Translations under genes and position numbers: made by a program | Source: Cytophagales bacterium | GTDB lineage: Bacteria > Bacteroidota > Bacteroidia > Cytophagales > VRUD01 | DNA length: 64,000 bases | Direction: 5' to 3' | NCBI GenBank assembly: GCA_019456305.1 | Contig: VRUD01000012.1 | Coordinates: 3,531 to 67,530 of the forward strand | In this document: in pieces, positions 1 through 64,000 of the stretch | Layout: every line of letters starts with the position of its first letter | How positions within the stretch are numbered: the stretch's first letter is position 1 | The notes under the pieces: generated by a model | Told to the model about the DNA's origin: nothing | The model's input: only the letters and a program-made list of their open reading frames with translations | The model's database searches: none

Positions 1-82
1 ATTTCCAGATGGGGTTTATTTCTACGTGATCAGCTTTTCAGAATCTGATCATTTTAAAGGCACGGTTACGATACTCCGATAA
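1..82 (+). CDS. 3' end of a CDS entering from the left edge; tail of a T9SS type-B (gliding-associated) C-terminal sorting domain
   Basis: Frame 2 reads ...FPDGVYFYVISFSESDHFKGTVTILR* (stop 80-82). Same ending pattern as the giant adhesin in this window (...PDGTYYYLIKAADKRPKHKWVYVVR*). Confidence 0.55.
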   Translation, partial: FPDGVYFYVISFSESDHFKGTVTILR

Positions 83-173
83 TCGGAATTTGAATCTCGA
101 GTACCCGGGATGAAAGTTTTTAACATATAAAGCTGTATTTTAAATAATCAGATATTGGATATTAGATATTTGC

Positions 174-233
174 CCTACTAATTACGAATTGGCGAATTAC
201 GAATTCGTAATTCGCCAATTCGTAATTGGTAGG
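174..233. repeat. 60-bp near-perfect palindrome built from AATTCGT-type units, centred on GAATTC
   Basis: cctactaattacgaattggcgaattacgaa|ttcgtaattcgccaattcgtaattggtagg; one mismatch (179/228). Ends 41 nt upstream of the Crp/Fnr ATG. Confidence 0.9.
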
Positions 234-273
234 AATTTACGAGCATCTATCAACATCCAATATCATTTTTATC

Positions 274-954
274 ATGGCAACGAACACTAAATTCTGGTAC
301 CTCGAAAATTTCATCTTATTTAGTTGTCTTTCCAAAGATGAAATGGGGGATCTTGCGCAAAAAACAACTATGCGTAACTGCTCAAGGGATAAATTTATTT
401 ACTTTCCTGATGAACCTTCCAGGAATATTTACTTTTTAAAAGAAGGGAGGGTGAAAATCGGTTCATATTCCGAAGATGGAAAGGAAATTATAAAGACAAT
501 TTTACAACCCGGGGAGATCTTTGGAGAATTATCAATAACAGGTGAAGAAAAAAGGAATGATTTTGCTCAAGCCATAGACGATAATGTGATGATATGTGTG
601 ATGAATATGAAGGATATGGAAGAATTGATGGAAAAAAACACCAAATTAGGAATGAGACTTACAAAGCTTATCGGTTTTCGCCTTAGAAAAGTAGAGAGGA
701 GATTAGAATCGCTTATTTTTAAAGACGCCCGCACCCGCATTGTTGATCTCATAAAAGATATGGCGACAGAAGATAGCAAAATGGTAGGCACCGAAACATT
801 GATCATGAACAATCTTACCCATCAGGATATGGCGAAGCTAACTGCCACTTCCCGTCAAACCGTAACCACCGTTCTGAATGAATTGCGTGAAAAAAATCTT
901 ATTTATTTTGACCGGAAAAGGATATTGATCCGGGATATTGGCAAACTGATATAG
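274..954 (+). CDS. Crp/Fnr family transcriptional regulator (cNMP-binding domain plus C-terminal HTH)
   Basis: cNMP-binding-like ...IYFLKEGRVKIGSYSEDGKEIIKTILQPGEIFGELS...; HTH ...LTHQDMAKLTATSRQTVTTVLNELREKNLI. First ATG at 274; the ORF-track start at 226 is a TTG inside the palindrome. Confidence 0.85.
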   Translation: MATNTKFWYLENFILFSCLSKDEMGDLAQKTTMRNCSRDKFIYFPDEPSRNIYFLKEGRVKIGSYSEDGKEIIKTILQPGEIFGELSITGEEKRNDFAQAIDDNVMICVMNMKDMEELMEKNTKLGMRLTKLIGFRLRKVERRLESLIFKDARTRIVDLIKDMATEDSKMVGTETLIMNNLTHQDMAKLTATSRQTVTTVLNELREKNLIYFDRKRILIRDIGKLI

Positions 955-960
955 GCGTTT

Positions 961-1052
961 AGGGCATCTCTAAAAACTACATATTTTTTAAAACACACCC
1001 CTTGCCCCTCTTGATAGAGGGGAATATATGGTGTAGTTTTTAGAGATGCCCT
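961..1052. repeat. 92-bp nested-hairpin element, copy A (copy B at 62288..62378)
   Basis: Outer 21-bp stem agggcatctctaaaaactaca / tgtagtttttagagatgccct, inner hairpin cccctc-ttgata-gagggg. 90/91 identical to copy B. Starts 7 nt after the Crp stop. Confidence 0.95.
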
Positions 1053-1142
1053 TTAGTTAGCGGTCATGCTATGGGAACACTGCAAACTTGGAACTGACGG
1101 ATATAAACCGCAACTTTGCACCGTAATCAAACTGCAATAAAT

Positions 1143-1397
1143 ATGGAACAACTATTAAACATCAACGACATCAAAAAACTTTATCCAGACGAGTGGGTTT
1201 TGATTGGTAATCCTATCATGGACGACAGTAAAATAAATGTTCTGTCTGGCATACCGATATATCACAGCAAAGACCAGAAAGAAGTTTGCTACATCGGCAG
1301 GGAAAAAACGGCTAACTTTGACAAAATCACTTTGGTTTTTACCGGAACATTTAAACCAATAAGAAAGATAACTGGTATTTTCAATCGCATCAAATAA
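1143..1397 (+). CDS. small DUF5678-like protein
   Basis: 84 aa from ATG 1143 (MEQLLNINDIKKLYPDEWVLIGNPI...). The YPDEWVLI-type motif fits my memory of DUF5678. Stop overlaps the next start (TAATG). Confidence 0.55.
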   Translation: MEQLLNINDIKKLYPDEWVLIGNPIMDDSKINVLSGIPIYHSKDQKEVCYIGREKTANFDKITLVFTGTFKPIRKITGIFNRIK

Positions 1398-1786
1398 TGA
1401 CATTTCCATTTGAACGAGACCCCGGCAGCGGACTAATCATTGTCAATACTGAAATTGACGGGAAGTATGAACTGAAGATGGTACTTGACACAGGAGCAAC
1501 CAACACAACTATTAACAGCAACGCATTGTATTTATTGGGTTACGACCTCAAGGATAACATCGGCAAAGTAGAAATTGAAACAGCTAACGGAGTTATAGAA
1601 ACAGAAGTTTTTGAAGTTGGCAGTTTCGATTCTCTTGGACAATCAAAAGACAAATTTCAAATTCAGGTTTACGACTTCTTAGCTCACGGTATTTTTTTTG
1701 ACTACAACGGACTTCTTGGACTGGACTTTTTAGAGGGGACAAAATTTTGCATTGACACGAAGTTAAACACAATAACATTGAGCTGA
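1397..1786 (+). CDS. retropepsin-like (clan AA) aspartic protease
   Basis: Single-lobe size (129 aa) with catalytic motif VLDTGATNTTI and C-terminal GLLGLDFL. Confidence 0.75.
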   Translation: MTFPFERDPGSGLIIVNTEIDGKYELKMVLDTGATNTTINSNALYLLGYDLKDNIGKVEIETANGVIETEVFEVGSFDSLGQSKDKFQIQVYDFLAHGIFFDYNGLLGLDFLEGTKFCIDTKLNTITLS

Positions 1787-1911
1787 TGAAAAATTTGACG
1801 CTTAATTTAAGACGACAGACCTTCGTGAACAGAGCAGCACGAACCGCTTACGAATATTTGTTGAGTACATTCGTAATTCGTGAAAATTCGTAATTTGTAG
1901 GAGATTACAAA

Positions 1912-2727
1912 ATGAAAAACCAGCTTATAGAAGCAGTTCAAAAGCTAAAAGAAAAAGGGATTACAAAACCACAAATCGGTATTGTATTAGGTACAGGATT
2001 AGGAAACCTGATAGAAGAAATTGATATTCAAGTGGAAATTGAATATAAAAACATCCCGCACTTTCCTCTTTCAACGGTTGAAACGCATTCCGGTAAGTTA
2101 ATTTATGGTGATATTTCAGGTAAAAAGGTCCTGGCAATGCAAGGACGTTTTCACTACTATGAAGGATATAGTATGAAACAAATTACTTTCCCGGTAAGGG
2201 TAATGAAACAATCAGGGATAAAATACCTCTTGTTATCAAATGCTGCCGGAAGTATGAATCCCCGGATCAGGAAAGGATCGTTAATGCTCATAGATGACCA
2301 CATCAACCTTTTGCCGGATAATCCGCTAAGGGGATCAAATTTAGATGAACAGGGCCCCCGTTTCCCTGACATGAGTGAACCTTATTCACCACAATTAAAC
2401 GAGAAGCTGGAAAAAATTGCAGATGAAGAAAATATCACATTACACAAAGGCGTATATGCAGCCGTTGCCGGGCCTAACCTGGAAACACGTGCAGAATATC
2501 GCTACCTGCGTGGTATGGGGGCTGATGTTGTAGGAATGTCAACTGTACCTGAAGTGATTGTAGCAAATCATTGCGGGCTGCCGTGTGCTGCCATCTCAGT
2601 GGTCACCGATGAATGTGATCCCGATAACCTTGCAAAAGTAAATATTGAGGAGATCATTGAAACTGCCAATAAAGCACAGGCTAAATTGACAAAGCTGTTT
2701 GTTGGTTTGGTAAAACAAAGAACATAA
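1912..2727 (+). CDS. purine nucleoside phosphorylase (trimeric PNP family, inosine/guanosine type)
   Basis: IGIVLGTGLGNL..., GRFHYYEGYS, LSNAAGS, GPRFPDMS, ETRAEYR, GADVVGMSTVPEV are all typical PNP-I blocks. Confidence 0.9.
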   Translation: MKNQLIEAVQKLKEKGITKPQIGIVLGTGLGNLIEEIDIQVEIEYKNIPHFPLSTVETHSGKLIYGDISGKKVLAMQGRFHYYEGYSMKQITFPVRVMKQSGIKYLLLSNAAGSMNPRIRKGSLMLIDDHINLLPDNPLRGSNLDEQGPRFPDMSEPYSPQLNEKLEKIADEENITLHKGVYAAVAGPNLETRAEYRYLRGMGADVVGMSTVPEVIVANHCGLPCAAISVVTDECDPDNLAKVNIEEIIETANKAQAKLTKLFVGLVKQRT

Positions 2728-2845
2728 TTTTATGAATTAAAATAATGAAACCACTAATTACACGAATTTAACTAATTAAGAATTACACTAATTTAATTTG
2801 TGTAATTCGTGGTTAAACATTGAGATTCCGTTACAAATATCTCTG

Positions 2846-3361
2846 ATGAACACAATTATCTGCCCCTTCTTATTCCTGACAATTTTTAATCTCGCTCTCA
2901 CTGCCTGCTCGCAGAACGATGATCTTGATAAAAAACTAAAAAACATATTAGAATACAGCGTTCCAATTATTAAAGTAGAAGAAGCGCTAACACAGGAACA
3001 AAAGGATAATGTTTATTTTTTAGACACCCGCTCCAATGAGGAATATCTTGTAAGCCACATCCCCAATGCAATCTGGACAGGCTTTGATAAATTTAATATT
3101 CAAAAAGTGCTCGATATTCCAAAGGATGCATTAATTATCACATACTGCTCAGTAGGTTACAGAAGTGAAAAGATCGGGGAAAAGCTGCAGGAATCCGGTT
3201 ATAAAAATGTTTGGAATCTATACGGTGGTATCTTTGAATGGGTAAACCAGGGAAATGAAGTTTATAACAAATTTGACCAACCCACAGATAGCGTGCATAC
3301 TTATAACAGGAGTTGGGCAAAATATTTAGAAAGAGGGATAAAGGTAGTAAGTAGTAAGTAG
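2846..3361 (+). CDS. rhodanese-like domain lipoprotein
   Basis: Lipobox LALTAC; rhodanese core ...FLDTRSNEEYLVSHIPNAI...ITYCSVGYRSEKIGEKL...GGIFEW. ATG at 2846; the longer ORF-track start lies in repeat sequence. Confidence 0.8.
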   Translation: MNTIICPFLFLTIFNLALTACSQNDDLDKKLKNILEYSVPIIKVEEALTQEQKDNVYFLDTRSNEEYLVSHIPNAIWTGFDKFNIQKVLDIPKDALIITYCSVGYRSEKIGEKLQESGYKNVWNLYGGIFEWVNQGNEVYNKFDQPTDSVHTYNRSWAKYLERGIKVVSSK

Positions 3362-3457
3362 TAAGCAGTAAGCAATAGGCAGTAGACAATAGACAGTAGA
3401 CAAAAGACAGTAGACAATAGACAGTAGACAATGGACAATAAGACAATAGATTAATTG
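3343..3457. repeat. heptamer tandem array (GTAGTAA / ACARTAG units), family 'cagtagacaat'
   Basis: ggtagtaagtagtaagtagtaagcagtaagcaataggcagtagacaatagacagtagacaaaagacagtagacaatagacagtagacaatggacaataagacaatagattaattg. Related arrays at 11425-11450, 52985-53045, 53212-53255 (inverted) and 59296-59340. Confidence 0.9.
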
Positions 3458-3518
3458 TTTTTTTTACAGGACGCACCTACGGTGCTTAATTTTTTATTGT
3501 TTTAAATTTTCTTATAAT

Positions 3519-3526
3519 TATCTTTG
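3519..3526 (+). promoter_or_regulatory. candidate Bacteroidota -7 promoter box (TAnnTTTG)
   Basis: TATCTTTG within ttatctttgca, 63 nt upstream of the 3589 start. The same ttatctttgc string recurs at 6525 and 27779, and on the minus strand at 23397. Confidence 0.4.
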
Positions 3527-3588
3527 CATCAATTATCATTCATTATTTTTACTTTTTACTTTTTACTTTTTATAGTGCATTTGGACCA

Positions 3589-4269
3589 GTGAAAGAGCTT
3601 CTGATCATCTTCGTCAAAAATCCTATTAAGGGCAAGGTAAAAACCCGTTTGGCCAAAACGATAGGAGATGATAAGGCTTTGCTAGTTTATCAATCCCTGT
3701 TGAGATATACAAACAGTGTTACAAAAAACATGGGCGTCAGTAAAGCTGTTTATTATTCTGATTTTATCCCTGAAAATGATATATGGACAGATGGAGTTTT
3801 TTTAAAATACTTACAAAAAGGGGAAAACCTGGGTGAAAGAATGAAAAATTCTTTTGAGCTTGCCTTTGAGCAGCATTATCAATCCGTTGTAATAATCGGC
3901 ACAGATTGCCCTACCCTATCCCAAAAGATCATTGAAGATGGTTTTTCTAAACTTAAAATTTTTGATTTTGTCACCGGCCCTGCCACTGATGGCGGTTATT
4001 ATCTTTTAGGGTTGAATGACCGCATACCTGCATGGCGTTCTATCTTACAAAATAAAAAATGGAGTACAAATACCGTTTTTAAAGAAACAATGAATGATAT
4101 TCAGAAATTAAATAAAACAGTCTGTGTTTTACAAAAATTATCAGATATTGATACGGAAAAAGACCTTTACAAATTACGAAGTACGAATGATGAATTCGTA
4201 CTTCATAAGATAAAATCCGAAATTCAAAATCCGAAATCCGAAACCACTAATTACACTAAATTAGTGTAA
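3589..4269 (+). CDS. DUF2064 / TIGR04282-family glycosyltransferase-like protein
   Basis: LLIIFVKNPIKGKVKTRLA..., VIIGTDCPTLS, GPATDGGYYLLGL. GTG start. The last ~20 codons (..KSEIQNPKSETTNYTKLV*) run into the repeat at 4212-4268. Confidence 0.65.
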   Translation: MKELLIIFVKNPIKGKVKTRLAKTIGDDKALLVYQSLLRYTNSVTKNMGVSKAVYYSDFIPENDIWTDGVFLKYLQKGENLGERMKNSFELAFEQHYQSVVIIGTDCPTLSQKIIEDGFSKLKIFDFVTGPATDGGYYLLGLNDRIPAWRSILQNKKWSTNTVFKETMNDIQKLNKTVCVLQKLSDIDTEKDLYKLRSTNDEFVLHKIKSEIQNPKSETTNYTKLV

Positions 4270-4329
4270 TGCTTAATTAGTGTAATTCGTGTAATTAGTG
4301 GTTTCATAATTCATAATTCGTAATTCATA

Positions 4330-4914
4330 ATGGCATACATAAAAATTATTCAGCCTGAAGAAGCCGATAAACGGTTAAAAGAGATTTATCAGGATGTAAT
4401 TAAACGCAGGGGCAAATTAGCTGAAGTTCATAAGGTCCAAAGCCTCAACCCTGAAACTATTGTCAAGCATATAGACTTGTATATGTCAATCATGTATGGG
4501 CGTTCACCATTAAGCAGGGCGCAGCGGGAAATGATCGGTGTGGTAGTTTCTGCTGCAAACCAGTGTACATATTGTATGATACATCATGGCATGGCTTTAA
4601 ACCATTACTGGAAAGATGAGAACAAAGTAGCTCAATTGCGATTAAATCTGTCCCGCCAGAGGCGGGATCAATCCCGGGTACCCGGGTTAAATAAGGTTGA
4701 TAAATTACTTTGCCAATATGCCCGGGATTTAACTAAAGAACCGGACCTGGCTAACGAAGAAAATCATGTTAAACCATTAAAACAAGCCGGCCTTGATGAT
4801 AGGGCAATCCTTGACGCAACGCTGGTAATTGCTTATTTTAATTTTGTCAACAGGATGGTGACTGGGCTGGGAGTTACGTTGGAGGAAGAAGAAGCGGGAG
4901 AGTATAAATATTGA
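4330..4914 (+). CDS. carboxymuconolactone decarboxylase / AhpD-like peroxidase-related enzyme
   Basis: AhpD-core CxxC-type block ANQCTYCMIHHG and C-terminal ...ILDATLVIAYFNFVNR. Contains an in-frame GC-rich hairpin pair at 4651-4686. Confidence 0.7.
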   Translation: MAYIKIIQPEEADKRLKEIYQDVIKRRGKLAEVHKVQSLNPETIVKHIDLYMSIMYGRSPLSRAQREMIGVVVSAANQCTYCMIHHGMALNHYWKDENKVAQLRLNLSRQRRDQSRVPGLNKVDKLLCQYARDLTKEPDLANEENHVKPLKQAGLDDRAILDATLVIAYFNFVNRMVTGLGVTLEEEEAGEYKY

Positions 4915-4942
4915 GTAGTGAACGGTTAGACAATCTTTTTTT

Positions 4943-6340
4943 ATGAATATTTCAAAACTATCTGTTTTTTCATTGCTCTCTATATTGATCTATACCAGCA
5001 GTTGCAAAACCATAAAACCCCAACGCCCCGAAAGCTCAACCTTTACAAAAACCCCTGCAAAAGAACTATCCGTTATCAATCTCCCTGTTGAATACGCTCT
5101 GCTAAATATGGAAAAAGAAATTAACGAAGCGTTTCAGGGTGAGATTTACAGAGATGACAGCTTTGAAGATAATGAAGGCGACAATCTTATGGTAAGGGCC
5201 TCCAAAATAGAAGCTATTACCTTATCAGCAAAAGGAAATGTGATCAGCACTGATATTCCGTTGCATATTTGGTGTAAGGTTCGCTGGCAGGAGAAAATAC
5301 TGGGAATTAAATTAACCAAAATCGCAGAGACCGATTTTGACATTGTATTTAAATTTAACACCCAATTTAATGTTGATAAAAAATGGAACTTAATTACCAA
5401 AACCGCATCAAGTGGGTATGAGTGGATTAAAAAACCGCTCATAAAGCTCGGGCCAATACATATCCCTGTTACAAACCTGATAGAAGATGTGATCAAAGAA
5501 AAAATGGATGAGGTGGCAAAGGAAATTGATGATGATATAAAAAATTCATTTGATGTAAGAGCGTATATAGATAGTCTTTGGTTAAATATTCAAGAACCCA
5601 TATTGATCAATGAAGATTATAACTTATGGTTAAAATTAGAACCTGTAAGTTTTGTTATGACCCCCATAAAAGGCTGGCAGAAGAAAATTTACCTCAATTT
5701 TGGGATCAATACATCGCTTGAAATCGTAACGGGAAAAAAACCACTTTATATTGTCAATACCTCACTTCCGGACCTGATGATCAGAAAGGATATTGATAAA
5801 AAATTCCATCTGGTGTTGGCAGCAGAGATCTCCTATGCCGATGCTTCTAAGCTGATGTCCGATAAGATGATCGGGGAGGTTTACGAATTTAAAAATAAAA
5901 AAATAAAAATTGAAGCGGTAGATATCTATGGCAGTGGTAAAGACCTTATTCTAATGCTTGACTTTTCGGGAGATATTAAAGGCACGGTCTATTTCAGTGG
6001 TTTGCCGGAGTATGATTCATTAACCAGTACAATATCAATTGAAAGCTTTGATTTTGATGTAAAGACTACAAAAGCATTGCTTAAATTAGCAGATTGGCTC
6101 CTTCATGCAGGTTTCAAACATAAGATCAAAACAGCGTTAAAATTCCCGCTAAAAGACAAAATTTCCGAAATAAATCAATTAATTGAAAGCAGCATCAAAA
6201 GCAATCAGATAGGAGAATCTATTATATTGAATTGTGATATCACTGATATATTTCCCAAAGAAATATACCTTACTCCCGAGGCTATTAAACTGATGTTAAT
6301 CATAGACGGGGAGGCGCAGTTACTAATAAAAGATTGGTGA
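4943..6340 (+). CDS. lipoprotein of unknown function (possibly DUF4403 family)
   Basis: Signal/lipobox ...LIYTSSC; 465-aa uninterrupted ORF. The family name is from memory only. Confidence 0.6.
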   Translation: MNISKLSVFSLLSILIYTSSCKTIKPQRPESSTFTKTPAKELSVINLPVEYALLNMEKEINEAFQGEIYRDDSFEDNEGDNLMVRASKIEAITLSAKGNVISTDIPLHIWCKVRWQEKILGIKLTKIAETDFDIVFKFNTQFNVDKKWNLITKTASSGYEWIKKPLIKLGPIHIPVTNLIEDVIKEKMDEVAKEIDDDIKNSFDVRAYIDSLWLNIQEPILINEDYNLWLKLEPVSFVMTPIKGWQKKIYLNFGINTSLEIVTGKKPLYIVNTSLPDLMIRKDIDKKFHLVLAAEISYADASKLMSDKMIGEVYEFKNKKIKIEAVDIYGSGKDLILMLDFSGDIKGTVYFSGLPEYDSLTSTISIESFDFDVKTTKALLKLADWLLHAGFKHKIKTALKFPLKDKISEINQLIESSIKSNQIGESIILNCDITDIFPKEIYLTPEAIKLMLIIDGEAQLLIKDW

Positions 6341-6345
6341 AAAAA

Positions 6346-6394
6346 CGCATAGAGCATAGCGCATAGCGCATAGAGCATAGAGCATAGCACATAG
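6346..6394. repeat. (RGCATAG)x7 heptamer array
   Basis: cgcatag agcatag cgcatag cgcatag agcatag agcatag cacatag, starting 6 nt after the stop of the 4943..6340 CDS. Puts TAG in all three frames. Confidence 0.95.
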
Positions 6395-6400
6395 TGCCAT

Positions 6401-6431
6401 AACCCCGCACTTAAATTTATGTGCGGGGTAA
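6401..6431 (+). terminator. stem-loop after the 4943..6340 CDS (possible terminator, no clear U-tract)
   Basis: aaccccgcac-ttaaatttat-gtgcggggt; 9-10 bp GC-rich stem. Confidence 0.35.
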
Positions 6432-6524
6432 CAAACAACCATTAACTAATAACTAAACACTAAACTACTTAATTGCTTTATATGTTTTACAACTTGACCT
6501 AAGCAGATAGGCAGTTAATTTTAT

Positions 6525-6532
6525 TATCTTTG
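6525..6532 (+). promoter_or_regulatory. candidate -7 promoter box (TAnnTTTG)
   Basis: TATCTTTG only 5 nt upstream of the ATG at 6537. This argues that the real start of the downstream gene is further in (6618). Confidence 0.35.
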
Positions 6533-6601
6533 CATAATGTTAAAACACCTCAAAAACGCAGAGCGCAAATCGCATAGCGGTGAACCCCGCCTGTGGCGGG
6601 G

Positions 6602-6637
6602 CCATGCTCTATGCTCTATGCGCTATGCGCTATGCGC
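6602..6637. repeat. (CTATGCK)x5 heptamer array, inverted relative to 6346..6394
   Basis: ccatgct ctatgct ctatgcg ctatgcg ctatgcg, preceded by hairpin ccccgcctgtggcgggg (6586-6602). Puts ATG in all three frames. Confidence 0.95.
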
Positions 6638-7268
6638 TTTATTTATTATTACTTCAGCGAAGTGTCATAGCCAATCCTTTAAGATCGCCAAGTTCAAATA
6701 CAATGGCGGGGGCGATTGGTATGCTAACAAAACCTCTCTGCCTAACCTGATCGCATTTTGTAATAAGAACCTAAAGATGAACATTGCTGCTGAGGAAGAT
6801 ATTGTAGAAGCAGGCAGTCAGGAATTATTTTCATATCCATTTGTACATATGACAGGCCATGGTAATGTGGTATTCTCAAAACAAGAAGCATACAACCTGA
6901 GAAAATACCTTATAGGCGGAGGCTTTCTCCATATTGATGATAATTACGGGCTGGATAAATTTATCCGGGTGGAAATGAAAAAGGTTTTCCCTGAACTGGA
7001 TTTTGTGGAGCTGCCTTTTGATCATCCTATCTACCATCAGAAGTATAATTTTCCAAAAGGTTTGCCCAAAATCCATGAGCATGACGGCAAGCCGCCACAA
7101 GGGTTTGGCCTGATCTATGAAGGACGCCTCGTTTGCTTTTATTCATACGAATGTGACCTGGGCAATGGCTGGGAAGACCAGGTTATTTATAATGATCCTG
7201 AAGAGATAAGACGACAAGCACTGAAAATGGGAGCCAATATTCTCTCATTTGCGTTGACCGATTATTAG
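6618..7268 (+). CDS. DUF4159 domain protein
   Basis: FKIAKFKYNGGGDWYANKTSLPNL...YPFVHMTGHGNVVFSKQEA..LRKYL..GGFLHIDDNYG. I prefer the start at ATG 6618 (MRYALCALFIITSAKCHSQ, signal-like). The maximal ORF begins at 6537. Confidence 0.75.
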   Translation: MRYALCALFIITSAKCHSQSFKIAKFKYNGGGDWYANKTSLPNLIAFCNKNLKMNIAAEEDIVEAGSQELFSYPFVHMTGHGNVVFSKQEAYNLRKYLIGGGFLHIDDNYGLDKFIRVEMKKVFPELDFVELPFDHPIYHQKYNFPKGLPKIHEHDGKPPQGFGLIYEGRLVCFYSYECDLGNGWEDQVIYNDPEEIRRQALKMGANILSFALTDY

Positions 7269-7301
7269 GAGGCTTTGCAAAACTCAATTGAAAACAAAAA
7301 A

Positions 7302-8144
7302 ATGTTATCAAAAAGAGCCAAAGACCTTATCAAACTCGCAAAGAATCCCAAATTTATATCAGGGATCTACAATTATTGCGACCGCTGGTGCGAAAAATGT
7401 CCAATGACCTCTAAGTGCCTGCTTTATGCCCAGGAAAAGGAAGAAATGAGCGATACTGATGTCAATGATATGGAAAATGAAAAATTTTGGGAAAAAATTC
7501 ATACAAATTTTGAGATGGTAAGGGAAATGATAGAAGAAGATGCCAAAAGACTGGGAATAGACTTGGATTTAAATGATCCTGAGTTGGAAGAGATATCAAA
7601 AAAAGAGGAACTTAAAGAAAAAGAAGCCGAAAACCATGAACTCTCCGGGGCTGCTATGAAATATTCAGAAATGGTAGATGTTTGGTTTAAAAATGAAAAA
7701 AAGCTCTTCGAGCAAAAGAGCGATGAATTGATCACCAATGTAAAAATTGGCCTGGACGAAAAAAAGGTACTTACGGAAGCTACTGAAATCGCTGATGCCA
7801 CAGAGGTGATCCGCTGGTACCAGCACCAGATATTCGTGAAACTGATGCGCGGGTTAACGAATGATGATGACCTTTTTGACGATTTTGAAGAAGACCTAAT
7901 CCAGAACGATGCGAATGGTTCTGTAAAGGTTGCTTTGCTGGGAATAGATCGCTCTATTGGCGCCTTTGAAACGCTGCGAAACTATTTCACTGAAAAAAAC
8001 GACTCTCTGCTGGATTTCCTCATTCACCTCGATCGTTTAAGGCGGAAAACCGAACAACATTTTCCCAATGCGCGAAAATTTATCAGAGCAGGATTTGATG
8101 ATGATTCGGATAAAGGGATTTTGGAAGTAGGAAAGAAGAAGTAA
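7302..8144 (+). CDS. hypothetical protein with N-terminal Cys cluster (CDRWCEKCPMTSKC)
   Basis: 280-aa ORF from ATG 7302, acidic and helical-looking. No family recognised. Confidence 0.6.
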   Translation: MLSKRAKDLIKLAKNPKFISGIYNYCDRWCEKCPMTSKCLLYAQEKEEMSDTDVNDMENEKFWEKIHTNFEMVREMIEEDAKRLGIDLDLNDPELEEISKKEELKEKEAENHELSGAAMKYSEMVDVWFKNEKKLFEQKSDELITNVKIGLDEKKVLTEATEIADATEVIRWYQHQIFVKLMRGLTNDDDLFDDFEEDLIQNDANGSVKVALLGIDRSIGAFETLRNYFTEKNDSLLDFLIHLDRLRRKTEQHFPNARKFIRAGFDDDSDKGILEVGKKK

Positions 8145-8150
8145 ATTAAG

Positions 8151-8241
8151 CATGGCGCATAGCGCATGGCGTCCACCCTCATTCAAGCTCTTTTTCCCCG
8201 CCAACTGGCGGGGCCATGCGCTATGCGCTATGCGCTATCGC
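8151..8241. repeat. GCATAG-family inverted repeat with central hairpin
   Basis: catggcgcatagcgcatggcg ... ccccgccaactggcgggg (8196-8213) ... gccatgcgctatgcgctatgcgctatcgc. The last codons and the TAG stop of the aminotransferase (..AIAHSA*) are made of repeat units. Confidence 0.9.
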
Positions 8242-9684
8242 TCCCAAAATAACTTTACACGCTTCTTTGATCTCTTCTTTTGTAATAATTAAAGGCGGTG
8301 TTATTCTCATAGCGCTGTCACAGTAAAGAAACCAATCAACAAAAACCCCGGTGGTGTCAGAAACCCTACCTGACTGTTCCGTATTTCTCGGGGAGATACA
8401 TTTATCAATGATAGATTTTAATTGATCATAAGATTCAAACTGAAGCGCCATCATCAGTCCTTTACTTCTGATAGCCTTGATTTTGGGATGTGCTAATAAT
8501 TCGATGAATAGTCTTTCTTTTTCCGCTACTACAGCCCCCCCCAACCCCCCCGAAGGAGGGGCTTTGCCAACGCTTTTGCCAGCCCCCCCTAAATCCCTCC
8601 TGCCACTATTTCTTACCGAATCGGTGAATGGGTGAATGGGTGAATCGGTGAATCGCTTCGTTTTCCTGTTCTCCGTTTCTCCGATTCTCCGGTTCTCCGA
8701 TTCAGGGGGGCTTGGAGTTAGAGGGGGGAGGGGGGGGCTGGCAGTTGGGCTGATTAGTTCCAAAGAAGCGAGCCCTGCAGCACAGCAGACGGGATGACCA
8801 CCAAAAGTAGTGATATGTCCTAAAACAGGATTGGTTTTTAAGACAGACATAATTTCCTTTGAAGAGATAAAAGCGCCAAGCGGCATACCCCCTCCGATCG
8901 CTTTGCCGCAGCATAAAATATCCGGCACAACGTCAAAATGCTCAAAAGCAAACAGCAATCCTGTTCTGCCAAAGCCTGTTTGAACCTCGTCAAAAATTAG
9001 AAGTGTGCCCGACTCGCTGCATTTGTTTCTCAGTGTTTTTAAATATTCTTTGTCAGGTATTATTACACCCGCTTCTCCCTGGATGGGCTCTATAATAACC
9101 GCTGCAATTTTATCTGTGATATATTCCAGATCTTCAGTGTCATTGAATTTTATATGTCTTACCTCCGGTAATAATGGCCTGAACGCTCTTTTAAACACTT
9201 CGCTCCCGTTTAATGATAAGGCGCCATGCGTAGAACCGTGATAGGCATTTTGAAGTGAAATAATTCCAGTTCTGCCGGTAAATCTTTTGGCTAATTTTAT
9301 CGCCCCTTCTACCGCTTCACTACCGGAATTAACAAAATAGGTGCATTCTAATTGAGCAGGAAGATTTTCAGCAAGCTTTTTGGCAAGCATTACCTGTGGC
9401 GTTTGCACCAATTCTCCGTAAGCCATCAGGTGAAGATATTTATCAAGCTGCTCCTTGATCGCTTTTATAACTTCTGGATGACGGTGGCCTACATTATTCA
9501 CGCCAATCCCGGATATCAGGTCTATGTACTTTTTCCTACTTGCCCCGCTTGTCCCGGTCCTATCGGGTTTTTTGGGGGCTTTTCCAAACATATATACTCC
9601 TTCTGCGTAGTCAATCTCAAGCATAGAAGGAAAATCAGAAGTTTGGGCTAAATGGTTCAGGAAATCTTGTTTTATTGTGTTCAT
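8221..9684 (-). CDS. class-III (acetylornithine/GABA-type) PLP aminotransferase carrying in-frame repeat insertions
   Basis: ISGIGVNNVGHRHPEV, FVNSGSEAVEGAIKLA, LIFDEVQTGFGRTG, CCGKAIGGGMPLGAF, GGHPVCCAAGLA. ATG at 9684. Repeat-derived segments at 8530-8757 and 9543-9567. Confidence 0.85.
   Translation of the reverse strand: MNTIKQDFLNHLAQTSDFPSMLEIDYAEGVYMFGKAPKKPDRTGTSGASRKKYIDLISGIGVNNVGHRHPEVIKAIKEQLDKYLHLMAYGELVQTPQVMLAKKLAENLPAQLECTYFVNSGSEAVEGAIKLAKRFTGRTGIISLQNAYHGSTHGALSLNGSEVFKRAFRPLLPEVRHIKFNDTEDLEYITDKIAAVIIEPIQGEAGVIIPDKEYLKTLRNKCSESGTLLIFDEVQTGFGRTGLLFAFEHFDVVPDILCCGKAIGGGMPLGAFISSKEIMSVLKTNPVLGHITTFGGHPVCCAAGLASLELISPTASPPLPPLTPSPPESENRRIGETENRKTKRFTDSPIHPFTDSVRNSGRRDLGGAGKSVGKAPPSGGLGGAVVAEKERLFIELLAHPKIKAIRSKGLMMALQFESYDQLKSIIDKCISPRNTEQSGRVSDTTGVFVDWFLYCDSAMRITPPLIITKEEIKEACKVILGAIAHSA
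8583..8744. repeat. 162-bp GC-rich palindromic element, intragenic copy A (copy B at 27238..27399)
   Basis: About 158/162 identical to 27238..27399. Built from C-run/G-run termini and 8-mer arrays (GGTGAATS)x4 and (CTCCGNTT)x3 that can pair. Confidence 0.95.
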
Positions 9685-9700
9685 GTATTTGTGTGTTAGT

Positions 9701-9740
9701 GTGTTCACGTGAGCACTTGAACATATGAACACGTGAACAC
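9701..9740. repeat. CACGTG-containing palindrome (gtgttcacgtg ... cacgtgaacac)
   Basis: 17 nt upstream of the aminotransferase ATG. A related 85-bp palindrome lies 10 nt upstream of the MuiA-like gene (48632..48716). Confidence 0.85.
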
Positions 9741-9763
9741 TTATTTAAGGGAATGATGTTGAT

Positions 9764-9771
9764 CAAATTTA
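9764..9771 (-). promoter_or_regulatory. candidate -7 promoter box for the aminotransferase gene
   Basis: Minus strand reads TAAATTTG (TAnnTTTG), 80 nt upstream of ATG 9684. Confidence 0.3.
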
Positions 9772-9780
9772 ATGGAATCA

Positions 9781-9943
9781 CCGATGCTAATATACGAATT
9801 ATACTAATTATACGAATATTAGGTACTGCTTAAATTTATGTTTTGCCTTTGTATCAATATGGATAAATACGTTTCAAGATAAATCATCATACTTTCTTCT
9901 TCTTCATTTGTATCATTCGCATACATTCGTATATTGGCATCGG
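9781..9943. repeat. 163-bp element bounded by 19-bp inverted repeats (ccgatgctaatatacgaat / attcgtatattggcatcgg)
   Basis: The right-arm 19-mer is identical to 15465..15483. Sits in a divergent promoter region. Confidence 0.9.
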
Positions 9944-10041
9944 TTTGACTCATTCTTGTATAGGCATTATCTACTAAATTATAGACCCCGAGTACTCGGG
10001 GGTCTTTAAGACTTTTTTAAGAGCCTAAAAAATTCAACCCT

Positions 10042-11331
10042 ATGAAATTCTTATTAATCATTATCATCTTTTCCTTCAATAAAGATTCTCTTTCCAAAGC
10101 CGCCCTGATTGATACTATGCTTGCCGATAAATATTTTAATAAAGCTACTCAACTATTTAATAATGCCCAATATGACAGCTCTGTATTCTATCTACAAAAA
10201 GCAAGCGATATTTACCTGGCTTTAGCAAAGTCTGTTGAAGGATCAGCACAGAATTCCCCCTCTCCACTTGTGGAGAGGGGGCAGGGGGTGAGGTGGAAAA
10301 AATATGTTGAATGTAATAATGTATTGGGCAATACTTTTTATACTATAGCTGAATATAATAAAGCTGTGGATCATTTTAGCATTTCCGCTAAAATTGGTTT
10401 ATTAAAATTGGGGGGTAAGCATCTCTATATTGCTGATGCTTATACGGGTCTGGGAGTTGTGTACTGGATGAGACGTGAAAATGATAAAGCGCTCAATTTT
10501 CAAAAAAAAGCCCTGGAAATAAAAAGTGCATTCTATGAAGGCGATCATCCTCATATTGGTTTGTGTTATAATAATATAGGACTTATTTATAATGATCAGG
10601 GCGATTATTATACCGCATTGGAATATTTTAACAAAGCATTATCAATCTACATGAAACACATTGCAAACCACCAGCATCCTTTGTTTACTGCTAGTTATAA
10701 TAATTTAGGTCTTGTATTTTTTAATATAAAAAACTATGCAAAAGCCATTGAATGTCATCAAAAATCCCTGGAAATAAAATTAAAGACATTGGGTCCGGAT
10801 CATCCTGATCTGGCTATAAGCTATAATAATCTTGGGGACGTTTATCGAATTTATGGCAACTATGACAAGTCGCTTGAGTATTTTCATAAAGCAAGAGTAC
10901 TCATAGAAAATAAAATTGGCAAACAGCATCCTTATATTGCCCTCTTTTATTTTAATATCGGAAAAGTATATGCAGATAAAAGAAACCATGATGAAGCAAT
11001 GAATTATTATCAGAAGGCATTGAAAGTTTCTGTAAATATTTTTGGTCAATACCACCCGGATGTAGCTGATACATATTATGAAACCGGGAACATATTTGCA
11101 GCAAAAAAGGAACTTAATACTACATTGATCTATTACCAGAAAGCCCTGAAATCATTATTCAAAGAATTTTCTAATAACAGGGTTTTTATTAATCCTGTAA
11201 TACCCACTACATTTGAGAGCAAAAAAGAACGGGAGGAGTTTCTTAAGAAAATAAATTCTTTGCCTCTTTTGCTCGATGTGTTAGAGAGCAAGGCAGAGGC
11301 GTTTTATGAGAAATGGAAGATGTCACCCTAA
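10042..11331 (+). CDS. tetratricopeptide-repeat protein (kinesin-light-chain-like TPRs), possibly C-terminally truncated
   Basis: About 7 TPR_12-like units (..HPDLAISYNNLGDVYRIYGNYDKSLEYFHKA..). In-frame hairpin element at 10256-10296. The stop lies inside a repeat (11322-11354). Confidence 0.75.
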   Translation: MKFLLIIIIFSFNKDSLSKAALIDTMLADKYFNKATQLFNNAQYDSSVFYLQKASDIYLALAKSVEGSAQNSPSPLVERGQGVRWKKYVECNNVLGNTFYTIAEYNKAVDHFSISAKIGLLKLGGKHLYIADAYTGLGVVYWMRRENDKALNFQKKALEIKSAFYEGDHPHIGLCYNNIGLIYNDQGDYYTALEYFNKALSIYMKHIANHQHPLFTASYNNLGLVFFNIKNYAKAIECHQKSLEIKLKTLGPDHPDLAISYNNLGDVYRIYGNYDKSLEYFHKARVLIENKIGKQHPYIALFYFNIGKVYADKRNHDEAMNYYQKALKVSVNIFGQYHPDVADTYYETGNIFAAKKELNTTLIYYQKALKSLFKEFSNNRVFINPVIPTTFESKKEREEFLKKINSLPLLLDVLESKAEAFYEKWKMSP

Positions 11332-11616
11332 AGGGTGACCACCCGAAGGGTGGGAAAATGCCCGCCTGCTAAAACAAAGTGACGTGCGGGGAAGATGGAA
11401 GGAAGAGTAGAAGTAGAAGTGGCAGTAAGCAGTAGACAATAGACTATGACTAATTACGAATCACTTCAAGAACAATAAAATAAAATAATCTGTGTTTAAA
11501 AATCCGGTAAATATCTTGAAAAAAATAACTTATATCCCCGCCTGCCACCCACCTGCCACAAGCCTGCCACAAGCCTTTAGCCTGTCCGCCAGACAGGCGG
11601 GCGGGCAGGTAAGCCT

Positions 11617-12648
11617 TTGGCGGGCAGGTCTGTAATCTGTATATTGATCTGTGTAATCTGTGTAAAAGCCCAGAATCATCATTTATCACAATTCACTTCT
11701 TTGCCCTTAAGTGTAAATCCTGCATTAACCGGTATAATCAAAAGTGAGATCAGGAGTATTGTAAATTACAGCAGCCAATGGACAACCCTGAGTTCTCCTT
11801 TTACTACTGTGGCTGCTTCTGTAGATATGCCATTTGAGCCGGATAAATTGAAATCAGGTTGGTTGGGAGGAGGATTGGTCATGTTGAATCATAAAGCAGG
11901 CGCTGGATACCTGGATTATTATAAGGGTTTGCTTTCCGGTTCATATTTAGTACCGCTCAATGAATGGTTTAAATTCCTGGGGGAAGGACATTATCTATCC
12001 TTTGGACTTCAAGTGGGCATGTTGCAGTTTACGAAGGATTTTAGTAAACTACCCGTTGATGAACAATTATTCAGTGGAACGATCAAGGAGACTAAATTGG
12101 ATATGCAAACTGGAATTTTGTGGTCTTATACACCTCACCAATGGTTGAAATTTTACACGGGGGTCGCATTATCTCATTTTTTAAAGGCAAAAGATCCGTT
12201 TATTGAGTATCATCCGGGTGATTTGAAAGAGATAGACCAATCAGGAATAAAACCTGTTTTTCACAGCAATGCAATAATATATTTAGGCAGCAGAATAGAG
12301 CTATCACCCTCCATATTATATATGTATCACAAACAAGCAAACCTGTCTAACCAGAGGCGGGATGAAATAACGCTTGGTACATCTGCTGGGTTCCATTTTG
12401 GAAAATATTATAACTGGAGCGCAACCTATTATTTAGGAACCTGGTATGGATTCAAAGATGAGGTAATGTTCATGGTAGGACTCAGATATCATAAGTGGAT
12501 GTTTGAGATAAGCACCGATGCTAAAATAGCCTTATTAAAACAGGCAAGTTTTGATGCGGAACATCCGGAGTTTACTTTCACATATTTAATTCATCTGCCG
12601 GGAGAAAAAGAAAAACAACGCCTGCCCTGGCTCAATCTTCAAGAATAA
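11617..12648 (+). CDS. PorP/SprF family type IX secretion system membrane protein
   Basis: AQNHHLSQFTSLPLSVNPALTG...VNYSSQW...SPFTT..ASVDMPF is the PorP/SprF N-terminal signature. Start uncertain (TTG 11617; the signal peptide is encoded by gtaatctgt repeats). Confidence 0.75.
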   Translation: MAGRSVICILICVICVKAQNHHLSQFTSLPLSVNPALTGIIKSEIRSIVNYSSQWTTLSSPFTTVAASVDMPFEPDKLKSGWLGGGLVMLNHKAGAGYLDYYKGLLSGSYLVPLNEWFKFLGEGHYLSFGLQVGMLQFTKDFSKLPVDEQLFSGTIKETKLDMQTGILWSYTPHQWLKFYTGVALSHFLKAKDPFIEYHPGDLKEIDQSGIKPVFHSNAIIYLGSRIELSPSILYMYHKQANLSNQRRDEITLGTSAGFHFGKYYNWSATYYLGTWYGFKDEVMFMVGLRYHKWMFEISTDAKIALLKQASFDAEHPEFTFTYLIHLPGEKEKQRLPWLNLQE

Positions 12649-12726
12649 TTAATGAAACAAGAACATAATTTCGTAAGTTGATTAAAAATTTCACCGCAAA
12701 GGTGCAAAGACGCTAAGAAAAAAACC

Positions 12727-12951
12727 ATGAATAGAGATAAATTTAAAACTTTGCGTCATAGCCCCGAGTACTCGGGGGTGAAAACATTGAAATGCCGGTA
12801 CATATTAATTATAACATTCATAATTCTTCATTTTATGATGTGCTTTCCTGTTAAAGCGCAAAATAGAGACACTACTGTAGCTAATTACTACTTCCATTTT
12901 GCCGACTCCCTCACCAAAGCCTCCCGATACGACAGCGCTATTTATTATTAA
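12727..12951 (+). pseudogene. short ORF resembling only the N-terminus of a TPR/regulatory protein (probable gene fragment)
   Basis: Signal-like segment, then ..ANYYFHFADSLTKASRYDSAIYY* ending abruptly. Contains a CCGAGTACTCGG copy at 12764-12775. Confidence 0.3.
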
Positions 12952-12980
12952 TTTTTTTATTTTTTAGCTAATAACTCAAA

Positions 12981-13943
12981 TCAGGGAATCTCACCATCCA
13001 ATATCTTTTTCAACTTTTCGTGATCAATATTACCTCCTGATATCACACATACTATTTTTTTACTTGCTGCTTTTCCTGTGAGGGCGGCTGCCAGGGAGGC
13101 AGCTCCTGCACCTTCAGCGATCATGCAGTTACGCTCTGCAAGCAGTTTAATGGCATCAGCGATTTGCTTCAGACTTACAACCAACGAGTCGTCTAACAGG
13201 TTACTTACCAAAGGCCACATTTCAGGTAAGATACCTGCGCTGCCCATCCCATCCACAAAGGTTGGAGTATATTTTACTTTTTCAGGTTTACCGGTTTTGA
13301 GTGATGCTGAAAGCGGACAGGCAGTGTCTACCTCACAGGCAAAAATTTTTGTATCAGGTTTAGTAGCTTTGATAGCAGAGGCGATACCACTGCTTAAACC
13401 GCCTCCTCCATAAGGTATGATCACCGCATCAACATCAGGCAGGTCTTCAAGGATCTCCAGACCGATCACACCATTACCTGCTATTACAGCCGGATCGCTT
13501 ACTGGATGTATAAACAATCCTTGCATGTCTTTATATTTCCTGTCAACTAGTACCTGCCACCAAACCTCAAAAGGAATTTTATCATACGTTGCCCCTAAGC
13601 GGCTAATGGCATTCAATTTTGTTTCCGGGGCGTGGTCCGGAACAATAACATGACAAGGTATTTTAAAATTCCGGGCAACCCATGCCACGCCCTGAGCCAT
13701 ATTTCCTGCACTTGCAGTATAAACACCGTTAGAAAGCTGTTGTTTTGAAGCTATACTCATAGCATTAAGCGCTCCCCGCAATTTAAATGACCCTATAGGC
13801 TGCAGATTTTCCGGTTTTAAGTAAATTTCTGCCGGTGAATCTTTAATATGAAAACGAATAAGCGGTGTACGGAAAACCTTTCTTTCAAGATTTTTTTGAG
13901 CAGCTTTTATAGCCGTAATTGGAATTGGGTTGGGTAATTGCAT
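12981..13943 (-). CDS. threonine/serine dehydratase-like PLP enzyme (IlvA/serine racemase fold-type II)
   Basis: PLP-lysine block ENLQPIGSFKLRGALNAM; glycine loop PYGGGGLSSGIA. Confidence 0.8.
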   Translation of the reverse strand: MQLPNPIPITAIKAAQKNLERKVFRTPLIRFHIKDSPAEIYLKPENLQPIGSFKLRGALNAMSIASKQQLSNGVYTASAGNMAQGVAWVARNFKIPCHVIVPDHAPETKLNAISRLGATYDKIPFEVWWQVLVDRKYKDMQGLFIHPVSDPAVIAGNGVIGLEILEDLPDVDAVIIPYGGGGLSSGIASAIKATKPDTKIFACEVDTACPLSASLKTGKPEKVKYTPTFVDGMGSAGILPEMWPLVSNLLDDSLVVSLKQIADAIKLLAERNCMIAEGAGAASLAAALTGKAASKKIVCVISGGNIDHEKLKKILDGEIP

Positions 13944-14004
13944 TTTTATAAGAATTTAGTTTGTTTTGCTGTAGCAAAATTTTTCCCAGTGTTTTTTCCA
14001 GTTT

Positions 14005-14214
14005 CATCAGAGTCTCCCGCCACTACAAACTTCATATCTGCCTGTTTTCGAAAAGTCAACACATTGCAGTCAGATATACCCAAAACTTAATTAGGGGACT
14101 CTGATGCACACGAAATCAAATACTATTTAATGTCCTTTCTATTCCATATCCATCAGAGTCCCCTTTTTAAGATCGTGGTATATTTGAATTTAGGAATTGC
14201 GGGAGACTCTGATG
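14005..14214. repeat. four alternating copies of CATCAGAGTC(T)CCC in the spacer between two minus-strand genes
   Basis: 14005-14020 fwd, 14094-14106 rev, 14151-14163 fwd, 14199-14214 rev. 1:4 pair over 16 bp and 2:3 over 13 bp; 1:2 and 3:4 can also pair. Confidence 0.9.
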
Positions 14215-14299
14215 GGACTTGAAATTTTTTGTAACTCATAATTTTCTACTGTTTAAGATTTCAAGTATCCAGTATCAAGTATCAAGCATCAAGCAGTAA

Positions 14300-15253
14300 T
14301 CAAATGCTTTTTTTGTAGACATAATATCCAGCCGCAAGATCCTCTACAGCCAGCCCCAGAGCCTTGAATATTGTAATTTCCTCCCGACTTTCTCTTCCCT
14401 TCACTTTTCTTAGCAGTACTTCTCCAATTTCTCCACCTATCTTCTCTTCTTTAATCAGCCCTTCTTTCTTAGGAATTAAGAAGTCGCCTGCCTCATTAAA
14501 TAATGATTCACGCCTGTCTGTAAATAATTTTGATCTTACAACCAATTCAGAATCCAACTCACGGCTTGAAGGCGTACATGCGCCTACTGCATTAATGTGT
14601 ACCCCTTGTTTGACCCATTCACCAGACAGTATTGGTTCTTTTGCAGCCGTTGTTGTACAAATAATATCTGCATCCTCAACTGTTTGCTGTACAGTTTTGC
14701 AAGCTTCTACCTTGAAATTAAGCTTCCCGGATTCATGTCTTACTAACTGTTCAGCATGTTGGTGGTTACGGCTCCAGATCTTAGCTTTTTCTATTTTTCT
14801 AACCAACGATATTGCTTCAAGGTGTCTGCTTGCCTGTACCCCCGAACCTAAGATAGCCAGGTTCCGGGCATCTTTATTCGCCAATGATCTTGTAGCAACT
14901 GCACTGACGGCTGCTGTTCTGATAGCTGTAACTTCTTCTGCATCAATAATTGAGAGCAGCTTTCCGTTTTTACTGTCAAACAATAGAATGACACCCTGGT
15001 GAGAACTCAAACCTGCCTTTTGATTTTCAGGAAATACGCTTATTACTTTAATTCCCATGATCCTGGTATCTCCTTCAAAAGCTGGCATCATGCCCAATAA
15101 TCCCTTTTTACCAGGAAGCCACATTATTGAACGTAGAGGTTGTATTGATGCATCTTCAGCTAAAGTTTTTAGAGCATTGGCCATCAAATCTATGCATTTG
15201 CCCATAGAAAGGTGGGCAGCCACCTGTTCCCCATTTACGGTAACAACTTTCAT
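14300..15253 (-). CDS. ornithine cyclodeaminase / mu-crystallin family protein
   Basis: ..IQPLRSIMW..., MGIKVISVFPEN, LAILGSGVQA Rossmann motif; length 317 aa. Confidence 0.85.
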   Translation of the reverse strand: MKVVTVNGEQVAAHLSMGKCIDLMANALKTLAEDASIQPLRSIMWLPGKKGLLGMMPAFEGDTRIMGIKVISVFPENQKAGLSSHQGVILLFDSKNGKLLSIIDAEEVTAIRTAAVSAVATRSLANKDARNLAILGSGVQASRHLEAISLVRKIEKAKIWSRNHQHAEQLVRHESGKLNFKVEACKTVQQTVEDADIICTTTAAKEPILSGEWVKQGVHINAVGACTPSSRELDSELVVRSKLFTDRRESLFNEAGDFLIPKKEGLIKEEKIGGEIGEVLLRKVKGRESREEITIFKALGLAVEDLAAGYYVYKKSI

Positions 15254-15263
15254 AAAATTTCCT

Positions 15264-15483
15264 CCGAGGCCAATATACGAATGAATGCGAATTATACGAA
15301 TACTTATAATGTTAATATTCTAATTTATACTAATGATACGAATAGGGTATAATGCTAATCCCGCAAATATGCGGGACTAATGATACGAATATTTTTACTC
15401 TGCTTCTTAATATAGATTTCTTTATTAGTATCATTAGTATTCATTCGTATATTAGCATTTTATTATTCGTATATTGGCATCGG
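15264..15483. repeat. 220-bp element bounded by the same inverted repeats as 9781..9943
   Basis: ccgaggccaatatacgaat ... attcgtatattggcatcgg (15465-15483), extra inner arm at 15443-15458, inner hairpin tcccgcaaatatgcggga. Confidence 0.9.
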
Positions 15484-15502
15484 GTAATAAAAGTAAATCT
15501 AT

Positions 15503-16519
15503 ATGATAATCGACCTGCGTAGCGACACCGTCACAAAGCCAACAAAACCCATGCTGGAGGCAATGTTCTCTGCCGAAGTAGGTGATGATGTATTTGAAGA
15601 AGATCCAACTGTTAAGAAGCTGGAACAAAAACTGGCTAAAATATTTAAGATGGAATCCGGGCTTTTTTGTCCATCCGGAACTATGTGCAACCAGATCGCA
15701 ATAAGGATCCATACACAACCAGGGGATGAAATTATTTGTGACGAATCAGCACATATTTATAATTTTGAAGGGGGTGGCCCGGCTACTAATTCGGGCGCTT
15801 CTATTAAAGTGATAAAAGGCGCAAATGGGATCATTTCTCCGGAAGATATAAAATCAAATACCAGGTCTGTTGCAGATTGGTATGCCAGAAGTCGAATGGT
15901 CTTTATTGAAAACACTTGCAATATAACAGGTGGTAATTACTATAGACTTGAACAAATTAAGGCGCTCTCAGCGGTATGTAAGGAAAATGAACTAAAATTT
16001 CACCTTGATGGTGCCAGGATTTTCAACGCATTAGCAGAAACAAGAGATTCTCCACAGGATTTCGGTCAATACTTTGATTCTATTTCTATAGTTTTATCAA
16101 AGGGTTTAGGTTGTCCTGTTGGATCTGTCATTTTAGGAAATAAAGATTTTGTTAAAAAAGCACGGAAAACCCGGAAAATTTTAGGAGGAGGAATGCGACA
16201 AGTAGGTTATTTCGCGGCAGCCGGATTATATGCCCTGGATCATCACATCGACAGGCTAAAAGACGACCATCAAAGAGCGAGAGCTTTACAGGATATTTTA
16301 GTGGAAATTCCATTTGTAGAAGAAATTTTGCCTGTTTACACCAACATTGTCATATTTAAATTAAACAACACCATGAATAGTGAAGATTTTGAAAATAAAT
16401 TATTAAAAGAAAACATCAAAGTAGTTCACCTGGACTCACGTACGATAAGGATGGTAACACATCTGGATTTTGATGATGAGATGCTTGAAAGGGTTTCTGA
16501 GGTATTAAGAAGTTTATAG
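15503..16519 (+). CDS. ltaE: low-specificity L-threonine aldolase
   Basis: IDLRSDTVTKPT..M..AM..AEVGDDVFEEDPTV..LE; LSKGLGCPVGS (PLP Lys). Confidence 0.85.
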   Translation: MIIDLRSDTVTKPTKPMLEAMFSAEVGDDVFEEDPTVKKLEQKLAKIFKMESGLFCPSGTMCNQIAIRIHTQPGDEIICDESAHIYNFEGGGPATNSGASIKVIKGANGIISPEDIKSNTRSVADWYARSRMVFIENTCNITGGNYYRLEQIKALSAVCKENELKFHLDGARIFNALAETRDSPQDFGQYFDSISIVLSKGLGCPVGSVILGNKDFVKKARKTRKILGGGMRQVGYFAAAGLYALDHHIDRLKDDHQRARALQDILVEIPFVEEILPVYTNIVIFKLNNTMNSEDFENKLLKENIKVVHLDSRTIRMVTHLDFDDEMLERVSEVLRSL

Positions 16520-16594
16520 TGACCTTTGAAAAACCTACTAAATCTTGCCATTCACCCTGTTAGATAATAAATTAATCTAAAAATATCCACTACC

Positions 16595-18220
16595 ATGAAA
16601 GCACTAATATTAATTTTAATTTTAATCGGATTACTTTTTATTGATTCTCTTTTTGCTCAAGGCAAAAAGGAAATGGACCTTGCAGATATTTTAGACGAGT
16701 GGGTGCTAAATGATGACTATAATCTGACTTTTGAGAATATCAGGATCATTGAAGATAGAGCCCGTGCCATTACCGGAATTACGCGGGATGGTCAACAAGC
16801 GTCTGTATGCCTCGCGCAGGAATATCTAAAACAAACCCACAGGGAAAAGCTCAAATATGATGATGAAGGTTACATCGAAATAAATAAATCAATCAGTTTT
16901 AAGAATTCAGAATCTGAAGACCAAGAACTTTCAGAGTTTTTTTTGAAGGGTATTGCAATCGATACCCTGAAAGTATTAGCCTCAAATCTAAATATTTTAA
17001 GAATGGAAAATGTTAAGATCAATTATCTGTTTATGGATGGATTTGTTGCGCGTGATCGTGCCGGCATTTCAACTGGAATGGCGCTTAGGCAAATTAATAT
17101 ATCCCAATGCTTTTTTAAGGGTGGGGTTAAAATTTTGAGCTTTGAAGTTGTAATGGCCTGGATTAAGGATTCTTATTTCGGTGATAATATCACAATTATG
17201 ATAGGGTCAAAGCATGGGTTATCATTTAGTGGTAACAGAGATTATATACTTAAAGATCGGGTAATCAACTTATCCGATTTTCCCAAAAAAAACTTGCAGT
17301 GGGCATCAGAACAAGTGGTTCCAAAAGATTATAAGATGATACGGATGTATTCATCCGTAGATGAGTGGTATGGTATCAAGGAAAATTTCTTTCCCAATCA
17401 CGAGGTTTTCATCGGAGCCAAAACCAATAATTTCTATTTGGATGATAATTTATTTGGGCACATTACTCTTCTCATAGAATTTAATTCCATCGTTTCAACC
17501 GGTAACCATTTAATTTATGGTTTCACTCCGAAATTTCAGCTTGCAGAAAAAGTAATTGATATTGAGTGGCCACAAATAAAAGACCGGTTTAGTATAAAAA
17601 TTGACTCTTTTTATGTTCATCCGGCTCATGAAAAAATAATATCAGATTGGGCTTATTATAAAAAGGTATCCCGGTTTCTATACAGTTTGTCTAATAATTA
17701 TAAACAAGCCGGTTTAATTCAGTACGCCAATGAGTGCCTGGTTTTGTTTAAGAATATTGAACTTGAACGATTAAAATTTATTTTCAAAAGCGAAGGTGGT
17801 TTTGAACATTATTTCAGGTGGAAACTGGCACAACTTCTTAAAATTTATGTTGACCACGGTACTAATCCTGCCAAAGCTATTACAGTTTCAATGTATGTGA
17901 TTTTCATATTTGCCATTTTCTACTTTTTCTTCCCTTCTGAATGGGATGTAACCTCCAAAAGCAGGTTAATTAAAGACTTCAAAGACTTCACCCGGAAGAA
18001 CAACAAAGGCTATTTCAGGCCATTTCTATCTATGCTATTGGGATTCATAATTTCTTTGATAAATGCCCTGACACTGTCTTTAAACTCTTTTACAACCCTT
18101 GGATTTGGCAGGATACCCACCAAAGGACTGGCCCGGTATGTATGCATTATCCAGGGATTTATTGGATGGTTCCTGCTGACTATCTTTACTGTTTCGTTGA
18201 TTAATCAAGTGTTGGCTTAA
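16595..18220 (+). CDS. membrane protein: signal peptide, ~430-aa unknown N-terminal domain, C-terminal 2-TM K-channel-like pore
   Basis: TM (ITVSMYVIFIFAIFYFFF), pore helix plus filter-like LNSFTTLGFGRIP, TM (YVCIIQGFIGWFLLTIFTVSLI). Confidence 0.7.
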   Translation: MKALILILILIGLLFIDSLFAQGKKEMDLADILDEWVLNDDYNLTFENIRIIEDRARAITGITRDGQQASVCLAQEYLKQTHREKLKYDDEGYIEINKSISFKNSESEDQELSEFFLKGIAIDTLKVLASNLNILRMENVKINYLFMDGFVARDRAGISTGMALRQINISQCFFKGGVKILSFEVVMAWIKDSYFGDNITIMIGSKHGLSFSGNRDYILKDRVINLSDFPKKNLQWASEQVVPKDYKMIRMYSSVDEWYGIKENFFPNHEVFIGAKTNNFYLDDNLFGHITLLIEFNSIVSTGNHLIYGFTPKFQLAEKVIDIEWPQIKDRFSIKIDSFYVHPAHEKIISDWAYYKKVSRFLYSLSNNYKQAGLIQYANECLVLFKNIELERLKFIFKSEGGFEHYFRWKLAQLLKIYVDHGTNPAKAITVSMYVIFIFAIFYFFFPSEWDVTSKSRLIKDFKDFTRKNNKGYFRPFLSMLLGFIISLINALTLSLNSFTTLGFGRIPTKGLARYVCIIQGFIGWFLLTIFTVSLINQVLA

Positions 18221-18406
18221 ATGTAGTTTGTTTGCGGAATTCTGTAAAAAATGCTAAATTTGAATAATTAAAATGAACATAATTTCGTAATTTGATTATT
18301 AGTGCTAAATAGATATATTATGTATTACATTTATTTATTTAAAATATTTCACCCTCACGGGTGATCACCCGAAGGGTGAGAAATTCCGATACGAAAATTA
18401 TCTGTG

Positions 18407-19249
18407 ATGAACCCCGAAGACAAAGATATAGATATAGAATTTACCGAGCTTGAGAAGCTCACCTCCGCTATAAAAGAGACGTACAATTACGATTTCACAA
18501 ACTATGCAATGTCTTCTTTCAGAAGAAGGACATGGAGAATTTTAGAAAAATATGAGCTGGATTCTGTGGAGGTGTTAACAAAAAAAATTCAGGATGACAT
18601 CAATTTTTTCAAAGAGGTGCTCTCAGAAATTACCGTTAGTGTTACCGAAATGTTCAGAGACCCATCCATGTGGCAAATACTGCGAGACGATGTAATTCCG
18701 GATATCATACAGAGACCAAAGATCATTAATATCTGGCATGCAGGATGTTGTACAGGAGAAGAGGTTGTTTCAATTGCCATATTATTAAAGGAAATGGAAT
18801 TATTAGACTTTGCACGTATTACAGCTACTGATATTGACCACGTAATATTAGAAACAGCTTCAAAATGTACGCCTCCCTTGAGGCATATGGATATTTACAT
18901 AAAAAATTATACGGAATTTTCAGGGAAAGCAAAATTAAGTGATTATTACAAAGAGGAGAATGGCCTGGCTAAGATGGACAGGTCTTTGATGGAAAAAGTA
19001 ACATTTAAAGAACACGACCTTGTTGCCGGCAAACCCTTTTCAAAATTTGATCTCATTATTTGCAGGAATGTGATGATCTATTTTAACCAGAAATTACAAA
19101 ATAACGTACTAAAATTATTACACCAAAGTTTAGAAATGAACGGATATCTGATCATAGGACAACAAGAGTCTTTGATATGGTGTGAAATAGCGAATAAATT
19201 CAGTGTAGTGAACTACAGGGAAAAAGTTTATAAAAAAATAGCAGAATAG
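18407..19249 (+). CDS. cheR: CheR-type protein-glutamate O-methyltransferase
   Basis: YDFTNYAMSSFRRR..., TEMFRDPSMW, INIWHAGCCTGEEVVSIAILL, DLIICRNVMIYF. Confidence 0.85.
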   Translation: MNPEDKDIDIEFTELEKLTSAIKETYNYDFTNYAMSSFRRRTWRILEKYELDSVEVLTKKIQDDINFFKEVLSEITVSVTEMFRDPSMWQILRDDVIPDIIQRPKIINIWHAGCCTGEEVVSIAILLKEMELLDFARITATDIDHVILETASKCTPPLRHMDIYIKNYTEFSGKAKLSDYYKEENGLAKMDRSLMEKVTFKEHDLVAGKPFSKFDLIICRNVMIYFNQKLQNNVLKLLHQSLEMNGYLIIGQQESLIWCEIANKFSVVNYREKVYKKIAE

Positions 19250-19253
19250 CTGA

Positions 19254-19300
19254 CCCCGAGTGGTAGAGACGTTGCATTGCAACGTCTCTACCACTCGGGG
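19254..19300 (+). terminator. perfect 22-bp stem / 3-nt loop hairpin after cheR (repeat family 'ccgagt..tagagacg')
   Basis: ccccgagtggtagagacgttgc-att-gcaacgtctctaccactcgggg. Related hairpin at 63681..63739. Confidence 0.5.
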
Positions 19301-19333
19301 ACAACTATTTGTACATTTCGAAAATATATTTAA

Positions 19334-19903
19334 ATGAATACAAACAATAGTTATGAAGCAATCGTGATAGGCGGCTCTGCAGGGAGTTTTAAGATGGTAT
19401 TGAAAATTTTAAATAAGATACCTGCCAACTTTAAGTTGCCCATTATCATGGTCTTACACCGCCTGAAGGATGTAAAGCATGGCTTTAAAGAAGCATTATC
19501 CATTAAATCAACCAAACCTGTTTATGAGCCTTCTGACAGTGAAGTTATTAAAAGTGGGAATGTGTACCTTGCTCCTGCAAATTATCATATAGTGGTTGAA
19601 CCCGGTTTTAAATTTTTCCTTTCCAAAGGAAAAGTAGTGCACCACTCACGTCCGTCCATTGATATCACCTTTAATTCTGCCGCTAATGTTTATAAAAACA
19701 AACTGATAGGGATCTTGCTGTCAGGTGCTAATAAAGATGGTGCGTCGGGGATGAAAAAAATAAAAGACAAAGGCGGCTTAACTATCATACAGGACCCGGC
19801 TGAATGTTTGGTAGATACCATGCCTGTAGCGGCATTAAATGTAACAGAAATTGACCATATTTACAAAGTAAATGAAATCATTAAATTTTTGAACAGGTTA
19901 TAA
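19334..19903 (+). CDS. cheB: CheB-type protein-glutamate methylesterase, catalytic domain only (no receiver domain)
   Basis: IVIGGSAGS..., VLHR, SRPSIDITF, LSGANKDGASGMKKIKDKGGLTIIQDP. Confidence 0.85.
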   Translation: MNTNNSYEAIVIGGSAGSFKMVLKILNKIPANFKLPIIMVLHRLKDVKHGFKEALSIKSTKPVYEPSDSEVIKSGNVYLAPANYHIVVEPGFKFFLSKGKVVHHSRPSIDITFNSAANVYKNKLIGILLSGANKDGASGMKKIKDKGGLTIIQDPAECLVDTMPVAALNVTEIDHIYKVNEIIKFLNRL

Positions 19904-19937
19904 ATTCCTATTTTCAATCAACCTTTTTATTTCTTGT

Positions 19938-20000
19938 TTAGTTTAAGAGTTTTTTTGCCTCTTTTTGAAAGTTCTCAGTTGAAATTACCTTAACACTCAT
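19938..20000 (-). pseudogene. 20-codon remnant resembling the N-terminus of a RelE/ParE-type toxin
   Basis: MSVKVISTENFQKEAKKLLN*. Its ATG overlaps the last codons of the upstream antitoxin-like ORF by 11 nt, a typical TA arrangement. Confidence 0.3.
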
Positions 20001-20208
20001 TCAAAAATTCTCTTAAAGTTTTTCCCTTTTTCTTTCCTTTTTTAATTTCTTCTACTTCATCAAGGGCATTTGCAATTCCATTCAGAACCTTAATCTTGTT
20101 TTGCAGTTTTTCGTGTTCATTTTTAAATCTTTCCCAATTTTTCATTGGAATGACAACTGCTGTGTTATGTCCGTTCTGGTCAGTGATATATTTTAGTTGA
20201 AGTTCCAT
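19990..20208 (-). CDS. small antitoxin-like protein (unassigned family)
   Basis: MELQLKYITDQNGHNTAVVIPMKNWERFKNEHEKL...; 72 aa from ATG 20208. Confidence 0.5.
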   Translation of the reverse strand: MELQLKYITDQNGHNTAVVIPMKNWERFKNEHEKLQNKIKVLNGIANALDEVEEIKKGKKKGKTLREFLNEC

Positions 20209-20457
20209 TTTAGTTGGTTTTTTGTAAATATAACGAATTTTATTAATTGTTAAAAATTTTTGAGTCAATAATTTTACGTTACTATTATAGAAAAGTTTTT
20301 TTCGTTCGCTCTTTAATCAGTTGTAGGTATTCTTTTTTCAATTCTTCTGCTAAAAAACAAATCTGAATAAATTCGATTATATTTTTTATAAATGAAAGCT
20401 TTTAAGCTACTTAGATGAATATACCATGATCACGGATATTCCCAAATTCATTCATTC

Positions 20458-21612
20458 TCACCTTACAATCATAAATTTGGTAATAGCATGCCTCCCTTCA
20501 TTATTATCTACTTCCATAAAATACACTCCATTGCTCCAACCTTGAATAGAAATACTAGTAGTGTTTTGTTCGTTTACATCAATATTATTCACTTCAACAC
20601 CTAACGCGTTTAAGACCCGAATTGAGATTATAGTAGATTCATTCCACTTTATCGTTACAAAATCCTGAGCAGGATTAGGGTAAATCTTCACCTCCAGGCC
20701 ATTTTCGTTCAAATGATCAATTCCGGTTGAGCTAATTCTTCCTTTGATATCATATTTAGCAAAAAACTCCCAAATTTTAAATGAGGCATCAATGTCGTAG
20801 TTGGTAGTTCCAATTACTATGGGTGCCCCAGGCCAGGTGTGTGCTCCGTTAATTATTTTATAATGCTCTACTTCTACTCCGTTAATACCATTTTGATAGA
20901 GATGATGCTCTGCAGTACAACCATCTAATGTATCAATATCAGGCACATTAGTAACAATTGCAGGGGTATCGCACTGATTGAAACTCACCCAATAGCCGAG
21001 CGTATTATCAATAGATTCAATAGAGCCGGCTATGCCATTGTAGGGTACAGTAGGGTCTGCAGTTCCATGAATTTCCATCACCGGCATTGGATGCTGAGGG
21101 TTGCAGGACAGTGACTGGTTAAAATTCATGGTTCCGGTAACCGATGCAATAGCTGCAATACGATTACTCAGCTCGCAGGCCAACGTATAACTCATAAATC
21201 CACCATTAGACATGCCGGTGCTATAAACCCTGTTAAGATCAATATTATATTCTGAAGCAAGAGAATCTATCAATGCTCCAGTAAAACCGATATCATCAAC
21301 GATACCGCCCCAATTAGCGTTCCAGTAAGGTTGTCCATTGATATCCAACGTACCCATTGGATGCACTAATAAAAAGCCCGCAGTGTCTGCAATCATGCGG
21401 AAGTCACCATAAAACATCTGCTGATTGGCATTGCTGGTATAACCATGGAAATTAATTACCAGAGGAGCTGGACTTCCAGGTGAATATGTTGCAGGTACAT
21501 ATAAAATATATGATCGTTGTAATCCATCATGTGTAATGGTGTCATTAATCGTTTGTTGACCGAGGCAGAGAGTCGCTGCTAAAGAAAAACAGATGAGAAA
21601 TAGAGGGTTCAT
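20458..21612 (-). CDS. secreted PHB-depolymerase-family esterase (LpqC-like) with T9SS C-terminal sorting domain
   Basis: INFHGYTSNANQQ, nucleophile elbow GMSNGGFMS, IHGTADPTVPY; CTD ..KIYPNPAQDFVTIKW...GVYFMEVDN. ATG at 21612. Confidence 0.8.
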   Translation of the reverse strand: MNPLFLICFSLAATLCLGQQTINDTITHDGLQRSYILYVPATYSPGSPAPLVINFHGYTSNANQQMFYGDFRMIADTAGFLLVHPMGTLDINGQPYWNANWGGIVDDIGFTGALIDSLASEYNIDLNRVYSTGMSNGGFMSYTLACELSNRIAAIASVTGTMNFNQSLSCNPQHPMPVMEIHGTADPTVPYNGIAGSIESIDNTLGYWVSFNQCDTPAIVTNVPDIDTLDGCTAEHHLYQNGINGVEVEHYKIINGAHTWPGAPIVIGTTNYDIDASFKIWEFFAKYDIKGRISSTGIDHLNENGLEVKIYPNPAQDFVTIKWNESTIISIRVLNALGVEVNNIDVNEQNTTSISIQGWSNGVYFMEVDNNEGRHAITKFMIVR

Positions 21613-21741
21613 AGAATTTGAACAGATTTTATCTTTTGAACTTGAATTTAAAACCAACGTCTGCAATATACAAAAAGTAGTAAATCTGTATTTATTTATT
21701 GATTTCATATTGTAAGGATAAAAGAGCCTTTATTTTGCTCA

Positions 21742-22023
<282 letters not shown>

Positions 22024-23355
22024 CTATGTTGTAGGTAGTTCTCTTTTAATTAATTGTTCAAAACCCGGACTCATATAAAAAGCTTTGGTTTTTTTATTCG
22101 TTTGTATAATTTCCAAATATCCTTTGTTAACAAGTTCTGTTAAATCATTTCTCCCTGTCTGATTAGATACGTTAAGTCTGGTTTCAACTTCCTTTACAGT
22201 TAGTAATATATCAGGTTCCTCATAAATCCATTTTATTATCATTGCCTGGCGTTCATTAAGTCCTTTGATTCGTTGAAAGTGTATAAATCGTTTCTTCTCA
22301 TTAATTTTTCTTTGAATATACTCTCTTAAACTTTCATAAGCTAAATTCATAGTTTTTAGCTTGTAATTAATAAAGTAAGTCAAGTCATTTTCATCTATTT
22401 CGCTATGGATGAATGATAAAGCATATTGAGTTTTGCTTTTTACGATTAGCCTTGAAATAGAAAGATATTCAGTCAACCAATAACCACTTCTAAGTAAGAA
22501 CCAATAGAATAATGCTCTTGCACATCTTCCGTTTCCATCTACAAAAGGATGAATGAAACCGATCATGAAATGAATAATACACCCTTTAATAATTGGATGG
22601 ATGAATTGATCATTGTTCTTTTCATTAAAGAAGGAAAATAACTCCTCCATTAGTTTTGGCACCTCTTTGTAATCAGGTGGAGTATGAATAATTTCACCGT
22701 CTGTTGCGTCAATTACATTTACGTCATTATTTTCTCTGTAAGCTCCTTCATCATTTGAGTCGTCTAATGTTCGACTTGTAATTAACTCATGAATTTCAAA
22801 TAGCTTATCAATGGTTAAAGACTCATTTTGTATTTCAGCTATATGTTTAATTGTTAAGTAATTATTTACGATCATCTGCTCAGATTTATTTCTTGGTTTT
22901 TTACTTTTTCTGAGCATTTCTTTAGCTTTTTTCCTGGTAGTAACGGCTCCCTCAATTTGGCTTGAAGCAATTGCCTCTTCCATTATAGAACTAATCAGGT
23001 ATCTTTTTTTATCCTCTTTTGGGATTACGCTTTTTGTTCCCAATTGACCTCCAATATTTAAATCGAATTCGTGAAGCTTTTTCTGAATAAAATCGGTTAA
23101 ATTGAATTTGAAATTATATTTCCCAAATTTCAAATGCTTGGCATGAATCGCACGACTGAATTTGATTGCTGCCCATAGAATTTTTGCGTCCTTTTTTTGC
23201 TGCAGTTTTTGATATTTTACCTCATCCCAGTAAAGGTACCTTTCATTAATATTTTTTATTAATGACTGAAACGTACTATCCCTAAGCAGTTTAATTCCTT
23301 CATTAATGTATCTGTATTTCATCCAGCTAGCAGGGGGGTGTTCAGTTTTTCTCAT
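22024..23355 (-). CDS. Fic family protein (class II-like, N-terminal inhibitory motif) with C-terminal winged-helix domain
   Basis: Fic motif HPFVDGNGRCAR; inhibitory-helix motif SSQIEG upstream of it; C-terminal ..NVSNQTGRNDLTELVNKGYLE. Confidence 0.9.
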   Translation of the reverse strand: MRKTEHPPASWMKYRYINEGIKLLRDSTFQSLIKNINERYLYWDEVKYQKLQQKKDAKILWAAIKFSRAIHAKHLKFGKYNFKFNLTDFIQKKLHEFDLNIGGQLGTKSVIPKEDKKRYLISSIMEEAIASSQIEGAVTTRKKAKEMLRKSKKPRNKSEQMIVNNYLTIKHIAEIQNESLTIDKLFEIHELITSRTLDDSNDEGAYRENNDVNVIDATDGEIIHTPPDYKEVPKLMEELFSFFNEKNNDQFIHPIIKGCIIHFMIGFIHPFVDGNGRCARALFYWFLLRSGYWLTEYLSISRLIVKSKTQYALSFIHSEIDENDLTYFINYKLKTMNLAYESLREYIQRKINEKKRFIHFQRIKGLNERQAMIIKWIYEEPDILLTVKEVETRLNVSNQTGRNDLTELVNKGYLEIIQTNKKTKAFYMSPGFEQLIKRELPTT

Positions 23356-23452
23356 TTCCTAAAATGTCCTAATTTATGAAAAATTTGGAAATAATGCAAA
23401 GATAGTGATTTTTCCTAAAATGTCCTGATTTTTAAATAATTTGGAAATAATG
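23356..23452. repeat. two 41-bp direct repeats (37/41) abutting the fic start codon
   Basis: 23356-23396 and 23412-23452: ttcctaaaatgtcctRattt.t.aa.aatttggaaataatg. Confidence 0.9.
23397..23404 (-). promoter_or_regulatory. candidate -7 promoter box for fic, located between the two direct repeats
   Basis: Minus strand reads TATCTTTG (within ctatctttgca), 42 nt upstream of the ATG. Confidence 0.4.
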
Positions 23453-23647
23453 ACGGTTTCTCTCTTTACTTTTGAATTACCGCAACGGGAGTCTGTACAT
23501 CAACACCTGCAAGATATTAAAAAAGTATTTAGGATTTCTGTTTTTGGATTTAGAAAGTTAATAGTGAGAATTATAAACAGTGAGAGGTTAATGCACAGTC
23601 TGACGATTGGTATAAAGGGCGTTTTAATACCCTTTGTTTATCGTTTT

Positions 23648-26600
23648 CTAATGTTTTATCAATTTAACATACCCGGAACTCACGCCATTACTCAATTTTA
23701 AAACGTACACCCCTTTCATCATTTTTACTACGTTATCATCAAGTTCAATCATATGATCCCCTGCAAATTGATACTGATCAACCAAAATAGCTATTTTCTT
23801 ACCCGGCAAATCAAAAATATTCAGCACAATATGTCCCGGCTCGTTCAACCGGTATGAAATAGTAATGCTTTCATCAAAAGGATTCGGATAAACCCGTAAC
23901 CCGAAACCCGAAACCCGAAACTCATTTATAGCAGTGGGGTTTTGAAATACCTGCCCGTCAGAGGAAGTAATATTTGACAACAGGCCTGCACCGTTTTCGG
24001 CCTTCACAGAAAAATAATAGGACTGCCCAACGATCAGGGTTAAGCCGGTATCTGTCAAAGTAACTATACCATTATCTGTCCAGCCAACGATGTCGCTGTC
24101 TCCGGGCATAGTACCTATGGCATACCGGTATTTTGCTATACCTGAATTGGTGTCGGTTGAAGGGGCCCAGTTAGCGGTAAGCTCCCCGGCAATGTAGGTG
24201 GTATCAATATCGGCAGCAGCGCCATCGTTAATAGCAGCAATGTCAGCAGGTGTAGTCCAGTCTATGTTTACACTTAATCCGGCAGGGGCAGACCAATTTT
24301 CTGCCGAATCTTTCACAATAGAGACTATTTTACAGGATGGTGTGGCCGGGCCTGCATTTTGAAACCTGATGTCATTGGCAGCTGCAGAGCCAAGGGTGAT
24401 CAATTCGGAATTGGCCCTAACTTTATATACTTTCAGGTCATCATACATCACGTTGGCATTGCCTGTTCTCAATGATATATAACTTCCGGTAGAATATGGT
24501 GAAGGATCAATCCACGAAGATACGAGTTGATCATCACGATACCCCTTTATTTCCCCTGTGGCAGGATTAAAGATCACCTTAAAGTCATACCACACACCGG
24601 GGTCTAAAATACAGGGGTCATTGGTTTGAATGGCCCAGGTATCATTTGTTACTTTATAGATCTGGCATTTATCCTGGTCAACGCGGTAGTACACGAAATA
24701 TGAATTTCCCCTGTTGGGCAGCGAGCCGTCATCAGAGAAGAAATGAATGCCGCTTCTCCGGTTAACACCTGAGCCGTTCATGTTTGCCTGCCAGTGGTAC
24801 AAATATATTTGTGTAGAACCCTGAGCTAATGAAGCATAAATATTGGTATTTCCCTGGCTTTCATCCGTTTGATGAATGGCGCCTGAATTGATCACCCAGA
24901 TACCGGCAGTATCCGTCCAATCCGGGTGAATGGCAATGTCAAAATGGTCATTAAAGAAACCATTATTGTCATTGGCTCTCCATTCAACGCCATTGAGATC
25001 AAGCGCCTGGTAAAATTGCAGATCAAGGCCGCTGCCTCCGGGATTATCTGCATCCGTAAACGTTGCCATGAAATCGGTTGTTTCAAAAAAACCCGGATTA
25101 CTGATTGATGTGGCGGGAGGCAAAAAGTCAACAGAGTCTAAATTGCAGCTCCAAATGGCATCCCAACCCGGGTTTACTGCTGAACCATCTGATGTAAACC
25201 TGAAGGTAATATCACCGCCCGAAGAAACGATGGTACCGGGCGAATTGGTACCGGTGAAAGGACTTCCGGGAATTTGTGGCGAGGCTGTACCTGGGCCGTC
25301 ATGTATATATAAATAATCCCAATTCAATTCAATATCAAAAAAAGTAAAGGACACAGTGATTGAAGCAGCGCCAGCAGGAGAAATGGTAAATAGATGGTCT
25401 TCATTATTGAAATAGGTTCCCAATTCACCGCCTGAATCTCTGAATAAACCCGAGCATAATGTTGTTGTTTGTGATTGGGCAGCAGGCGTGTTAAAGGAGG
25501 AACCACCAAAGCCGGAAGAATCAGCTACACACAATGTAGAAACCTGCCAGTAATAAATGGCATTGGAGGCAAGGCCTGTCAGGGTATAATTATTGGATGA
25601 AACATTTACGTAAGTCCAGGAGGCATCAAGATTTCGTTTGTATTTTAAAAGATACCCCAATGCACCTGCCACAGTGTCCCAGGTCAGGTCTGTGGTAAAA
25701 GCAGCCATATTACTTTCAGTGAGGTTGGTCGGTAGAGGACATGCCAGGGGAATCGTGTCTGATGTCCAGGCAGCTTCCCAGCCGGGATTGTTGGTGTTGC
25801 AGTCCGAACGAAATTCGATCAAAAAAGAGCCGCTTTGTGCAGTGATCGTCCCGGGTGAATTGGTGCCGGTATAAACGCCTGTCAGCGGATCATCTACCGT
25901 GGTTCCGTCATAAATATACAAGTAATCCCAGTCTGTTTCCAGGTCAAAAGAAAGGTAGGTTAGAGTCACCGAAGCAGCTCCGGCCGGGCTGATCAGCCAG
26001 AAGGATCGTTCATCATCAGCATAATTGGAAGCCGGCCCTCCGCTGTCATAAAATGTGTCGGATGAGGCCGTGTAGGTAGTAACAACCATACTATCATTGA
26101 TCAACTGGTAAAAATATTTCCAGTCCCAGTAAATACCCGGGTCGGTGTGCGTTTGATTTGGATAATGCTGGTGTCCCTTGATTTTAATACATCCCCCAAG
26201 CAGGCAGCTTGAGCTGCTGCCGGAACAGGCAGGCCCGGAATACGTTCTTAAAGGATTAATCCCGTAGTCATTGCAGATATCTTTTACAAGGTCTGCCGAA
26301 GCCTGGTACATTACCTGTGTGTACCAACCGGGCTGGCCGGCATATCCTTCATGCTCCAACCCAATGGTATATGGATTTTCTGAACCAACGTGCCAGCCTT
26401 TATCAACTTCGCAAACCATTTGCGTGATCTGTCCGTCTAAAGAACGTAATACGTAGTGAGCAGATACATTAGCAGCCGGATTCTGAAACCAGGAAATGGC
26501 TCCCGCATAAGATCCTTCAATATCGTGAATAACAACAGCAGAAATTAGTGTACCAGCCCTTGAAGAATAGTTGGAGGGGTCGGCCGGAACCCAAGTCACA

Positions 26601-27649
26601 CCTGGATAATCTATGCACGGTTGATTTGGTGATTTGATCTTATATTGAATATTATCATCACCGGTAACCGTATTATTGTTGATCATTACTTCTTTGGAAG
26701 ATAAGACACGGTAATTGTTCTTTCCAAAAACTTTTTGCAGGTTAATGTTATGATCCGGAATATTAAATGCTGAACAAAACTCACTATCATTCAATAAAGT
26801 CAATACTGAATAAATATGCGAATTAATTGCAAAATCATTAACCGTATTGTCATTCCGGGCAGGGCGAAAGCCAGTGGCTTTCGAGCCAGCCTGAGGGATG
26901 GAGCCAATGGGAATGGCTGAGCGAGGAATCTCCTTTGGATTTACCACCGAGTTCTCGGGGCGCGCGATTTTTGAATCCACGTGTAATTCACTCAACTCAA
27001 CAATAATTGTGATATAATCCACTGGATTTGCAGTGTGAATATTTTTGGAGTTTATTAGTGACGAAAATGCCGCTGCATAAGCCAAAATATTCTGACGAGG
27101 GTCGTTGATAATATCCTCTACAGCTATTCCTGAAAGGTTTGAAACAAGCTCCAGGTTATTTCTAAAATATCCTTTACCATCCAGCACAAGCCCCATTACA
27201 CCGTAGTAAGCAGGCAGACCTGTGCAGCTTAGAGCAGTCCCCCCTAAATCCCTCCTGCCACTATTCCTTACCGAATCGGTGAATGGGTGAATCGGTGAAT
27301 CGGTGAATCGCTTCGTTTTCCTGTTCTCCGTTTCTCCGATTCTCCGGTTCTCCGATTCAGGGGGGCTTGGAGTTAGAGGGGGGAGGGAGGGGCTGGCAGG
27401 GATAATATGCCTGATTCGGGTATTGGTATAGGCAATGGCTTCTAATAATCCCCCGGGTATGTCGGGATAATTAAGATATGCTTCCTGAAAATAATTTTTG
27501 TATTGTGTATCGGGTGCAACTGAAGGAGCAGCCCCCATTGAGCGGATTGCTTGTGCAAAACACTCTCCGCTCCAACCAAAGCCATGTGTGTAGCAGGCAA
27601 ACAACTGGTTTATGAACAATAATAAAAGTAGTAAGATTTTTTGTACCAT
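23648..27649 (-). CDS. large secreted multidomain protein: unknown N-terminal domain, PGRP/Amidase_2 N-acetylmuramoyl-L-alanine amidase, 2 CUB-like, FN3, LamG-like, FN3, T9SS CTD
   Basis: Amidase_2: VVIHDIEGSY..AISWFQNP.ANVSAHYV......Q.V....KGWHVG..N.YTIGLEHEG. CUB-like: DSGGP.SNY.....FWLISPAGAASVTLTY.SFDLE..WDYLYIYDG (twice). CTD: VYPNPFDESITISYRL...GVYVLKL. ATG at 27649. Confidence 0.85.
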   Translation of the reverse strand: MVQKILLLLLLFINQLFACYTHGFGWSGECFAQAIRSMGAAPSVAPDTQYKNYFQEAYLNYPDIPGGLLEAIAYTNTRIRHIIPASPSLPPLTPSPPESENRRIGETENRKTKRFTDSPIHPFTDSVRNSGRRDLGGTALSCTGLPAYYGVMGLVLDGKGYFRNNLELVSNLSGIAVEDIINDPRQNILAYAAAFSSLINSKNIHTANPVDYITIIVELSELHVDSKIARPENSVVNPKEIPRSAIPIGSIPQAGSKATGFRPARNDNTVNDFAINSHIYSVLTLLNDSEFCSAFNIPDHNINLQKVFGKNNYRVLSSKEVMINNNTVTGDDNIQYKIKSPNQPCIDYPGVTWVPADPSNYSSRAGTLISAVVIHDIEGSYAGAISWFQNPAANVSAHYVLRSLDGQITQMVCEVDKGWHVGSENPYTIGLEHEGYAGQPGWYTQVMYQASADLVKDICNDYGINPLRTYSGPACSGSSSSCLLGGCIKIKGHQHYPNQTHTDPGIYWDWKYFYQLINDSMVVTTYTASSDTFYDSGGPASNYADDERSFWLISPAGAASVTLTYLSFDLETDWDYLYIYDGTTVDDPLTGVYTGTNSPGTITAQSGSFLIEFRSDCNTNNPGWEAAWTSDTIPLACPLPTNLTESNMAAFTTDLTWDTVAGALGYLLKYKRNLDASWTYVNVSSNNYTLTGLASNAIYYWQVSTLCVADSSGFGGSSFNTPAAQSQTTTLCSGLFRDSGGELGTYFNNEDHLFTISPAGAASITVSFTFFDIELNWDYLYIHDGPGTASPQIPGSPFTGTNSPGTIVSSGGDITFRFTSDGSAVNPGWDAIWSCNLDSVDFLPPATSISNPGFFETTDFMATFTDADNPGGSGLDLQFYQALDLNGVEWRANDNNGFFNDHFDIAIHPDWTDTAGIWVINSGAIHQTDESQGNTNIYASLAQGSTQIYLYHWQANMNGSGVNRRSGIHFFSDDGSLPNRGNSYFVYYRVDQDKCQIYKVTNDTWAIQTNDPCILDPGVWYDFKVIFNPATGEIKGYRDDQLVSSWIDPSPYSTGSYISLRTGNANVMYDDLKVYKVRANSELITLGSAAANDIRFQNAGPATPSCKIVSIVKDSAENWSAPAGLSVNIDWTTPADIAAINDGAAADIDTTYIAGELTANWAPSTDTNSGIAKYRYAIGTMPGDSDIVGWTDNGIVTLTDTGLTLIVGQSYYFSVKAENGAGLLSNITSSDGQVFQNPTAINEFRVSGFGLRVYPNPFDESITISYRLNEPGHIVLNIFDLPGKKIAILVDQYQFAGDHMIELDDNVVKMMKGVYVLKLSNGVSSGYVKLIKH
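27238..27399. repeat. 162-bp GC-rich palindromic element, intragenic copy B
   Basis: See 8583..8744. Same orientation and same reading frame within a different gene. Confidence 0.95.
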
Positions 27650-27665
27650 AGGATAATTTTTGTTT

Positions 27666-27799
27666 AAATGACTATCCGCCTTTATAAACAATATTAGTCC
27701 CGTAGGGACGACCTGTTTGTAGAAAAAATGTCAATACAGCAATAAGCTCCGTAGGAGCGACCTGTTAAAACTTTTGTTTATCTTTGCGGATAGTCATTT
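27666..27799. repeat. 25-bp imperfect inverted repeats enclosing two 21-bp direct repeats
   Basis: aaatgactatccgcctttataaaca ... tgtttatctttgcggatagtcattt. Inside are gtcccgtagggacgacctgtt (27707) and gctccgtaggagcgacctgtt (27746). Confidence 0.85.
27779..27786 (+). promoter_or_regulatory. candidate -7 promoter box for gldH
   Basis: TATCTTTG, 70 nt upstream of ATG 27856, embedded in the right inverted-repeat arm. Confidence 0.4.
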
Positions 27800-27855
27800 T
27801 TGTTTATTTTACAAAAATATAAAAAATCAGGCTTATATACAAAATTTTTATTGAA

Positions 27856-28326
27856 ATGAAAAAGATCACCTGTCTTTTACTATTAGTAAGTTTCTTTGCC
27901 TGCAACCCAAACCGTATTTACAATGAATACGAAGGAATCCCTGGTATGGTCTGGGAAAGCAGTAATAAACTTAACTTTGAAGTGGAGATTGAAGATACAA
28001 TTTCTACCCATAAATTAATTATTGCCATAAGCCATGGAACCTATTATATTTTCAACAATCTGATCATTAACGTGACGACCACTACCCCCTCCGGCCGGCA
28101 AAATGAAAAAAGATATGAGTTGCAATTAAAAGATGAAAATGGTGACTGGAAAGCCTTAGGCGCTGGCGATTATTGGGATATTGAGATACAGGTTGAGGAA
28201 GGTATCAGGTTTTATGAAACAGGAACCTACAAATTTGAAATAGAACAGCTTGTAGCTGACCAATTACCGATGGTGATGGAGGTGGGGTTGATCATAGAAA
28301 AGGAAGATTGTAGCCCGGATTGTTGA
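27856..28326 (+). CDS. gldH: gliding motility lipoprotein GldH
   Basis: 156-aa lipoprotein (LLLVSFFAC). The ..W....L.F.V.I.DT......I.I.H...Y.F.NL....T..PSG...Y.L.L.D..G.W.G.G pattern matches my memory of GldH. Confidence 0.7.
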   Translation: MKKITCLLLLVSFFACNPNRIYNEYEGIPGMVWESSNKLNFEVEIEDTISTHKLIIAISHGTYYIFNNLIINVTTTTPSGRQNEKRYELQLKDENGDWKALGAGDYWDIEIQVEEGIRFYETGTYKFEIEQLVADQLPMVMEVGLIIEKEDCSPDC

Positions 28327-28341
28327 GCTTCAGCGAAATCA

Positions 28342-28400
28342 CCCCGCCTATCCCGATCCTATCGGGGAGTACTCGGGGGGGGGGATCCCGGGTACTCGGA
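28342..28400. repeat. cluster of short GC-rich palindromes (cccgatcctatcggg; gagtactcgg; cccgggtactcgg)
   Basis: 28342-28367 is 23/26 identical to 9543-9567, which lies inside the aminotransferase CDS. Confidence 0.9.
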
Positions 28401-28452
28401 TGAAACGATTAGGCAATTTATATTTTAAAGACCCTGTTTAAATTAACGACTT

Positions 28453-28616
28453 CACCTAACCCCCTCTCCACTAACGTGGAGAGGGGGAACTTTGAAGGGT
28501 AGAACATAAAATATTGAATACATCTATTATAATCAAGACTGCAGAGGAACAAAAAAAGAAATTAGAAAAAACTCCCCCTCTCCACGTTAGTGGAGAGGGG
28601 GCCGGGGGGTGAGGTG
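28453..28616. repeat. 164-bp element whose two arms are themselves hairpins (ccctctccac-NNNN-gtggagaggg)
   Basis: Left 28453-28487, right 28574-28616. The same ~41-bp unit lies in the TPR CDS (10256-10296); a variant is at 34211-34243. Confidence 0.9.
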
Positions 28617-28912
28617 AACGGTATAACAAACTGGTGCTCCCGCTTTTGTTCAGTTTTTTGCGTACAATATGCCCCAAATATAAGCCGAAACACCCAAGAA
28701 TATATCTTTGATAGCAACTAACTTACTGATATTCAATAACTTACAATTTAAAGTAAAGAGGGGTGACGAAAACAGGAATAGAATAACATTTTAAATTGAC
28801 TTCAAAAAAATATCGAATATCAAACACCGAATAATGAATGTAAAATTTGACATTGGTTATTCAATGGTCATTGGTATAGCGCCATCCACTGGATGACGGA
28901 AAGTTGGTTAAC

Positions 28913-29797
28913 TTAATCACCTATCCTAACACATCTCATTGAGGCGGAAGCGTGGTGAAAACCTTCATAGGGAAAAGTAATTGTTTCATTTTTTTCCCGT
29001 AATGCAATACTGTAAATTAAAGGGTAGTAATGATCTGGTGTAGGATGCGCTAATTTTGAAATTTTGCCCCAATCGCGATAATCAATCAGGGCCTGGTAGT
29101 TGCCATCAAGCAAAGCATCTTTTATTTTTTCATCAAACTCTACTGCCCAATCAAAGGGCTTGGCATTTATATCTGAAAAATCAAATATGCTTAAATTATG
29201 AGTAATGTTACCGCTTCCTATAATTAATACTCCTTTTTTCCGGAGGGACGCTAATTCCCTTGCGAGGTCATAATGATATTGAGCAGGTTTGTAATAATCA
29301 ATGCTCATTTGAAAAAGAGGTATATCCGCTTTAGGATATAATCGCCTCAAAATCGCCCAGGTACCATGGTCGTAGCCCCAATCGGTATCCCATTTTACCT
29401 CCGTCTTTTTCACAAGGGATTGTACTTCCTTTGCCAATGCCGGTGAGCCGTGAGAAGAATATTTCACTTTATAGAGTTCCTGCGGAAAACCGGAGAAATC
29501 ATAGATCATTTTTGGGTTGACAGAACCATTCACATAAGTGCCTCTTGTCAGCCAATGTGCTGAGATACAGAGTATCGCTTTGGGAGTCGGTATCCGGGCT
29601 GCTAACTTTCCAAGACTTTTTGTAAAATCATTGTCCTCAATGGCATTCATAGGCGACCCGTGCCCACAAAACAAAACAGGCATTTTTTCATCTGATTCGG
29701 GTAATTCCTTTAAAGATTTAGCGAAAGATGACAATTTTATTGTTCCCATTGCTAAGGTTCCTAACCCAATTGCTTTTAAAAATTCTATGCGATTCAT
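28913..29797 (-). CDS. 4,5-DOPA dioxygenase extradiol (LigB/YgiD class III extradiol dioxygenase), exported
   Basis: PVLFCGHGSPMNAIEDNDFTKSL...AILCISAHW...IYDFSGFP. N-terminal signal/TAT-like segment. ATGA overlap with bcp. Confidence 0.85.
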   Translation of the reverse strand: MNRIEFLKAIGLGTLAMGTIKLSSFAKSLKELPESDEKMPVLFCGHGSPMNAIEDNDFTKSLGKLAARIPTPKAILCISAHWLTRGTYVNGSVNPKMIYDFSGFPQELYKVKYSSHGSPALAKEVQSLVKKTEVKWDTDWGYDHGTWAILRRLYPKADIPLFQMSIDYYKPAQYHYDLARELASLRKKGVLIIGSGNITHNLSIFDFSDINAKPFDWAVEFDEKIKDALLDGNYQALIDYRDWGKISKLAHPTPDHYYPLIYSIALREKNETITFPYEGFHHASASMRCVRIGD

Positions 29798-30261
29798 AAT
29801 TGATCTTTATTCATAGTTTTAAGAATTTTCAGTGCTTCATCAATATGTTGCTGGGGATTTAACTGAGAATCAAAAATGTGGCGGATAATTCCTTGCTTAT
29901 CAATTATATAAGTCACCCTCCCTGGAAAAAACCCTAATGTTTTAGTCACTCCATATCGTTTTCTAACTTTGCCTCCCTGATCACTCAGTAGAGTAAAAGG
30001 CAGGTCGTATTTTGCACAAAAATTTTTATGCGAATCTTCCGAATCTGAACTAATTCCAATTACCATTGCTCCTTGTTCGGTAAAGACTTCATAATTATCT
30101 CTGAAAGCTTTTGCCTCAATGGTGCACCCGGGGGTATCATCTTTGGGGTAAAAATAAAGTACTATATTTTTTGTGCCCGTTAAATCAGATAACCGTACGC
30201 TATTGCCATGTTGGTCAGGAAGTTCAAAATCCGGTGCTTTATCTTCTGTTTCCGTTTTCAT
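29794..30261 (-). CDS. bcp: thioredoxin-dependent peroxiredoxin Bcp
   Basis: APDFELPDQ.G..V.LSDL.G...VLYFYPKDDTPGCT.EA..FRD. Confidence 0.9.
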   Translation of the reverse strand: MKTETEDKAPDFELPDQHGNSVRLSDLTGTKNIVLYFYPKDDTPGCTIEAKAFRDNYEVFTEQGAMVIGISSDSEDSHKNFCAKYDLPFTLLSDQGGKVRKRYGVTKTLGFFPGRVTYIIDKQGIIRHIFDSQLNPQQHIDEALKILKTMNKDQL

Positions 30262-30263
30262 AT

Positions 30264-30917
30264 TTATAATTTCTTTGCTTCTATGGTGAAGCTTACAACG
30301 GCTTCATCATCCACCCCCATCCCGCCATAATCATCCAGGTGGAAATCTTTTCTGTCAATTGTAACTTTACCCGAAAACTTCGCTACCATGGTTCCGTTCT
30401 TTTCCTCCAAACCGTTGTAATTAAATGGAACTTCAACGGTTTTGGTAACATCTTTAATGGTCAGATCCCCTTTTGCGATATACCCTTTATCCACCTGGCT
30501 AATACGACTGCCTTTAAAAGTAATTGAAGAATATTTTTCAACATCAAAAAAATCATCGCTTTTCAGGTGATTATCCCGCTTTTTTATACCTGTATTTATC
30601 GTTCCGGGCTTTAAAAACAATTCAATAATTGACTCGCTGATATTTTTTGCAATAACAACTTGTCCCTTCAGCCCTCCCATTGTACCCTTGACATTCATTA
30701 CCCACATGTTTCCGATTTTAAAACCGATGGTTGAATTGCTGGCATCAATTCCCCATGTACCAACTGCCTCTGACAGATCAGGATTGTCCTGGTATGCGAT
30801 ACCGGAATTTATATCTTTACTCCAATTAAAAGTAAATGCAGCAAGGCACAGAATTACGAAACCTGCTAAGCAAAATATCAGGCTTGTGCGATTCCATTGT
30901 GTAAATGTTTTTTTCAT
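30264..30917 (-). CDS. YceI family periplasmic protein
   Basis: ..W.ID...S.IGFKI......VKG......G...; DLTIKDVTK.VE.PF; ATG at 30917. Confidence 0.75.
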   Translation of the reverse strand: MKKTFTQWNRTSLIFCLAGFVILCLAAFTFNWSKDINSGIAYQDNPDLSEAVGTWGIDASNSTIGFKIGNMWVMNVKGTMGGLKGQVVIAKNISESIIELFLKPGTINTGIKKRDNHLKSDDFFDVEKYSSITFKGSRISQVDKGYIAKGDLTIKDVTKTVEVPFNYNGLEEKNGTMVAKFSGKVTIDRKDFHLDDYGGMGVDDEAVVSFTIEAKKL

Positions 30918-30996
30918 CTTGCAAATAAACAAAATATTTGAAGAAGTATGATAAGGAAGTGTAAAATATTCTATATATGATTACTCATTTATTCTT

Positions 30997-32277
30997 TTAT
31001 TCCATTATTATTTTCCCGGTTTTAATAATTTGCCTTTCGTTTTGCAATTTGAAGAAATACATTCCAATGGCGAGGTTTTCTCTTGTAATTTTAAATTTAT
31101 TTGTCGTAATACCCTCTAATCGTTTTACTTCCCTGCCAAATAGATCGTAGAGAAAAAATGAAACCGGCCCGGTATTGTCCGGCACACCTGAAATGGCAAT
31201 AGTGGCTGAAGTGCTGATCGGATTTGGATACACTTCAATACTACCCTGAGTAATTGCAAAAGGGTCATCATTGATCCCAACGCTCTGGTCAAAAAACAGC
31301 GCACCCATATCCGCTCTTGAACCATCGGGGTCATTCGGGCTGTTAAGGTCACCAGCATCAATGCAGGGTGAGGCGGACTGCAAGTTATAATCAAAATTGT
31401 TGGTATCTGCAAAAACAGGATTTAGATCCATGTTGCCCGTTCCAGTCCATCCACCTTCTATATTGCTGTATGATATTATTACGGTATTATTTACAGTATC
31501 TATTATGAATATACTTTGGCTGTTATTCCCCCATATTATTGTATTGGTGATAGTTACTGACGAGGTATCCCGGATTAATATTCCATTTCCGTTATATACA
31601 ACTGTGTTGTTGACCACTTTGGCAGAGGTATTAACTAAATCAATACCGTGTGGTGAATCACCCCATGAACCTGTTATTAAGTTATACGCTATATAGGGTT
31701 CACCGCCTTTACAAGCGACACCGCCTCCAATAAAGTTGTAACCACCCCCATTATAGATAATATTATTCCTTGTGATGACAGCAGACGAATTTTCACAATA
31801 AATACCACCTCCGTATGCAAAAGATACAGTATTTGAATCAATTAAATTATGATTTATAGTTGGAGAGGAGTTAATACAGGATACGCCTCCACCTGAACCA
31901 TTCAGCCAACTTGCCCCCAATCCGTTTCTTATTGTAAATCCGGTTATCATTGCTGTTGTGTCTTCTCCATTTTTAAAGGTGACTACACTACTGCTATCCC
32001 TGCCATCAATTATAGTTTGACTTATGTAAGATTTATCACCTGTTGTTAGAAAAAGGGAGCCTACGATTATATTCTTGCCGGTAAAATCGATGTTTTCAAA
32101 GTAAGTACCGGGTGAAACAAGAACCGTGTCCCCGGCAGTTGCAGCGTCAATACCTTGCTGAATTGTCGGGTAATCATTTGGTATGGAAATGATATTTGCG
32201 TAGCCGTAACCTGATAGCAGAATAAGCGCTACCAATTTGGCCACAAAACTATTTTTAATACTTATTTTGGAGTTCAT
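30997..32277 (-). CDS. secreted right-handed parallel beta-helix repeat protein with T9SS CTD
   Basis: Repeated ..N.I..N....GGG... beta-helix turns; CTD EVYPNPISTSATIAISG...GMYFFKLQN. ATG at 32277; the longer ORF-track start runs into the tRNA. Confidence 0.75.
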   Translation of the reverse strand: MNSKISIKNSFVAKLVALILLSGYGYANIISIPNDYPTIQQGIDAATAGDTVLVSPGTYFENIDFTGKNIIVGSLFLTTGDKSYISQTIIDGRDSSSVVTFKNGEDTTAMITGFTIRNGLGASWLNGSGGGVSCINSSPTINHNLIDSNTVSFAYGGGIYCENSSAVITRNNIIYNGGGYNFIGGGVACKGGEPYIAYNLITGSWGDSPHGIDLVNTSAKVVNNTVVYNGNGILIRDTSSVTITNTIIWGNNSQSIFIIDTVNNTVIISYSNIEGGWTGTGNMDLNPVFADTNNFDYNLQSASPCIDAGDLNSPNDPDGSRADMGALFFDQSVGINDDPFAITQGSIEVYPNPISTSATIAISGVPDNTGPVSFFLYDLFGREVKRLEGITTNKFKITRENLAIGMYFFKLQNERQIIKTGKIIME

Positions 32278-32312
32278 GGCTTTAGGTTTTAGTTTTTTTA
32301 AAGAAAGACGTT

Positions 32313-32389
32313 TGGCGAACCTGGAGGGATTCGAACCCCCAACCTGCACATCCGTAGTGTGCTGCTCTATCCAGTTAAGCTACAGGTCC
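32313..32389 (-). tRNA. tRNA-Arg (anticodon ACG), CCA encoded
   Basis: Minus strand GGACCTGTAGCTTAACTGGATAGAGCAGCACACTACGGATGTGCAGGTTGGGGGTTCGAATCCCTCCAGGTTCGCCA. 7-bp acceptor stem, 5-bp anticodon stem, loop CUACGGA, GTTCGAATC T-loop. Confidence 0.9.
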
Positions 32390-32499
32390 GATTCATTTGT
32401 TGATTTGTTGATTTTGAGATTTAGTAATCTTGTAAAAAACAAAGTTAGATAATTATATGCTAAAAAAACAAAATCAGTCATAAACCGGTAAATTATTAT

Positions 32500-32507
32500 T
32501 ATATTTG
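32500..32507 (+). promoter_or_regulatory. candidate -7 promoter box
   Basis: TATATTTG, 35 nt upstream of ATG 32542. Confidence 0.35.
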
Positions 32508-32541
32508 CCCGCAAATACAAGAGAAACTAAAATCTAATAAA

Positions 32542-33267
32542 ATGAAAAATCTAAAATTATCTTTACTAGCCTTAACTTGCTTTGTAAATTATTCATTTGC
32601 TCAGAATAATAAACCAGCTACTCCCACGGGTAGTACCAAAAAACCCGATATACCAGGTAATCTTATTTTTGATATCGGTTTTAATCAATGGGCCAATGTT
32701 CCTGAAGATATTGAGCTGAACATCTGGAAATCAAAGGGTTTGAACATTTATTATATGTACGAAATAGAGTTAGGTACTGAAAAGCTTACTTTTAATCCGG
32801 GTTTCGGTGTGGGATTGGACAATTATAATTTTGAAAAAGAAAACACTTTGATCTATAAAGGTATAGATACGCTGGATAATAAAATACTAATATTTTCTAA
32901 TGATACTTTCAACACTGATCGTACCTATAAAAAATCCAAATTATCAGTAAATTATATTGACATACCTATAGAATTTATGTACAGAAGTCATAAAGAAAAG
33001 AAAAAAGCATTTATGTTCGCACTGGGCGGTAAGATTGGTTTGCTTATCCAGGCACATACCAAAGTGAAATATAAGAAAGACGGTGAAACTATCAAAGAAA
33101 AATTACATAGTAATTTTTTCATAGAACCCTTCAGATATGGTGTTACCACCAGGATAGGTTATGGGGGGCTGAACCTGTTTGGTTATTACAGCCTGTCAAA
33201 AATGTTTAAGAAAGATAAAGCCCCTGAGATGACGCCATTAATGCTTGGATTTACTTTAATGATTTAG
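32542..33267 (+). CDS. outer-membrane beta-barrel protein (PorT/OmpA-beta-barrel-like)
   Basis: Signal peptide ..NYSFAQ, alternating beta-strand pattern, C-terminal ..MLGFTLMI. Confidence 0.55.
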   Translation: MKNLKLSLLALTCFVNYSFAQNNKPATPTGSTKKPDIPGNLIFDIGFNQWANVPEDIELNIWKSKGLNIYYMYEIELGTEKLTFNPGFGVGLDNYNFEKENTLIYKGIDTLDNKILIFSNDTFNTDRTYKKSKLSVNYIDIPIEFMYRSHKEKKKAFMFALGGKIGLLIQAHTKVKYKKDGETIKEKLHSNFFIEPFRYGVTTRIGYGGLNLFGYYSLSKMFKKDKAPEMTPLMLGFTLMI

Positions 33268-33341
33268 GATGGTGGAATTTCTTTGATTAGTTCTTTATTA
33301 AAAAAAGATATATAAAAGTTGGATATTATAAAATATAATAG

Positions 33342-33349
33342 TATATTTG
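33342..33349 (+). promoter_or_regulatory. candidate -7 promoter box with no ORF for about 240 nt downstream
   Basis: TATATTTG, followed by structured sequence (two hairpins at 33385-33445). Confidence 0.25.
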
Positions 33350-33586
33350 GGCTTTCAAAAGTTCATCCCTTGCTAGTCGGGATTAAGGGGGATGGAGCGA
33401 AAGGTTCCTTTCGGGACATGCTTAACGATAATTTTTGATGGGCTTTTCACAAATAATACAGTTTCTCGGAAAAAGAAAGTAATTGATGAAATTTAGTTAC
33501 TAATAAAAAGCACCAACTTTTGTCTATTAGACCATAATTTTATTACTTATTTATTTTTCACCTTTCACTTTTTAATTTTTCTTACA

Positions 33587-34114
33587 ATGAACAACACACT
33601 TGTAGAAGATACTATTTATACTTACAATGATCTGACTTTTTTACCGGACGGAAATTATGAAATTATTAATGGAAAACATATAGATATGTCACCTGCTGGC
33701 TTTTTACACGGAAATTTTGAAAGTATTTTTTCCGATTTATTACGAAAACATTTTGGGAAAAAGGGGTATGTTGCAGTAGGAGAAATTGGCATAGTGATCA
33801 GTAAAGCGCCCTTTACCCTCAGAGCTGCTGATGTAGTTTACATTAGTAAAGAGACGTATCCCCGGAAACCAGTGGGGATGCTTGAAATACCCCCTGATCT
33901 GGTTATTGAAATCATATATGAAAGCAGGAAGGGAATTGAGGAAAAGGTCAATGATTATTTATCAATAGGGGTAAAAAGAATTATTGTTACAGATATTCCA
34001 AATTCCACTGTCACAATATATCAACACGGCAATAATACGCCTGAATATTATACTTTTGAAGATGAATTTGAACTTTTTGACGGTGTAAAAATAATAATGA
34101 ATAAAATAATATAA
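33587..34114 (+). CDS. Uma2 family (DUF820) putative endonuclease
   Basis: ...YEIINGK...MSPAG..HG........L......KGYVAVGEIGI.........AADVVYISKE......PDLVIEI. Confidence 0.8.
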   Translation: MNNTLVEDTIYTYNDLTFLPDGNYEIINGKHIDMSPAGFLHGNFESIFSDLLRKHFGKKGYVAVGEIGIVISKAPFTLRAADVVYISKETYPRKPVGMLEIPPDLVIEIIYESRKGIEEKVNDYLSIGVKRIIVTDIPNSTVTIYQHGNNTPEYYTFEDEFELFDGVKIIMNKII

Positions 34115-34119
34115 TTATT

Positions 34120-34527
34120 ATGATATTTCGAACAACTATATACAGCAGCTCTTATAAATTCTTGAAGATATTGCTGATGATGATCCTATTTTCTTCTACC
34201 TGTTTTTTCTCCTCTCTCCTTTGGAGAGGGACCGGGGGTCAGGCTTTTGCCCAGGTATCAAATGAAAAAAAAACAGTAGTAAAACAGTCTGTAAATCAAT
34301 TATCCAAAGAGCTTGAAGGAACCTGGCAAATACAGGTGATCAATTCCCGGAAAATGCCTGCTATACCTATCCAGGTTGTTGAAACAATTGAACAAAGAAG
34401 ATTGGATAATGATACTTCTTATTATTATTTAGATCCCGATATTAGGATAATGATATTACCAAGAAAGGTCATTTCAAATAAAAACTTTCAAAAGTTAGAA
34501 AAAATTACCTATATTAGCATAGATTAG
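34120..34527 (+). CDS. hypothetical secreted protein
   Basis: 135-aa ORF 5 nt after Uma2 and 21 nt before the adhesin gene. The signal region contains a repeat-family hairpin (34211-34243, ..SSLLWRGTGGQAFA). Confidence 0.5.
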   Translation: MIFRTTIYSSSYKFLKILLMMILFSSTCFFSSLLWRGTGGQAFAQVSNEKKTVVKQSVNQLSKELEGTWQIQVINSRKMPAIPIQVVETIEQRRLDNDTSYYYLDPDIRIMILPRKVISNKNFQKLEKITYISID

Positions 34528-34548
34528 GATAATTTTCAACAGACAATT

Positions 34549-37500
34549 ATGAATTTAAAAACCTTCATTGTCTTATTCGTATTTTACAACTGGTTTACCG
34601 GTAATTTATTCGCCCAATCAAATGATTGTGCAACTGCCACACCAATAGACCTTTCTACCGGTTCTGCTTGCGTTACAGGAACTACTGTTGGCGCTACCAG
34701 TGATAATATTTTATACGGGGGTTGTAATACTTCAGCAGTTAACGAAGTTTGGTATACTTTTGTAACTAATGGAACGGTTAATGATTTTACAGTCACTCCC
34801 GCAACTTTAACTAACTCGATGATCGTAGTAGACGGTACCGGGTGTATTGATGGTGTATTTCAAACTTGTGCAGCAGTTATGGGAAGCAGTACAGTAACTG
34901 ATTCCTGGAGCTTCCCTCCGGGTACACAGGTTTGGATAGCTGTAGCAAGTAATCAAGGTACGGAAGGGATTTTTGACCTATGCATCACCTCATCAACTCC
35001 CCCACCTGCTCCAGGAAAAACCTGTGCTACAGCTACGCTGATTTGTGATAAAACTCCTTTTAGTCTCACAAGCACGCCTATGGGTTCAAGTGGCCTACAA
35101 CCTTCATGTTTTTTAAATGCTGTTCAACAGGATGTCTGGTATCAGTTTACCGTTGGTCAAACCGGTACTTTGGAATGGCTCGCTACACTTGTTGGTGGTC
35201 AGGCTGAATATGACTGGGCAATTTTTGATATTACTATGGGCTGCCCCGGTATTGAAGTTTCCTGCAACTATAATTTTGCAACTGGCAACAGCGGGAGTGT
35301 AGGAATGCAGTCAGGTGTCATGGGCTGCCCCCCGGCTATGGGTTCACCGTCAATTAAGGAAAAATGTCAACCCATCACAGTTACTGCAGGAAATACATAC
35401 GTGATCTTAATTGACAACTGGTCTGCAAATGGCGTAGGCTTTGACTTCACCTGGGGCGGAACTTTTGAAATGGCGCCCACTTCCGCTTTAATAGTTTCAC
35501 CTGATACAGGATGCGGCTCAGTTACGGCATGCTTTACGAATAACAGTGTTGGTGCAACGAGCTATGACTGGAATTTTGGTGACGGCTCTATGAATTCTAC
35601 TGCCTTTACTCCGCCTTGTCATACCTATTCTACACCGGGAACGTACTTAATTTCCTTAACCACTACCTCAGCTTCGGGTTGTACAGACGTCTCTTCTGCG
35701 TCCGTACAGGTATTCCAGGGGCCTACTTCCATTTTTACTGCTTCCCCATCACCAATCTGTATAGGCGATACCGCTATCATCACCTATGCCGGCAACGCAA
35801 CACCAGGGGCAACCTATACATGGAATTTTGCTGGCGGTACCATTATCACCGGTACAGGACAAGGGCCTTATGCAATTGGTTGGTCCACATCAGGAGTAAA
35901 AAATATTACGCTGCAGGTTACAGAAAACGGGTGTCTATCTACAATTACCACTATTTCAATAACCGTAACGCCCGCACCAACCTCAACGTTTACCGCTACA
36001 ACGCCACTTTGTTTTGGTGATTCCTCTGTGGTCACTTATACCGGCACAGCGGGTGTTGGCGCTGCGTATAACTGGGACTTTGACGGAGGGATTATCCTCT
36101 CAGGAACCGGACAGGGGCCCTATCAAATTAGTTGGTCTACTTCGGGTATAAAAAATATTACCCTTTATGTTATTGAGAATGGGTGTTCTTCTGATACTAC
36201 TACAATATCGGTTACAACACCGGCTCCCCTTACCCTAACGCTTTCTAAAACTGATGTAACCTGCTTTGGCGCCTGTAATGGCACTGCTTCTGCTTCAGCA
36301 GTTACCGGGGGTACCTCCCCCTATACATATCTTTGGGATGATCCATTATCACAAACTACAGTTACTGCTACAGGTTTATGTGCAGGAACCTATGCCGTTA
36401 CAGTAACCGATGCTAATGGATGTACAATTACCTGTGGCGGCTTTTTATTAACTTGTTTTGAAATTACAAGCATTTTGGTTGATGTATGCACAGCAGGTAA
36501 CGAAGGAGAACAGGAAATGTTTGCATTTCAGGTTGGGAGCAGTTCATTGAATACTGCTGATATGAGCGTTGTCTGGCCCAATAATTCCTGGAAGGGTGTA
36601 TGTACTGACCCGGTCTTTGTGGCTGATGCAAACAGCACCATTACCGGTGGCGGGTACCTGGTAGAACCACCGGGCGGTATCATACCTGCCGGTGCTTCGG
36701 TAATTATGGTTACAAGCACGGCCTTTAATACTTCTTTTGCCAGCTTTGTGGATCTCAGCGATACGGTTTATATCATATTCCAGTGTGCAGGCAGTCTGAC
36801 TGGCCATTTTGCCAACTATTCAGCAGGAGGCGGAACCAGAACATTAACCGTTACTTTTGCCGGCTGTGGCGCTGATATTGTTTCTTATGAAAGGGATTTG
36901 CTTAGTTCATCAAATGGAGCAGCCGTTAACTATGATTTTGCAGGAAATCCTACTTATTTCAACAACGGTTGTACCGCACCTTTTGATAACTTTGCTGCAA
37001 CACTTTGCGTTATCGTTTCTGAACCAGCTCCAATATCCTTATCCACCACTACATCCCCCACCACCTGTGCCGGTGACTGTGACGGATCTGCTACGGTAGT
37101 TGTTGATTCAGGCGGTACGCCCGGTTTTACTTATTCATGGAATGATCTTGGTTCACAGACTACTGCTACTGCCACAGGACTATGTGCCGGTATTTTTACA
37201 GTGGTGGTTACAGATGCCAATGGATGCACGGCAACTGCAACTGACACAGTGAATGATGGCCCGCTTGCTTTAGCCGGATTTACCTACAATGGAAATCAAT
37301 GTTTAACCGGCAACAACTTTATTTTTACGAATACGGGAACGCCTCCTGGACCTGGGATAAGCTATACCTGGAGTTTTGGAGATATGGGTACAAACACATT
37401 AGAAAATCCCACCCATACTTATGCTGATACCGGAAGCTATACCGTTATACAAACAGTGACCAATGGAGTTTGTTCTGCTGTTTTCTCAATAGTCATAACG

Positions 37501-40500
37501 GTTTTTCCTGAACCAACAGCTTCTATTGCCGGAACCAATGTTACCTGTAATGGAGTTTGTAACGGTGCAGCAGACCTTACAGTTACAGGAGGAACAGGGC
37601 CATATACCTGGCTGTGGAGCCCTGGTGGAGAAATTACCGAAGATCTGATAGGATTATGTCCCGGAACTTATGATGTCACCGTTACTGATGTGAATGGCTG
37701 CCAGGACAGCGCTGTAATTGTGATTACAGAACCGCCTTTATTATCCTTGTTAATTTCAAAAACCGACCTTATCTGCAATGCCGTATGTAACGGAACGGCT
37801 GACCTAACCGTTACAGGAGGTACTACACCTTATACATATTTGTGGTCGCATGGTCCAACAACCCAGGATGTAACCGGGCTTTGTGCCGGTACCTACCAGG
37901 TTGTTGTTACCGATTCGAATGGCTGCCAGGATTCTATTTCTGTAGTAATTACGGAGCCCACAGCATTATCACTATCCGTTTCCGGAACCAACCTTATTTG
38001 TAATGGCATGTGTGATGGTGCAGCAGATCTCACTGTTATAGGCGGTACTACCCCTTATACTTATGCGTGGTCGCATGGCCCTGCAACCCAAGATGTAACG
38101 AGTCTTTGTGCAGGTACTTACGAGGTGATTGTAACTGATTCCAATAGCTGTCAGGATTCCATTGATGTTATTATAACTGAACCTCCCCTTCTCACAGTTG
38201 CTGCTACAAGCACCGATCTGCTTTGTAATGGAGTATGTGATGGCACTGCTTCTGCTGCCGTTTCGGGTGGAACAAGTCCCTACACCTACCAATGGGATGA
38301 TCCTGCAGGTCAAACTACCGCAATTGCTGATAGCCTGTGTGCAGGAACATACCAGGTAGTGGTTACCGATACCAATGGCTGCCAGGATTCTGCAACTGTT
38401 ATTATCAACCAACCTCCTGTTTTAAGTACACTCATTATTGGCGACAGTCTAAATTGTAATGGTGTGTGCGATGGTGCGGCAGATCTGACCGTTGTCGGTG
38501 GAACGCCACCCTATACCTATTTATGGTCAAACCTTGAAACTACCCAGGATATATCCGGTTTATGTGCAGGTCTGCATACTGTTGATGTTTTTGATGTGAA
38601 TGGGTGCAATATGTTTGATGCTATAGTCATCGGTGAACCTCCTTTGCTAACGGCAAGCATTGTTGATTCAAATGTCAGTTGTAATGGAGTTTGTGATGGC
38701 GCTGCAGATGTGACCGTTTCAGGCGGCATACCCTCGTATTCCCACTCCTGGTCAAACCTTCAAACCACCGAAGATATAACGGCTTTATGTGCCGGTACTT
38801 ATGCTGATACCATAAGGGATGCCAATGGATGTACGGTGATCGTAAGTACAGTGATCAGCGAACCTACAGCACTTGCAACCTTAATAGCAGGTACGGATAT
38901 TACTTGTAATGGTGTCTGTGACGGTGCTGCCGACTTAACCGTTACCGGTGGTACTACACCCTATACCTTTTCGTGGTCAAATGGACCTACAACTGAAGAT
39001 ATTTCGGTGTTGTGTGCCGACACATTTAATCTTGCCGTCACAGATTCCAACGGATGTACCATTTCAGATTTGGTGATCATAAATGAGCCTCCGGTTCTTT
39101 TAACAACCATTTCCGGAACAAATGTCACTTGTAATGGAGCTTGTAACGGATCGGCAGACCTTACTGTTACCGGAGGCACACCCGGCTATTCTTATTTGTG
39201 GAGCCCCGGTGGAGAAACTTCGCAAGACCTGATGGGAGGCTTGTGTCTCGGTACCTATGATGTAACCGTTACCGATTTGAATGGCTGCCAGGATAGCGCC
39301 ACAGTGATCATTACCGAACCTTTGGTTCTTTCAACTGCCGTTGCCGGAACTAATGTTAGTTGTAATGGATTTTGTAATGGATCGGCAGACCTGACCGTTA
39401 CAGGCGGCACACTGCCTTATTTGTTCTTATGGTCAAACCTTCAAACCACAGAAGATATTTCCGGCTTGTGTGCGGATACGTTTAGCGTTACGGTTACCGA
39501 TTCCAATCTATGTACAGGTTCAGAAACTGTTATTATCACGGAACCCCCTCTGCTGACGGCTAATGTAGTTGGTACCAATATTAGCTGCAACAGCGTCTGT
39601 GACGGATCAGCAGACCTTACCGTTTCAGGGGGTACGCTGCCTTATTCCTATCTATGGTCCAATACTGATACTACAGAAGATATATCCGGTTTATGTCCGG
39701 GAACTTATAGCGTAACGGTCACGGATTCTAATGGATGTACAGCTTCAGACAGTGCAATTGTTATTGAGCCAACCCCTATTGCGCTTACCGTTTCAGGCAC
39801 GGATGTAACCTGCAATGGCGCCTGTGACGGACAAGCAAGCGCCAGCGTCTCTGGCGGAACTACCCCTTATACTTACCAATGGAATGATCCATTTTTACAA
39901 ACCACACCAACTGCTGATAGCTTGTGCGCAGGTACTTACCAGGCGCTCATAACCGATGCAAACGGCTGCCAGGATTCTGCAACCGCTGCCATCATTGAGC
40001 CTCCGGTATTAACTGCTTCTACCGCAGGAAATGATGCAAGCTGTAATGGCGTATGTGACGGTGATGCTACTGTAACTCCTTCAGGTGGTACATCACCCTA
40101 TACCTATCAATGGGATGATCCCTCATTCCAGATAAACGACACGGCAACCGGTTTATGTGCGGATACAGTCAACGTAACAGTGACAGATTCCAACGGATGT
40201 ACTTTTGATACAAGCTATACGGTAAATGAACCAGCTGCCATGACGCTAACCCCCGGTAGCGTAGATGCCACCTGCGGGATAGCAAATGGAGAGGCATCAG
40301 TGTTCGTTTCAGGCGGTACGAGCCCTTATACCTATTTGTGGTCACCGGGTAGTCAAACTACCGATACGATTACAGGACTATCTGCAGGCGCCTATACGGT
40401 TGTGGTTACAGACGCAAATCTTTGCAGTGATTCAATAACCATATCCGTAAACGATGCCGGAGCTCCCACTGCCAGTATAGTAGATAGTATAAATGTTAGT

Positions 40501-43500
40501 TGTAATGGAGGCAATGATGGCAGCGCTACAGCGACAGGTTCTGGTGGTGTGAGACCCTTCACCTGGTCTTGGTCACCTCCTGCTGTAAGTACTGATTCAT
40601 TTGCTACAGGTTTACAAGCCGGAACTTACACAATAACCATCACTGATGATTTAGTATGCGTAGCCACAGCAACAGTAACCATATCAGAACCACTTGTCCT
40701 GATAGCTTCCATTACTTCAAATGTGCCGGTGGCTTGTAATGGTGATAGTACAGGCAGCGCTACAGTTTCTGTTTCCGGTGGTACACCGGGTTATACCTAT
40801 TCCTGGTCGCCTTACGGTGGAACGGGATCCATTGCCGTAAACTTGATTGCAGGAACTTATACGGTTACCGTTACCGATACAAACGGATGTGATACAACCG
40901 CCTCTGTTACCATCAGCGAACCTCCCCCTCTTACAACAGCTATTACAGATACAAGTGTAAGCTGTAACGGTACCTGTGACGGTGCAGCCGATCTGACCGT
41001 TACCGGAGGAACTTTTCCTTATATATTTTCATGGTCCAATACAGCTACTACTGAAGATATAGCCGGTTTATGCGCTGATACTTTTTATATTTTGGTTACC
41101 GATCTTAATTTATGTACTATATCAGACAGCGTGATCATCACTGAACCTGATTCACTTATTGCCGGCATAGCCGGTACGAATGTGAGTTGTAAAGACTCTT
41201 GTAATGGTGCAGCAGATCTAACGGTTTCAGGAGGCACACTTCCCTATTCCTGGTTATGGTCAACTTCAGATATAATTGAAGACCTGGCCGGCTTATGTGC
41301 AGCTACTTATAGTGTTACTGTTACGGATTCCAACGGATGCACCGTTTCGGAAAGCATCATTATCAGTGAACCTGGCGTACTTGCCACCGGCATTACAGAC
41401 ACGAATGTGAGTTGTTTCGGAGCTTGTGACGGGTCAGCAGATCTGACAGTGGCAGGCGGCACCTCGCCTTATACATACCTCTGGTCAAACGGATTTACAA
41501 CCCAGGATATTTCAGCATTGTGCCCTGATACTTTTATCGTAACCGTTACCGATACCAATTTATGTACAATATCAGATACTGCGATCATTACACAACCTAA
41601 CGTACTTACCGCAGCCATAGCCGGAACAAATGTAAGTTGTAACTTAGCTTGTGACGGTACAGCAATCCTGACTGTAACGGGTGGCACACTGCCAACTACT
41701 TTTTTATGGTCAAACGGAGCAGGAACGAAGGATGTTTTTAGCTTATGTGCCGATACTTACAACGTTACGGTTACCGATGCCAATGGTTGTACTGCTGCGG
41801 ATACGGTGATCATCTCTGAACCTTTAGCGCTTACTGCATCCATAGCAGGAACAAATGTAAGCTGTAACAGCGCCTGTGATGGTGTGGCTGACCTGACCGT
41901 TACAGGTGGTACAGCGCCTTATGATTACCTGTGGTCAAACCTTGCTACCATAGAAGACATATCCGGCTTATGTGCTGATACCTACAACGTTACCGTTACC
42001 GATACGAATGGATGTACAGCTTCAGATACTGTGATCATTACTGAACCATTGGCGCTAACCGCAGCCATAGCCGGAACAAATGTAAGTTGTAACGGAGATT
42101 GTAATGGTGCAGCAGACCTAACCGTTGCAGGCGGTATTTTACCCTATTCTTATTCATGGACAAGTGGAGATAGTATTGAAGATCTAATAAACTTATGTGC
42201 AAACGTTTATGATGTTACCGTTACCGATAGCAACGGATGCACGGTTATCACCGGCATTGTAATTAGTGAACCTGCTGCGCTTACTTCCAACATTGCAGGA
42301 ACAGATCTTAGTTGTAATGGCGCCTGTGACGGAGCAGCGGATCTAAGCGTAATAGGCGGCGTCATTCCATACACTTATTCCTGGTCAAGTGGAGATTCTA
42401 CAGAAGACCTGACCAATATTTGCGCTGACACTTTTATTGTTACTGTTACAGATTCCATTGGATGTACATTATCTGATACCATCATCATTACCGAACCTGC
42501 AATACTCATAGCAACCGATTCAGCTACGAATGCCAGTTGTAACGGAGGTTCTGACGGGGCAATTGATCTTACTGTTACCGGTGGTACGCTTACCTATACC
42601 TATGTATGGTGCCACGGGCCCACGAGCGAAGATGTAACCAACCTGATTGCCGGCAATTATTGTGTTACTGTGACAGATGGTAATGGGTGTACAGCTACAG
42701 ATAGTGTAACCATCAGCGAACCCGATTCGTTAGTATTGACAACCTCAACGATTGACGCAAATTGCGGTCAGAATGACGGACAAGCTTCTGTGATCGTTAC
42801 AGGCGGTGTTGTTCCATATTCTTACTCATGGAATACCTTTCCTGTGCAAGCAAATGATACTGCTTTTAACTTGCTATCAGGAATTTATACAGTTACGGTT
42901 ACTGATTCCAATATTTGTACACAAACAGCCACTGTAACAATTAGTGATTTAGGTGGCGGTACGCCAACAATTACCTTGAATAAGAATGAAACCTGTTTTA
43001 ATTTTCCTTGTGATGGGTCAGCCACTGTTACAATGACAGGGGGTACGCCTGGTTTTACTTATTTATGGGACAATTCAGATCCTGATTCTACTGCAACAAC
43101 GTTATGTGCAGACACACATACAGTAACGGTGACTGATGCAGTGGGCTGTGTTTCTATTGCACAGGTGGTCATTACTAAACCAGATGCAATAAATATTAAC
43201 ATTTCTTCCTCTGGCGCTCTTTGTAATGGCGATAGTTCCGGTGTGGCAACAGCCACAGTTACAGGAGGCACGCCAGGATATACATATTCATGGACGTCTT
43301 ACGGAGGGAATGATTCAATTGCCGACAGCTTGATTACCGGGGTTTATACGCTTGTTGTTTTGGATGCTGCCGGATGTTTTGCTGCGGGCGCTACAGTCAT
43401 TGGTGAACCGCCTCCTTTAACTGCAACGGTTACAGTCACGAATGCTTCCTGTAATGGCTACTGTGATGGTTTAGCCACGGTAACACCCTTAGGAGGCACA

Positions 43501-46500
43501 TTTCCTCCTTATTTCTATTTATGGTCAGATGGTCAGGATACTTCTACTGCTGTCGGCTTATGCGCAGCTACTTATTGTGTAACAGTTACAGACGCGAACA
43601 ATTGTACATGGGATACCTGTGTTACTGTGAATGAGCCGCCTGCTATTGTGCTTACAACCGGCACAATAGATGCTACCTGTGACAGCAGCAATGGAGCAGC
43701 TTTTGTAAATATTGTTTCAGGGGGCATAGCTCCTTTCACATACCAGTGGAATGATGGGGGCTCACAAATAACTGATACTGCTACCGGTTTACCTTCAGGA
43801 ACCTATACTGTGGTTGTTACAGATTCAACCGGCTGCCTGAATTCTGCTACTGTCGTAGTTATAGATGTAGGGTCTCCAACGGCTGCGATTATTTCAAGCG
43901 GGGATGCAAGCTGTTTTGGTTTATGTGACGGGTTTGCTGTTGTGAGTGCAGCAGGCGGGACTTCTCCATATACCTATTTATGGGATGACTCTAATTCAAC
44001 CACCGGTGCGTCAACAGGGAATATTTTATGTGCCGGGTTTTATTCTGCTACTGTAGCGGATGTAAATGGCTGCAAAGCTTTTGATACGATCACGATCAGT
44101 GAGCCGGATTCTTTAATTGCTGCCTTTACTACGGTAGATGAGGGCTGCTACAATGCCTGTGACGGGCAAGCCACGGTAAGTGTAATCGGGGGGACAGCGC
44201 CTTTCAGCTATCTATGGATCAATGATCCTCTATTCCAGACCACTCCAACGGCAGACAGCTTATGTGGCGGCACCTATACGGTTCAAATTACTGATAGTAA
44301 TGGCTGTATCTCTGCTGCTGATGTTACAGTTGCTGCTGCCCCCTTACTTGATATAGCGCCAATAATCACTACCGATGCTACTTGTGATTCTGCCAATGGT
44401 ACTGCATCTGCTACTGTGATCGGTGGCGTTTTTCCTTATACTTATTTATGGGTAAATGGCAGTGGAGATACAGTATCCACTTCATCAATTGCTACGGGGC
44501 TGCCAGGAGGCGTATATACAATAACCGTTACAGATGCTACCGGATGTGATACTTCAGCGATTGCCAATGTGAATGACGAACCCATACCTACACTTTCACT
44601 AAATTCTATTGTTGATCTTACCTGTTTTGGAGATAGTAGCGGTTCAATAACGGTTTCCATAGCATCCGGAGGCGCTCCGCCTTTTAGCTTTAGCTGGGAT
44701 AATGGAGATACAACAGCTACCGCTAACAATCTTACAGCAGGAACTCATATTGTTGTAGTAACAGATTCAAACGGCTGTATTGCATCTGCAGACACCACCC
44801 TTACAGAACCATCTCCTATTAACGCTGCCATTTCATCCCAAACTCCACCTACTTGTCCCGGAGCTTGTAATGGACTGGCTACGGTCAGTTCATCTGGCGG
44901 AACTACTCCATACACCTACCAATGGGATGATCCTTTAGCACAGACAACCGTAACTGCTGTTGGCTTATGTGCAGACACCCATATTGTATATGTATCAGAT
45001 GCAAATGGCTGTCCGGGAGATAGCAGCACGGTAATACTTGTTGATCCGGATACCATTGTAATAACGCCTGTTTTAATTCAAAACATAAGTTGTAGTGGGT
45101 TTTGTGATGGGGTAATTACAGTTACCGTTTCAGGCGGTACTCCAAGCTATATTTCTTATTGGCCTGCTACAAATGATTCTGCACTTACTGCAACCAACTT
45201 GTGCCCTGGTACCTATACCGTATTGGTTACAGATGACAATAACTGCCTGGAATCTGATACTTTTTCAATCAGTCAACCACCTACCCTTGTGTTATCATTG
45301 GATACTTCATTGGCTGATACCTGCGGCAGGTCCAGTGGCATAGCTATGGTCAATACAAGCGGTGGAGCTTCTCCTTATTCTTATTCATGGAACACATTTC
45401 CGGTTCAAACCAATGATACTGCTACCGGTTTAGCAACCGGGACCTATACCGTAACGGTAACAGATACGAACGGATGTATGGACAGCATAAACGTAGTTGT
45501 TGATAATATTCCGGGCCCTGCTATTGACACTTTGCTCATTTTACAGCAAATAATTTGTACAGGCGATAGCAATGGAATCGTTACAGTTACCGTAAAGGAA
45601 GGCGCACCACCCTATACCTATAGCTGGTCACCAATAGCAGGGAGCGCTGATACTGTTTATGGTTTATATGGCGCTCAATGGTATGCGGTTACGGTTACAG
45701 ATAATAATGGTTGCTTCACTGAGGATAGTATTTTGGTTCCCGAACCTGCTGCTTTAACTGCTAACATCACTAATTCTCCTGAAAGCTGCACCTTTGCCTG
45801 TAATGGTACTGCCATGGTTTCTATTTTAGGCGGAATACCTCCTTACACCTATCAGTGGAAGGATTCGCTTGGAATAATAATACCTGGAGAAACAAATTCA
45901 ATTGTCACAAGCCTATGTGCCGGAACTTATGGTGTAACTGTGACAGATAGTATAGGATGTGTGACCAATTCAAGCGTTTCAATCTCATCGTCCGTTTTTT
46001 CTTCCGGTACAACTATTACCGATGTAAGCTGTAAAGGATTATGTGATGGCAGTGTTACGATATCTCCCAGTGGAGGAGGTAATGGCCCTTATCTTTACTT
46101 TTTTGACAGGGATAGTTTTGCTATCGCTTTAGCTGATACTACTGTGGTTGGTTTATGCCCGGGATCTTATCAATATTCTATATTAGATACTATCCTGGGC
46201 TGTTTTACAGAAGATTCAATAGCAATTACCGAGCCTGCTTCATTGTTTGCAACAAAAAAGCGTACACCTGAAATTTGTACCAATAGCCAAGGTACTGCAT
46301 CAATATTGCCAACAGGGGGAACTCTTCCCTATACATACAACTGGACAAGTGGCGATACTACCCAAACAGCAACGGGCTTAACTGAAGGAATTGATACTGT
46401 AACAGTAACCGATAATAACGGATGTACCATTTTAGATACGGTAATGATCAGTAGAATTTACGATACCCTGATAACAACAATTGATACTTTATCAGAAAGC

Positions 46501-46989
46501 TGTGGCGCGACTATAAGAGTAACCGGAGGAGTACCACCTTATACTTATCAATGGAGTGATCCTACCGGACAACTTGATTTAACCAACGAAAAGGATAGTA
46601 TTGTAACTAATTTAGTAGCAGGAACCTTTGATGTTGTTGTTACTGATCTCAATGGATGTACTGTACTTAGACCGGTGAATGTAGTTTGTGCGTGTAATCC
46701 AGAACCCTATAATAGTTTTTCACCCAACAGCGATGAGGTTAATGATCTCTGGATAATTGCTAACATAGCGCCTTGCAGCCCGATTGAAGTAATCATTTTC
46801 AATAGATGGGGAGATGTGGTATGGAAGAATAGTGATGGCATTTATGATAATGAAAATGTAAAGGCAAGGCATGTCTGGGATGGTACATACTACAGAAATG
46901 GTTCACCTGTTCCTGATGGCACCTATTACTACCTGATCAAAGCTGCTGATAAAAGGCCGAAGCATAAGTGGGTTTATGTTGTGCGGTAA
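34549..46989 (+). CDS. giant (4146 aa) cell-surface adhesin: N-terminal Cys-containing modules, PKD domains, about 42 SprB-type repeats, T9SS type-B C-terminal domain
   Basis: Repeat signature C.G.C(D/N)G.A...(T/S)GGT.PYTY.WS......D...LCAGTY.V.VTD.NGC, counted 42 times. PKD: Y.W.FGDG......P.H.Y...G.Y. CTD: ..YNSFSPNSDEVNDLW.I.......IFNRWGDVVW....Y......WDG......VPDGTYYYLI. Confidence 0.95.
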   Translation: MNLKTFIVLFVFYNWFTGNLFAQSNDCATATPIDLSTGSACVTGTTVGATSDNILYGGCNTSAVNEVWYTFVTNGTVNDFTVTPATLTNSMIVVDGTGCIDGVFQTCAAVMGSSTVTDSWSFPPGTQVWIAVASNQGTEGIFDLCITSSTPPPAPGKTCATATLICDKTPFSLTSTPMGSSGLQPSCFLNAVQQDVWYQFTVGQTGTLEWLATLVGGQAEYDWAIFDITMGCPGIEVSCNYNFATGNSGSVGMQSGVMGCPPAMGSPSIKEKCQPITVTAGNTYVILIDNWSANGVGFDFTWGGTFEMAPTSALIVSPDTGCGSVTACFTNNSVGATSYDWNFGDGSMNSTAFTPPCHTYSTPGTYLISLTTTSASGCTDVSSASVQVFQGPTSIFTASPSPICIGDTAIITYAGNATPGATYTWNFAGGTIITGTGQGPYAIGWSTSGVKNITLQVTENGCLSTITTISITVTPAPTSTFTATTPLCFGDSSVVTYTGTAGVGAAYNWDFDGGIILSGTGQGPYQISWSTSGIKNITLYVIENGCSSDTTTISVTTPAPLTLTLSKTDVTCFGACNGTASASAVTGGTSPYTYLWDDPLSQTTVTATGLCAGTYAVTVTDANGCTITCGGFLLTCFEITSILVDVCTAGNEGEQEMFAFQVGSSSLNTADMSVVWPNNSWKGVCTDPVFVADANSTITGGGYLVEPPGGIIPAGASVIMVTSTAFNTSFASFVDLSDTVYIIFQCAGSLTGHFANYSAGGGTRTLTVTFAGCGADIVSYERDLLSSSNGAAVNYDFAGNPTYFNNGCTAPFDNFAATLCVIVSEPAPISLSTTTSPTTCAGDCDGSATVVVDSGGTPGFTYSWNDLGSQTTATATGLCAGIFTVVVTDANGCTATATDTVNDGPLALAGFTYNGNQCLTGNNFIFTNTGTPPGPGISYTWSFGDMGTNTLENPTHTYADTGSYTVIQTVTNGVCSAVFSIVITVFPEPTASIAGTNVTCNGVCNGAADLTVTGGTGPYTWLWSPGGEITEDLIGLCPGTYDVTVTDVNGCQDSAVIVITEPPLLSLLISKTDLICNAVCNGTADLTVTGGTTPYTYLWSHGPTTQDVTGLCAGTYQVVVTDSNGCQDSISVVITEPTALSLSVSGTNLICNGMCDGAADLTVIGGTTPYTYAWSHGPATQDVTSLCAGTYEVIVTDSNSCQDSIDVIITEPPLLTVAATSTDLLCNGVCDGTASAAVSGGTSPYTYQWDDPAGQTTAIADSLCAGTYQVVVTDTNGCQDSATVIINQPPVLSTLIIGDSLNCNGVCDGAADLTVVGGTPPYTYLWSNLETTQDISGLCAGLHTVDVFDVNGCNMFDAIVIGEPPLLTASIVDSNVSCNGVCDGAADVTVSGGIPSYSHSWSNLQTTEDITALCAGTYADTIRDANGCTVIVSTVISEPTALATLIAGTDITCNGVCDGAADLTVTGGTTPYTFSWSNGPTTEDISVLCADTFNLAVTDSNGCTISDLVIINEPPVLLTTISGTNVTCNGACNGSADLTVTGGTPGYSYLWSPGGETSQDLMGGLCLGTYDVTVTDLNGCQDSATVIITEPLVLSTAVAGTNVSCNGFCNGSADLTVTGGTLPYLFLWSNLQTTEDISGLCADTFSVTVTDSNLCTGSETVIITEPPLLTANVVGTNISCNSVCDGSADLTVSGGTLPYSYLWSNTDTTEDISGLCPGTYSVTVTDSNGCTASDSAIVIEPTPIALTVSGTDVTCNGACDGQASASVSGGTTPYTYQWNDPFLQTTPTADSLCAGTYQALITDANGCQDSATAAIIEPPVLTASTAGNDASCNGVCDGDATVTPSGGTSPYTYQWDDPSFQINDTATGLCADTVNVTVTDSNGCTFDTSYTVNEPAAMTLTPGSVDATCGIANGEASVFVSGGTSPYTYLWSPGSQTTDTITGLSAGAYTVVVTDANLCSDSITISVNDAGAPTASIVDSINVSCNGGNDGSATATGSGGVRPFTWSWSPPAVSTDSFATGLQAGTYTITITDDLVCVATATVTISEPLVLIASITSNVPVACNGDSTGSATVSVSGGTPGYTYSWSPYGGTGSIAVNLIAGTYTVTVTDTNGCDTTASVTISEPPPLTTAITDTSVSCNGTCDGAADLTVTGGTFPYIFSWSNTATTEDIAGLCADTFYILVTDLNLCTISDSVIITEPDSLIAGIAGTNVSCKDSCNGAADLTVSGGTLPYSWLWSTSDIIEDLAGLCAATYSVTVTDSNGCTVSESIIISEPGVLATGITDTNVSCFGACDGSADLTVAGGTSPYTYLWSNGFTTQDISALCPDTFIVTVTDTNLCTISDTAIITQPNVLTAAIAGTNVSCNLACDGTAILTVTGGTLPTTFLWSNGAGTKDVFSLCADTYNVTVTDANGCTAADTVIISEPLALTASIAGTNVSCNSACDGVADLTVTGGTAPYDYLWSNLATIEDISGLCADTYNVTVTDTNGCTASDTVIITEPLALTAAIAGTNVSCNGDCNGAADLTVAGGILPYSYSWTSGDSIEDLINLCANVYDVTVTDSNGCTVITGIVISEPAALTSNIAGTDLSCNGACDGAADLSVIGGVIPYTYSWSSGDSTEDLTNICADTFIVTVTDSIGCTLSDTIIITEPAILIATDSATNASCNGGSDGAIDLTVTGGTLTYTYVWCHGPTSEDVTNLIAGNYCVTVTDGNGCTATDSVTISEPDSLVLTTSTIDANCGQNDGQASVIVTGGVVPYSYSWNTFPVQANDTAFNLLSGIYTVTVTDSNICTQTATVTISDLGGGTPTITLNKNETCFNFPCDGSATVTMTGGTPGFTYLWDNSDPDSTATTLCADTHTVTVTDAVGCVSIAQVVITKPDAININISSSGALCNGDSSGVATATVTGGTPGYTYSWTSYGGNDSIADSLITGVYTLVVLDAAGCFAAGATVIGEPPPLTATVTVTNASCNGYCDGLATVTPLGGTFPPYFYLWSDGQDTSTAVGLCAATYCVTVTDANNCTWDTCVTVNEPPAIVLTTGTIDATCDSSNGAAFVNIVSGGIAPFTYQWNDGGSQITDTATGLPSGTYTVVVTDSTGCLNSATVVVIDVGSPTAAIISSGDASCFGLCDGFAVVSAAGGTSPYTYLWDDSNSTTGASTGNILCAGFYSATVADVNGCKAFDTITISEPDSLIAAFTTVDEGCYNACDGQATVSVIGGTAPFSYLWINDPLFQTTPTADSLCGGTYTVQITDSNGCISAADVTVAAAPLLDIAPIITTDATCDSANGTASATVIGGVFPYTYLWVNGSGDTVSTSSIATGLPGGVYTITVTDATGCDTSAIANVNDEPIPTLSLNSIVDLTCFGDSSGSITVSIASGGAPPFSFSWDNGDTTATANNLTAGTHIVVVTDSNGCIASADTTLTEPSPINAAISSQTPPTCPGACNGLATVSSSGGTTPYTYQWDDPLAQTTVTAVGLCADTHIVYVSDANGCPGDSSTVILVDPDTIVITPVLIQNISCSGFCDGVITVTVSGGTPSYISYWPATNDSALTATNLCPGTYTVLVTDDNNCLESDTFSISQPPTLVLSLDTSLADTCGRSSGIAMVNTSGGASPYSYSWNTFPVQTNDTATGLATGTYTVTVTDTNGCMDSINVVVDNIPGPAIDTLLILQQIICTGDSNGIVTVTVKEGAPPYTYSWSPIAGSADTVYGLYGAQWYAVTVTDNNGCFTEDSILVPEPAALTANITNSPESCTFACNGTAMVSILGGIPPYTYQWKDSLGIIIPGETNSIVTSLCAGTYGVTVTDSIGCVTNSSVSISSSVFSSGTTITDVSCKGLCDGSVTISPSGGGNGPYLYFFDRDSFAIALADTTVVGLCPGSYQYSILDTILGCFTEDSIAITEPASLFATKKRTPEICTNSQGTASILPTGGTLPYTYNWTSGDTTQTATGLTEGIDTVTVTDNNGCTILDTVMISRIYDTLITTIDTLSESCGATIRVTGGVPPYTYQWSDPTGQLDLTNEKDSIVTNLVAGTFDVVVTDLNGCTVLRPVNVVCACNPEPYNSFSPNSDEVNDLWIIANIAPCSPIEVIIFNRWGDVVWKNSDGIYDNENVKARHVWDGTYYRNGSPVPDGTYYYLIKAADKRPKHKWVYVVR

Positions 46990-46993
46990 ATAT

Positions 46994-48622
46994 TTATAAC
47001 TGCGAAACCGTTTTCCCCTTCGGATATTTCACTGAAAACTTAAAGAGCACTTTCTTCGTTTCAGCAGGTTTGAGGGCTAATTTCCAGGTGAGTTTCCCGG
47101 TGTTTTTATTGTAAACAGCGCCGGAAGATTCAATGAGCTCTACCTCTATCTGGCTCTGTTTGGAAACAGGCGCCTGGTCTTCAATGGTTATTTCAATAAG
47201 GTCTCTTTTGATATTTCTTACAGAAAGCTCATAGGCAAAAGTTTCTTTTATATTGGTGCCTATCACTCTTCTCTTAGTAAGGTCTTTTATCTTTTCACGC
47301 TTGATGATCACCTTTTTATCTCTGCCTAAGGAAATATCCAGCGTATCTCTTATGTTTTGCACATCCAGTATTGATTCTGCTACATAAGTTCCCTCAAAAT
47401 AGATGTTTGCCTTACCGGAAAGTAAATTGTACTCTTCCCAGCCGGTTACTTCCGCTACCAGAAAAGCATCTTTATCCATTTTGGGAATTGCAAAATGTTT
47501 GTAGCCGGCAGAAAGCTCGTATTTTTGTATATCTATTAGTTTTGGCTTGCCATCGGATGAAACCGAGTAAGGCAGGGCGATCTTGAATTCAGTGGCTACA
47601 GACGACTCGGTTACTTGTGTAAAATCTGCTATGGATTCAGCTTTTTCCATTTCCTCGAGTGTTACTGCATAATCTGCTCTACTGCTTGCTGCAGGTGCAG
47701 GAAAAGACCTGCTCTGTGGCTTCATCTTACCTTTTTTCTGATACGATATTACAACAGGCGTATAAAAATCCACATACCAGGCAGCTAATGAAGGTTTGGT
47801 ACCACCCTGGGCAGGATTTGCGGTAGAAAGAGTAAATTTTACTTTGTTCCAATCTACGCCTGTGTTCTGCCATACATTGGCTTTATAGCTTAACTGGATG
47901 GGGCTCCTGGTGTCTTTAGCTCTTAAGTCATATATCGGGACCCAGCCTGCATTTTGAACTAAATAATTTAATTCCAACGTAGCTGTGGTTTTTGCTTTTG
48001 CAGAAACGCTCACCAAGATTTCACCCGTAGGCTGGTTTCTTCTTTTATTGAGCTCATTGAGCTGGCTATTAATTTTTACTACCCTTTTGTTTATTTTTTG
48101 CATTTTTCTATCATTTTTCAAACGCCTGTTTCTAATGTCGGTCAACCTGGTTCTGAAGAAATCTGCGGCTCGCTGCAATTCAGCTATTGAAACCCCATTA
48201 TCCTGTCCGCCAATAGCCTGGTTTTTAAGGATCATAATTTCTTCTTTGGTCAAAACATCCACTACATTGGCATACTGTTCCAACTCCCTCTGATAGTATC
48301 TTAGAGAATCTTCTAATTTAATAAGCTTCGGTGTTTTTTTCTGCTGATCCAGATAATTGACCTTATGCTGCACAGACATGATAACGATGCCCCCTTTACC
48401 CGAAGCCTGGATGCTTTGCTTATCTATATATGCGGATAGATTGTCAAAAACCAGGTTGGTTAAACCTGCATCAACAGTAGTCTTAGCGGCCCTGGTTATT
48501 TGTGCTTTGTTAAGAAATACCGTTACATGCTTAATATTTGAAGCGAGTGTTTTCTCTGTGTCAGCATTTGCTGAATATATAGTTGAGAATAACGCAATAA
48601 TGAATAAAGAGCTATTTTTCAT
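46994..48622 (-). CDS. DUF4139 / mucoidy-inhibitor MuiA family protein
   Basis: N-terminal ..I..VTVFLNKAQITR......D.G...L.F..LS..ID..SIQA.G.G; coiled-coil middle; 542 aa. Confidence 0.7.
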   Translation of the reverse strand: MKNSSLFIIALFSTIYSANADTEKTLASNIKHVTVFLNKAQITRAAKTTVDAGLTNLVFDNLSAYIDKQSIQASGKGGIVIMSVQHKVNYLDQQKKTPKLIKLEDSLRYYQRELEQYANVVDVLTKEEIMILKNQAIGGQDNGVSIAELQRAADFFRTRLTDIRNRRLKNDRKMQKINKRVVKINSQLNELNKRRNQPTGEILVSVSAKAKTTATLELNYLVQNAGWVPIYDLRAKDTRSPIQLSYKANVWQNTGVDWNKVKFTLSTANPAQGGTKPSLAAWYVDFYTPVVISYQKKGKMKPQSRSFPAPAASSRADYAVTLEEMEKAESIADFTQVTESSVATEFKIALPYSVSSDGKPKLIDIQKYELSAGYKHFAIPKMDKDAFLVAEVTGWEEYNLLSGKANIYFEGTYVAESILDVQNIRDTLDISLGRDKKVIIKREKIKDLTKRRVIGTNIKETFAYELSVRNIKRDLIEITIEDQAPVSKQSQIEVELIESSGAVYNKNTGKLTWKLALKPAETKKVLFKFSVKYPKGKTVSQL

Positions 48623-48631
48623 GATAAAATA

Positions 48632-48716
48632 GTGTTTAATGTTGTTTAGGTGTTCGCGTGTTCATGCGTTCAAGAGAACTAACATTAACACGTGAATACT
48701 TGAACACATTAACACA
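48632..48716. repeat. 85-bp imperfect palindrome of the tgaacacgtg family
   Basis: gtgtttaatgttg...gtgttcgcgtgttcatgcg...cacgtgaatacttgaacacattaacac. 10 nt upstream of ATG 48622. Confidence 0.8.
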
Positions 48717-48759
48717 TTTGGCTCTATTCTAAATATTGGTTGATAGTAATTATAAAAAC

Positions 48760-48922
48760 AGTTGGCAGTTGGCATTTTCAAGTTGGTTCCGAGTACTCGG
48801 GAGCAATTGGCAGTTGGCAAAAAACTCCCTCGTCAAAGGCGAGGAAAGATTTGCCAACTGCCAACTGCATTTTGCCAACTTATTGAATTTACTGAGCCGA
48901 AAACCGATCCCGAGTACTCGGG
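48760..48922. repeat. composite repeat: (CAGTTGG)n arrays in inverted orientation plus two exact CCGAGTACTCGG palindromes
   Basis: cagttggcagttggca (48760), caattggcagttggca (48804), tgccaactgccaactg (48852); CCGAGTACTCGG at 48789-48800 and 48910-48921. Confidence 0.9.
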
Positions 48923-48965
48923 ATCATCCAATATTTAGAAAAGAGCCACACATTTTTAAGATCTC

Positions 48966-50105
48966 TCATTTCAATATCTCTTTCCCTATCACCATTTTTT
49001 GAATCTCAGAAGTACCCTCACCAATTGTACACAGTTTTGAATCCCTGTAATATTTTTCGGCAGGATAATCTTTGGTATAGCCGTAGCCTCCAAATATTTG
49101 TACAGCTTCGTTGGAGACCCTCACCGAAACTTCTGAAGCGTAATATTTAGCCATTGATCCTTCTTTATTAACAGAAAAGCCCCTGTTTTTCAGATCGGCT
49201 GCTCTATAGATCAATAATTTTGCTGCTTCTATTTCGGTAACCATATCCGCAAGTTTAAACGCAATAGCCTGAAATTCTGATATTTTTTTGTCAAATTGTT
49301 CTCTTTCTTTGGAATAGGCGAGTGCCGCTTCATAAGCACCTTCGGCAATTCCCAGTGCAAGCGCAGCAATAGATATCCGTCCACCGTCCAATACTTTCAT
49401 AGCCTGGCCAAAGCCTTCCCCTACTTTGCCCAGCATATTATCTGCTTCCACACGGCAATTTTCAAAGATCAGCTCAGTGGTTTCAGAAGCGCGCATGCCA
49501 AGCTTGTTCTCTTTCCTGCCGGAAGAAAATCCGGGTGTGCCTTTTTCAACAACAAAAGCTGTGCTGTTATGACTCTCACGCGGCTTTCCTGTACGAACGA
49601 TAACCACTGCCACATCACCGGACTTGCCATTGGTGATAAAGTTTTTAGTTCCATTGATCACCCAGTGATCACCGTCAGGAATTGCTGTTGTTCTCATAGC
49701 TGCGGCATCAGAACCTGTATTGGGTTCTGTCAATCCCCAGGCGCCTATCCATTCAGCGGTTGTTAGTTTAGGCAGCCATTTGTTTTTTTGCTCTTCAGTT
49801 CCAAACTGGAGAATATGGCCGGTACACAAAGAGTTATGTGCTGCTAACGAAAGCCCGATAGACCCGTCTATCTTAGATATTTCAGAGATAACAGTTACGT
49901 ATTCCAGGTATCCGAATCCGGCTCCGCCATATTTTTCGGGCACCAATACGCCCGTCAACCCCAGCTTGCCCATTTCTTTAAATACCTTGACAGGAAATTC
50001 CTGGCTTTCATCCCATTCCATCATTTTGGGTTTGATGTACTTTTCTCCAAAATCACGGATCATCCGGGAGATCATGTTTTGGTTTTCTGTGAATTTAAAA
50101 TCCAT
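48966..50105 (-). CDS. acyl-CoA dehydrogenase (short/branched-chain type)
   Basis: MDFKFTENQ.MI...RDF....I.P.....D....FP; GAWGLTEP..GSDA; YASE......N.A.QI.GGYGY..DYP.EK..RD.K...I.EGTSEIQ. ATG at 50105. Confidence 0.9.
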   Translation of the reverse strand: MDFKFTENQNMISRMIRDFGEKYIKPKMMEWDESQEFPVKVFKEMGKLGLTGVLVPEKYGGAGFGYLEYVTVISEISKIDGSIGLSLAAHNSLCTGHILQFGTEEQKNKWLPKLTTAEWIGAWGLTEPNTGSDAAAMRTTAIPDGDHWVINGTKNFITNGKSGDVAVVIVRTGKPRESHNSTAFVVEKGTPGFSSGRKENKLGMRASETTELIFENCRVEADNMLGKVGEGFGQAMKVLDGGRISIAALALGIAEGAYEAALAYSKEREQFDKKISEFQAIAFKLADMVTEIEAAKLLIYRAADLKNRGFSVNKEGSMAKYYASEVSVRVSNEAVQIFGGYGYTKDYPAEKYYRDSKLCTIGEGTSEIQKMVIGKEILK

Positions 50106-50324
50106 AACGTACGAATGGGTGCCAGGTGGAAACCCCGAAGAATTTTCCCCCGAGTCATTCGGGGGGACAGGCGGGGCAGGCACCTGACACCACATTAAAA
50201 AGACAAAAGTAAAAAATTTTATTCCTTTTTACTTCTTTTTTGAGGATTTTTACTGAGAAACAGGCTATCTGGCAGGGAATATTGTAATATCAAAGCAGAA
50301 AGGTTTTATTTTTAAAAATTTTTA

Positions 50325-51080
50325 TTAATAGTAATAATACTCCTCCGGCACTTTCTTGTAAATTGGTATCAGCCAGCCAAATTTTATCCCCCATAGCGTA
50401 TCAAATCTTTTCGTTTCGTCCTTTGCCATGGTATCAAAATTAAAATCCCGCCTGCTTTTGGTCCATGCCTGGGTAAATTCAATATTGATGAAAAAGTTAA
50501 TCCGCTTTTTTTTATCCAGGTAGAGGTAGCCAAAACTTTCCGTTATCGCTGATCCATTGGTCAGTCTGTCATAGCCTTTAATATAATCTCCGGCTATTTG
50601 TGGTACTGTCCGGGTAATATCCTGTATCTTTATTTTATGTTGCAACAAGCCATATCCTATCAATACAAAGCATCCTGAGTTGGCATTAGCCTTTAATATT
50701 TTATAATTCCATAATTTACCAACTTTTATAAAAGGTAATTTCATTCCTCTTTCAGAGATCCTTACTTCGGCAAACAACCCATCGCTCCCAATGATCTCCC
50801 CACTTTCTGTTTTTATACCGTCTAAAATATTATCCTCCTTTACATTGTCACCCCATAAAAAATTGCCATCAATGCCAATTATCCAGTTGCTTTTCGTTTT
50901 GAAAAAGAACCCTCCTCCAATCTCTGCATTATTGCCAAATCTGTCCGCCATATCACCTCCGGGTAATTCATAGCCTGTATTAACAAAAAAAACAGGTATA
51001 TTCGCAGCAGTGTCCTTTATTTGCGCAACCAGGGTAAAGGGGGAAAGCGCATAGAGCATAGAGCATAGCGCATAGCGCAT
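50325..51080 (-). CDS. hypothetical exported/outer-membrane-like protein; start uncertain
   Basis: I prefer ATG 51080 (MRYALCSMLYALSPFTLVAQ, signal-like, encoded by CTATGCG repeat units). The maximal ORF extends to 51245 entirely through repeat DNA. Confidence 0.55.
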   Translation of the reverse strand: MRYALCSMLYALSPFTLVAQIKDTAANIPVFFVNTGYELPGGDMADRFGNNAEIGGGFFFKTKSNWIIGIDGNFLWGDNVKEDNILDGIKTESGEIIGSDGLFAEVRISERGMKLPFIKVGKLWNYKILKANANSGCFVLIGYGLLQHKIKIQDITRTVPQIAGDYIKGYDRLTNGSAITESFGYLYLDKKKRINFFINIEFTQAWTKSRRDFNFDTMAKDETKRFDTLWGIKFGWLIPIYKKVPEEYYYY

Positions 51081-51228
51081 GGTGTATAGCATATGGCGCA
51101 TGGTGTATAGCATATGGCGCATGGCGGGCATATGCCCGACCGTATGGTCGCATGACGTATGGCGAATAACGCATAGAGCAAGGACCATAGCATTGAACGC
51201 CATGCACTTTGCTCTATGCGCTATGCTC
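51047..51228. repeat. GCATAG-family array plus a 21-bp tandem duplication and palindromes
   Basis: gcgcatagagcatagagcatagcgcatagcgcat; gcgcatggtgtatagcatatg x2 (51075-51116); ggcatatgcc; ...gctctatgcgctatgctc. Confidence 0.9.
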
Positions 51229-51252
51229 ATAACAACTTTGGTCATTTCAAAA

Positions 51253-51260
51253 CAAAATTA
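51253..51260 (-). promoter_or_regulatory. candidate -7 promoter box for the 50325 gene
   Basis: Minus strand reads TAATTTTG. Confidence 0.25.
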
Positions 51261-51440
51261 GTAATTTTAATCATAAAAATATAATTTTGCATACCTTTGC
51301 GTATTGATGTTATTAAAGTTTAATATACAAATGCAGTAGTAAAGCTCTATCATGATGAATTGGGGACAGTAAATTTAATGGAGTTCCTATACGCTCATTC
51401 TGACAATTTGATTATCACAATTTCCGATCTAACCAATAAT

Positions 51441-51605
51441 TTTAGTTCATGGTTTTTGGTTATTAGTTTTAGTTATTTGGTTATTAGTTTTAGTTCATTG
51501 GTTCAATAGTTTGCTAATGCCGGACTCATGGCACGACCAACAAACTAAAAAACTATAACCATAAACTATCAAACCATAACCAAAAACTAACAACCAAAAA
51601 CTAAA
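51441..51605. repeat. about 165-bp imperfect palindrome of AT-rich (TTAGTTT/GGTTAT) units upstream of ugd
   Basis: Left arm tttagttcatggtttttggttattagttttagtt... pairs with right arm ...aaccataaccaaaaactaacaaccaaaaactaaa. GC-rich loop ctaatgccggactcatggcacgacc. Confidence 0.85.
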
Positions 51606-51631
51606 TATTTTGCCATTTTTAATTCGCAATT

Positions 51632-52945
51632 ATGAATATAGCAGTAATTGGAACCGGTTACGTAGGCCTGGTTACAGGAACCTGTCTGGCAGAAACAGGT
51701 AATAGTGTAATATGTGTTGATATTGATGTGGAAAAGGTCCGGAAAATGAAACAGGGCATCGTCCCGATTTATGAACCTCACCTGGATATTATTTTCAAAA
51801 GAAATCTAAATCAAGGAAGATTAAGCTTTACAACCAGCCTTGAAAAAGCTGTAGCAGAAGCCAGCATCATATTTTTAGCATTACCCACACCTGCTGATGA
51901 GGATGGTTCGGCAGACCTCTCTTATGTTCTTGGTGTTGCTGAAGGGTTAGGGAAGCTTATTAATGATTATAAGGTGATCGTGGATAAGAGTACCGTACCA
52001 GTTGGAACGGCTGAAAAAGTAAGAAAAGCCGTATCAAAAAATGCTAAAAACGATTTCGATGTGGTTTCAAATCCAGAATTTTTGAGAGAGGGATATGCCG
52101 TTGATGATTTTATGAAGCCTGACAGAGTAGTCATCGGTACGAATTCAGAAAGGGCAAAAAAGATCATTGAAGAGCTTTATAAACCATTCGTTCGCCAGGG
52201 TAACCCCATCATTTTTATGGACGAAAAGTCTGCAGAGCTTACGAAATATGCTGCAAATGCTTTTCTGGCCACTAAAATCTCTTTCATGAATGAGATTGCC
52301 AATTTGTGTGAAAAAATGGGCGCTGATGTTGATATGGTTAGAAGTGGAATTGGAGCGGACAATCGTATAGGAAAGCGTTTCCTGTTTGCTGGAATTGGTT
52401 ATGGCGGGAGTTGTTTTCCAAAAGACGTCCGGGCGCTTGCTAAATCTGCCAGTGAATACCAGTATGATCCCAAAATCCTTAAAGCAGTAATGTCGGTCAA
52501 TGAAACGCAATCCCTTGTAATTGTGACAAAGATAAAAGAATATTACCAGGGTCATCTGAAGGGAAAGAAAATAGCGATCTGGGGGCTGGCATTTAAGCCG
52601 GATACCGATGATATCCGGGAGGCTCCTGCTTTAATTGTCATTCGTGAATTATTAAAAGATGGCGTAAAAATAACAGCTTTTGATCCTGAAGCAATGGATA
52701 ATGTAAGGAAAAAAGGGATTAAAATTACGTTTGCCAATGATCAATATGGTGCTCTTGAAAATGCTGACGCATTGATCATAGCTACGGAATGGTCAATATT
52801 CAGAACACCCGATTTTGATAAAATTGTAAAGCTCATGAAACAAAAAGTGATCTTCGATGGCAGGAATTTATACGATACTGATCAAATGAAAAAATTGGGG
52901 TTTTACTACAATAGTATTGGTAGGGAAGTTGTAAAAAGGAAATAA
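51632..52945 (+). CDS. ugd: UDP-glucose 6-dehydrogenase
   Basis: MNIAVIGTGYVGLVTGTCLAE.GN.V.CVD.D..KV..M..G..PIYEP.L; GGSCFPKDV; WGLAFKP.TDD.REAP. Confidence 0.9.
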   Translation: MNIAVIGTGYVGLVTGTCLAETGNSVICVDIDVEKVRKMKQGIVPIYEPHLDIIFKRNLNQGRLSFTTSLEKAVAEASIIFLALPTPADEDGSADLSYVLGVAEGLGKLINDYKVIVDKSTVPVGTAEKVRKAVSKNAKNDFDVVSNPEFLREGYAVDDFMKPDRVVIGTNSERAKKIIEELYKPFVRQGNPIIFMDEKSAELTKYAANAFLATKISFMNEIANLCEKMGADVDMVRSGIGADNRIGKRFLFAGIGYGGSCFPKDVRALAKSASEYQYDPKILKAVMSVNETQSLVIVTKIKEYYQGHLKGKKIAIWGLAFKPDTDDIREAPALIVIRELLKDGVKITAFDPEAMDNVRKKGIKITFANDQYGALENADALIIATEWSIFRTPDFDKIVKLMKQKVIFDGRNLYDTDQMKKLGFYYNSIGREVVKRK

Positions 52946-52978
52946 AGGAATAAGGAAATAGGGAATTCATCAATTAAT

Positions 52979-53262
52979 GGTAATTCAATGGCAAAGGACA
53001 GTAGACAATAGACAAAAGACAAATAGACAATAAACAAGACAATTGCAATCAAGTTATAATAGAATATTATGTTTAAATTTAAAGAATTAACCGTGTAAAT
53101 ATATTTCTGAAAAAACTAAAAATGATTGGTTTGAAAAAGAACACGAGATTGGTAAAATGTTAAATCATATGATAAATTATCCTGAAAAATATACACGTAA
53201 AAAAAACAATTAATCTATTGTCTTATTGTCCATTGTCTATTGTCTACTACCATTGAATTACT
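52979..53262. mobile_element. inverted-repeat-bounded 284-bp element containing a gene remnant (possible decayed four-helix-bundle/23S-IVS-protein-type cassette)
   Basis: Arms: ggtaattcaatgg + (ACAATAG)n ... (CTATTGT)n + ccattgaattac. The right arm is the reverse complement of 3421-3457. Confidence 0.5.
53091..53213 (+). pseudogene. start-less ORF fragment resembling the C-terminus of a four-helix-bundle (23S rRNA IVS) protein
   Basis: ..YISEKTKNDWFEKEHEIGKMLNHMINYPEKYTRKKNN*. The ..IS...f..l......EIgKMLn.lI.. pattern is from memory of that family. Preceded by an in-frame stop, with no start codon. Confidence 0.35.
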
Positions 53263-53267
53263 ACTGA

Positions 53268-54257
53268 ATGACACCTAAATCAAGGTCTCAAAATAACAAA
53301 TGCACGCTGGTAACCGGCGCTGCAGGATTCCTCGGTTCTCATCTTTGTGACAGGCTTATCAAAGAAGGCTTTCATGTGATCGGGATTGATAACCTGATAA
53401 CGGGCAGCTTAAAAAATATTGAACACCTGTTTCCTTTAAAAGAGTTTGAGTTCTATCATCATGACGTTTCAAAGTTTGTACATATTCCCGGTAACTTAGA
53501 CTATATTCTTCATTTTGCATCCCCGGCCAGCCCGATAGATTACCTGAAAATGCCCATCCAAACGCTTAAAGTCAGTTCATTGGGGACACATCATCTTTTA
53601 GGTCTTGCAAAAGCTAAAAATGCTACGATACTGGTCGCTTCTACATCTGAGGTTTATGGCGATCCGCTTCAGCATCCACAAAGTGAAGACTATTGGGGAA
53701 ATGTCAACCCGATCGGTCCAAGAGGTGTGTATGATGAGGCAAAGCGATTCCAGGAAGCTATTACCATGGCATATCATAGATTTCATAAGATTGATACACG
53801 TATAGCCCGTATTTTTAATACCTACGGGCCAAGAATGAGGCTTGATGACGGACGTGCCCTGCCGGCATTCATAAGCCAGGCAATCAGGGGTGAAGATATT
53901 ACCGTTTTTGGTGACGGCTCACAAACCCGCTCATTTTGTTACGTAGATGACCTGGTAGAAGGGATATTCAGATTACTGATGAGTGATTACGTATATCCTC
54001 TTAACATTGGCAACCCTGATGAAATAACGATCAAAGAATTTGCTGAAGAGATCATTAAATTGGTAGGTGGCAAGTCGGCAAAGATAGTTTATAAGCCATT
54101 ACCTGAAAATGACCCAAAACAGCGAAGGCCTGATATAACCAAAGCCAAAGCCATACTGGGGTGGCAACCAAAGATTTCAAGGAGTGAAGGTTTAAAAATA
54201 ACATTAGAATATTTTAACAAAGTATTGGTTGAAAACATTGAAAAAGTTGGCAGTTAA
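53268..54257 (+). CDS. UDP-glucuronate decarboxylase (UDP-xylose synthase)
   Basis: [17 protein letters not shown]...G..V.G.DN..TG...N..HL; [29 protein letters not shown]; [12 protein letters not shown]...DGR; [14 protein letters not shown]. Confidence 0.9.
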
Positions 54258-54294
54258 CAGTTGACAGCAGACAATTTTGTTAACTGCTTTTATT

Positions 54295-54870
54295 ATGAAC
54301 TATTTTGCCCACGAAACCACAGTAATTGATGAAGGCTGCCAGATAGGTGACGGCACTAAGATCTGGCATTTTTCGCATATTATGCCAGATTGCGTGATAG
54401 GCAAAAACTGTAATATCGGGCAAAATGTAGTTATTTCACCACAAGTTGTCTTGGGTAATAATGTCAAGATACAAAATAATGTGTCGGTTTATACCGGGGT
54501 GACCTGTGAAGATGATGTGTTTTTAGGTCCATCCATGGTTTTTACGAATGTAACCAACCCGAGAAGCGCTGTAAACAGGAAAGAGCAGTACGAAAAAACG
54601 CATGTAGGCAAGGGAGCTACTATCGGAGCCAATACAACCATTATTTGCGGCAATGATATTGGGACTTTTGCGTTTATCGGTGCAGGAGCAGTTGTTACAA
54701 AGGCTGTACCTCCTTATGCCCTGGTAGTAGGAAATCCCGCAAGGCAAATTGGCTGGATGAGTGAATATGGGCACCGGCTGGATTTTGATGGGAATGGGTT
54801 GGCAACTTGCCCTGAAAGTGATGAAAAATACGCTTTGCAAGGTAATGAGGTAACAAAGTTGGCAATTTAA
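54295..54870 (+). CDS. left-handed beta-helix N-acetyltransferase, WbpD-like (acts on a UDP-2-acetamido-3-amino-2,3-dideoxy-hexuronate-type substrate)
   Basis: [27 protein letters not shown]....[11 protein letters not shown]......[36 protein letters not shown]. Confidence 0.8.
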
Positions 54871-54882
54871 GAACATAACTAT

Positions 54883-55038
54883 GAGTCCACTCTAAAAAGT
54901 AAAAAATTGAAAAGAAATCGTTTCTCGCAAAGACGCAAAGTTCGCAAAGGATTGAATATCAATTAGTTAAGTATATAACTTTGCGCTCTTTGTCCCGAGT
55001 ACTCGGGAAGAACCAAAAACACTTTTTAGAGTGGACTC
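54883..55038. repeat. 156-bp element bounded by perfect 18-bp inverted repeats
   Basis: gagtccactctaaaaagt (54883-54900) / actttttagagtggactc (55021-55038). Interior holds cgcaaagacgcaaagttcgcaaagg (compare 12694-12716) and CCGAGTACTCGG (54995-55006). Confidence 0.9.
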
Positions 55039-55157
55039 AACTATATAAATTGATTAAAAAGTAATATAGCCACTAATTATTTCTATAATAAATAAATTCG
55101 TGAAAATTAGTATAATTCGTGGCTAAACATTGAAATTCCGATACTAAAAAATCAGTC

Positions 55158-55724
55158 ATGAGTACATTAAAGCAAAAAAAACTTTTTGAAAGAAATCAAA
55201 GAATCTGTAAACAGATTTTAAGCGGTAAACACCTTACCAAAGTTAATAAAGAATTCGGATTAACCTACACTAGAGTACAACAGATTTTATCTGAAAAATT
55301 CAATATAAGCTATCAGGACATACTCAAAGAAAGAAGGCAAAAATTATTTCAGCATCGCCTTAAATTAATAACTGAAAAAGCTAAAGAATTAGGAAGAATA
55401 CCAACCCGAAGAGAAATGAGCAAAATTTTCGGTATAGTGGGCTCTCGTCATATTTCTTATGCAAAAATTCTAAAACAAAAAGGTTATCAGTACGCAAAAA
55501 AAGGTTCATCATCAAACCGAATAGATGACGAAGCATTATTACAATATCTTAAAGATCTATCCAACCGGCTTGGCAGAACTCCTGGTGCTAAAGATATTAA
55601 CAGGGGCCAAAAATTTTCTCATCTAAGCTATTATAATCATTTTGGCTCTATTACAAAAGCCCAAAAGTTAGCAGGGCTAAAACCCAACAAAAGGGGTTAT
55701 ACTTCAAATATTTTTAAAAAATAA
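55158..55724 (+). CDS. small basic protein with N-terminal HTH-like segment and two homing-endonuclease-associated (HNH_repeat-like) repeats
   Basis: ..KELGRIPTRREMSKIFG.. and ..LSNRLGRTPGAKDIN.......YYNHFGSITKAQKLAGLKP (GRtP...FGSw..A...AGL pattern). Confidence 0.55.
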   Translation: MSTLKQKKLFERNQRICKQILSGKHLTKVNKEFGLTYTRVQQILSEKFNISYQDILKERRQKLFQHRLKLITEKAKELGRIPTRREMSKIFGIVGSRHISYAKILKQKGYQYAKKGSSSNRIDDEALLQYLKDLSNRLGRTPGAKDINRGQKFSHLSYYNHFGSITKAQKLAGLKPNKRGYTSNIFKK

Positions 55725-55725
55725 A

Positions 55726-57015
55726 GTGTACAAAAAATTAATCAATAAAGAATCTTACCTCGCAGTAATAGGCCTTGGCTACGTGGGCTTGCCCATTGCG
55801 CTGGAATTTGCCAAAAAGGTAAAAGTGATCGGCTTTGATATCAACGCTAAAAAAGTGGGCATGATGAAAGATCATGTTGACCCAAGCGGTGAACTTGAAC
55901 CAAAAGCGTTTGAAAATTGCGATATAATTTTTACTCACAACACTGAAGACCTCAAAAAAGCCGCCTTTTACATAGTTGCCGTACCAACACCGATTGATGT
56001 TTATACCATACCTGATCTTAATCCTTTGCTTTCAGCCACCCGTACAGTTGGTAAGGTATTAAAAAAGGGAAACTATGTTGTATATGAATCCACGGTTTAT
56101 CCCGGATGTACCGAAGAGGAGTGCATACCAATTCTTGAACAGGGATCAGGGTTGAAATTTAAAAAGGATTTTAAGGTCGGCTATTCACCTGAAAGGATCA
56201 ACCCGGGTGATAAGGAGCACACATTACCGAATATAATAAAAGTTGTTTCAGGATGTGATAAGGAATCGCTGGAAAATATTGCTAAGATATATGAAATAGT
56301 TGTAAGCGCTGGTATTCATCGTACCTCTTCTATCAAAGTAGCCGAAGCTGCCAAGGTTATTGAGAATACGCAAAGAGATCTCAATATCGCTCTTATGAAC
56401 GAATTGTCAAGGATCTTTGACAGACTCAATATTAATACTTACGAGGTATTGGAGGCAGCCGGAACGAAATGGAATTTTTTAAAATTTGTCCCGGGTTTGG
56501 TGGGGGGGCATTGTATTGGCGTTGATCCTTATTATCTTACATACAAAGCAAAGGAATTAGGGCATAATCCTAAAGTAATTTTAAGCGGTAGGCAGATAAA
56601 TGACGGGATGGGGGCTTTCATTGCTAAAAAAACTGTACAATTAATGATAGAATACGGCAAAGATATTTATAGATCCAAAGTATTGATCATGGGGGTTACT
56701 TTTAAAGAAAATGTGAGCGATATCAGAAATTCAAAAGTCGCTGACATTGTAAATGAACTAATATCTTTTAGCGTTGAAATTGACATTGTTGATCCTCTTG
56801 CATCTTCAGATGAACTAAAGGAGGTATATGGTTTGACATTAGCTAAGAAAATTGGAAAAAATTATGAAGCCATCATCATTGCTGTTAATCATAAAGAATA
56901 TGCTGACCTGAATGAATCCTATTTTCAGTCTATTACCAATAATAATGCTGTGATTGTTGATGTTAAAGGTATTTATAGAAATAAAATTAAGAATTTGACT
57001 TACTGGAGCCTTTAG
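55726..57015 (+). CDS. nucleotide-sugar 6-dehydrogenase (TviB/WbpO/WbpA-like UDP-N-acetyl-hexosamine dehydrogenase)
   Basis: AVIGLGYVGLPIALEFAKK..V.GFDIN..KV; VYESTVYPG.TEE.C.P.LE; GGHCIGVDPYYL. GTG start 1 nt after the preceding stop. Confidence 0.85.
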   Translation: MYKKLINKESYLAVIGLGYVGLPIALEFAKKVKVIGFDINAKKVGMMKDHVDPSGELEPKAFENCDIIFTHNTEDLKKAAFYIVAVPTPIDVYTIPDLNPLLSATRTVGKVLKKGNYVVYESTVYPGCTEEECIPILEQGSGLKFKKDFKVGYSPERINPGDKEHTLPNIIKVVSGCDKESLENIAKIYEIVVSAGIHRTSSIKVAEAAKVIENTQRDLNIALMNELSRIFDRLNINTYEVLEAAGTKWNFLKFVPGLVGGHCIGVDPYYLTYKAKELGHNPKVILSGRQINDGMGAFIAKKTVQLMIEYGKDIYRSKVLIMGVTFKENVSDIRNSKVADIVNELISFSVEIDIVDPLASSDELKEVYGLTLAKKIGKNYEAIIIAVNHKEYADLNESYFQSITNNNAVIVDVKGIYRNKIKNLTYWSL

Positions 57016-57020
57016 AAGAA

Positions 57021-57100
57021 GTTGGCAGTTGGCAGTAGGCAGTTGGCAGCAGGCAGTTGGCATAGGGTAGAAGATGGTAATACGGTAATACGGTAATATG
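57021..57100. repeat. tandem heptamer array (GTTGGCA-type x6) followed by (GGTAATAC)x3
   Basis: gttggca gttggca gtaggca gttggca gcaggca gttggca; ggtaatacggtaatacggtaatatgg. Confidence 0.9.
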
Positions 57101-57158
57101 GCATTTTGAAATATTAATATTTTGATATATAAACCTTTTTTTATCCAAATTCGATTTT

Positions 57159-58199
57159 TTGTCAAATAAAAAAAAAATACTCGTAACAGGAGGAGCGGGC
57201 TTTATAGGTTCTCATACAGTAGTGGAATTATTTAATGCCGGTTATCAACCCATTATTATAGACAATTTTGTTAATTCCAGTCCTTATGTTCTGGAAGCGC
57301 TGGAAAAGATACTTGGCGAGCAGGTAAAGTGTCACAAAATTGATTGTTGTGATGATGGTGCATTGGCTAAAGTTTTTTCTTCTGAAGAAAATTTTTTCGG
57401 GGTTATTCATTTTGCTGCCTATAAAGCTGTAGGAGAATCTGTAGAAGAGCCGTTAAAATATTACAAAAATAATATTGGCTCAACCGTGGCTTTACTGCAG
57501 GCAATGCTAAAGTACAATATTAATAACCTGGTTTATTCTTCATCCTGCACGGTTTATGGCCAACCGGAAAAAAACCCTGTCAATGAGGAGTCACCTGTTA
57601 TCCCGGCAGAGTCACCTTATGGAAAGACCAAACAGATATGTGAAGAAATTATACGAGACGCGATTAATGCTGTAAATCAGATTAGCAATCCAACCTTCAA
57701 AGCAATTTCATTAAGGTATTTTAACCCTATCGGAGCACATCAATCGGCTCTTTTGGGTGAGCTGCCCCTTGATGTTCCAAATAATCTTGTGCCTTACATC
57801 ACCCAAACCGCTGCAGGGACCAGAAAAGAATTAACAGTGTTTGGGAATGATTATGACACCCCGGACGGTAGTTGTATCAGGGATTATATCCATGTGGTTG
57901 ACCTGGCAATTGCTCATGTAAAAGCAATAGAATTTCATAATAATACAGGGTACGAAGTTTTTAATATCGGTACAGGAAATGGCAATAGTGTGCTGGAAGT
58001 TGTTGAAACCTTTGAAAAAGTTACAGGCTTAAATCTAAAGTATAAGATAGGAAAAAGGAGGCAAGGTGATATTACTAAAATTTATGCTGAAGTTAATAAA
58101 GCCAAAAAAGTTTTGGGCTGGGAAACTAAATTAACGCTTGAAGATGCTTTGAGAGATGCGTGGAATTGGCAGTTACAATTAAAGAATATAAAAATTTAA
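57159..58199 (+). CDS. galE: UDP-glucose 4-epimerase
   Basis: KILVTGGAGFIGSH.V.EL...G....I.DN..NS; SSSCTVYG.P...P..E; PYG.TK...E; RYFNP.GAH.S. Apparent TTG start; no in-frame ATG upstream of the Rossmann motif. Confidence 0.85.
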   Translation: MSNKKKILVTGGAGFIGSHTVVELFNAGYQPIIIDNFVNSSPYVLEALEKILGEQVKCHKIDCCDDGALAKVFSSEENFFGVIHFAAYKAVGESVEEPLKYYKNNIGSTVALLQAMLKYNINNLVYSSSCTVYGQPEKNPVNEESPVIPAESPYGKTKQICEEIIRDAINAVNQISNPTFKAISLRYFNPIGAHQSALLGELPLDVPNNLVPYITQTAAGTRKELTVFGNDYDTPDGSCIRDYIHVVDLAIAHVKAIEFHNNTGYEVFNIGTGNGNSVLEVVETFEKVTGLNLKYKIGKRRQGDITKIYAEVNKAKKVLGWETKLTLEDALRDAWNWQLQLKNIKI

Positions 58200-58202
58200 A
58201 CT

Positions 58203-59300
58203 TTGGAAAAAAATATTCTAATTACCGGAGGTGCAGGTTTCATCGGCTCGCACGTAGTAAAACTGTTTGTCAATAAATATCCTCACTACAAGATATTTAA
58301 CCTGGACAAGCTTACATACGCTGGTAATCTTGCCAACCTTAAAGATATTGAAGAAGTACCCAATTACACATTCATTAAAGGCGATATAGCTGAACCTTCT
58401 TTTATTGATGGCCTGTTTGGTAAATATAAGTTTAATTCAATTATTCATTTAGCGGCCGAGTCCCATGTTGACAGATCTATCGTCAGCCCGATGGATTTTA
58501 TTCAAACAAACATCATCGGGACAGTGAATCTGTTAAATGCAGCAAGGCAAATATGGGAGAAATACTCCACTATTAGCCAAAACCTTGAATCAAAAACCCG
58601 GAACCCGAAACCCGAAACCCGAAACTTGTTCTATCATATTTCCACAGATGAAGTCTACGGATCATTAGATGATAGCGGATTTTTCATTGAATCTACTCCT
58701 TACGATCCCCGTTCACCCTACTCTGCTTCAAAAGCCAGCTCTGACCATTTTGTAAGGGCTTATCATAATACCTATAAATTGCCGTTCGTGATCTCCAATT
58801 GCTCTAATAATTACGGACCTAACCAGTTTCCTGAAAAGCTAATTCCACTATGCATCAATAACATTAAGAATAATAAACCGCTTCCAATTTATGGTAGGGG
58901 TGAAAATATACGTGACTGGCTATATGTTGAAGACCATGCAAGGGCGATTGATTTGATTTTCCATAAAGGCAATGTTGGAGATACCTATAATGTAGGTGGT
59001 GTAAATGAGTGGAAAAATATTGACCTGATCAGGCTTCTTTGCAGGATAATGGATAAAAAGACCGGACGGCCTGCAGGAAGTTGTGGCAGTCTGATCACTT
59101 TTGTAAAAGACCGTCAGGGGCATGACCTTCGCTACGCTATTGATGCTTCTAAAATCATGAATGAATTGGGGTGGAAACCATCTCTGAAATTTGAAGCAGG
59201 CCTTGAAAAAACGGTTGACTGGTATTTAGCAAATCAGCAGTGGCTGGAGAGTGTTACTTCAGGCGCTTATCAGAAGTATTACCAGGAGCAATATGGGTAG
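58203..59300 (+). CDS. rfbB: dTDP-glucose 4,6-dehydratase, with an in-frame heptamer-repeat insertion
   Basis: ILITGGAGFIGSH.V......YP.Y.I.NLDKLTYAGNL.NL; HLAAESHVDRSI; HISTDEVYGSL; PYSASKASSDH.VRAY; SNCSNNYGP.QFPEKLIP. Apparent TTG start. Repeat at 58594-58625. Confidence 0.9.
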   Translation: MEKNILITGGAGFIGSHVVKLFVNKYPHYKIFNLDKLTYAGNLANLKDIEEVPNYTFIKGDIAEPSFIDGLFGKYKFNSIIHLAAESHVDRSIVSPMDFIQTNIIGTVNLLNAARQIWEKYSTISQNLESKTRNPKPETRNLFYHISTDEVYGSLDDSGFFIESTPYDPRSPYSASKASSDHFVRAYHNTYKLPFVISNCSNNYGPNQFPEKLIPLCINNIKNNKPLPIYGRGENIRDWLYVEDHARAIDLIFHKGNVGDTYNVGGVNEWKNIDLIRLLCRIMDKKTGRPAGSCGSLITFVKDRQGHDLRYAIDASKIMNELGWKPSLKFEAGLEKTVDWYLANQQWLESVTSGAYQKYYQEQYG

Positions 59301-59508
59301 TAAGTAGACAGTAGACAGTAGACAGTAGACAATTGACAAAAAAAAGAGACAGCAGGGAATGGCTTATAGTTTTAACTGTGACTATTTACTAATTTACAAT
59401 ATCTAATTTTCCACATGAGCCTGAAGAAATTCAGGTTTATAAATTCAATAATTCAACTTTAAATTCGTATATTCGCATATAAGATTATATAAATATAAAA
59501 ACATTTTG

Positions 59509-59516
59509 TAATTTTG
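59509..59516 (+). promoter_or_regulatory. candidate -7 promoter box for sucA
   Basis: TAATTTTG, 27 nt upstream of ATG 59543. Confidence 0.35.
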
Positions 59517-59542
59517 TAATCTGTGTAAACTTGTTTATTAAC

Positions 59543-62278
59543 ATGGACAACTTTTCTTACATTTCAAATGCCGACCCATCCTATATTGATGTGCTTTACA
59601 AAAATTACCGTGAAGACCCCCATTCAGTGGATATTAGCTGGAAAAAATTCTTTGAGGGATATGATTTTTCATTAGCGAAATATGGAGATAACGGTGGGTC
59701 AACAGTGGCCGCAGAAGTTCCGGAAACATTTCTTAAAGAAGCAAATGTTTTAAACCTGATCAGGGCTTACAGACAACGAGGGCATCTGTTTACCAAAACC
59801 AATCCAGTCAGGGAACGAAGGGAGTATAAGCCAACCCTTGAATTGCATAATTTCAATTTATCTGATGAAGACCTGGACACTGTTTTCCAGGCAGGTGTGA
59901 ATATTGGAATTGGCCCCGCAAAATTGAGCCATATCATTGCGCATCTTCAGCAAACCTATTGCCAGTCAGTTGGCGCTGAGTATATGTTTGTTCGTAAACC
60001 GGAGGTGGTAGAATGGCTGCGGGAAAAAATGGAAACCACTAAAAATACGCCCGACTTTTCAATAGACGAGAAGAAGCATATCCTCCGTAAATTAAATGAA
60101 GCGGTTGCCTTTGAACAATTCCTGCACACTAAATTTGTAGGTCAAAAGAGGTTTTCATTAGAGGGCTGTGAAACCATTATTCCTGCTTTAGACGCAGTGA
60201 TACAAAAAGGAAGTGACCTTGGCATTGAAGAATTTGTGATCGGAATGGCACATCGAGGCAGGTTAAATGTGCTTGCAAATACATTGCATAAATCTTACGA
60301 AGAAATTTTTGACGAATTTGAAAGCAGGGCCTACGAAGATACCTTATTTGACGGTGATGTTAAATACCACATGGGATTTTCAAGCGATGTAACTATGGCA
60401 TCGGGTAAAAAAGTTCACCTTTGCCTTGCAGCCAATCCTTCTCACCTGGAAGCTGTGGATCCTGTTGTTGAAGGTATGACACGTGCAAAATTAGATGTTA
60501 AATATGATTATGACAGCAACAGAATAGCCCCGATCCTGATACATGGCGATGCTTCCATAGCAGGCCAGGGCGTAGTATATGAAGTGCTCCAAATGTCTCA
60601 ATTGGATGGCTATAAAACAGGCGGTACGATACATATTGTAATTAATAACCAGATCGGTTTCACGACAAATTATTTAGATACGCGGTCAAGCACTTATTGC
60701 ACTGACCTGGCAAAGGTTACACAATCACCGGTGTTTCATGTCAATGCCGATGATGTTGAAGCTATTGTATTTACCATACAATTAGCCATGGAATTCAGGC
60801 AAAAATTTCACCGCGATGTTTTTATTGACTTGTTAGGATATAGAAAACATGGACACAACGAAAGCGATGAGCCTAAATTTACACAGCCTCTTTTTTATAA
60901 AGCAATTGCAAAACATCCCAATCCCAAAGAAATATACAAGCAAAAACTGAAAGAAAATGGAAACTTTGACGCTTCTATAGCCCAGGAAATAGAGGCAGAA
61001 TTTAAAAATTTGCTGCAGAAAAAATTAGACAAGGTAAAGACCCGGAAACCTGGGGTGACAAAGGTTGAAAAAACCTTAAACGCACAATGGTCGAATTTAA
61101 GAATATCCGAAGAAAAAGATTTTGAAAAATCTCCGGGTACTGGGGTAGATAAGAAGATACTTAATAGGATTGGCATGAAAATGCTGGAAATCCCTTCTGA
61201 AATTAAAGTATTTAAAAAAATTGAGAAGCTGTTTGAAGAGCGAAAAAATATGATCAGGGAAGGCAAGTTAGATTGGGCATTGGGAGAACTATTGGCCTAT
61301 GGTACGCTGGTGGATGAAGGATACCAGGTTAGATTTAGCGGACAGGATGTAGAAAGAGGTACTTTTTCACATCGCCATGCGGTTGTAAAATTAGAGGATT
61401 CCGATGAGGAATATATTCCTTTGCAATATATCAGTGTTAAACAAGCTCCATTCAAAATTCATAATTCATTGCTTTCTGAATATGCTGTATTGGGTTTTGA
61501 ATACGGATATTCAAGCGTTTCTCCTAACTGTTTGGTGATCTGGGAGGCACAGTTTGGAGATTTTGCCAATGGCGCTCAGATCATCATTGATCAATTTATC
61601 AGCAGCGCTGAAGACAAATGGATGAGACAAAATGGATTAACCATGTTTTTGCCCCACGGCTATGAAGGCCAGGGCTCTGAACATTCAAGCGCTCGTTTGG
61701 AACGGTTCCTTTCACTTTGTGCAGAAGACAATATGCAGATCGTCAATTGCACAACGCCCGCCAATTTCTTCCATGTGCTGCGCAGGCAAATGCACCGGGA
61801 ATTTCGTAAACCAACCATTGTTTTTACGCCTAAAAGTTTGTTACGTCATCCTCGGTGTGTTTCTAAAATTGATGAATTTACAAAAAACGGGTTTAAAGAA
61901 GTAATAGATGATGATCTGATCAATAAGGATAAGGTTAAAAAAGTATTATTCTGCAATGGAAAAATATACTATGACCTGCTTTCGAAAAGAAGCGATTTAA
62001 AAATAAAGGATGTGGCCTTAATTAGAATAGAGCAACTGTATCCTTTCCCGCTGAAGCAATTGAAAACTATCATAACCACCTATAAAGCTGTAAAAGAGTG
62101 GTTCTGGGTGCAGGAAGAACCTGAAAATATGGGAGCGTGGTCGTTTTTGTTAAGAACTTTTAAGGAAGTTGATTTGCAATTGATCTCAAGGCATGAAAGT
62201 GCAAGTCCGGCTACAGGTTCCAGTAAGCAGCATGCGATGCAGCAGGAAGAGATTTTGGAAAAAGCGCTGAATGGTTAA
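59543..62278 (+). CDS. sucA: 2-oxoglutarate dehydrogenase E1 component
   Basis: NADPSYID.LY..Y..DP.SVD..W..FF; G.KRFSLEG.E..IP; MAHRGRLNVLAN; GDA..AGQGVVYE; LLPHGYEGQGPEHSSAR-like LPHGYEGQGSEHSSARLERFL. Confidence 0.95.
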   Translation: MDNFSYISNADPSYIDVLYKNYREDPHSVDISWKKFFEGYDFSLAKYGDNGGSTVAAEVPETFLKEANVLNLIRAYRQRGHLFTKTNPVRERREYKPTLELHNFNLSDEDLDTVFQAGVNIGIGPAKLSHIIAHLQQTYCQSVGAEYMFVRKPEVVEWLREKMETTKNTPDFSIDEKKHILRKLNEAVAFEQFLHTKFVGQKRFSLEGCETIIPALDAVIQKGSDLGIEEFVIGMAHRGRLNVLANTLHKSYEEIFDEFESRAYEDTLFDGDVKYHMGFSSDVTMASGKKVHLCLAANPSHLEAVDPVVEGMTRAKLDVKYDYDSNRIAPILIHGDASIAGQGVVYEVLQMSQLDGYKTGGTIHIVINNQIGFTTNYLDTRSSTYCTDLAKVTQSPVFHVNADDVEAIVFTIQLAMEFRQKFHRDVFIDLLGYRKHGHNESDEPKFTQPLFYKAIAKHPNPKEIYKQKLKENGNFDASIAQEIEAEFKNLLQKKLDKVKTRKPGVTKVEKTLNAQWSNLRISEEKDFEKSPGTGVDKKILNRIGMKMLEIPSEIKVFKKIEKLFEERKNMIREGKLDWALGELLAYGTLVDEGYQVRFSGQDVERGTFSHRHAVVKLEDSDEEYIPLQYISVKQAPFKIHNSLLSEYAVLGFEYGYSSVSPNCLVIWEAQFGDFANGAQIIIDQFISSAEDKWMRQNGLTMFLPHGYEGQGSEHSSARLERFLSLCAEDNMQIVNCTTPANFFHVLRRQMHREFRKPTIVFTPKSLLRHPRCVSKIDEFTKNGFKEVIDDDLINKDKVKKVLFCNGKIYYDLLSKRSDLKIKDVALIRIEQLYPFPLKQLKTIITTYKAVKEWFWVQEEPENMGAWSFLLRTFKEVDLQLISRHESASPATGSSKQHAMQQEEILEKALNG

Positions 62279-62287
62279 AAAAGCATT

Positions 62288-62378
62288 AGGGCATCTCTAA
62301 AAACTACATATTTTTTAAAACACACCCCTTGCCCCTCTTGATAGAGGGGAATGTATGGTGTAGTTTTTAGAGATGCCC
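62288..62378. repeat. nested-hairpin element, copy B, in the sucA-sucB spacer
   Basis: 90/91 identical to 961..1052 (single a/g difference). Confidence 0.95.
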
Positions 62379-62397
62379 ATTATTTAATAAAAAAACT

Positions 62398-63642
62398 ATG
62401 AGCATAGAAATAAAAGTCCCAACCGTAGGCGAATCCATCACAGAGGTCACCGTAGCAAACTGGATGAAAAATGATGGAGATTACGTGGAATTAGATGAAA
62501 TTTTGTGTGAATTAGAATCAGATAAAGCTACTTTTGAGCTGAATGCAGAAGCTGCAGGCCTTTTACATATTATAGCTAAGGAAGGTGATACGCTGGAGAT
62601 CGGAGCAATTATTTGCAATATAGATACGGATGTTTCAGCTAAACCTAAGGAGAAAGCTTCTCAAACTGAACCTGCAATACCTGTAGAAACTCAACCAGCT
62701 ATTCAAAAAGATACCCCTGATCTCCCTGAAAAAACAGAAAAGGTTGTTGAAACTGCTGAAGTTGCAGGAAAGAGCAATTATGCTGCAGATCATCCATCCC
62801 CTGCTGCTGCTAAAATTTTAGATGAAAAAGGTATGAAACCTGGAGAGGTTGATGGAACCGGTAAAGACGGCAGAATTACTAAAGAAGATGCCATAAAAGC
62901 CGAAAAGCAGCCAGCAACAAGTACCCTACATCCGGCATTCAACCGCATCGAAAGACGTGAAAAAATGTCAAGTTTCCGGAGAACCATTTCCAGAAGGTTG
63001 GTCGCAGTAAAGAACGAAACTGCCATGCTCACCACCTTCAATGAAGTGAATATGAAGCCTATTATGGATCTGCGAAAAAAGTACAAAGAACCATTTAAAG
63101 AAAAATATGAGGTAGGCCTGGGTTTTATGTCGTTCTTTACCAAAGCCTGTTGCCTGGCGTTGCAGGAATTTCCTGCGGTAAATGCGATGTTAGATGGAGA
63201 CGAGATCATTTATCATGACTTTTGCGATATTTCTATTGCAGTATCAGCCCCAAAAGGATTGGTGGTTCCTGTAGTAAGAAATGCAGAATCTTTGAGCTTT
63301 GCAGAAATAGAGAAAGAAATTGCAGATCTGGCTGCCAAAGCAAGAGACAACAAGATCACCATTGAAGAGATGACCGGTGGAACATTCTCAATTACAAACG
63401 GAGGTGTGTTCGGCTCCATGATGTCAACCCCCATTCTCAACCCGCCTCAATCTGCTATCCTGGGTATGCACAATATCGTTGAAAGGCCCGTTGCCATAAG
63501 TGGCGAAATAGAAATCCGCCCCATGATGTTCGTAGCATTGTCATACGATCACAGGATCATTGATGGCAGAGAGTCTGTGAGTTTTCTGGTGAGGGTGAAA
63601 GAGCTGCTGGAGGATCCTGCGAGGTTGTTGTTGGGGATTTGA
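62398..63642 (+). CDS. sucB: dihydrolipoyllysine-residue succinyltransferase (E2 of 2-oxoglutarate dehydrogenase)
   Basis: Lipoyl domain ..[11 protein letters not shown]; PSBD ..SPAA.K...E.G......GTGK.GRITKED; catalytic ..[16 protein letters not shown]. Confidence 0.95.
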
Positions 63643-63680
63643 TTTTTTGGGGGATAAAAATCATTATTACGAGGACATAG

Positions 63681-63739
63681 GCGTGCCACCCCCGAGTAGA
63701 GACGCCCAATTTGGTCGTCTCTACTCGGGGGTGGCACGC
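63681..63739 (+). terminator. 24-bp-stem hairpin after sucB (same family as 19254..19300)
   Basis: gcgtgccacccccgagtagagacg-cccaatttggt-cgtctctactcgggggtggcacgc. Confidence 0.5.
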
Positions 63740-63800
63740 TTGGTTAATATCTTAATAATTTTTTGTATATTTGAAAAAAATAATATAAAAATGTTTAACT

Positions 63801-64000
63801 ATGTTACCTACCCAAACCATAAAATTAGATAAAGAGCAGTTGCATTTCCTCAAAAGGCATAAAGAATATGGTTTTCATAGTGAAAGTGAATTATTGCGAT
63901 TTGCCCTTGAACTCTTTAAAAAAAAAATCAGCAAAAAAAATGAATTAATAAAATCTGCTGATTTATATGCAGAATTGTATGAAAAAGATAAAGAAACGCA
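63801..64000 (+). CDS. 5' part of a small antitoxin-like (ribbon-helix-helix/CopG-like) ORF running off the right edge
   Basis: MLPTQTIKLDKEQLHFLKRHKEYGFHSESELLRFALELFKKKISKKNELIKSADLYAELYEKDKET... Open to the window end; not in the supplied ORF track because no stop is reached. Confidence 0.45.
   Translation, partial: MLPTQTIKLDKEQLHFLKRHKEYGFHSESELLRFALELFKKKISKKNELIKSADLYAELYEKDKET

Follow-up and report, generated by a model that had tools for sequence, protein, structure and literature searches.

An imperfectly palindromic repeat shared in one open frame by unrelated genes of Cytophagales

How does a single stretch of DNA come to be read, in the same codon phase, within two unrelated proteins? 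The question is raised by a 64,000-nt stretch of the genome of a Cytophagales bacterium (hereinafter the window), in which two copies of one element lie 18.6 kb apart in unrelated genes. One host, on the minus strand at 23648–27691, codes for a secreted N-acetylmuramoyl-L-alanine amidase of 1347 aa. The other, also on the minus strand, at 8221–9732, codes for an Aminotran_3 protein of the acetylornithine/putrescine aminotransferase family.

The two copies and their hosts

The copy in the amidase ORF (27235–27399, minus strand; hereinafter copy 2) and that in the aminotransferase class III ORF (8580–8744, minus strand; copy 1), where it follows the helix ...AAGLASLELI, form a gapless alignment of 165 nt, with four differences and 98% identity. 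The terminal 27- to 38-mers of the element each occur exactly twice in the window, as compared to zero occurrences expected from shuffled sequences. The original prediction had recognized an in-frame segment in the amidase as the second copy of a 162-bp element at 8583–8744 with the same orientation and phase, and both the alignment and the ORF frames bear this out: the copies are identically oriented, occupy the same codon phase (offset 1 mod 3), and use the sole stop-free frame among the six. The 162-bp extent holds for the net insertion (162 nt, 54 codons), while the shared sequence runs to 165 nt, with three more bases at the low-coordinate end. The four differences were read correctly in every detail: two are synonymous (8611 T/27266 C, AGA/AGG, Arg in both; 8638 G/27293 C, CCC/CCG, Pro in both), one is a Pro/Ser change (8733 G/27388 A), and one, at the element boundary, is Ala/Thr (8583 C/27238 T). 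The peptides named as flanking the insert, ...AIAYTNTRIRHII and ...SCTGLPAYYGVMGLVLDG, are likewise right; between them the net insertion in the amidase ORF encodes (A)SPSLPPLTPSPPESENRRIGETENRKTKRFTDSPIHPFTDSVRNSGRRDLGG, and a predicted peptide spanning a junction would read, for example, ...IRHIIPASPSLPPLTPSPPESENR... The GC content of the element is 57%, as against 39% for the window. An open frame is by itself unremarkable, since at least one occurs in 61% of shuffled versions of the element; the information lies in its use by every copy.

Architecturally, the element is a core hairpin of GGAGAANC and GATTCACC octamers enclosed by a GC-rich shell with the ends CAGCCCC...GGGGCTG. In copy 2, the first arm (27271–27310) comprises about 4.5 tandem octamers of the form GAATSGGT on the plus strand, which on the coding strand constitute a GATTCACC array encoding RFTDSPIHPFTDS. 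The second arm (27327–27358) comprises GNTTCTCC octamers on the plus strand, read on the coding strand as GGAGAANC and encoding ESENRRIGETEN, and the two arms pair with one mismatch per 4–8 nt. The outer shell at the high-coordinate end of this copy (27359–27399; GGGGGGCTTGGAGTTAGAGGGGGGAGGGAGGGGCTGGCAG) and the segment 27235–27270 (CAGTCCCCCCTAAATCCCTCC...) together form an imperfect terminal inverted repeat, CAGCCCCCC/GGGGGGCTG. That of copy 1 is longer (TGCCAGCCCCCCC/GGGGGGGGCTGGCA), and most copies from the MAGs discussed below end in AGCCCC/GGGGCT. The hairpin that had been proposed for the repeat is real, though imperfect, with folding energies of −38.9 kcal/mol as DNA (z = −4.9) and −66.5 kcal/mol as RNA (z = −3.4), and it is kept in all copies that were folded (z from −1.6 to −5.0). 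The arm encoding RFTDSPIHPFTDS, built of GATTCACC units, is nearly invariant among the 13 copies of the family and markedly better conserved than the opposite arm, a bias that, at a guess, would fit a protein-binding site. A covariation test of the hairpin found no compensatory base pairs and is uninformative either way because the paired columns are invariant. A search of Rfam 15 gave nothing above the gathering score, the only matches being two generic hairpins that scored 24.7 bits (cut-off 97) and 19.3 bits (cut-off 70). The window also contains other hairpin and heptamer repeat families, which are mostly intergenic.

The amidase shows matches to the Amidase_2 domain, two CUB domains, fn3 and the Por_Secre_tail (T9SS C-terminal sorting) domain, and copy 2 interrupts a loop of its N-terminal domain. 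The segment is missing from all 120 amidase homologues that were retrieved, the closest of which is 47% identical, as is predicted for an insertion: the stretch LLEAIAY...GVMGLVLDG measures 37–41 residues in these homologues (19 in a single truncated one) versus 91 in the window protein. AlphaFold modeling of the N-terminus of the amidase, from an alignment of 61 sequences, gave pLDDT values of 38–60 across the insert and of 91–98 on both flanks; the insert is thus modeled as a loop of low confidence, with well-folded segments on either side. We leave the N-terminal domain unnamed because Foldseek matched this model to nothing but the lytic transglycosylase MltF, and without significance (E of about 3).

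The aminotransferase presents a comparable picture, the segment being absent from over 100 homologues, which are about 393 aa long. The matches to Pfam Aminotran_3 and to PDB entries break exactly at the insert, at query residue 327/328, a domain-boundary position. Two near-orthologues, L003 and L004, are 88% and 87% identical to the window protein over aligned residues (81% and 78% by BLASTP), and each has a different insert of 114 nt exactly at the position of copy 1, so that one loop bears three different inserts in three near-orthologues. The insert of L003 belongs to a second palindromic family, hereinafter family B, which has the termini CAGCCCCCCTAAATCCCCCC... and is also found in frame, in both orientations, within genes of the MAGs. 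Half of a GC-rich palindromic family-B element, homologous to part of the L003 insert, adjoins copy 1 in the window (8524–8582, minus strand), and the outer ends of the 165-nt element match the family-B termini CAGCCCCCCTAAATCC.../...GGATTTAGGGGGGCTG. The inserts at a shared site and the half family-B element beside copy 1 therefore point either to an insertion hotspot or to replacement via the shared ends, i.e., nested insertion or conversion.

A dispersed family in a single coding frame

With the 53-aa peptide as query, a word-indexed search of proteins recovered nothing. This marks a limit of sensitivity rather than absence, because an index-free HMMER scan with the 54-aa peptide against 1.84 × 10⁹ protein representatives matched 16 proteins, 14 of them genuinely. 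The other two, P0252 and P0256, are translated tandem octamer arrays (microsatellites) and were excluded from the family. The genuine matches carry the module with 68–98% identity (consensus SPPLTPSPPESEKRGIGETERRKTKRFTDSPIHPFTDSVRNSGG) at differing positions in unrelated proteins, which represent at least 11 host families, among them biotin carboxylase, inositol monophosphatase, SAM hydroxide adenosyltransferase, aspartate kinase, NAD-dependent epimerase, ABC ATPase, a PglZ response regulator, TPR proteins, a Y_Y_Y propeller protein and SpoIIE phosphatases. Six peptide matches derive from one NCBI MAG, "Cytophagales bacterium", with others from JGI, ENA and another NCBI MAG, and every match with a named source belongs to Cytophagales/Bacteroidota. 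One 57-aa ORF (P0255) may represent an intergenic copy. Scans with exact 20–21-mers taken from both ends and the centre of the element found, in genome contigs, two Prevotella loci sharing a short motif only, and not the element; in metagenome contigs, zero matches and then eight chance matches in GC-rich organisms; and in viral contigs, plain octamer microsatellites only. A plasmid collection gave one irrelevant Burkholderia octamer match.

To compare the copies as DNA, we fetched the sequences of nine loci coding for the peptide-matched proteins; these related loci share no orthologues with the window. The copies in unrelated genes of the Cytophagales MAG show 89–97% DNA identity to the window element, and an nhmmer profile run over about 168 kb delivered 13 distinct copies from five sources, which were then aligned and occupy 12 different host genes. 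All 13 are intragenic, in sense orientation and in the frame of the host, the ORF of which is intact; nine were ascertained through the protein search, which detects open-frame copies only, and four are unbiased. That all four unbiased copies are intragenic and in phase is suggestive, not decisive. Two copies outside the protein ascertainment are a diverged one in a GT2 glycosyltransferase gene and a second one in the aspartate kinase gene. The same single frame is open in all 13 copies, with the other five frames almost always containing stops, and every gap between aligned copies has a length divisible by three (3, 9, 21, 33 and 42 columns). The occurrence of all copies within genes, in sense and in one frame thus argues that the repeat is DNA and not a convergent peptide. 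The original prediction had posited mobile DNA rather than convergent linkers, along with selection against stop-containing frames or orientations. The DNA identity across unrelated genes supports a dispersed DNA repeat, probably a mobile one, over convergent linkers, and the non-random catalogue of phases and orientations supports such selection.

The insertion in biotin carboxylase is clean and has a minimal shell: relative to solved homologues, 42 aa are added between residues 278 and 279, within the turn that precedes the FYFLEMNTR strand. The copies cy_PglZ and L036 have layered or nested shells. Among seven copies, substitutions are spread evenly over the codon positions (24/25/32), and codon differences comprise 231 nonsynonymous versus 57 synonymous changes, i.e., there is no synonymous excess. 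Hence, it is the DNA that is conserved rather than a selected peptide, and the peptide is under no evident purifying selection beyond that of staying open. No intergenic copies were detected in the approximately 168 kb, a small and partly biased sample; about 13% of the window is non-coding.

Origin and spread of the element

We consider it probable that the repeat is a non-autonomous mobile palindrome whose surviving copies selection has confined to the open phase and to loops that tolerate them, where it is translated as a probably neutral addition. Under this proposal, a GC-rich, imperfectly palindromic element of about 130–165 nt would be dispersed in AT-rich (34–40% GC) genomes of Cytophagales/Bacteroidota and would land in genes. 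In five of the six combinations of phase and orientation, the insertion would bring in stop codons and be purged. Those in the open phase would persist only where the extra 40–55 residues, which are Pro/Ser/Glu/Arg-rich and predicted to be disordered, fall in a surface loop or turn. The amidase copy would accordingly be one that is transcribed and translated as a tolerated, probably neutral loop of the N-terminal domain. The element would be transposed by an enzyme supplied in trans. Against this proposal, no gene for a transposase, RAYT or other recombinase was identified in the window (Pfam) or in about 100 kb of related loci (gene tables), and the copies show no consistent target-site duplication; CTG...CTG occurs as a direct repeat around the two window copies, with no counterpart at the MAG copies, and may simply extend the inverted repeat CTGCCAGCCCC/GGGGCTGGCAG.

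The lack of intergenic copies in the sampled DNA is not obviously predicted by purely random insertion followed by such a filter. It would sit better with an element that lives essentially only in genes of free-living Cytophagales, its integration or conversion being targeted at DNA that is transcribed or translated, or at intragenic palindromes already in place. The three inserts at one aminotransferase loop and the intragenic position of all 13 copies would be the signature of such a coding-sequence specialist, an explanation we regard as rather unlikely. A related proposal, in our judgment an unlikely one, is that the element spread mainly through recombination or gene conversion, with its copies replacing or invading the shells of older intragenic family-B palindromes. 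This would account for the half family-B element beside copy 1, the full family-B-like element of L003 at exactly the same site, the third, different insert of L004, the match between the outer ends of the element and those of family B, the nested shells of cy_PglZ and L036, and the failure to find either a consistent target-site duplication or a transposase. However, the amidase copy has no recognizable older element alongside it, the one in biotin carboxylase is a clean insertion with a minimal shell, and conversion would still require a first insertion.

Explanations that place the function in the product rather than in the DNA fare worse. Conservation of the consensus across 14 proteins, with near-invariance of the half encoding RFTDSPIHPFTDS, might be taken to indicate a functional peptide module, such as a linker, short linear motif or localization signal, shuffled among proteins like a domain and kept by selection on the protein. 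We think this very improbable, given the even distribution of changes over codon positions with no synonymous excess, hosts as disparate as cytoplasmic enzymes, regulators and a secreted amidase, the low AlphaFold confidence within the insert, the palindromic nature of the DNA, and closely related orthologues that do without the insert. A hairpin acting in the RNA, through translational pausing, mRNA stability or bypass by the ribosome, with the peptide being irrelevant or never made, could draw on the stability of the RNA fold and its retention in all copies; mitochondrial "byp" elements offer a precedent, being skipped by the ribosome. Yet skipping or excision would need no open frame, whereas all 13 copies and all indels between them are in frame; with neither compensatory base-pair changes nor an Rfam match, we give this explanation very little credence. 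Finally, repeats are prone to mis-assembly, but both window copies lie within continuous long ORFs with differing flanks and members of the family are present in independent assemblies from ENA, JGI and NCBI, making an assembly or chimera artefact exceedingly improbable.

Relationship to known repeats and implications

To our knowledge, in-frame "selfish" palindromes are textbook material for Rickettsia only, where the usual explanation is relaxed selection in a shrinking genome. The Rickettsia palindromic elements (RPE-1 and relatives; Ogata et al. 2000, 2002) measure about 100–150 bp, are inserted in frame in unrelated genes and encode a conserved peptide at positions compatible with the host fold (PMC10969869, PMC3733652), with about half of them being intragenic (PMC10969869). 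The window element resembles them in being a dispersed palindrome (165 nt) lying in frame within unrelated intact genes and encoding a conserved peptide, at sites that fit the host fold, as indicated by the amidase pLDDT profile, the biotin carboxylase insertion and the aminotransferase domain boundary. It differs in its hosts, which are Bacteroidota/Cytophagales with gliding/T9SS genes and full biosynthesis, unlike the reduced, obligately intracellular α-proteobacteria of the genus Rickettsia. It also differs in its arms, which are tandem octamers within a GC-rich shell in an AT-rich genome, and in the exclusively intragenic position of its 13 copies, against about half of the RPEs (PMC10969869). 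As an indirect comparison with RPE-1 to RPE-10, the 14 genuine peptide matches from the scan of 1.84 × 10⁹ proteins include no Rickettsia protein. Judged by these sequence features, the element is best described as functionally RPE-like and probably outside the RPE families proper of Rickettsia.

Bacterial MITEs such as ERIC, BOX and those of Anabaena also have occasional in-frame intragenic copies (PMC10969869, PMC3184786). The window element is similarly small and dispersed, codes for no transposase, and has terminal inverted repeats, a hairpin and in-frame fusions. However, typical MITEs are mostly intergenic, with defined target-site duplications and a recognizable parent IS, whereas here no intergenic copy, no consistent target-site duplication and no parent IS was found; neither the window ORFs (Pfam) nor the gene tables of the related loci yielded an IS or transposase with matching ends. 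Intragenic REPs (Di Nocera et al. 2013) are 20–40 bp long, bear a GTAG or CGTC tag and add extra loop residues (PMC3733652). The window element shares with them the occurrence of palindromic repeats within genes that contribute loop residues, but it is 130–165 nt long and ends in CAGCCCC/GGGGCTG with neither tag. We rejected an identity with REPs or REPINs on account of the size, the missing tag and the lack of a Y1 transposase (RAYT) in the window. Among organelles, the AT-rich mitochondrial genomes of yeasts harbor mobile GC clusters, GC-rich palindromes that enter coding sequence, including in-frame in var1. These are likewise GC-rich, palindromic and mobile in an AT-rich host genome and enter coding sequence, as we propose for the window element, but they belong to organelles and are far smaller, and the ribosome bypasses some of them instead of translating them.

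A literature search of incomplete coverage, which leaves an earlier description possible, returned no report of such a family in Bacteroidota. On the evidence of its sequence, the element would constitute a new protein-coding palindrome family, RPE-like and yet unrelated in sequence to RPEs, in another phylum. The same behavior in essential enzymes of AT-rich Cytophagales, with biotin carboxylase, aspartate kinase, inositol monophosphatase and the secreted amidase among those affected, would suggest that such insertion is a more widespread way for proteins to evolve, for which closely related genomes with different inserts in one loop offer a tractable case. Were the element a specialist of coding sequences, disordered loops would be continually added to and exchanged between essential enzymes, making it an engine of loop evolution and not a passively filtered MITE. 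At a practical level, such inserts split domain models in two, as with Aminotran_3 here, fragment metagenome assemblies and, in a public MAG, occur together with gene calls that are shortened.

Family B palindromes and the aminotransferase loop

A second family of GC-rich palindromes of about 100 nt, which we term family B, has termini of the form CAGCCCCCCTAAATCCCCCC(A/G)AAGGGGGG... that are the same as the shell, i.e., the GC-rich outer ends, of the 162-bp element, and its copies likewise lie in-frame within genes. They are found in the window (8524-8582), at L003 (2257-2372), a locus with a near-orthologue of the window aminotransferase, and at two further loci, L023 (10416-10516 and 11785-11885) and L022 (8073-8190). 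One gene for a Y_Y_Y regulator holds two copies with opposite internal orientations, and the window copy, half of a family B element, directly adjoins copy 1 of the 162-bp element.

Three near-orthologous aminotransferases carry three different inserts in one common loop (window 8524-8760; L003 2240-2380; L004, the locus of the other near-orthologue, 960-1100), the latter two proteins sharing 88% and 87% amino-acid identity with the window protein over aligned residues. More distant homologues have this loop without any insert. The loop is either an insertion hotspot or a site of element turnover.

The 20-mer GGGGCTTGGAGTTAGAGGGG of the element's shell is also present in two Prevotella MAGs (L001 6019-6060; L002 3630-3700), where it adjoins G-rich hairpins, such as CCCCGCCCCCGTTCGGGGGTTGGGGGG, a hint that GC-rich palindromes resembling the shell occur widely among the Bacteroidota.

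Further inserts in the amidase and gene calls around the element

The N-terminal domain of the amidase has two additional lineage-specific inserts that are missing from 60 homologues: one of 41 aa (DSKIARPEN...GFRPAR; 26855-26977), which includes the hairpin CGAAAGCCAGTGGCTTTCG and is of low confidence in the structure model, and one of 12 aa (CYTHGFGWSGEC; about 27560-27595) past the signal peptide. Just ahead of the T9SS C-terminal domain, the same ORF contains an in-frame heptamer array (CGAAACC, complement GGTTTCG; 23890-23922) encoding RVSGFGLRV, to which an array at 58594-58626 is 97% identical.

In a Cytophagales MAG whose aspartate kinase gene has two element copies, the NCBI proteins of four host genes begin slightly upstream of the element and are far shorter than the ENA calls (307 versus 561 aa for P0241/P0257, 232 versus 320 for P0242/P0258, 318 versus 533 for P0244/P0259, and 407 versus 581 for P0247/P0261). 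The elements may disturb gene calling.

Other repeats and genes of the window

A further repeat, a GC-rich hairpin of the form CCCCCTCTCCAC..GTGGAGAGGGGG with CAGGGGGTGAGGTG after it, is present at 10249-10298, 28460-28493 and 28568-28624. One copy lies in-frame within the ORF of a TPR protein, where it encodes SPSPLVERGQGVRW, and the other two share an intergenic region. Tandem heptamer arrays (GCATAGM, CAGTAGA and others) are numerous and mostly intergenic (3348-3452, 6328-6411 and 6601-6640, 51030-51228, 52967-53271, 57022-57084, 59284-59360), with frequent inverted pairs giving long hairpins; they resemble the heptamer repeats reported from certain Bacteroidetes, cyanobacteria and Beggiatoaceae (PMC4679880). 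Most direct-repeat families of the window come from a 4146-aa ORF (34549-46989) with dozens of Cys-rich repeats of 225 nt (75 aa) each. Two genes of the UDP-glucose/GDP-mannose dehydrogenase family flank a short ORF (55158-55724) that encodes homing-endonuclease-associated HNH_repeat domains.

Follow-up and report, generated by a model that had tools for sequence, protein, structure and literature searches.

The window analysed here, a stretch of 64,000 nucleotides from one contig (C27) of a Cytophagales bacterium, contains, between ugd and the gene that follows it, a hairpin-forming unit that encloses the remains of a coding sequence. The question raised by this locus is what the unit is, where it came from and how it came to lie between two sugar-nucleotide genes. 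An earlier note, based on the letters of the window, had described it as a cassette bounded by inverted repeats with a decayed gene inside, resembling the four-helix-bundle (4HB) proteins first seen in the intervening sequences (IVSs) of 23S rRNA. To our knowledge, the function of the 23S rRNA IVS proteins and the origin of the rRNA IVSs themselves have been open questions since the 1990s. The data presented below argue, with good confidence, that the unit derives from a 4HB cassette with hairpin arms, of which it is a gutted and non-autonomous version, and that it has been copied to at least five places.

The hairpin unit and its setting

The features referred to in the text are listed here by window coordinates, with the basis of each assignment in parentheses.

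3344-3468, minus strand: solo arm of the same family, more decayed (BLAST to the cassette on contig C115)
51632-52945, plus strand: ugd, a UDP-glucose 6-dehydrogenase-type nucleotide-sugar dehydrogenase (437-aa ORF; TIGR03026, 473.6 bits)
52936-52965, no strand assigned: solo array of octamers (AAGGAAAT, 3.8 copies) that extends over the stop codon of ugd (TRF)
52970-52991, plus strand: outer left hairpin layer, units of an 11-mer family (GTAATTCAATG) (12/12 complementary to 53250-53261)
52992-53034, plus strand: left arm of the element, made up of GACAATA/GACAGTA-type heptamers in tandem (TRF, period 7)
53035-53068, plus strand: 5′ leader of the cassette, from the arm to the start codon (identity to C115)
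53069-53098, plus strand: gene-start relic, MFKFKELTV and a stop (translation; alignment with the parent, MFKFKELTVFKKAF...)
53094-53213, plus strand: gene-end relic (..KYISEKTKNDWFEKEHEIGKMLNHMINYPEKYTRKKNN and a stop), the last 39 codons, out of frame with the start (translation)
53214-53249, plus strand: right arm of the element, inverse heptamers TATTGTC/TACTGTC (TRF; inverted repeat with the left arm)
53250-53271, plus strand: outer right hairpin layer, 11-mer family (overlaps the downstream start codon)
53268-54257, plus strand: extended-SDR sugar-nucleotide dehydratase/decarboxylase, UXS-like (329-aa ORF; ATG at 53268)

It is apparent that positions 52979-53262 constitute a hairpin unit of 284 nt, the arms of which are inverted arrays of 7-base repeats. 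The earlier note had taken this unit for the entire spacer; the spacer between ugd and the SDR gene measures 322 nt, 284 of which are taken up by the unit. The inverted repeat extends over 52970-53027 and 53214-53271 (58 nt per arm, 74% complementary), with its best-paired core at 53000-53032 and 53216-53248 (33 nt, 88% complementary), and period-7 arrays were located by TRF at 52997-53037 (5.7 copies) and 53214-53246 (4.6 copies). The arms had also been described as exact inverses of each other, which is true of the outer pair, GTAATTCAATGG and CCATTGAATTAC (12/12 complementary), but not of the heptamer arrays, which are imperfect inverses. When folded as RNA, the segment 52965-53275 gave a free energy of -70.8 kcal/mol, compared with -42.0 +/- 4.6 for shuffled sequences (z = -6.3), and none of 100 shuffles did as well. 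No Rfam family was matched within 52800-53400.

Two further repeat families adjoin the unit. The octamer array at 52936-52965 lies outside the cassette and belongs to a separate family with approximately 62 such arrays genome-wide. The outer 12-mer occurs 44 times in the genome (1 occurrence expected), nearly always within 11-mer arrays that form hairpins of their own.

The best named model for the upstream gene is the UDP-glucose 6-dehydrogenase TuaD. The downstream gene had been called a UDP-xylose synthase; this is plausible for the extended-SDR gene, but no equivalog model is matched at its cut-off, and the partial matches to dTDP-glucose dehydratase, ArnA and UDP-xylose synthase models are each below threshold. 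Its product is 73-82% identical to that of the gene adjoining ugd in related genomes. In six of nine loci from relatives ugd is directly upstream of the SDR gene, with a spacer of approximately 0-35 nt in five of the six. The window unit is thus inserted into a normally very short ugd|uxs junction. An empty or filled site from the same species was not found, the exact junction 24-mer being absent from the metagenome and genome collections.

Descent from an intact cassette and multiplication of the gutted copies

The ORF fragment within the unit (..PCKYISEKTKNDWFEKEHEIGKMLNHMINYPEKYTRKKNN and a stop, read in frame 1) is a C-terminal piece, as previously described. It had been termed start-less; the start does survive, in another frame, as MFKFKELTV and a stop (53069-53098). 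Searched directly, the relic scores below the cut-offs for both relevant models (PF22296, 15.8 bits, cut-off 40; TIGR02436, 12.8 bits, cut-off 24), with the weak matches falling on C-terminal positions of each (E values of 0.02 and 0.11, respectively). Since direct assignment by HMM is weak, the family assignment rests on an intact twin on contig C115. Two stretches of the relic, 47 and 132 nt long, are 100% identical to the intact gene at C115:2257-2634, the 125-aa product of which (P0001) matches PF05635 with 103.4 bits (cut-off 33.8) and TIGR02436 with 93.4 bits (cut-off 24). The proposal that the fragment derives from a gene for a 4HB, 23S rRNA IVS-type protein is thereby borne out. To judge from these comparisons, the window holds a fragment of a PF05635/TIGR02436 member and not a member itself.

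The C115 cassette consists of a left GACAATA-type array, a 34-nt leader, the 125-codon 4HB gene and an inverse array, so that an intact copy with the same heptamer arms, as the earlier note had envisaged, does exist. The inner 45-50 nt of the left arm are common to this cassette and the gutted copies, while the number of outer units varies. The leader and the next 13 nt, with the start codon, form the 47-nt stretch, identical also in the copies on C149, C111 and C118; about 8-9 codons survive ahead of a stop, the deletion junction aaccg|tgtaaatat is at 53093|53094, and the gene-end relic lies within the 132-nt stretch. The core measures 181 nt in the window and 414 nt in the parent. The 233-bp deletion removed codons 10-86 and shifted the frame.

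The gutted unit is present in five dispersed copies with unrelated flanks, on C27 (the window), C149, C111, C118 and C18. The junction is common to four of the five, the C18 copy having undergone a secondary loss of 24 bp, and the cores are 100% identical. Dispersed copies, unrelated flanks and an internal deletion of a longer parent are the hallmarks of a MITE, and on this evidence the unit has multiplied in MITE-like fashion. That five scattered copies have the same internal deletion shows that cassettes of this kind copy themselves around the genome.

More decayed material of the same family is found at 3344-3468. This solo arm contains the last 18 nt of the 3′ end of the cassette (ttaattgttttttttac on the plus strand) and is 87% identical to C115 over 109 nt by BLAST. 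The right arm had been noted to be the reverse complement of 3421-3457, and 36 of 37 bases agree; the BLAST match (98% over 50 nt) takes in some of the gene's final codons as well.

The pattern is repeated elsewhere in the genome. The AGCTGTT-armed family (parent on C30) has five gutted copies of one structure, and the CAGTCGG-armed family (parent on C120) has one derivative type in five copies and another in two to three, each with its own shared junction. At least two further cassette families thus have gutted progeny of their own. Some derivatives retain the 5′ part only and others the 3′ part only, so the arms alone are common to all.

A conventional origin, as a MITE or mobile insertion cassette that stems from an ordinary IS and is mobilized by the usual kind of transposase, is highly improbable. 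An IS200/RAYT-like gene flanked by hairpins is present at C83:16684-17190 and could be cited in its favour, but the alignment of six copies reveals neither conserved termini outside the arrays nor a direct target repeat, and the arm units differ in all ten complete cassettes, which a single transposase is unlikely to recognize. No transposase is encoded by the C115 cassette, the 125-aa 4HB protein being its only product. No close relative of P0001 was found on viral contigs.

Another of the gutted copies is situated between rplO and secY; in each of the six related genomes measured, these two genes are neighbours with approximately 0-40 nt between them. As both flank pairs (ugd|uxs and rplO|secY) are syntenic in relatives, mis-assembly is ruled out. 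The flanks of the C149 copy are too poorly conserved in relatives for its empty site to be located.

These junctions bear on a second alternative, namely that the hairpin is mainly a regulatory device of the host (terminator, attenuator, processing site or mRNA stabilizer) and the gene relic incidental. In keeping with such a role, many short heptamer hairpins lie just past stop codons, at least one of those read being followed by a T run; all elements are downstream of a co-oriented gene; and the uxs start codon lies inside the outer stem. Relatives, however, lack the element at a locus where five of six adjacent pairs have a spacer of approximately 0-35 nt, the same gutted unit also separates rplO from secY, and cores that are 100% identical at five unrelated loci point to recent copying rather than local selection. 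The unit, moreover, contains no terminator-like site. A primarily regulatory role is therefore considered very unlikely.

Nesting, orientation and the genome-wide arrays

Outer complementary layers from other repeat families surround four of the five gutted copies. The window unit is enclosed centrally by a hairpin of the 11-mer family, a layer that is specific to this copy and absent from the other four, and which we read as a host hairpin that predates the insertion. Around the C149 copy, outer symmetry is perfect over 32 nt, GACAATA-type units among them, and the outermost layer belongs to the AGCGCAT family; the copies on C18 and C118 lie within TGACAGT-type hairpins that resemble the arms. 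This nesting suggests that hairpins serve as targets no less than they represent scars.

Target-site duplications and sharp ends were not seen in the copy alignments; homology fades inside the arrays, and an empty site for exact mapping was not available. Such fading is also compatible with plain recombination.

All 15 informative elements, including all eight gutted ones, are co-oriented with both neighbours; the decayed arm at 3344-3468 is antisense to its neighbours, both of which are plus-strand ORFs. In other genomes, co-orientation was observed in 71 cases vs 4. Orientation was not associated with GC skew, taken as a proxy for replication direction (11 vs 9), a weak test in which many skews were near zero. 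Wobble pairs were not asymmetrically distributed between the arms of 110 armed relatives (171 vs 152, P = 0.32), and hence there is no sign of strand-specific selection on the stem at the RNA level.

An explanation by recombination alone has to be weighed here. The arrays would serve as portable homology, and the units would spread by RecA-type gene conversion or by template switching into hairpins that already carry heptamers, with no factor specific to the element. This would fit the absence of target duplications and sharp ends, the variation of the outer heptamers around identical cores, the availability of GACAATA-like arrays at 44 loci, the arm-like TGACAGT-type hairpins around the C18 and C118 copies, and the GACAATA-type units in the outer symmetry of the C149 copy. 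The window copy, on the other hand, lies in an 11-mer hairpin without homology to the arms, and the outermost AGCGCAT layer on C149 is likewise unrelated. Palindromic arms offer homology in both directions, yet the eight gutted copies are all co-oriented. Within a protein subfamily, moreover, the arm unit stays the same even though the proteins are no more than 46-74% identical, which favours recognition of the unit over bare homology. Spread by recombination alone is accordingly regarded as somewhat unlikely, and copying of a gutted 4HB cassette is preferred.

The association of the arrays with 4HB genes is general. The earlier note had taken genes of this family to be embedded in hairpin-forming inverted repeats, and this proved to be so: in the present genome, inverted tandem arrays flank every one of the 11 intact 4HB genes, with a separate unit for each, and 110 of 142 relatives elsewhere are armed, compared with 0 of 98 shifted controls. 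The null for arms was taken from shifted flanks; cross-locus pairing was discarded because shared heptamer families inflate it. Two adverse outcomes had been looked for, a fragment without similarity to the family and intact members without such flanks; what was found is a family-related fragment and arrays around every intact member. Only the C115 and C120 units, among the ten complete intact cassettes, are related to each other. Of 3062 ORFs, 35 have an inverted array pair on their flanks, and eight of the ten single-contig 4HB genes belong to this set. Among relatives elsewhere, 82 of 87 have arms with a period of 7, and AGTTGGC is the unit in 43 loci.

Array families whose unit recurs in the arms of a 4HB or GxxExxY gene include CGGCAGT (208 arrays), ACGAATT (104), AGCGCAT (102), GACAATA (73) and AGCTGTT (40). 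GxxExxY genes may also be carried as cargo by IVSs; our literature search on such cargo returned nothing. GGCAGT-type arrays number 339 in genome G000, 112 in G037, 10 in G010, one in each of three genomes and none in 35. A P0001-like gene is present in G000 and G010 (59% identity, matching arms) and absent from the relative G037, so arrays may not be strictly dependent on a cognate gene. No intact parent of the AAGTAAA-armed relics, or of the 151 AAGTAAA arrays, was found in this 98%-complete genome.

The earlier note had further supposed that many of the palindromes without a gene in this window could be scars or solo arms of such cassettes, a proposal considered here for the genome as a whole. 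Cassette-derived sequence is present in the unit itself and in the solo arm at 3344-3468, solo arms with cassette ends are also found at C118:2437-2576 and in numbers in the CAGTCGG and AGCTGTT families, and most of the abundant array families have a unit that matches the arms of a single 4HB or GxxExxY gene. The other arrays among the 73 in the window, however, lack cassette sequence; other armed-unit loops in the window, such as 6346-6638, yielded no 4HB remnant (TIGR02436 scan included); and several abundant array families have no cognate gene. Approximately 35 recognizable relic loci (a minimum) compare with 290 inverted array pairs and 4459 arrays genome-wide, and the nesting described above shows cassettes entering hairpins that were already there. 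As a general account of the palindromes, the proposal is therefore unlikely.

Proposed mechanism and comparison with known systems

The preferred reading, a gutted cassette copied to several sites, may be set out as follows. A single 233-bp deletion came first, after which the gutted unit was copied to at least five unrelated sites; at ugd|uxs it lies in the middle of the 11-mer hairpin, in the direction in which its neighbours are transcribed and with no detectable target duplication. Once in place, it would be co-transcribed with the host operon. The 50-60-bp stem is a putative substrate for RNase III, by analogy with rRNA IVSs, and excision of the insert from the transcript between cistrons would leave the host little harmed. 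The arms may be the sole cis requirement for copying, the substrate of which would be DNA in hairpin or cruciform form where existing hairpins have their tips. A trans factor would probably be needed. The foremost candidate is the cognate 4HB protein encoded by the intact copy, since in many genomes the arm unit goes with the protein subfamily. We know of no nuclease or recombinase activity for the 4HB fold.

A broader hypothesis can be offered tentatively, as a possibility short of even likelihood: that the 4HB 'IVS proteins' are the trans partners of a REPIN-RAYT-like system, each recognizing hairpins of its own heptamer and driving the transcription-coupled spread of arrays, cassette and gutted derivatives to hairpin tips downstream of genes. 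If true, it would explain why heptamer repeats are in excess in bacterial genomes, and also how the rRNA IVSs arose.

The rRNA IVSs have been suggested to have once been mobile (PMC4990558). That suggestion was made without direct evidence, which this genome provides in clean form: one intact cassette, five gutted copies and a deletion junction common to four of them, replicated in two more families, with two insertion sites that are empty in relatives, including rplO|secY of an essential operon. Heptamer tandem repeats are over-represented in bacteria, an observation reported without explanation (PMC4692102), and a named protein family is now tied to them, with matched sets of protein, arm unit and non-autonomous partner. 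The present window adds the private progeny of each cassette family, the nesting at hairpin tips and an orientation rule that extends to gene-less copies. No paper describing armed 4HB cassettes or gutted copies outside rRNA was found in the literature.

Among known systems, the ORF-bearing 23S rRNA IVSs (Leptospira; S23p of Coxiella burnetii; PMC4990558) share with the cassettes the parent gene family (PF05635), an ORF within a long inverted-repeat stem and in the sense orientation to the host transcript, variable-number tandem heptamers beside that ORF, and a tendency to decay. The Coxiella element in particular combines the same gene family and stem with GACAGAT heptamers and excision by RNase III (PMC4990558). 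The present unit differs in lying between protein-coding genes, in having long arrays as arms, and in belonging to families with gutted, multiplied derivatives. The 23S rRNA of the host, in which an IVS with related arms had been looked for, has no insert: the sole assembled gene (C8:34635-37562) is 2928 nt long, against a model of 2925 positions.

MITEs and IS-derived mobile insertion cassettes are likewise short, multi-copy and intergenic, with inverted ends and an internal deletion relative to a parent, but the parent here has no transposase, and there are no terminal repeats beyond the arrays and no target-site duplications. Avd of the diversity-generating retroelements has a homologous fold (the parent scores 41.9 bits with PF22296, cut-off 40, and 37 bits with NF033474, cut-off 80); unlike Avd, the parent is accompanied by neither a reverse transcriptase nor a template or variable repeat, and none of the three RT-domain loci in the genome (four matches) is near a cassette. 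In Xanthomonas and Nostoc, intergenic heptamer repeats occur as inverted pairs, with no gene named between the arms and no link to mobile elements (PMC4692102). These pairs, and the cyanobacterial STRR heptamers, resemble the present arrays in being often convergent, capable of forming stem-loops, variable in length between relatives and conserved in position, whereas the arrays described here enclose the genes of one particular family and the gutted copies derived from them.

In organization, the REPIN-RAYT systems (PMC3116915, PMC3337134) also offer a parallel, with a low-copy gene flanked by its own inverted cognate repeats, dispersed gene-less hairpin copies, a private repeat family for each gene family and no target duplications. 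The protein of the present system, however, is a small four-helix bundle (PF05635) and not an HUH tyrosine transposase, and its repeats are tandem heptamer arrays instead of REPs of 20-40 nt.

The hairpin unit and its parent gene

The unit at 52979-53262, which lies between ugd (UDP-glucose 6-dehydrogenase-type) and uxs (extended-SDR, UXS-like), is present as an earlier note described it. Inverted arms were placed by a repeat search at 52970-53027 and 53214-53271 (58 nt, 74% complementary), with an arm core of 33 nt that is 88% complementary. The note had called the arms exact inverses; this holds for the outer 12-mers, GTAATTCAATGG and CCATTGAATTAC, but not for the whole arms. TRF detected period-7 arrays in both arms, and folding of a 311-nt stretch as RNA gave -70.8 kcal/mol, compared with -42.0 ± 4.6 for shuffles (z = -6.3). 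The right arm is indeed the reverse complement of 3421-3457 (36/37 bases), and the match extends into the final codons of the enclosed gene. An octamer array of AAGGAAAT (52936-52965) overlaps the ugd stop codon, and the SDR gene downstream has its start codon within the outer right hairpin arm (53250-53271).

The enclosed ORF fragment had been read as start-less. Frame 1 does contain ..YISEKTKNDWFEKEHEIGKMLNHMINYPEKYTRKKNN followed by a stop, but the gene start, which had been overlooked, is kept in a second frame (ATG at 53069; MFKFKELTV, stop). Searched alone, the relic fragment matched PF22296 (E 0.02) and TIGR02436 (E 0.11) only at their C-terminal end. When all 159 contigs of the genome (4.25 Mb, 37% G+C) were searched with the TIGR02436 profile, 16 places were found, among them an intact twin of the fragment at 2257-2634 of contig C115. 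This gene (P0001) has 125 codons and scores 103 bits against PF05635 and 93 bits against TIGR02436; among solved structures, 2GSC and 2RLD are nearest to it. The leader, 3′ end and GACAATA-type arms of its cassette are those of the window copy, with 100% identity over 47 nt (leader and start) and 132 nt (3′ end). The core is 181 nt long in the window copy and 414 nt at C115, and the loss of the intervening 233 bp accounts for the two relic pieces being in different frames. The origin of the fragment in a gene for a four-helix-bundle (4HB) protein, the 23S rRNA intervening sequence (IVS) protein family, and the existence of an intact copy with the same heptamer arms were thus both upheld.

Gutted copies and their insertion sites

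A BLAST search of the genome with the C115 cassette identified four gutted (internally deleted) copies besides that in the window; they are listed below with two decayed pieces.

Copies and pieces of the C115 cassette (C-numbers are contigs of the source genome)
C149:17534-17822, gutted copy
C111:16900-17199, gutted copy
C118:22928-23205, gutted copy
C18:35456-35725, gutted copy
Window 3344-3468, decayed piece (arm and 3′ end)
C118:2437-2576, decayed piece (arm and 3′ end)

The alignment revealed an identical junction, aaccg/tgtaaatat, in four of the five copies, the window copy included; that on C18 has an additional 24-bp loss. Cores are identical and flanks unrelated, while the outer heptamers vary in sequence and number. 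The deletion junction has one or two bases of microhomology, and since such a junction is unlikely to arise four times, a single deletion preceded the copying. The gutted unit has therefore multiplied, with one deletion and subsequent placement of copies at new loci. Mis-assembly was ruled out for two copies, whose flank pairs are partner genes in other genomes.

Two further observations concern the relics. Along the array at window 3344-3450 the units drift stepwise (GTAGTAA, AGTAAGC, AATAGGC, AGTAGAC, AATAGAC), as would result from mutation of a unit and its subsequent directional duplication. The gutted copies of two cassette families retain exactly nine codons and a stop (MFKFKELTV and MATGFRNLT; window 53069-53098 and contigs C64, C77, C159, C148 and C91), and the breakpoints of both types lie within 2 nt of a homologous TTAACC(G) gene site.

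The window and C18 units are insertions into short gene junctions, as comparison with relatives, all from the same order, revealed. In 6 of 9 relatives' loci ugd is directly upstream of the SDR gene. The spacer, 322 nt here, measures about 0-35 nt in five of these six loci and about 120 nt in the sixth. The C18 copy (C18:35445-35725) is situated between rplO (L15) and secY in the ribosomal spc operon. Both genes were found in most of 40 relatives; in six related genomes the distance was measured, and there the two are neighbours separated by about 0-40 nt, compared with 290 nt on C18. The arm's first repeat contains the rplO stop codon; upstream stop codons also overlap the arm in several other copies, by 6-18 nt. 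No target duplication was visible at the gutted copies.

In four of five copies, palindromy extends past the copy-shared segment into another repeat family. The outer layer consists of 11-mer units (GTAATTCAATG) in the window, AGCGCAT units on C149 and TGACAGT / CTGTCAACT hairpins on C18 and C118. The window 12-mer occurs 44 times in the genome, versus 1 expected, nearly always in hairpin-forming 11-mer arrays. Insertion at the centre of a pre-existing hairpin is the simplest reading of this nesting; symmetric outward growth of the hairpin is the alternative.

All 20 elements examined were directly downstream of a co-oriented gene, and the 15 with tandem neighbours all share the neighbours' orientation. 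These include 8/8 gutted copies, for which, being gutted, protein expression cannot be the explanation. The exception is the decayed solo arm at 3344-3468. In other genomes the co-oriented cases number 71 versus 4. Orientation does not follow GC skew (11 vs 9) and so, as far as this crude replication proxy shows, tracks transcription and not replication.

Armed cassettes and arrays

All 11 intact 4HB genes of the genome, one of them divided between the ends of contigs C123 and C38, sit between inverted tandem arrays of 7-13-nt units, the unit differing per gene. The paralogues are 14-36% identical, except those at C115 and C120 (62%), whose arm units, CAGTAGA and CAGTCGG, are related. P0001 relatives were found at 142 loci (46-74% identity), spread over many Bacteroidota and further phyla. 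Inverted repeats flank 110 of the 142 at a score reached by 0/98 shifted controls; of 87 strong cases, 82 have arms of period 7, and the unit is mostly AGTTGGC or a close variant. Arm unit and protein subfamily therefore stay matched across large distances.

An automatic census placed inverted array pairs around 35 of 3062 ORFs, including 8 4HB, 3 GxxExxY and one IS200/RAYT-like gene. An IS200/RAYT-like gene at C83:16684-17190 (SLHSYSRCWLHIIWATKNR...) has short GC-rich hairpins on its flanks, together with 10-mer arrays of the AACCGTTATT family (26 arrays). All five GxxExxY (TIGR04256, PD-(D/E)XK-like) genes, two with a stop, are also bracketed by inverted tandem arrays (C158:5265-5615, C64:1192-1536, C121:12417-12767, C150:12687-13010 and C74:2842-3165; units GCGCAAAG, CACAGATT and ATACTAATG). 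They are a second cargo family of the same architecture.

Relic loci number at least 35. The intact cassettes do not have arms in common, but gutted progeny carry the arms of their own parent. In five copies of the C30 cassette (AGCTGTT arms), a small hairpin of the cassette's own units takes the place of the gene interior. The C120 cassette (CAGTCGG arms) has a 5′-only derivative in five copies and a 3′-only derivative in two or three, each type with its own shared junction; the arms are consequently the only part common to all copies. A 16-nt perfect palindrome, TCCCGAGTACTCGGGA, caps small hairpins in or beside gutted CAGTCGG-armed cassettes (C91:22620-22880, C64:17230-17395, C159:25380-25520, C42:26600-26760 and the C150 3′ flank); on C91 the capped hairpin stands in for the 4HB gene interior.

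The genome contains 4459 short tandem arrays, most commonly of period 7, and 397 inverted pairs, 223 of them closer than 150 nt. For most of the largest array families, one cargo gene has arms built of the same unit.

Array families and cargo genes with the same arms
CGGCAGT, 208 arrays, 4HB at C120
ACGAATT / ACGAATG, 104 arrays, second 4HB at C120
AGCGCAT, 102 arrays, 4HB split over C123/C38
GACAATA, 73 arrays, 4HB at C115
AGCTGTT, 40 arrays, 4HB at C30
CACAGATT, GCGCAAAGA, ATACTAATG, 17-20 arrays each, GxxExxY genes

This pairing looks like that of REPINs and RAYTs (PMC3116915), with a dependence that is not strict. The AAGTAAA arrays (151) are accompanied by gutted relics only, and neither for AAGGAAAT nor for the 11-mers was a cargo gene found in the genome. 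Of 40 relatives, G037 alone has many GGCAGT-type arrays (112), and no P0001-like gene was found in its fragmented assembly; G010 has such a gene (59% identity, matching arms) and 10 arrays, and 35 of the 40 have neither. Many of the G037 arrays are located at contig ends, and its three 4HB genes, none P0001-like or GGCAGT-armed, have arms of GAGTGGAT, GATAGTG and ACGAATT units.

The proposal that gene-less palindromes are scars of such cassettes is weak. It fits a minority, in the window only the solo arm at 3344-3468. The armed unit at 6346-6638 (290 bp, AGCGCAT arms) has a 209-nt loop with two small GC-rich hairpins, no recognisable gene remnant, and a Bacteroidota-type promoter motif, TATCTTTG. 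In some short hairpins without a gene, one arm consists of TGACAGT/TGACAAT units and the other of AGGCAGT-type units (examples: C33:5003-5058, C94:26039-26059, C95:10958-10978 and C8:67697-67724). The resulting systematic A/G difference between the arms means G:T wobble on one strand only; these hairpins occur just after stop codons, and a T run follows one of the four.

Possible mechanism and known systems

Deletion descent, copying, junction insertion, nesting, co-orientation and the lack of target duplication were observed. As to mechanism, the unit would be read through from the upstream gene, and its long stem may be cut by RNase III, by analogy with rRNA intervening sequences (PMC4990558). 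A cut between cistrons would need no re-joining, so that even in the spc operon an insertion would do hardly any harm. The arms would be the cis-acting part, copying would act on hairpin DNA, at hairpin tips, and a trans factor would be required, most economically the cognate 4HB protein. Arrays that occur without a cognate gene, and stems in which no wobble asymmetry was found, count against this mechanism, and the 4HB fold is not known to have catalytic activity, which counts against it too. Plain recombination between arrays is a serious rival as the means of spread.

In a full-text literature search, no paper was found that connects the 4HB family with gutted multi-copy derivatives or, outside rRNA, with heptamer arms. 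Paired heptamer arrays in inverted orientation are on record from Xanthomonas, where they were tied neither to a gene family nor to mobility (PMC4692102). Among known systems the ORF-bearing 23S IVS comes closest, but the window unit is outside rRNA and so fails the IVS's defining location, and the genome's 23S is without an insert. REPIN-RAYT systems and MITEs are closest by behaviour, although the window unit lacks their enzymes and, unlike MITEs, a target duplication. The main reading of the earlier note, a 4HB-derived hairpin cassette, was right.

Follow-up and report, generated by a model that had tools for sequence, protein, structure and literature searches.

The rfbB locus and its heptanucleotide array

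The window, by which we mean the whole stretch of 64,000 nucleotides analysed here, spans positions 3531-67530 of contig C27 in draft genome G000 (4.25 Mb, 159 contigs, 37.4% G+C). The genome looks like that of a Cytophagales relative, and no other member of its family or genus was found among the genomes compared. Toward the high-coordinate end of the window lies an intact dehydratase gene that carries a short tandem array within its reading frame and is flanked by two further arrays:

57020..57062, forward strand: intergenic (AGTTGGC)6 array upstream of a galE-like gene; 3 copies in the sister-contig ortholog
58203..59300, forward strand: rfbB/rmlB, dTDP-glucose 4,6-dehydratase, 365 amino acids, intact; assigned from the open reading frame and the TIGR01181 and PDB 8du1 matches
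58557..58628, forward strand: loop-coding segment E119-L142, 24 amino acids, between predicted helix 96-128 and strand 143-148
58594..58625, forward strand: (AAACCCG)4.6 heptanucleotide array; codons 58593-58625 read K131-T-R-N-P-K-P-E-T-R-N141
58629..58661, forward strand: conserved block FYHISTDEVYG with the catalytic T-D-E, directly 3' of the loop segment
59303..59331, forward strand: (AGTAGAC)4 array beginning 3 nt past the rfbB stop; 2 copies in the sister-contig ortholog

The encoded protein passes the TIGR01181 equivalog model (463.1 bits; cutoff 365.1), and the solved dehydratase PDB 8du1 matches its residues 3-364 with an E value of 1.1e-158. The NAD site GxxGxxG occupies G9-G15 (GGAGFIG, within GGAGFIGS), and the catalytic residues are T148-D149-E150 together with Y173 and K177 of the YxxxK motif; aligned to solved RmlB structures, all of these residues are invariant in alignment A1. 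Among the matches listed, the second-best match to RfbB in its own genome is no better than E 9e-17. The protein-collection cluster of the query has a single member, and the best-named homologs belong to Cytophagales, for example Porifericola, Xanthovirga and Catalinimonas.

The array, aaacccggaacccgaaacccgaaacccgaaac, runs for 32 nt as a direct tandem repeat with 3.6 perfect units, and the translation around it reads ..STISQNLESKTRNPKPETRNLFYHISTDEVYG.. in the rfbB frame. No inverted copy of the AAACCCG unit occurs within the window, and no palindrome lies inside the array. A near-twin lies within another ORF of the window:

23648..27691, reverse strand: 1347-residue T9SS-sorted amidase/CUB protein, host of the second array; Pfam Amidase_2, CUB, fn3 and Por_Secre_tail
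23890..23921, forward strand: second (AAACCCG)4.6 array; minus-strand reading EFRVSGFGLRVY, approximately residues 1257-1268 of 1347

The second array, aaacccgtaacccgaaacccgaaacccgaaac, equals the first in 31 of 32 bases, with the sole mismatch at position 8. TRF assigns both a period of 7, 4.6 copies and 92% matches, so that the sequences and the TRF output agree with the earlier note, which had reported a heptamer array at 58594-58625 differing by one base from 23890-23921. A search of the window with a 22-nt core, allowing up to three mismatches, returned these two sites alone, as against 0 matches in 100 dinucleotide-preserving shuffles. The two 32-mers begin and end in the same phase, have equal copy numbers and each depart from the consensus by one base at a matching position; a third copy, on contig C158, terminates in the identical ...CCCGAAACTTG. 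Independent growth in place does not account for the likeness of the arrays at 58594 and 23890, and their near-identity is the best hint of array-to-array copying or conversion.

In the host of the second array, the Por_Secre_tail domain spans residues 1267-1344, and the array peptide stops where this T9SS sorting domain starts. Arrays of (AAACTCG)4.6 also occur in two paralogous T9SS proteins, at an equal distance from the stop (79 residues), and a fourth T9SS-like ORF has an (AAACCTG) array 87 residues ahead of its stop.

The AAACCCG unit, as read from the sequence, contains no stop triplet among its seven cyclic triplets on either strand. Because 7 and 3 are coprime, at least three units give one cyclic seven-residue peptide whatever the frame, here KPETRNP (sense) or FRVSGFG (antisense). 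Survival of an array within a gene requires that none of the seven cyclic triplets be a stop, and AAACCCG qualifies on both strands.

The loop preceding the catalytic strand

The loop between W118 and F143 comprises 24 residues in the query and 8 in 77 of 110 Bacteroidota orthologs. Of the 16 extra residues, 11 (KTRNPKPETRN, K131-N141) are encoded by the array, which accordingly lies in frame and in the loop just ahead of FYHISTDEVYG, where the earlier note had placed it. Its expectation that this loop is usually short is borne out by the same ortholog set, with the caveat that PDB 8du1, the best solved relative, has a 19-residue loop at the equivalent place. In the E. coli and Salmonella structures 12 of the query loop residues are missing. 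The W..FYH loop is a general indel hot spot, a site at which length changes are tolerated.

An AF2 model built on a 15-sequence alignment has low confidence (mean pLDDT 65.5) and served for the order of secondary structure elements only; in it residues 129-142 form coil between helix 96-128 and strand 143-148, and pLDDT falls under 50 over 125-139. The helix-to-strand loops of Rossmann-type folds are situated away from the cofactor site, on the opposite face. Presumably the array loop likewise faces away from the cofactor, and the fold topology together with the long loop of 8du1 suggests that it is exposed. Searched as a possible dispersed repeat, the 5' part of the loop (EKYSTISQNLES) gave chance-level short matches only by blastn-short.

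Between the query and its sister allele on contig L033, identity by codon position 1/2/3 is 95.5/95.0/83.2%. The gene evolves under purifying selection with the array present. This pattern and the 19-residue loop of the solved homolog are indirect indications that RfbB with the extended loop is putatively active.

Turnover of the array among relatives

The closest rfbB homologs, one on a JGI contig (P0002/L033) and the other on an ENA contig (P0003/L115), group with the query in a starred clade. Synteny between L033 and the window covers positions 55727-59317 at 91-95% nucleotide identity, and the L033 RfbB is 91% identical in amino acid sequence over the aligned residues; the P0003 protein is 80% identical. 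Despite this closeness the L033 loop cannot be aligned with that of the query, as it consists of NGDDS followed by (AAATCGT)4.6 versus EKYSTISQNLES followed by (AAACCCG)4.6, and its peptide, SSNRKSKIVNRK, is unrelated. At the same junction P0003 has (CATCAAA)4.6. Each of the three arrays is 32 nt long and abuts the K/N-L codons before FYH. The array has therefore turned over in place between close relatives.

The flanking intergenic arrays behave differently: comparing query and L033, the unit is kept and the number of copies changes (AGTTGGC, 6 versus 3; AGTAGAC, 4 versus 2). Copy-number change among relatives is also seen in an array in PyrD, whereas at rfbB the unit changed and the length did not. 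That all units were replaced with 32 nt kept, in genomes 91-95% identical, is hard to reconcile with simple slippage, and the spread of unit families combined with whole-array replacement at constant length makes simple slippage insufficient. The word "inserted" in the earlier note thus needs qualification: the array does sit in frame within rfbB, a single discrete insertion copied from 23890 is a supposition, and the sister lineages, with different units at this junction, display turnover in place. L033 also carries a 33-nt palindromic insert in a different rfbB loop. A third array on L033 was considered as local spread and rejected as an assembly artefact: the contig ends in an inverted duplicate of the region coding for the rfbB loop, and this array is part of it.

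Other lineages have period-7 arrays of other units at this junction:

L034: CAAACCT, 5 copies
L117: AAACTTS, 4.9 copies
L118: CCAAACY, 4 copies
L116: AATCCGA, 2.4 copies
L031: degenerate array ending AACCCGAAACC
L111 (Chitinophaga): GCTTCCA, 4.4 copies
L042: GGAGTAG, with an inverted copy

Array-bearing homologs are over-represented in the protein search, in which candidates were ranked by shared five-residue words; in the unbiased ortholog sets a clear period-7 loop array is found in 2 of approximately 110 (L042 and L111). Orthologs with a similar peptide (LKRETRNL, LKPQTSNL) were sought as evidence against the earlier note's reading of the loop, and the DNA of each proved to be a period-7 array, one of them demonstrably recent.

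The birth of such an array can be followed in another lineage. In a cluster of Vicingaceae/Flavobacteriales MAGs at 90% identity or more, 11 of the 15 listed members have a seven-residue loop without an array (nine TDLSSKL or IDLSSKL, two TDFSSKL), and 3 of the 15 have the array loop QTSNLKPQTSNL. The array-free and array-bearing DNA are 87% identical overall, and the change is from ATTGATTTATCTTCAAAACTT to CAAACTT(CAAACCT)4, which adds 15 nt net. It is plausible that the native TTCAAAACTT was the seed of this array. The array-bearing contig also gained further arrays at the 5' UTR and just past the stop.

Length differences among alleles bear on the earlier note's expectation of multiples of 21 nt, here assessed by comparison between relatives:

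rfbB loop, query versus P0002: 7 residues, 21 nt; a multiple of 21
rfbB loop, query versus P0003: 6 nt; not a multiple
rfbB loop, P0002 versus P0003: 15 nt; not a multiple
PyrD array, query versus the relative in the P0003 sample: 42 nt (6 units); a multiple of 21
PyrD array, query versus a third allele with a 16-nt palindrome: 51 nt; not a multiple
PyrD array, the relative in the P0003 sample versus the third allele: 9 nt; not a multiple

The expectation held where only units changed (21 and 42 nt) and failed where other small indels or elements were involved (6, 9, 15 and 51 nt). The PyrD alleles that are 42 nt apart have terminal units in common and differ in their internal units.

Period-7 arrays across the genome

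TRF rows were counted at 3 or more copies and a score of at least 36. At this threshold the genome yields 813 period-7 rows, versus 0 in the block-shuffled genome, and these merge into 796 arrays of 141 unit families. Period 7 is the dominant class among the tandem repeats of the genome. The class of 4-5 copies, just over the TRF threshold, is the commonest, and the 4.6 copies shared by the two 32-mers are uninformative alone.

Outside long ORFs, which leave 12.8% of the genome, there are 520 arrays (0.96 per kb), and inside long ORFs (87% of the genome) there are 276 (0.075 per kb), a 12.8-fold depletion. Deep within ORFs of at least 200 codons 113 arrays remain. ACTGCCG, the largest family, has 100 arrays with 3 deep in ORFs, although this unit is stop-free too. 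Both this family and the CGAAAYY family described below (42 arrays) are far bigger than random seeding permits.

The (CGAAAYY)n superfamily

The units AAACTCG, AAATTCG, AAATCCG and AAACCCG are intermixed in long arrays and were grouped as a (CGAAAYY)n superfamily, to which the rfbB array belongs. It accounts for 42 arrays, with about 3 expected at uniform unit usage, and 32 of them lie in ORFs, versus 244 of the 754 others (Fisher p = 3e-8). An attraction of CGAAAYY to genes was rejected as an explanation, the density of these arrays still being about twofold higher outside ORFs. The depletion in ORFs is about twofold for CGAAAYY versus about 14-fold for the remaining families, which points to weaker purging. 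Deep in ORFs, 18 arrays are in the sense orientation, with the hydrophilic reading RNxKxEx, versus 4 in antisense (p = 0.004). This orientation bias, the 12.8-fold depletion of all arrays in ORFs and the absence of stops from the unit on both strands support the view, put forward in the earlier note from the frame of a single array, that selection has filtered the insertions.

The host ORFs are real, as Pfam domain envelopes span CGAAAYY arrays in AlaRS, ValRS, PyrD, KsgA and Asd; the TsaB array lies downstream of the stretch matched by the domain. A metagenome scan for a sister allele of AlaRS gave a best identity of 58%, the relatives matching approximately 480 codons of the 549-residue query. 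Beside the 42 CGAAAYY arrays there are no conserved ends or target duplications. A 16-nt palindrome, TCCCGAGTACTCGGGA, is associated with arrays and is nested inside some CGAAAYY arrays.

The superfamily is restricted in lineage. Its pattern has 105 matches in the source genome, and outside it occurs in only 2 of 300 genomes of the order, with 36 matches in one (G235), 1 in a second and 0 in the other 298. The rfbB loop of G235, the sole other CGAAAYY-rich genome of the order, is without a periodic array.

Probable origin of the rfbB array

The rfbB tract is probably a tolerated, selection-filtered coding microsatellite derived from the lineage-specific dispersed repeat superfamily (CGAAAYY)n. 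The genome appears to generate period-7 arrays at a very high rate, and the rfbB tract would be one of them, adding 11 hydrophilic residues in a predicted helix-to-strand loop just ahead of the catalytic strand. The array persists because its net length holds the frame, its unit is stop-free in all frames and on both strands, and the loop can take added residues. The array may have grown and become homogenised by a slippage-type process, and the unit family may have moved between loci by some copying or conversion process. Most likely the array does nothing for the RfbB enzyme, a neutrality that we infer. The sole mechanistic consequence would be that a slip of one or two units shifts the frame of rfbB upstream of the catalytic T-D-E and YxxxK.

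An alternative is that the arrays are actively written or mobile, through a dedicated copying or templated process, akin to that of the very small repeats dispersed in cyanobacteria or to ectopic conversion from array to array, and that the rfbB array is a pasted copy related to that at 23890. The shared phases, copy number and off-consensus base of these two arrays, and the identical ending ...CCCGAAACTTG of the C158 copy, are what such a process would leave; the same can be said of unit families too large for random seeding (ACTGCCG with 100 arrays, CGAAAYY with 42), of the exchange of the entire loop between genomes 91-95% identical with the array constant at 32 nt, and of the association of arrays with the palindrome TCCCGAGTACTCGGGA. 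Yet in every lineage the loop arrays keep a fixed phase relative to the native K/N-L codons, the native TTCAAAACTT of the Vicingaceae/Flavobacteriales birth resembles a seed, conserved ends and target duplications are missing from the 42 CGAAAYY arrays, and 4-5 copies is merely the commonest class over the detection threshold. On balance we regard the pasted-copy reading as doubtful. The broader form of the idea, in which templated synthesis or array-to-array conversion writes and overwrites arrays at the same permissive sites, is entertained only tentatively. If such a copying process operates, housekeeping enzymes including RfbB, PyrD, AlaRS and ValRS would gain loops particular to their lineage and evolving more rapidly than synonymous sites, and CGAAAYY would be a repeat adapted to coding DNA, with no stops on either strand and a hydrophilic peptide in each frame.

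A further proposal is that the array forms a contingency locus, a slippage-driven on/off switch for a dTDP-rhamnose-dependent surface polysaccharide, comparable to phase-variable LPS genes. A 7-nt unit does lie inside a surface-sugar ORF, where a one-unit slip truncates the protein before the catalytic residues, and in Haemophilus influenzae SSRs with heptanucleotide units are candidates for mediating phase variation (PMC2651432). The H. influenzae examples, however, have 13-38 units (PMC2651432) and the present array has 3.6 perfect ones, located mid-gene and away from the 5' end. Similar arrays occur in AlaRS, ValRS, PyrD, KsgA and Asd, which cannot be turned off. No out-of-frame allele occurs among the array-bearing rfbB alleles found by protein searches, a point weakened by the ascertainment inherent in such searches. 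A phase-variation switch at the rfbB array is thus unlikely, and we consider this account quite improbable.

It could also be argued that this RfbB clade has long carried the KPETRN-type extension as a selected feature of the protein, with the DNA periodicity incidental. Several homologs close the loop with ..(K/Q)xT(R/S)NL before FYH, and 8du1 has a loop of comparable length. The DNA of those homolog loops, on the other hand, consists of period-7 arrays with differing units, the closest relative (91% amino acid identity) bears the unrelated SSNRKSKIVNRK, and the Vicingaceae/Flavobacteriales cluster at 90% identity or more mixes array-free seven-residue loops (11 of 15) with three array loops. 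The query clade is moreover nested among proteins with eight-residue loops in a tree whose backbone support is moderate. A functional or ancestral loop is largely refuted by these observations and is very improbable.

That the array is an assembly artefact of a metagenome-derived contig is hardly credible in spite of the 159-contig draft and of the artefact on the related contig L033, which ends in an inverted duplicate of this region, since the 32 nt are shorter than a sequencing read and lie inside an open frame, 6.5 kb from the high-coordinate end of the contig and 62.1 kb from the other, and independent assemblies from other samples have arrays at the same junction.

Relation to known repeat systems

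The tolerated microsatellite that we favour for rfbB resembles the heptanucleotide long SSRs. Such repeats, the STRR, were reportedly described in cyanobacteria by Mazel and colleagues in 1990. According to PMC4679880 and PMC4692102, with reference to Mrazek et al. 2007 in the former, no class of long SSR is commoner in many prokaryotes than the heptanucleotide one, which is found mainly between genes; in coding DNA the units expected are those with a length that is a multiple of three. As in the cyanobacterial STRR, the G-rich heptamers of Xanthomonas and Nostoc and the TAACTGA repeats of Beggiatoaceae, cyanobacteria and a few Bacteroidetes, the 7-nt units are in tandem and the genome has hundreds of arrays, which are mostly intergenic and scarce in coding DNA and are commonest at about four units. 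In the present genome the units are arranged head to tail in at least three copies, the many arrays are mainly intergenic, and copy number changes at orthologous arrays. Two differences stand out: there are 141 unit families here versus one or few in the published genomes, and CGAAAYY is found mostly inside ORFs, essential genes included.

The Rickettsia palindromic elements (RPE) are another point of comparison, and Ogata and colleagues reportedly found them in frame within Rickettsia genes in 2000. They are presented in PMC10969869 as in-frame selfish repeats in protein-coding genes. Like them, the rfbB array is a dispersed repeat in frame in a conserved housekeeping gene, missing from most orthologs and presumably limited to permissive surface segments. 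Unlike them, it is a 32-nt direct tandem repeat rather than a palindromic, hairpin-forming element of about 100-150 bp inserted once each, its length can drift, and its unit was replaced between close relatives.

With the SSR contingency loci of Haemophilus and Neisseria, as described in PMC2651432 and PMC3315296, the array has in common a non-triplet SSR in a surface-polysaccharide gene in which slippage would shift the frame. It differs from them in that the tract is very short and interrupted and in that similar arrays occur in essential genes.

The small dispersed repeats (SDR) of Nostoc punctiforme are reportedly the subject of a 2008 study by Elhai and colleagues. The present repeats resemble them in being very small, in having no known transposase, in their tie to tandem heptamers and in the 16-nt palindrome found in some CGAAAYY arrays. 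They differ in that the rfbB array is without a palindrome and that mobility is here a supposition. SDR of N. punctiforme are also mentioned in PMC3116915.

Non-triplet repeats are usually purged from coding DNA or used as switches; here they occur in frame in essential enzymes. Since the RfbB loop gained differing 7-nt arrays in several Bacteroidota lineages, it offers a natural series for array birth, turnover and frame-constrained length change, and it marks a site in the RmlB fold that is evidently tolerant of added residues. New here are the comparison at a single loop, the CGAAAYY statistics and the lineage restriction of CGAAAYY. For annotation, heptamer arrays inflate protein lengths and can cause spurious frameshifts in draft assemblies.

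Heptamer arrays within coding sequences

In G000, the genome to which the window belongs, AlaRS, ValRS, PyrD, KsgA, TsaB and Asd each contain an in-frame (CGAAAYY)n array, with copy numbers between 4 and 21. The array lies inside the Pfam domain envelope in five of these six proteins, the exception being TsaB, where it is positioned past the Pfam-matched stretch.

C115:8255-8356, AlaRS array
C123:17030-17146, ValRS array
C119:10634-10730, PyrD array
C103:8712-8777, KsgA array
C82:41536-41683, TsaB array
C158:13213-13238, Asd array

The palindrome GATCCCGAGTACTCGGGAC is found within CGAAAYY arrays or adjoining them (G000 C15:8593, C63:38062, C64:12879, C82:41536 and C101:8122, and the PyrD loop of the related locus L202). 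One PyrD allele has internal array units exchanged for this palindrome, which is translated as RSRVLGT.

Four T9SS-type proteins of G000 carry a heptamer array read antisense (FRVSxFxFRx), located 79-87 residues ahead of the stop, where the C-terminal sorting domain begins.

C78:29257-29289, T9SS-type array
C78:34275-34307, T9SS-type array
C100:12282-12313, T9SS-type array
Window 23890-23921, T9SS-type array (1347-aa ORF)

Arrays and small inserts in related contigs

The Vicingaceae-type contig L034 has gained heptamer arrays at three rfbB-associated spots, namely the 5' UTR, the loop and the position directly after the stop, whereas the relative L119, which is 87% identical, lacks all three.

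L034 3037-3062, gained array (relative to L119)
L034 4142-4167, gained array (relative to L119)

Other loops of close relatives contain additional small in-frame inserts that are missing from the query. The rfbB of L033 (P0002; 5000-6122), the closest relative, has a 33-nt imperfect palindrome encoding VGAKRRSRFVG, and the PyrD relatives L201/L202 have the inserts IRMCQV../ISMCQVPPYGWSPEGG... At the end of L033, a public metagenome contig, 6202-6362 repeats the contig's own rfbB loop region in inverted orientation; this duplicate is an artefact of assembly and gives the false appearance of a second array.

Other repeats in the window

Inverted pairs of heptamer arrays, each pair built from one unit, flank 70-210 nt of intergenic DNA.

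6346-6394 / 6604-6638, inverted pair
48759-48774 / 48852-48868, inverted pair
51046-51126 / 51198-51226, inverted pair
52997-53037 / 53214-53246, inverted pair

A two-part octamer module is present in two copies of common layout, (GAATCGGT)4.8, a 13-nt spacer and (TTCTCCGA)4.4.

8618-8703, octamer module
27273-27358, octamer module situated N-terminally within the 1347-aa ORF, reading ..PPESENRRIGETENRK..

Tandem repeats with a period of 225 nt (37810-38243 and 41538-42239; 1.9 and 3.1 copies, 70-73% matches) probably represent repeated protein domains of large surface proteins.
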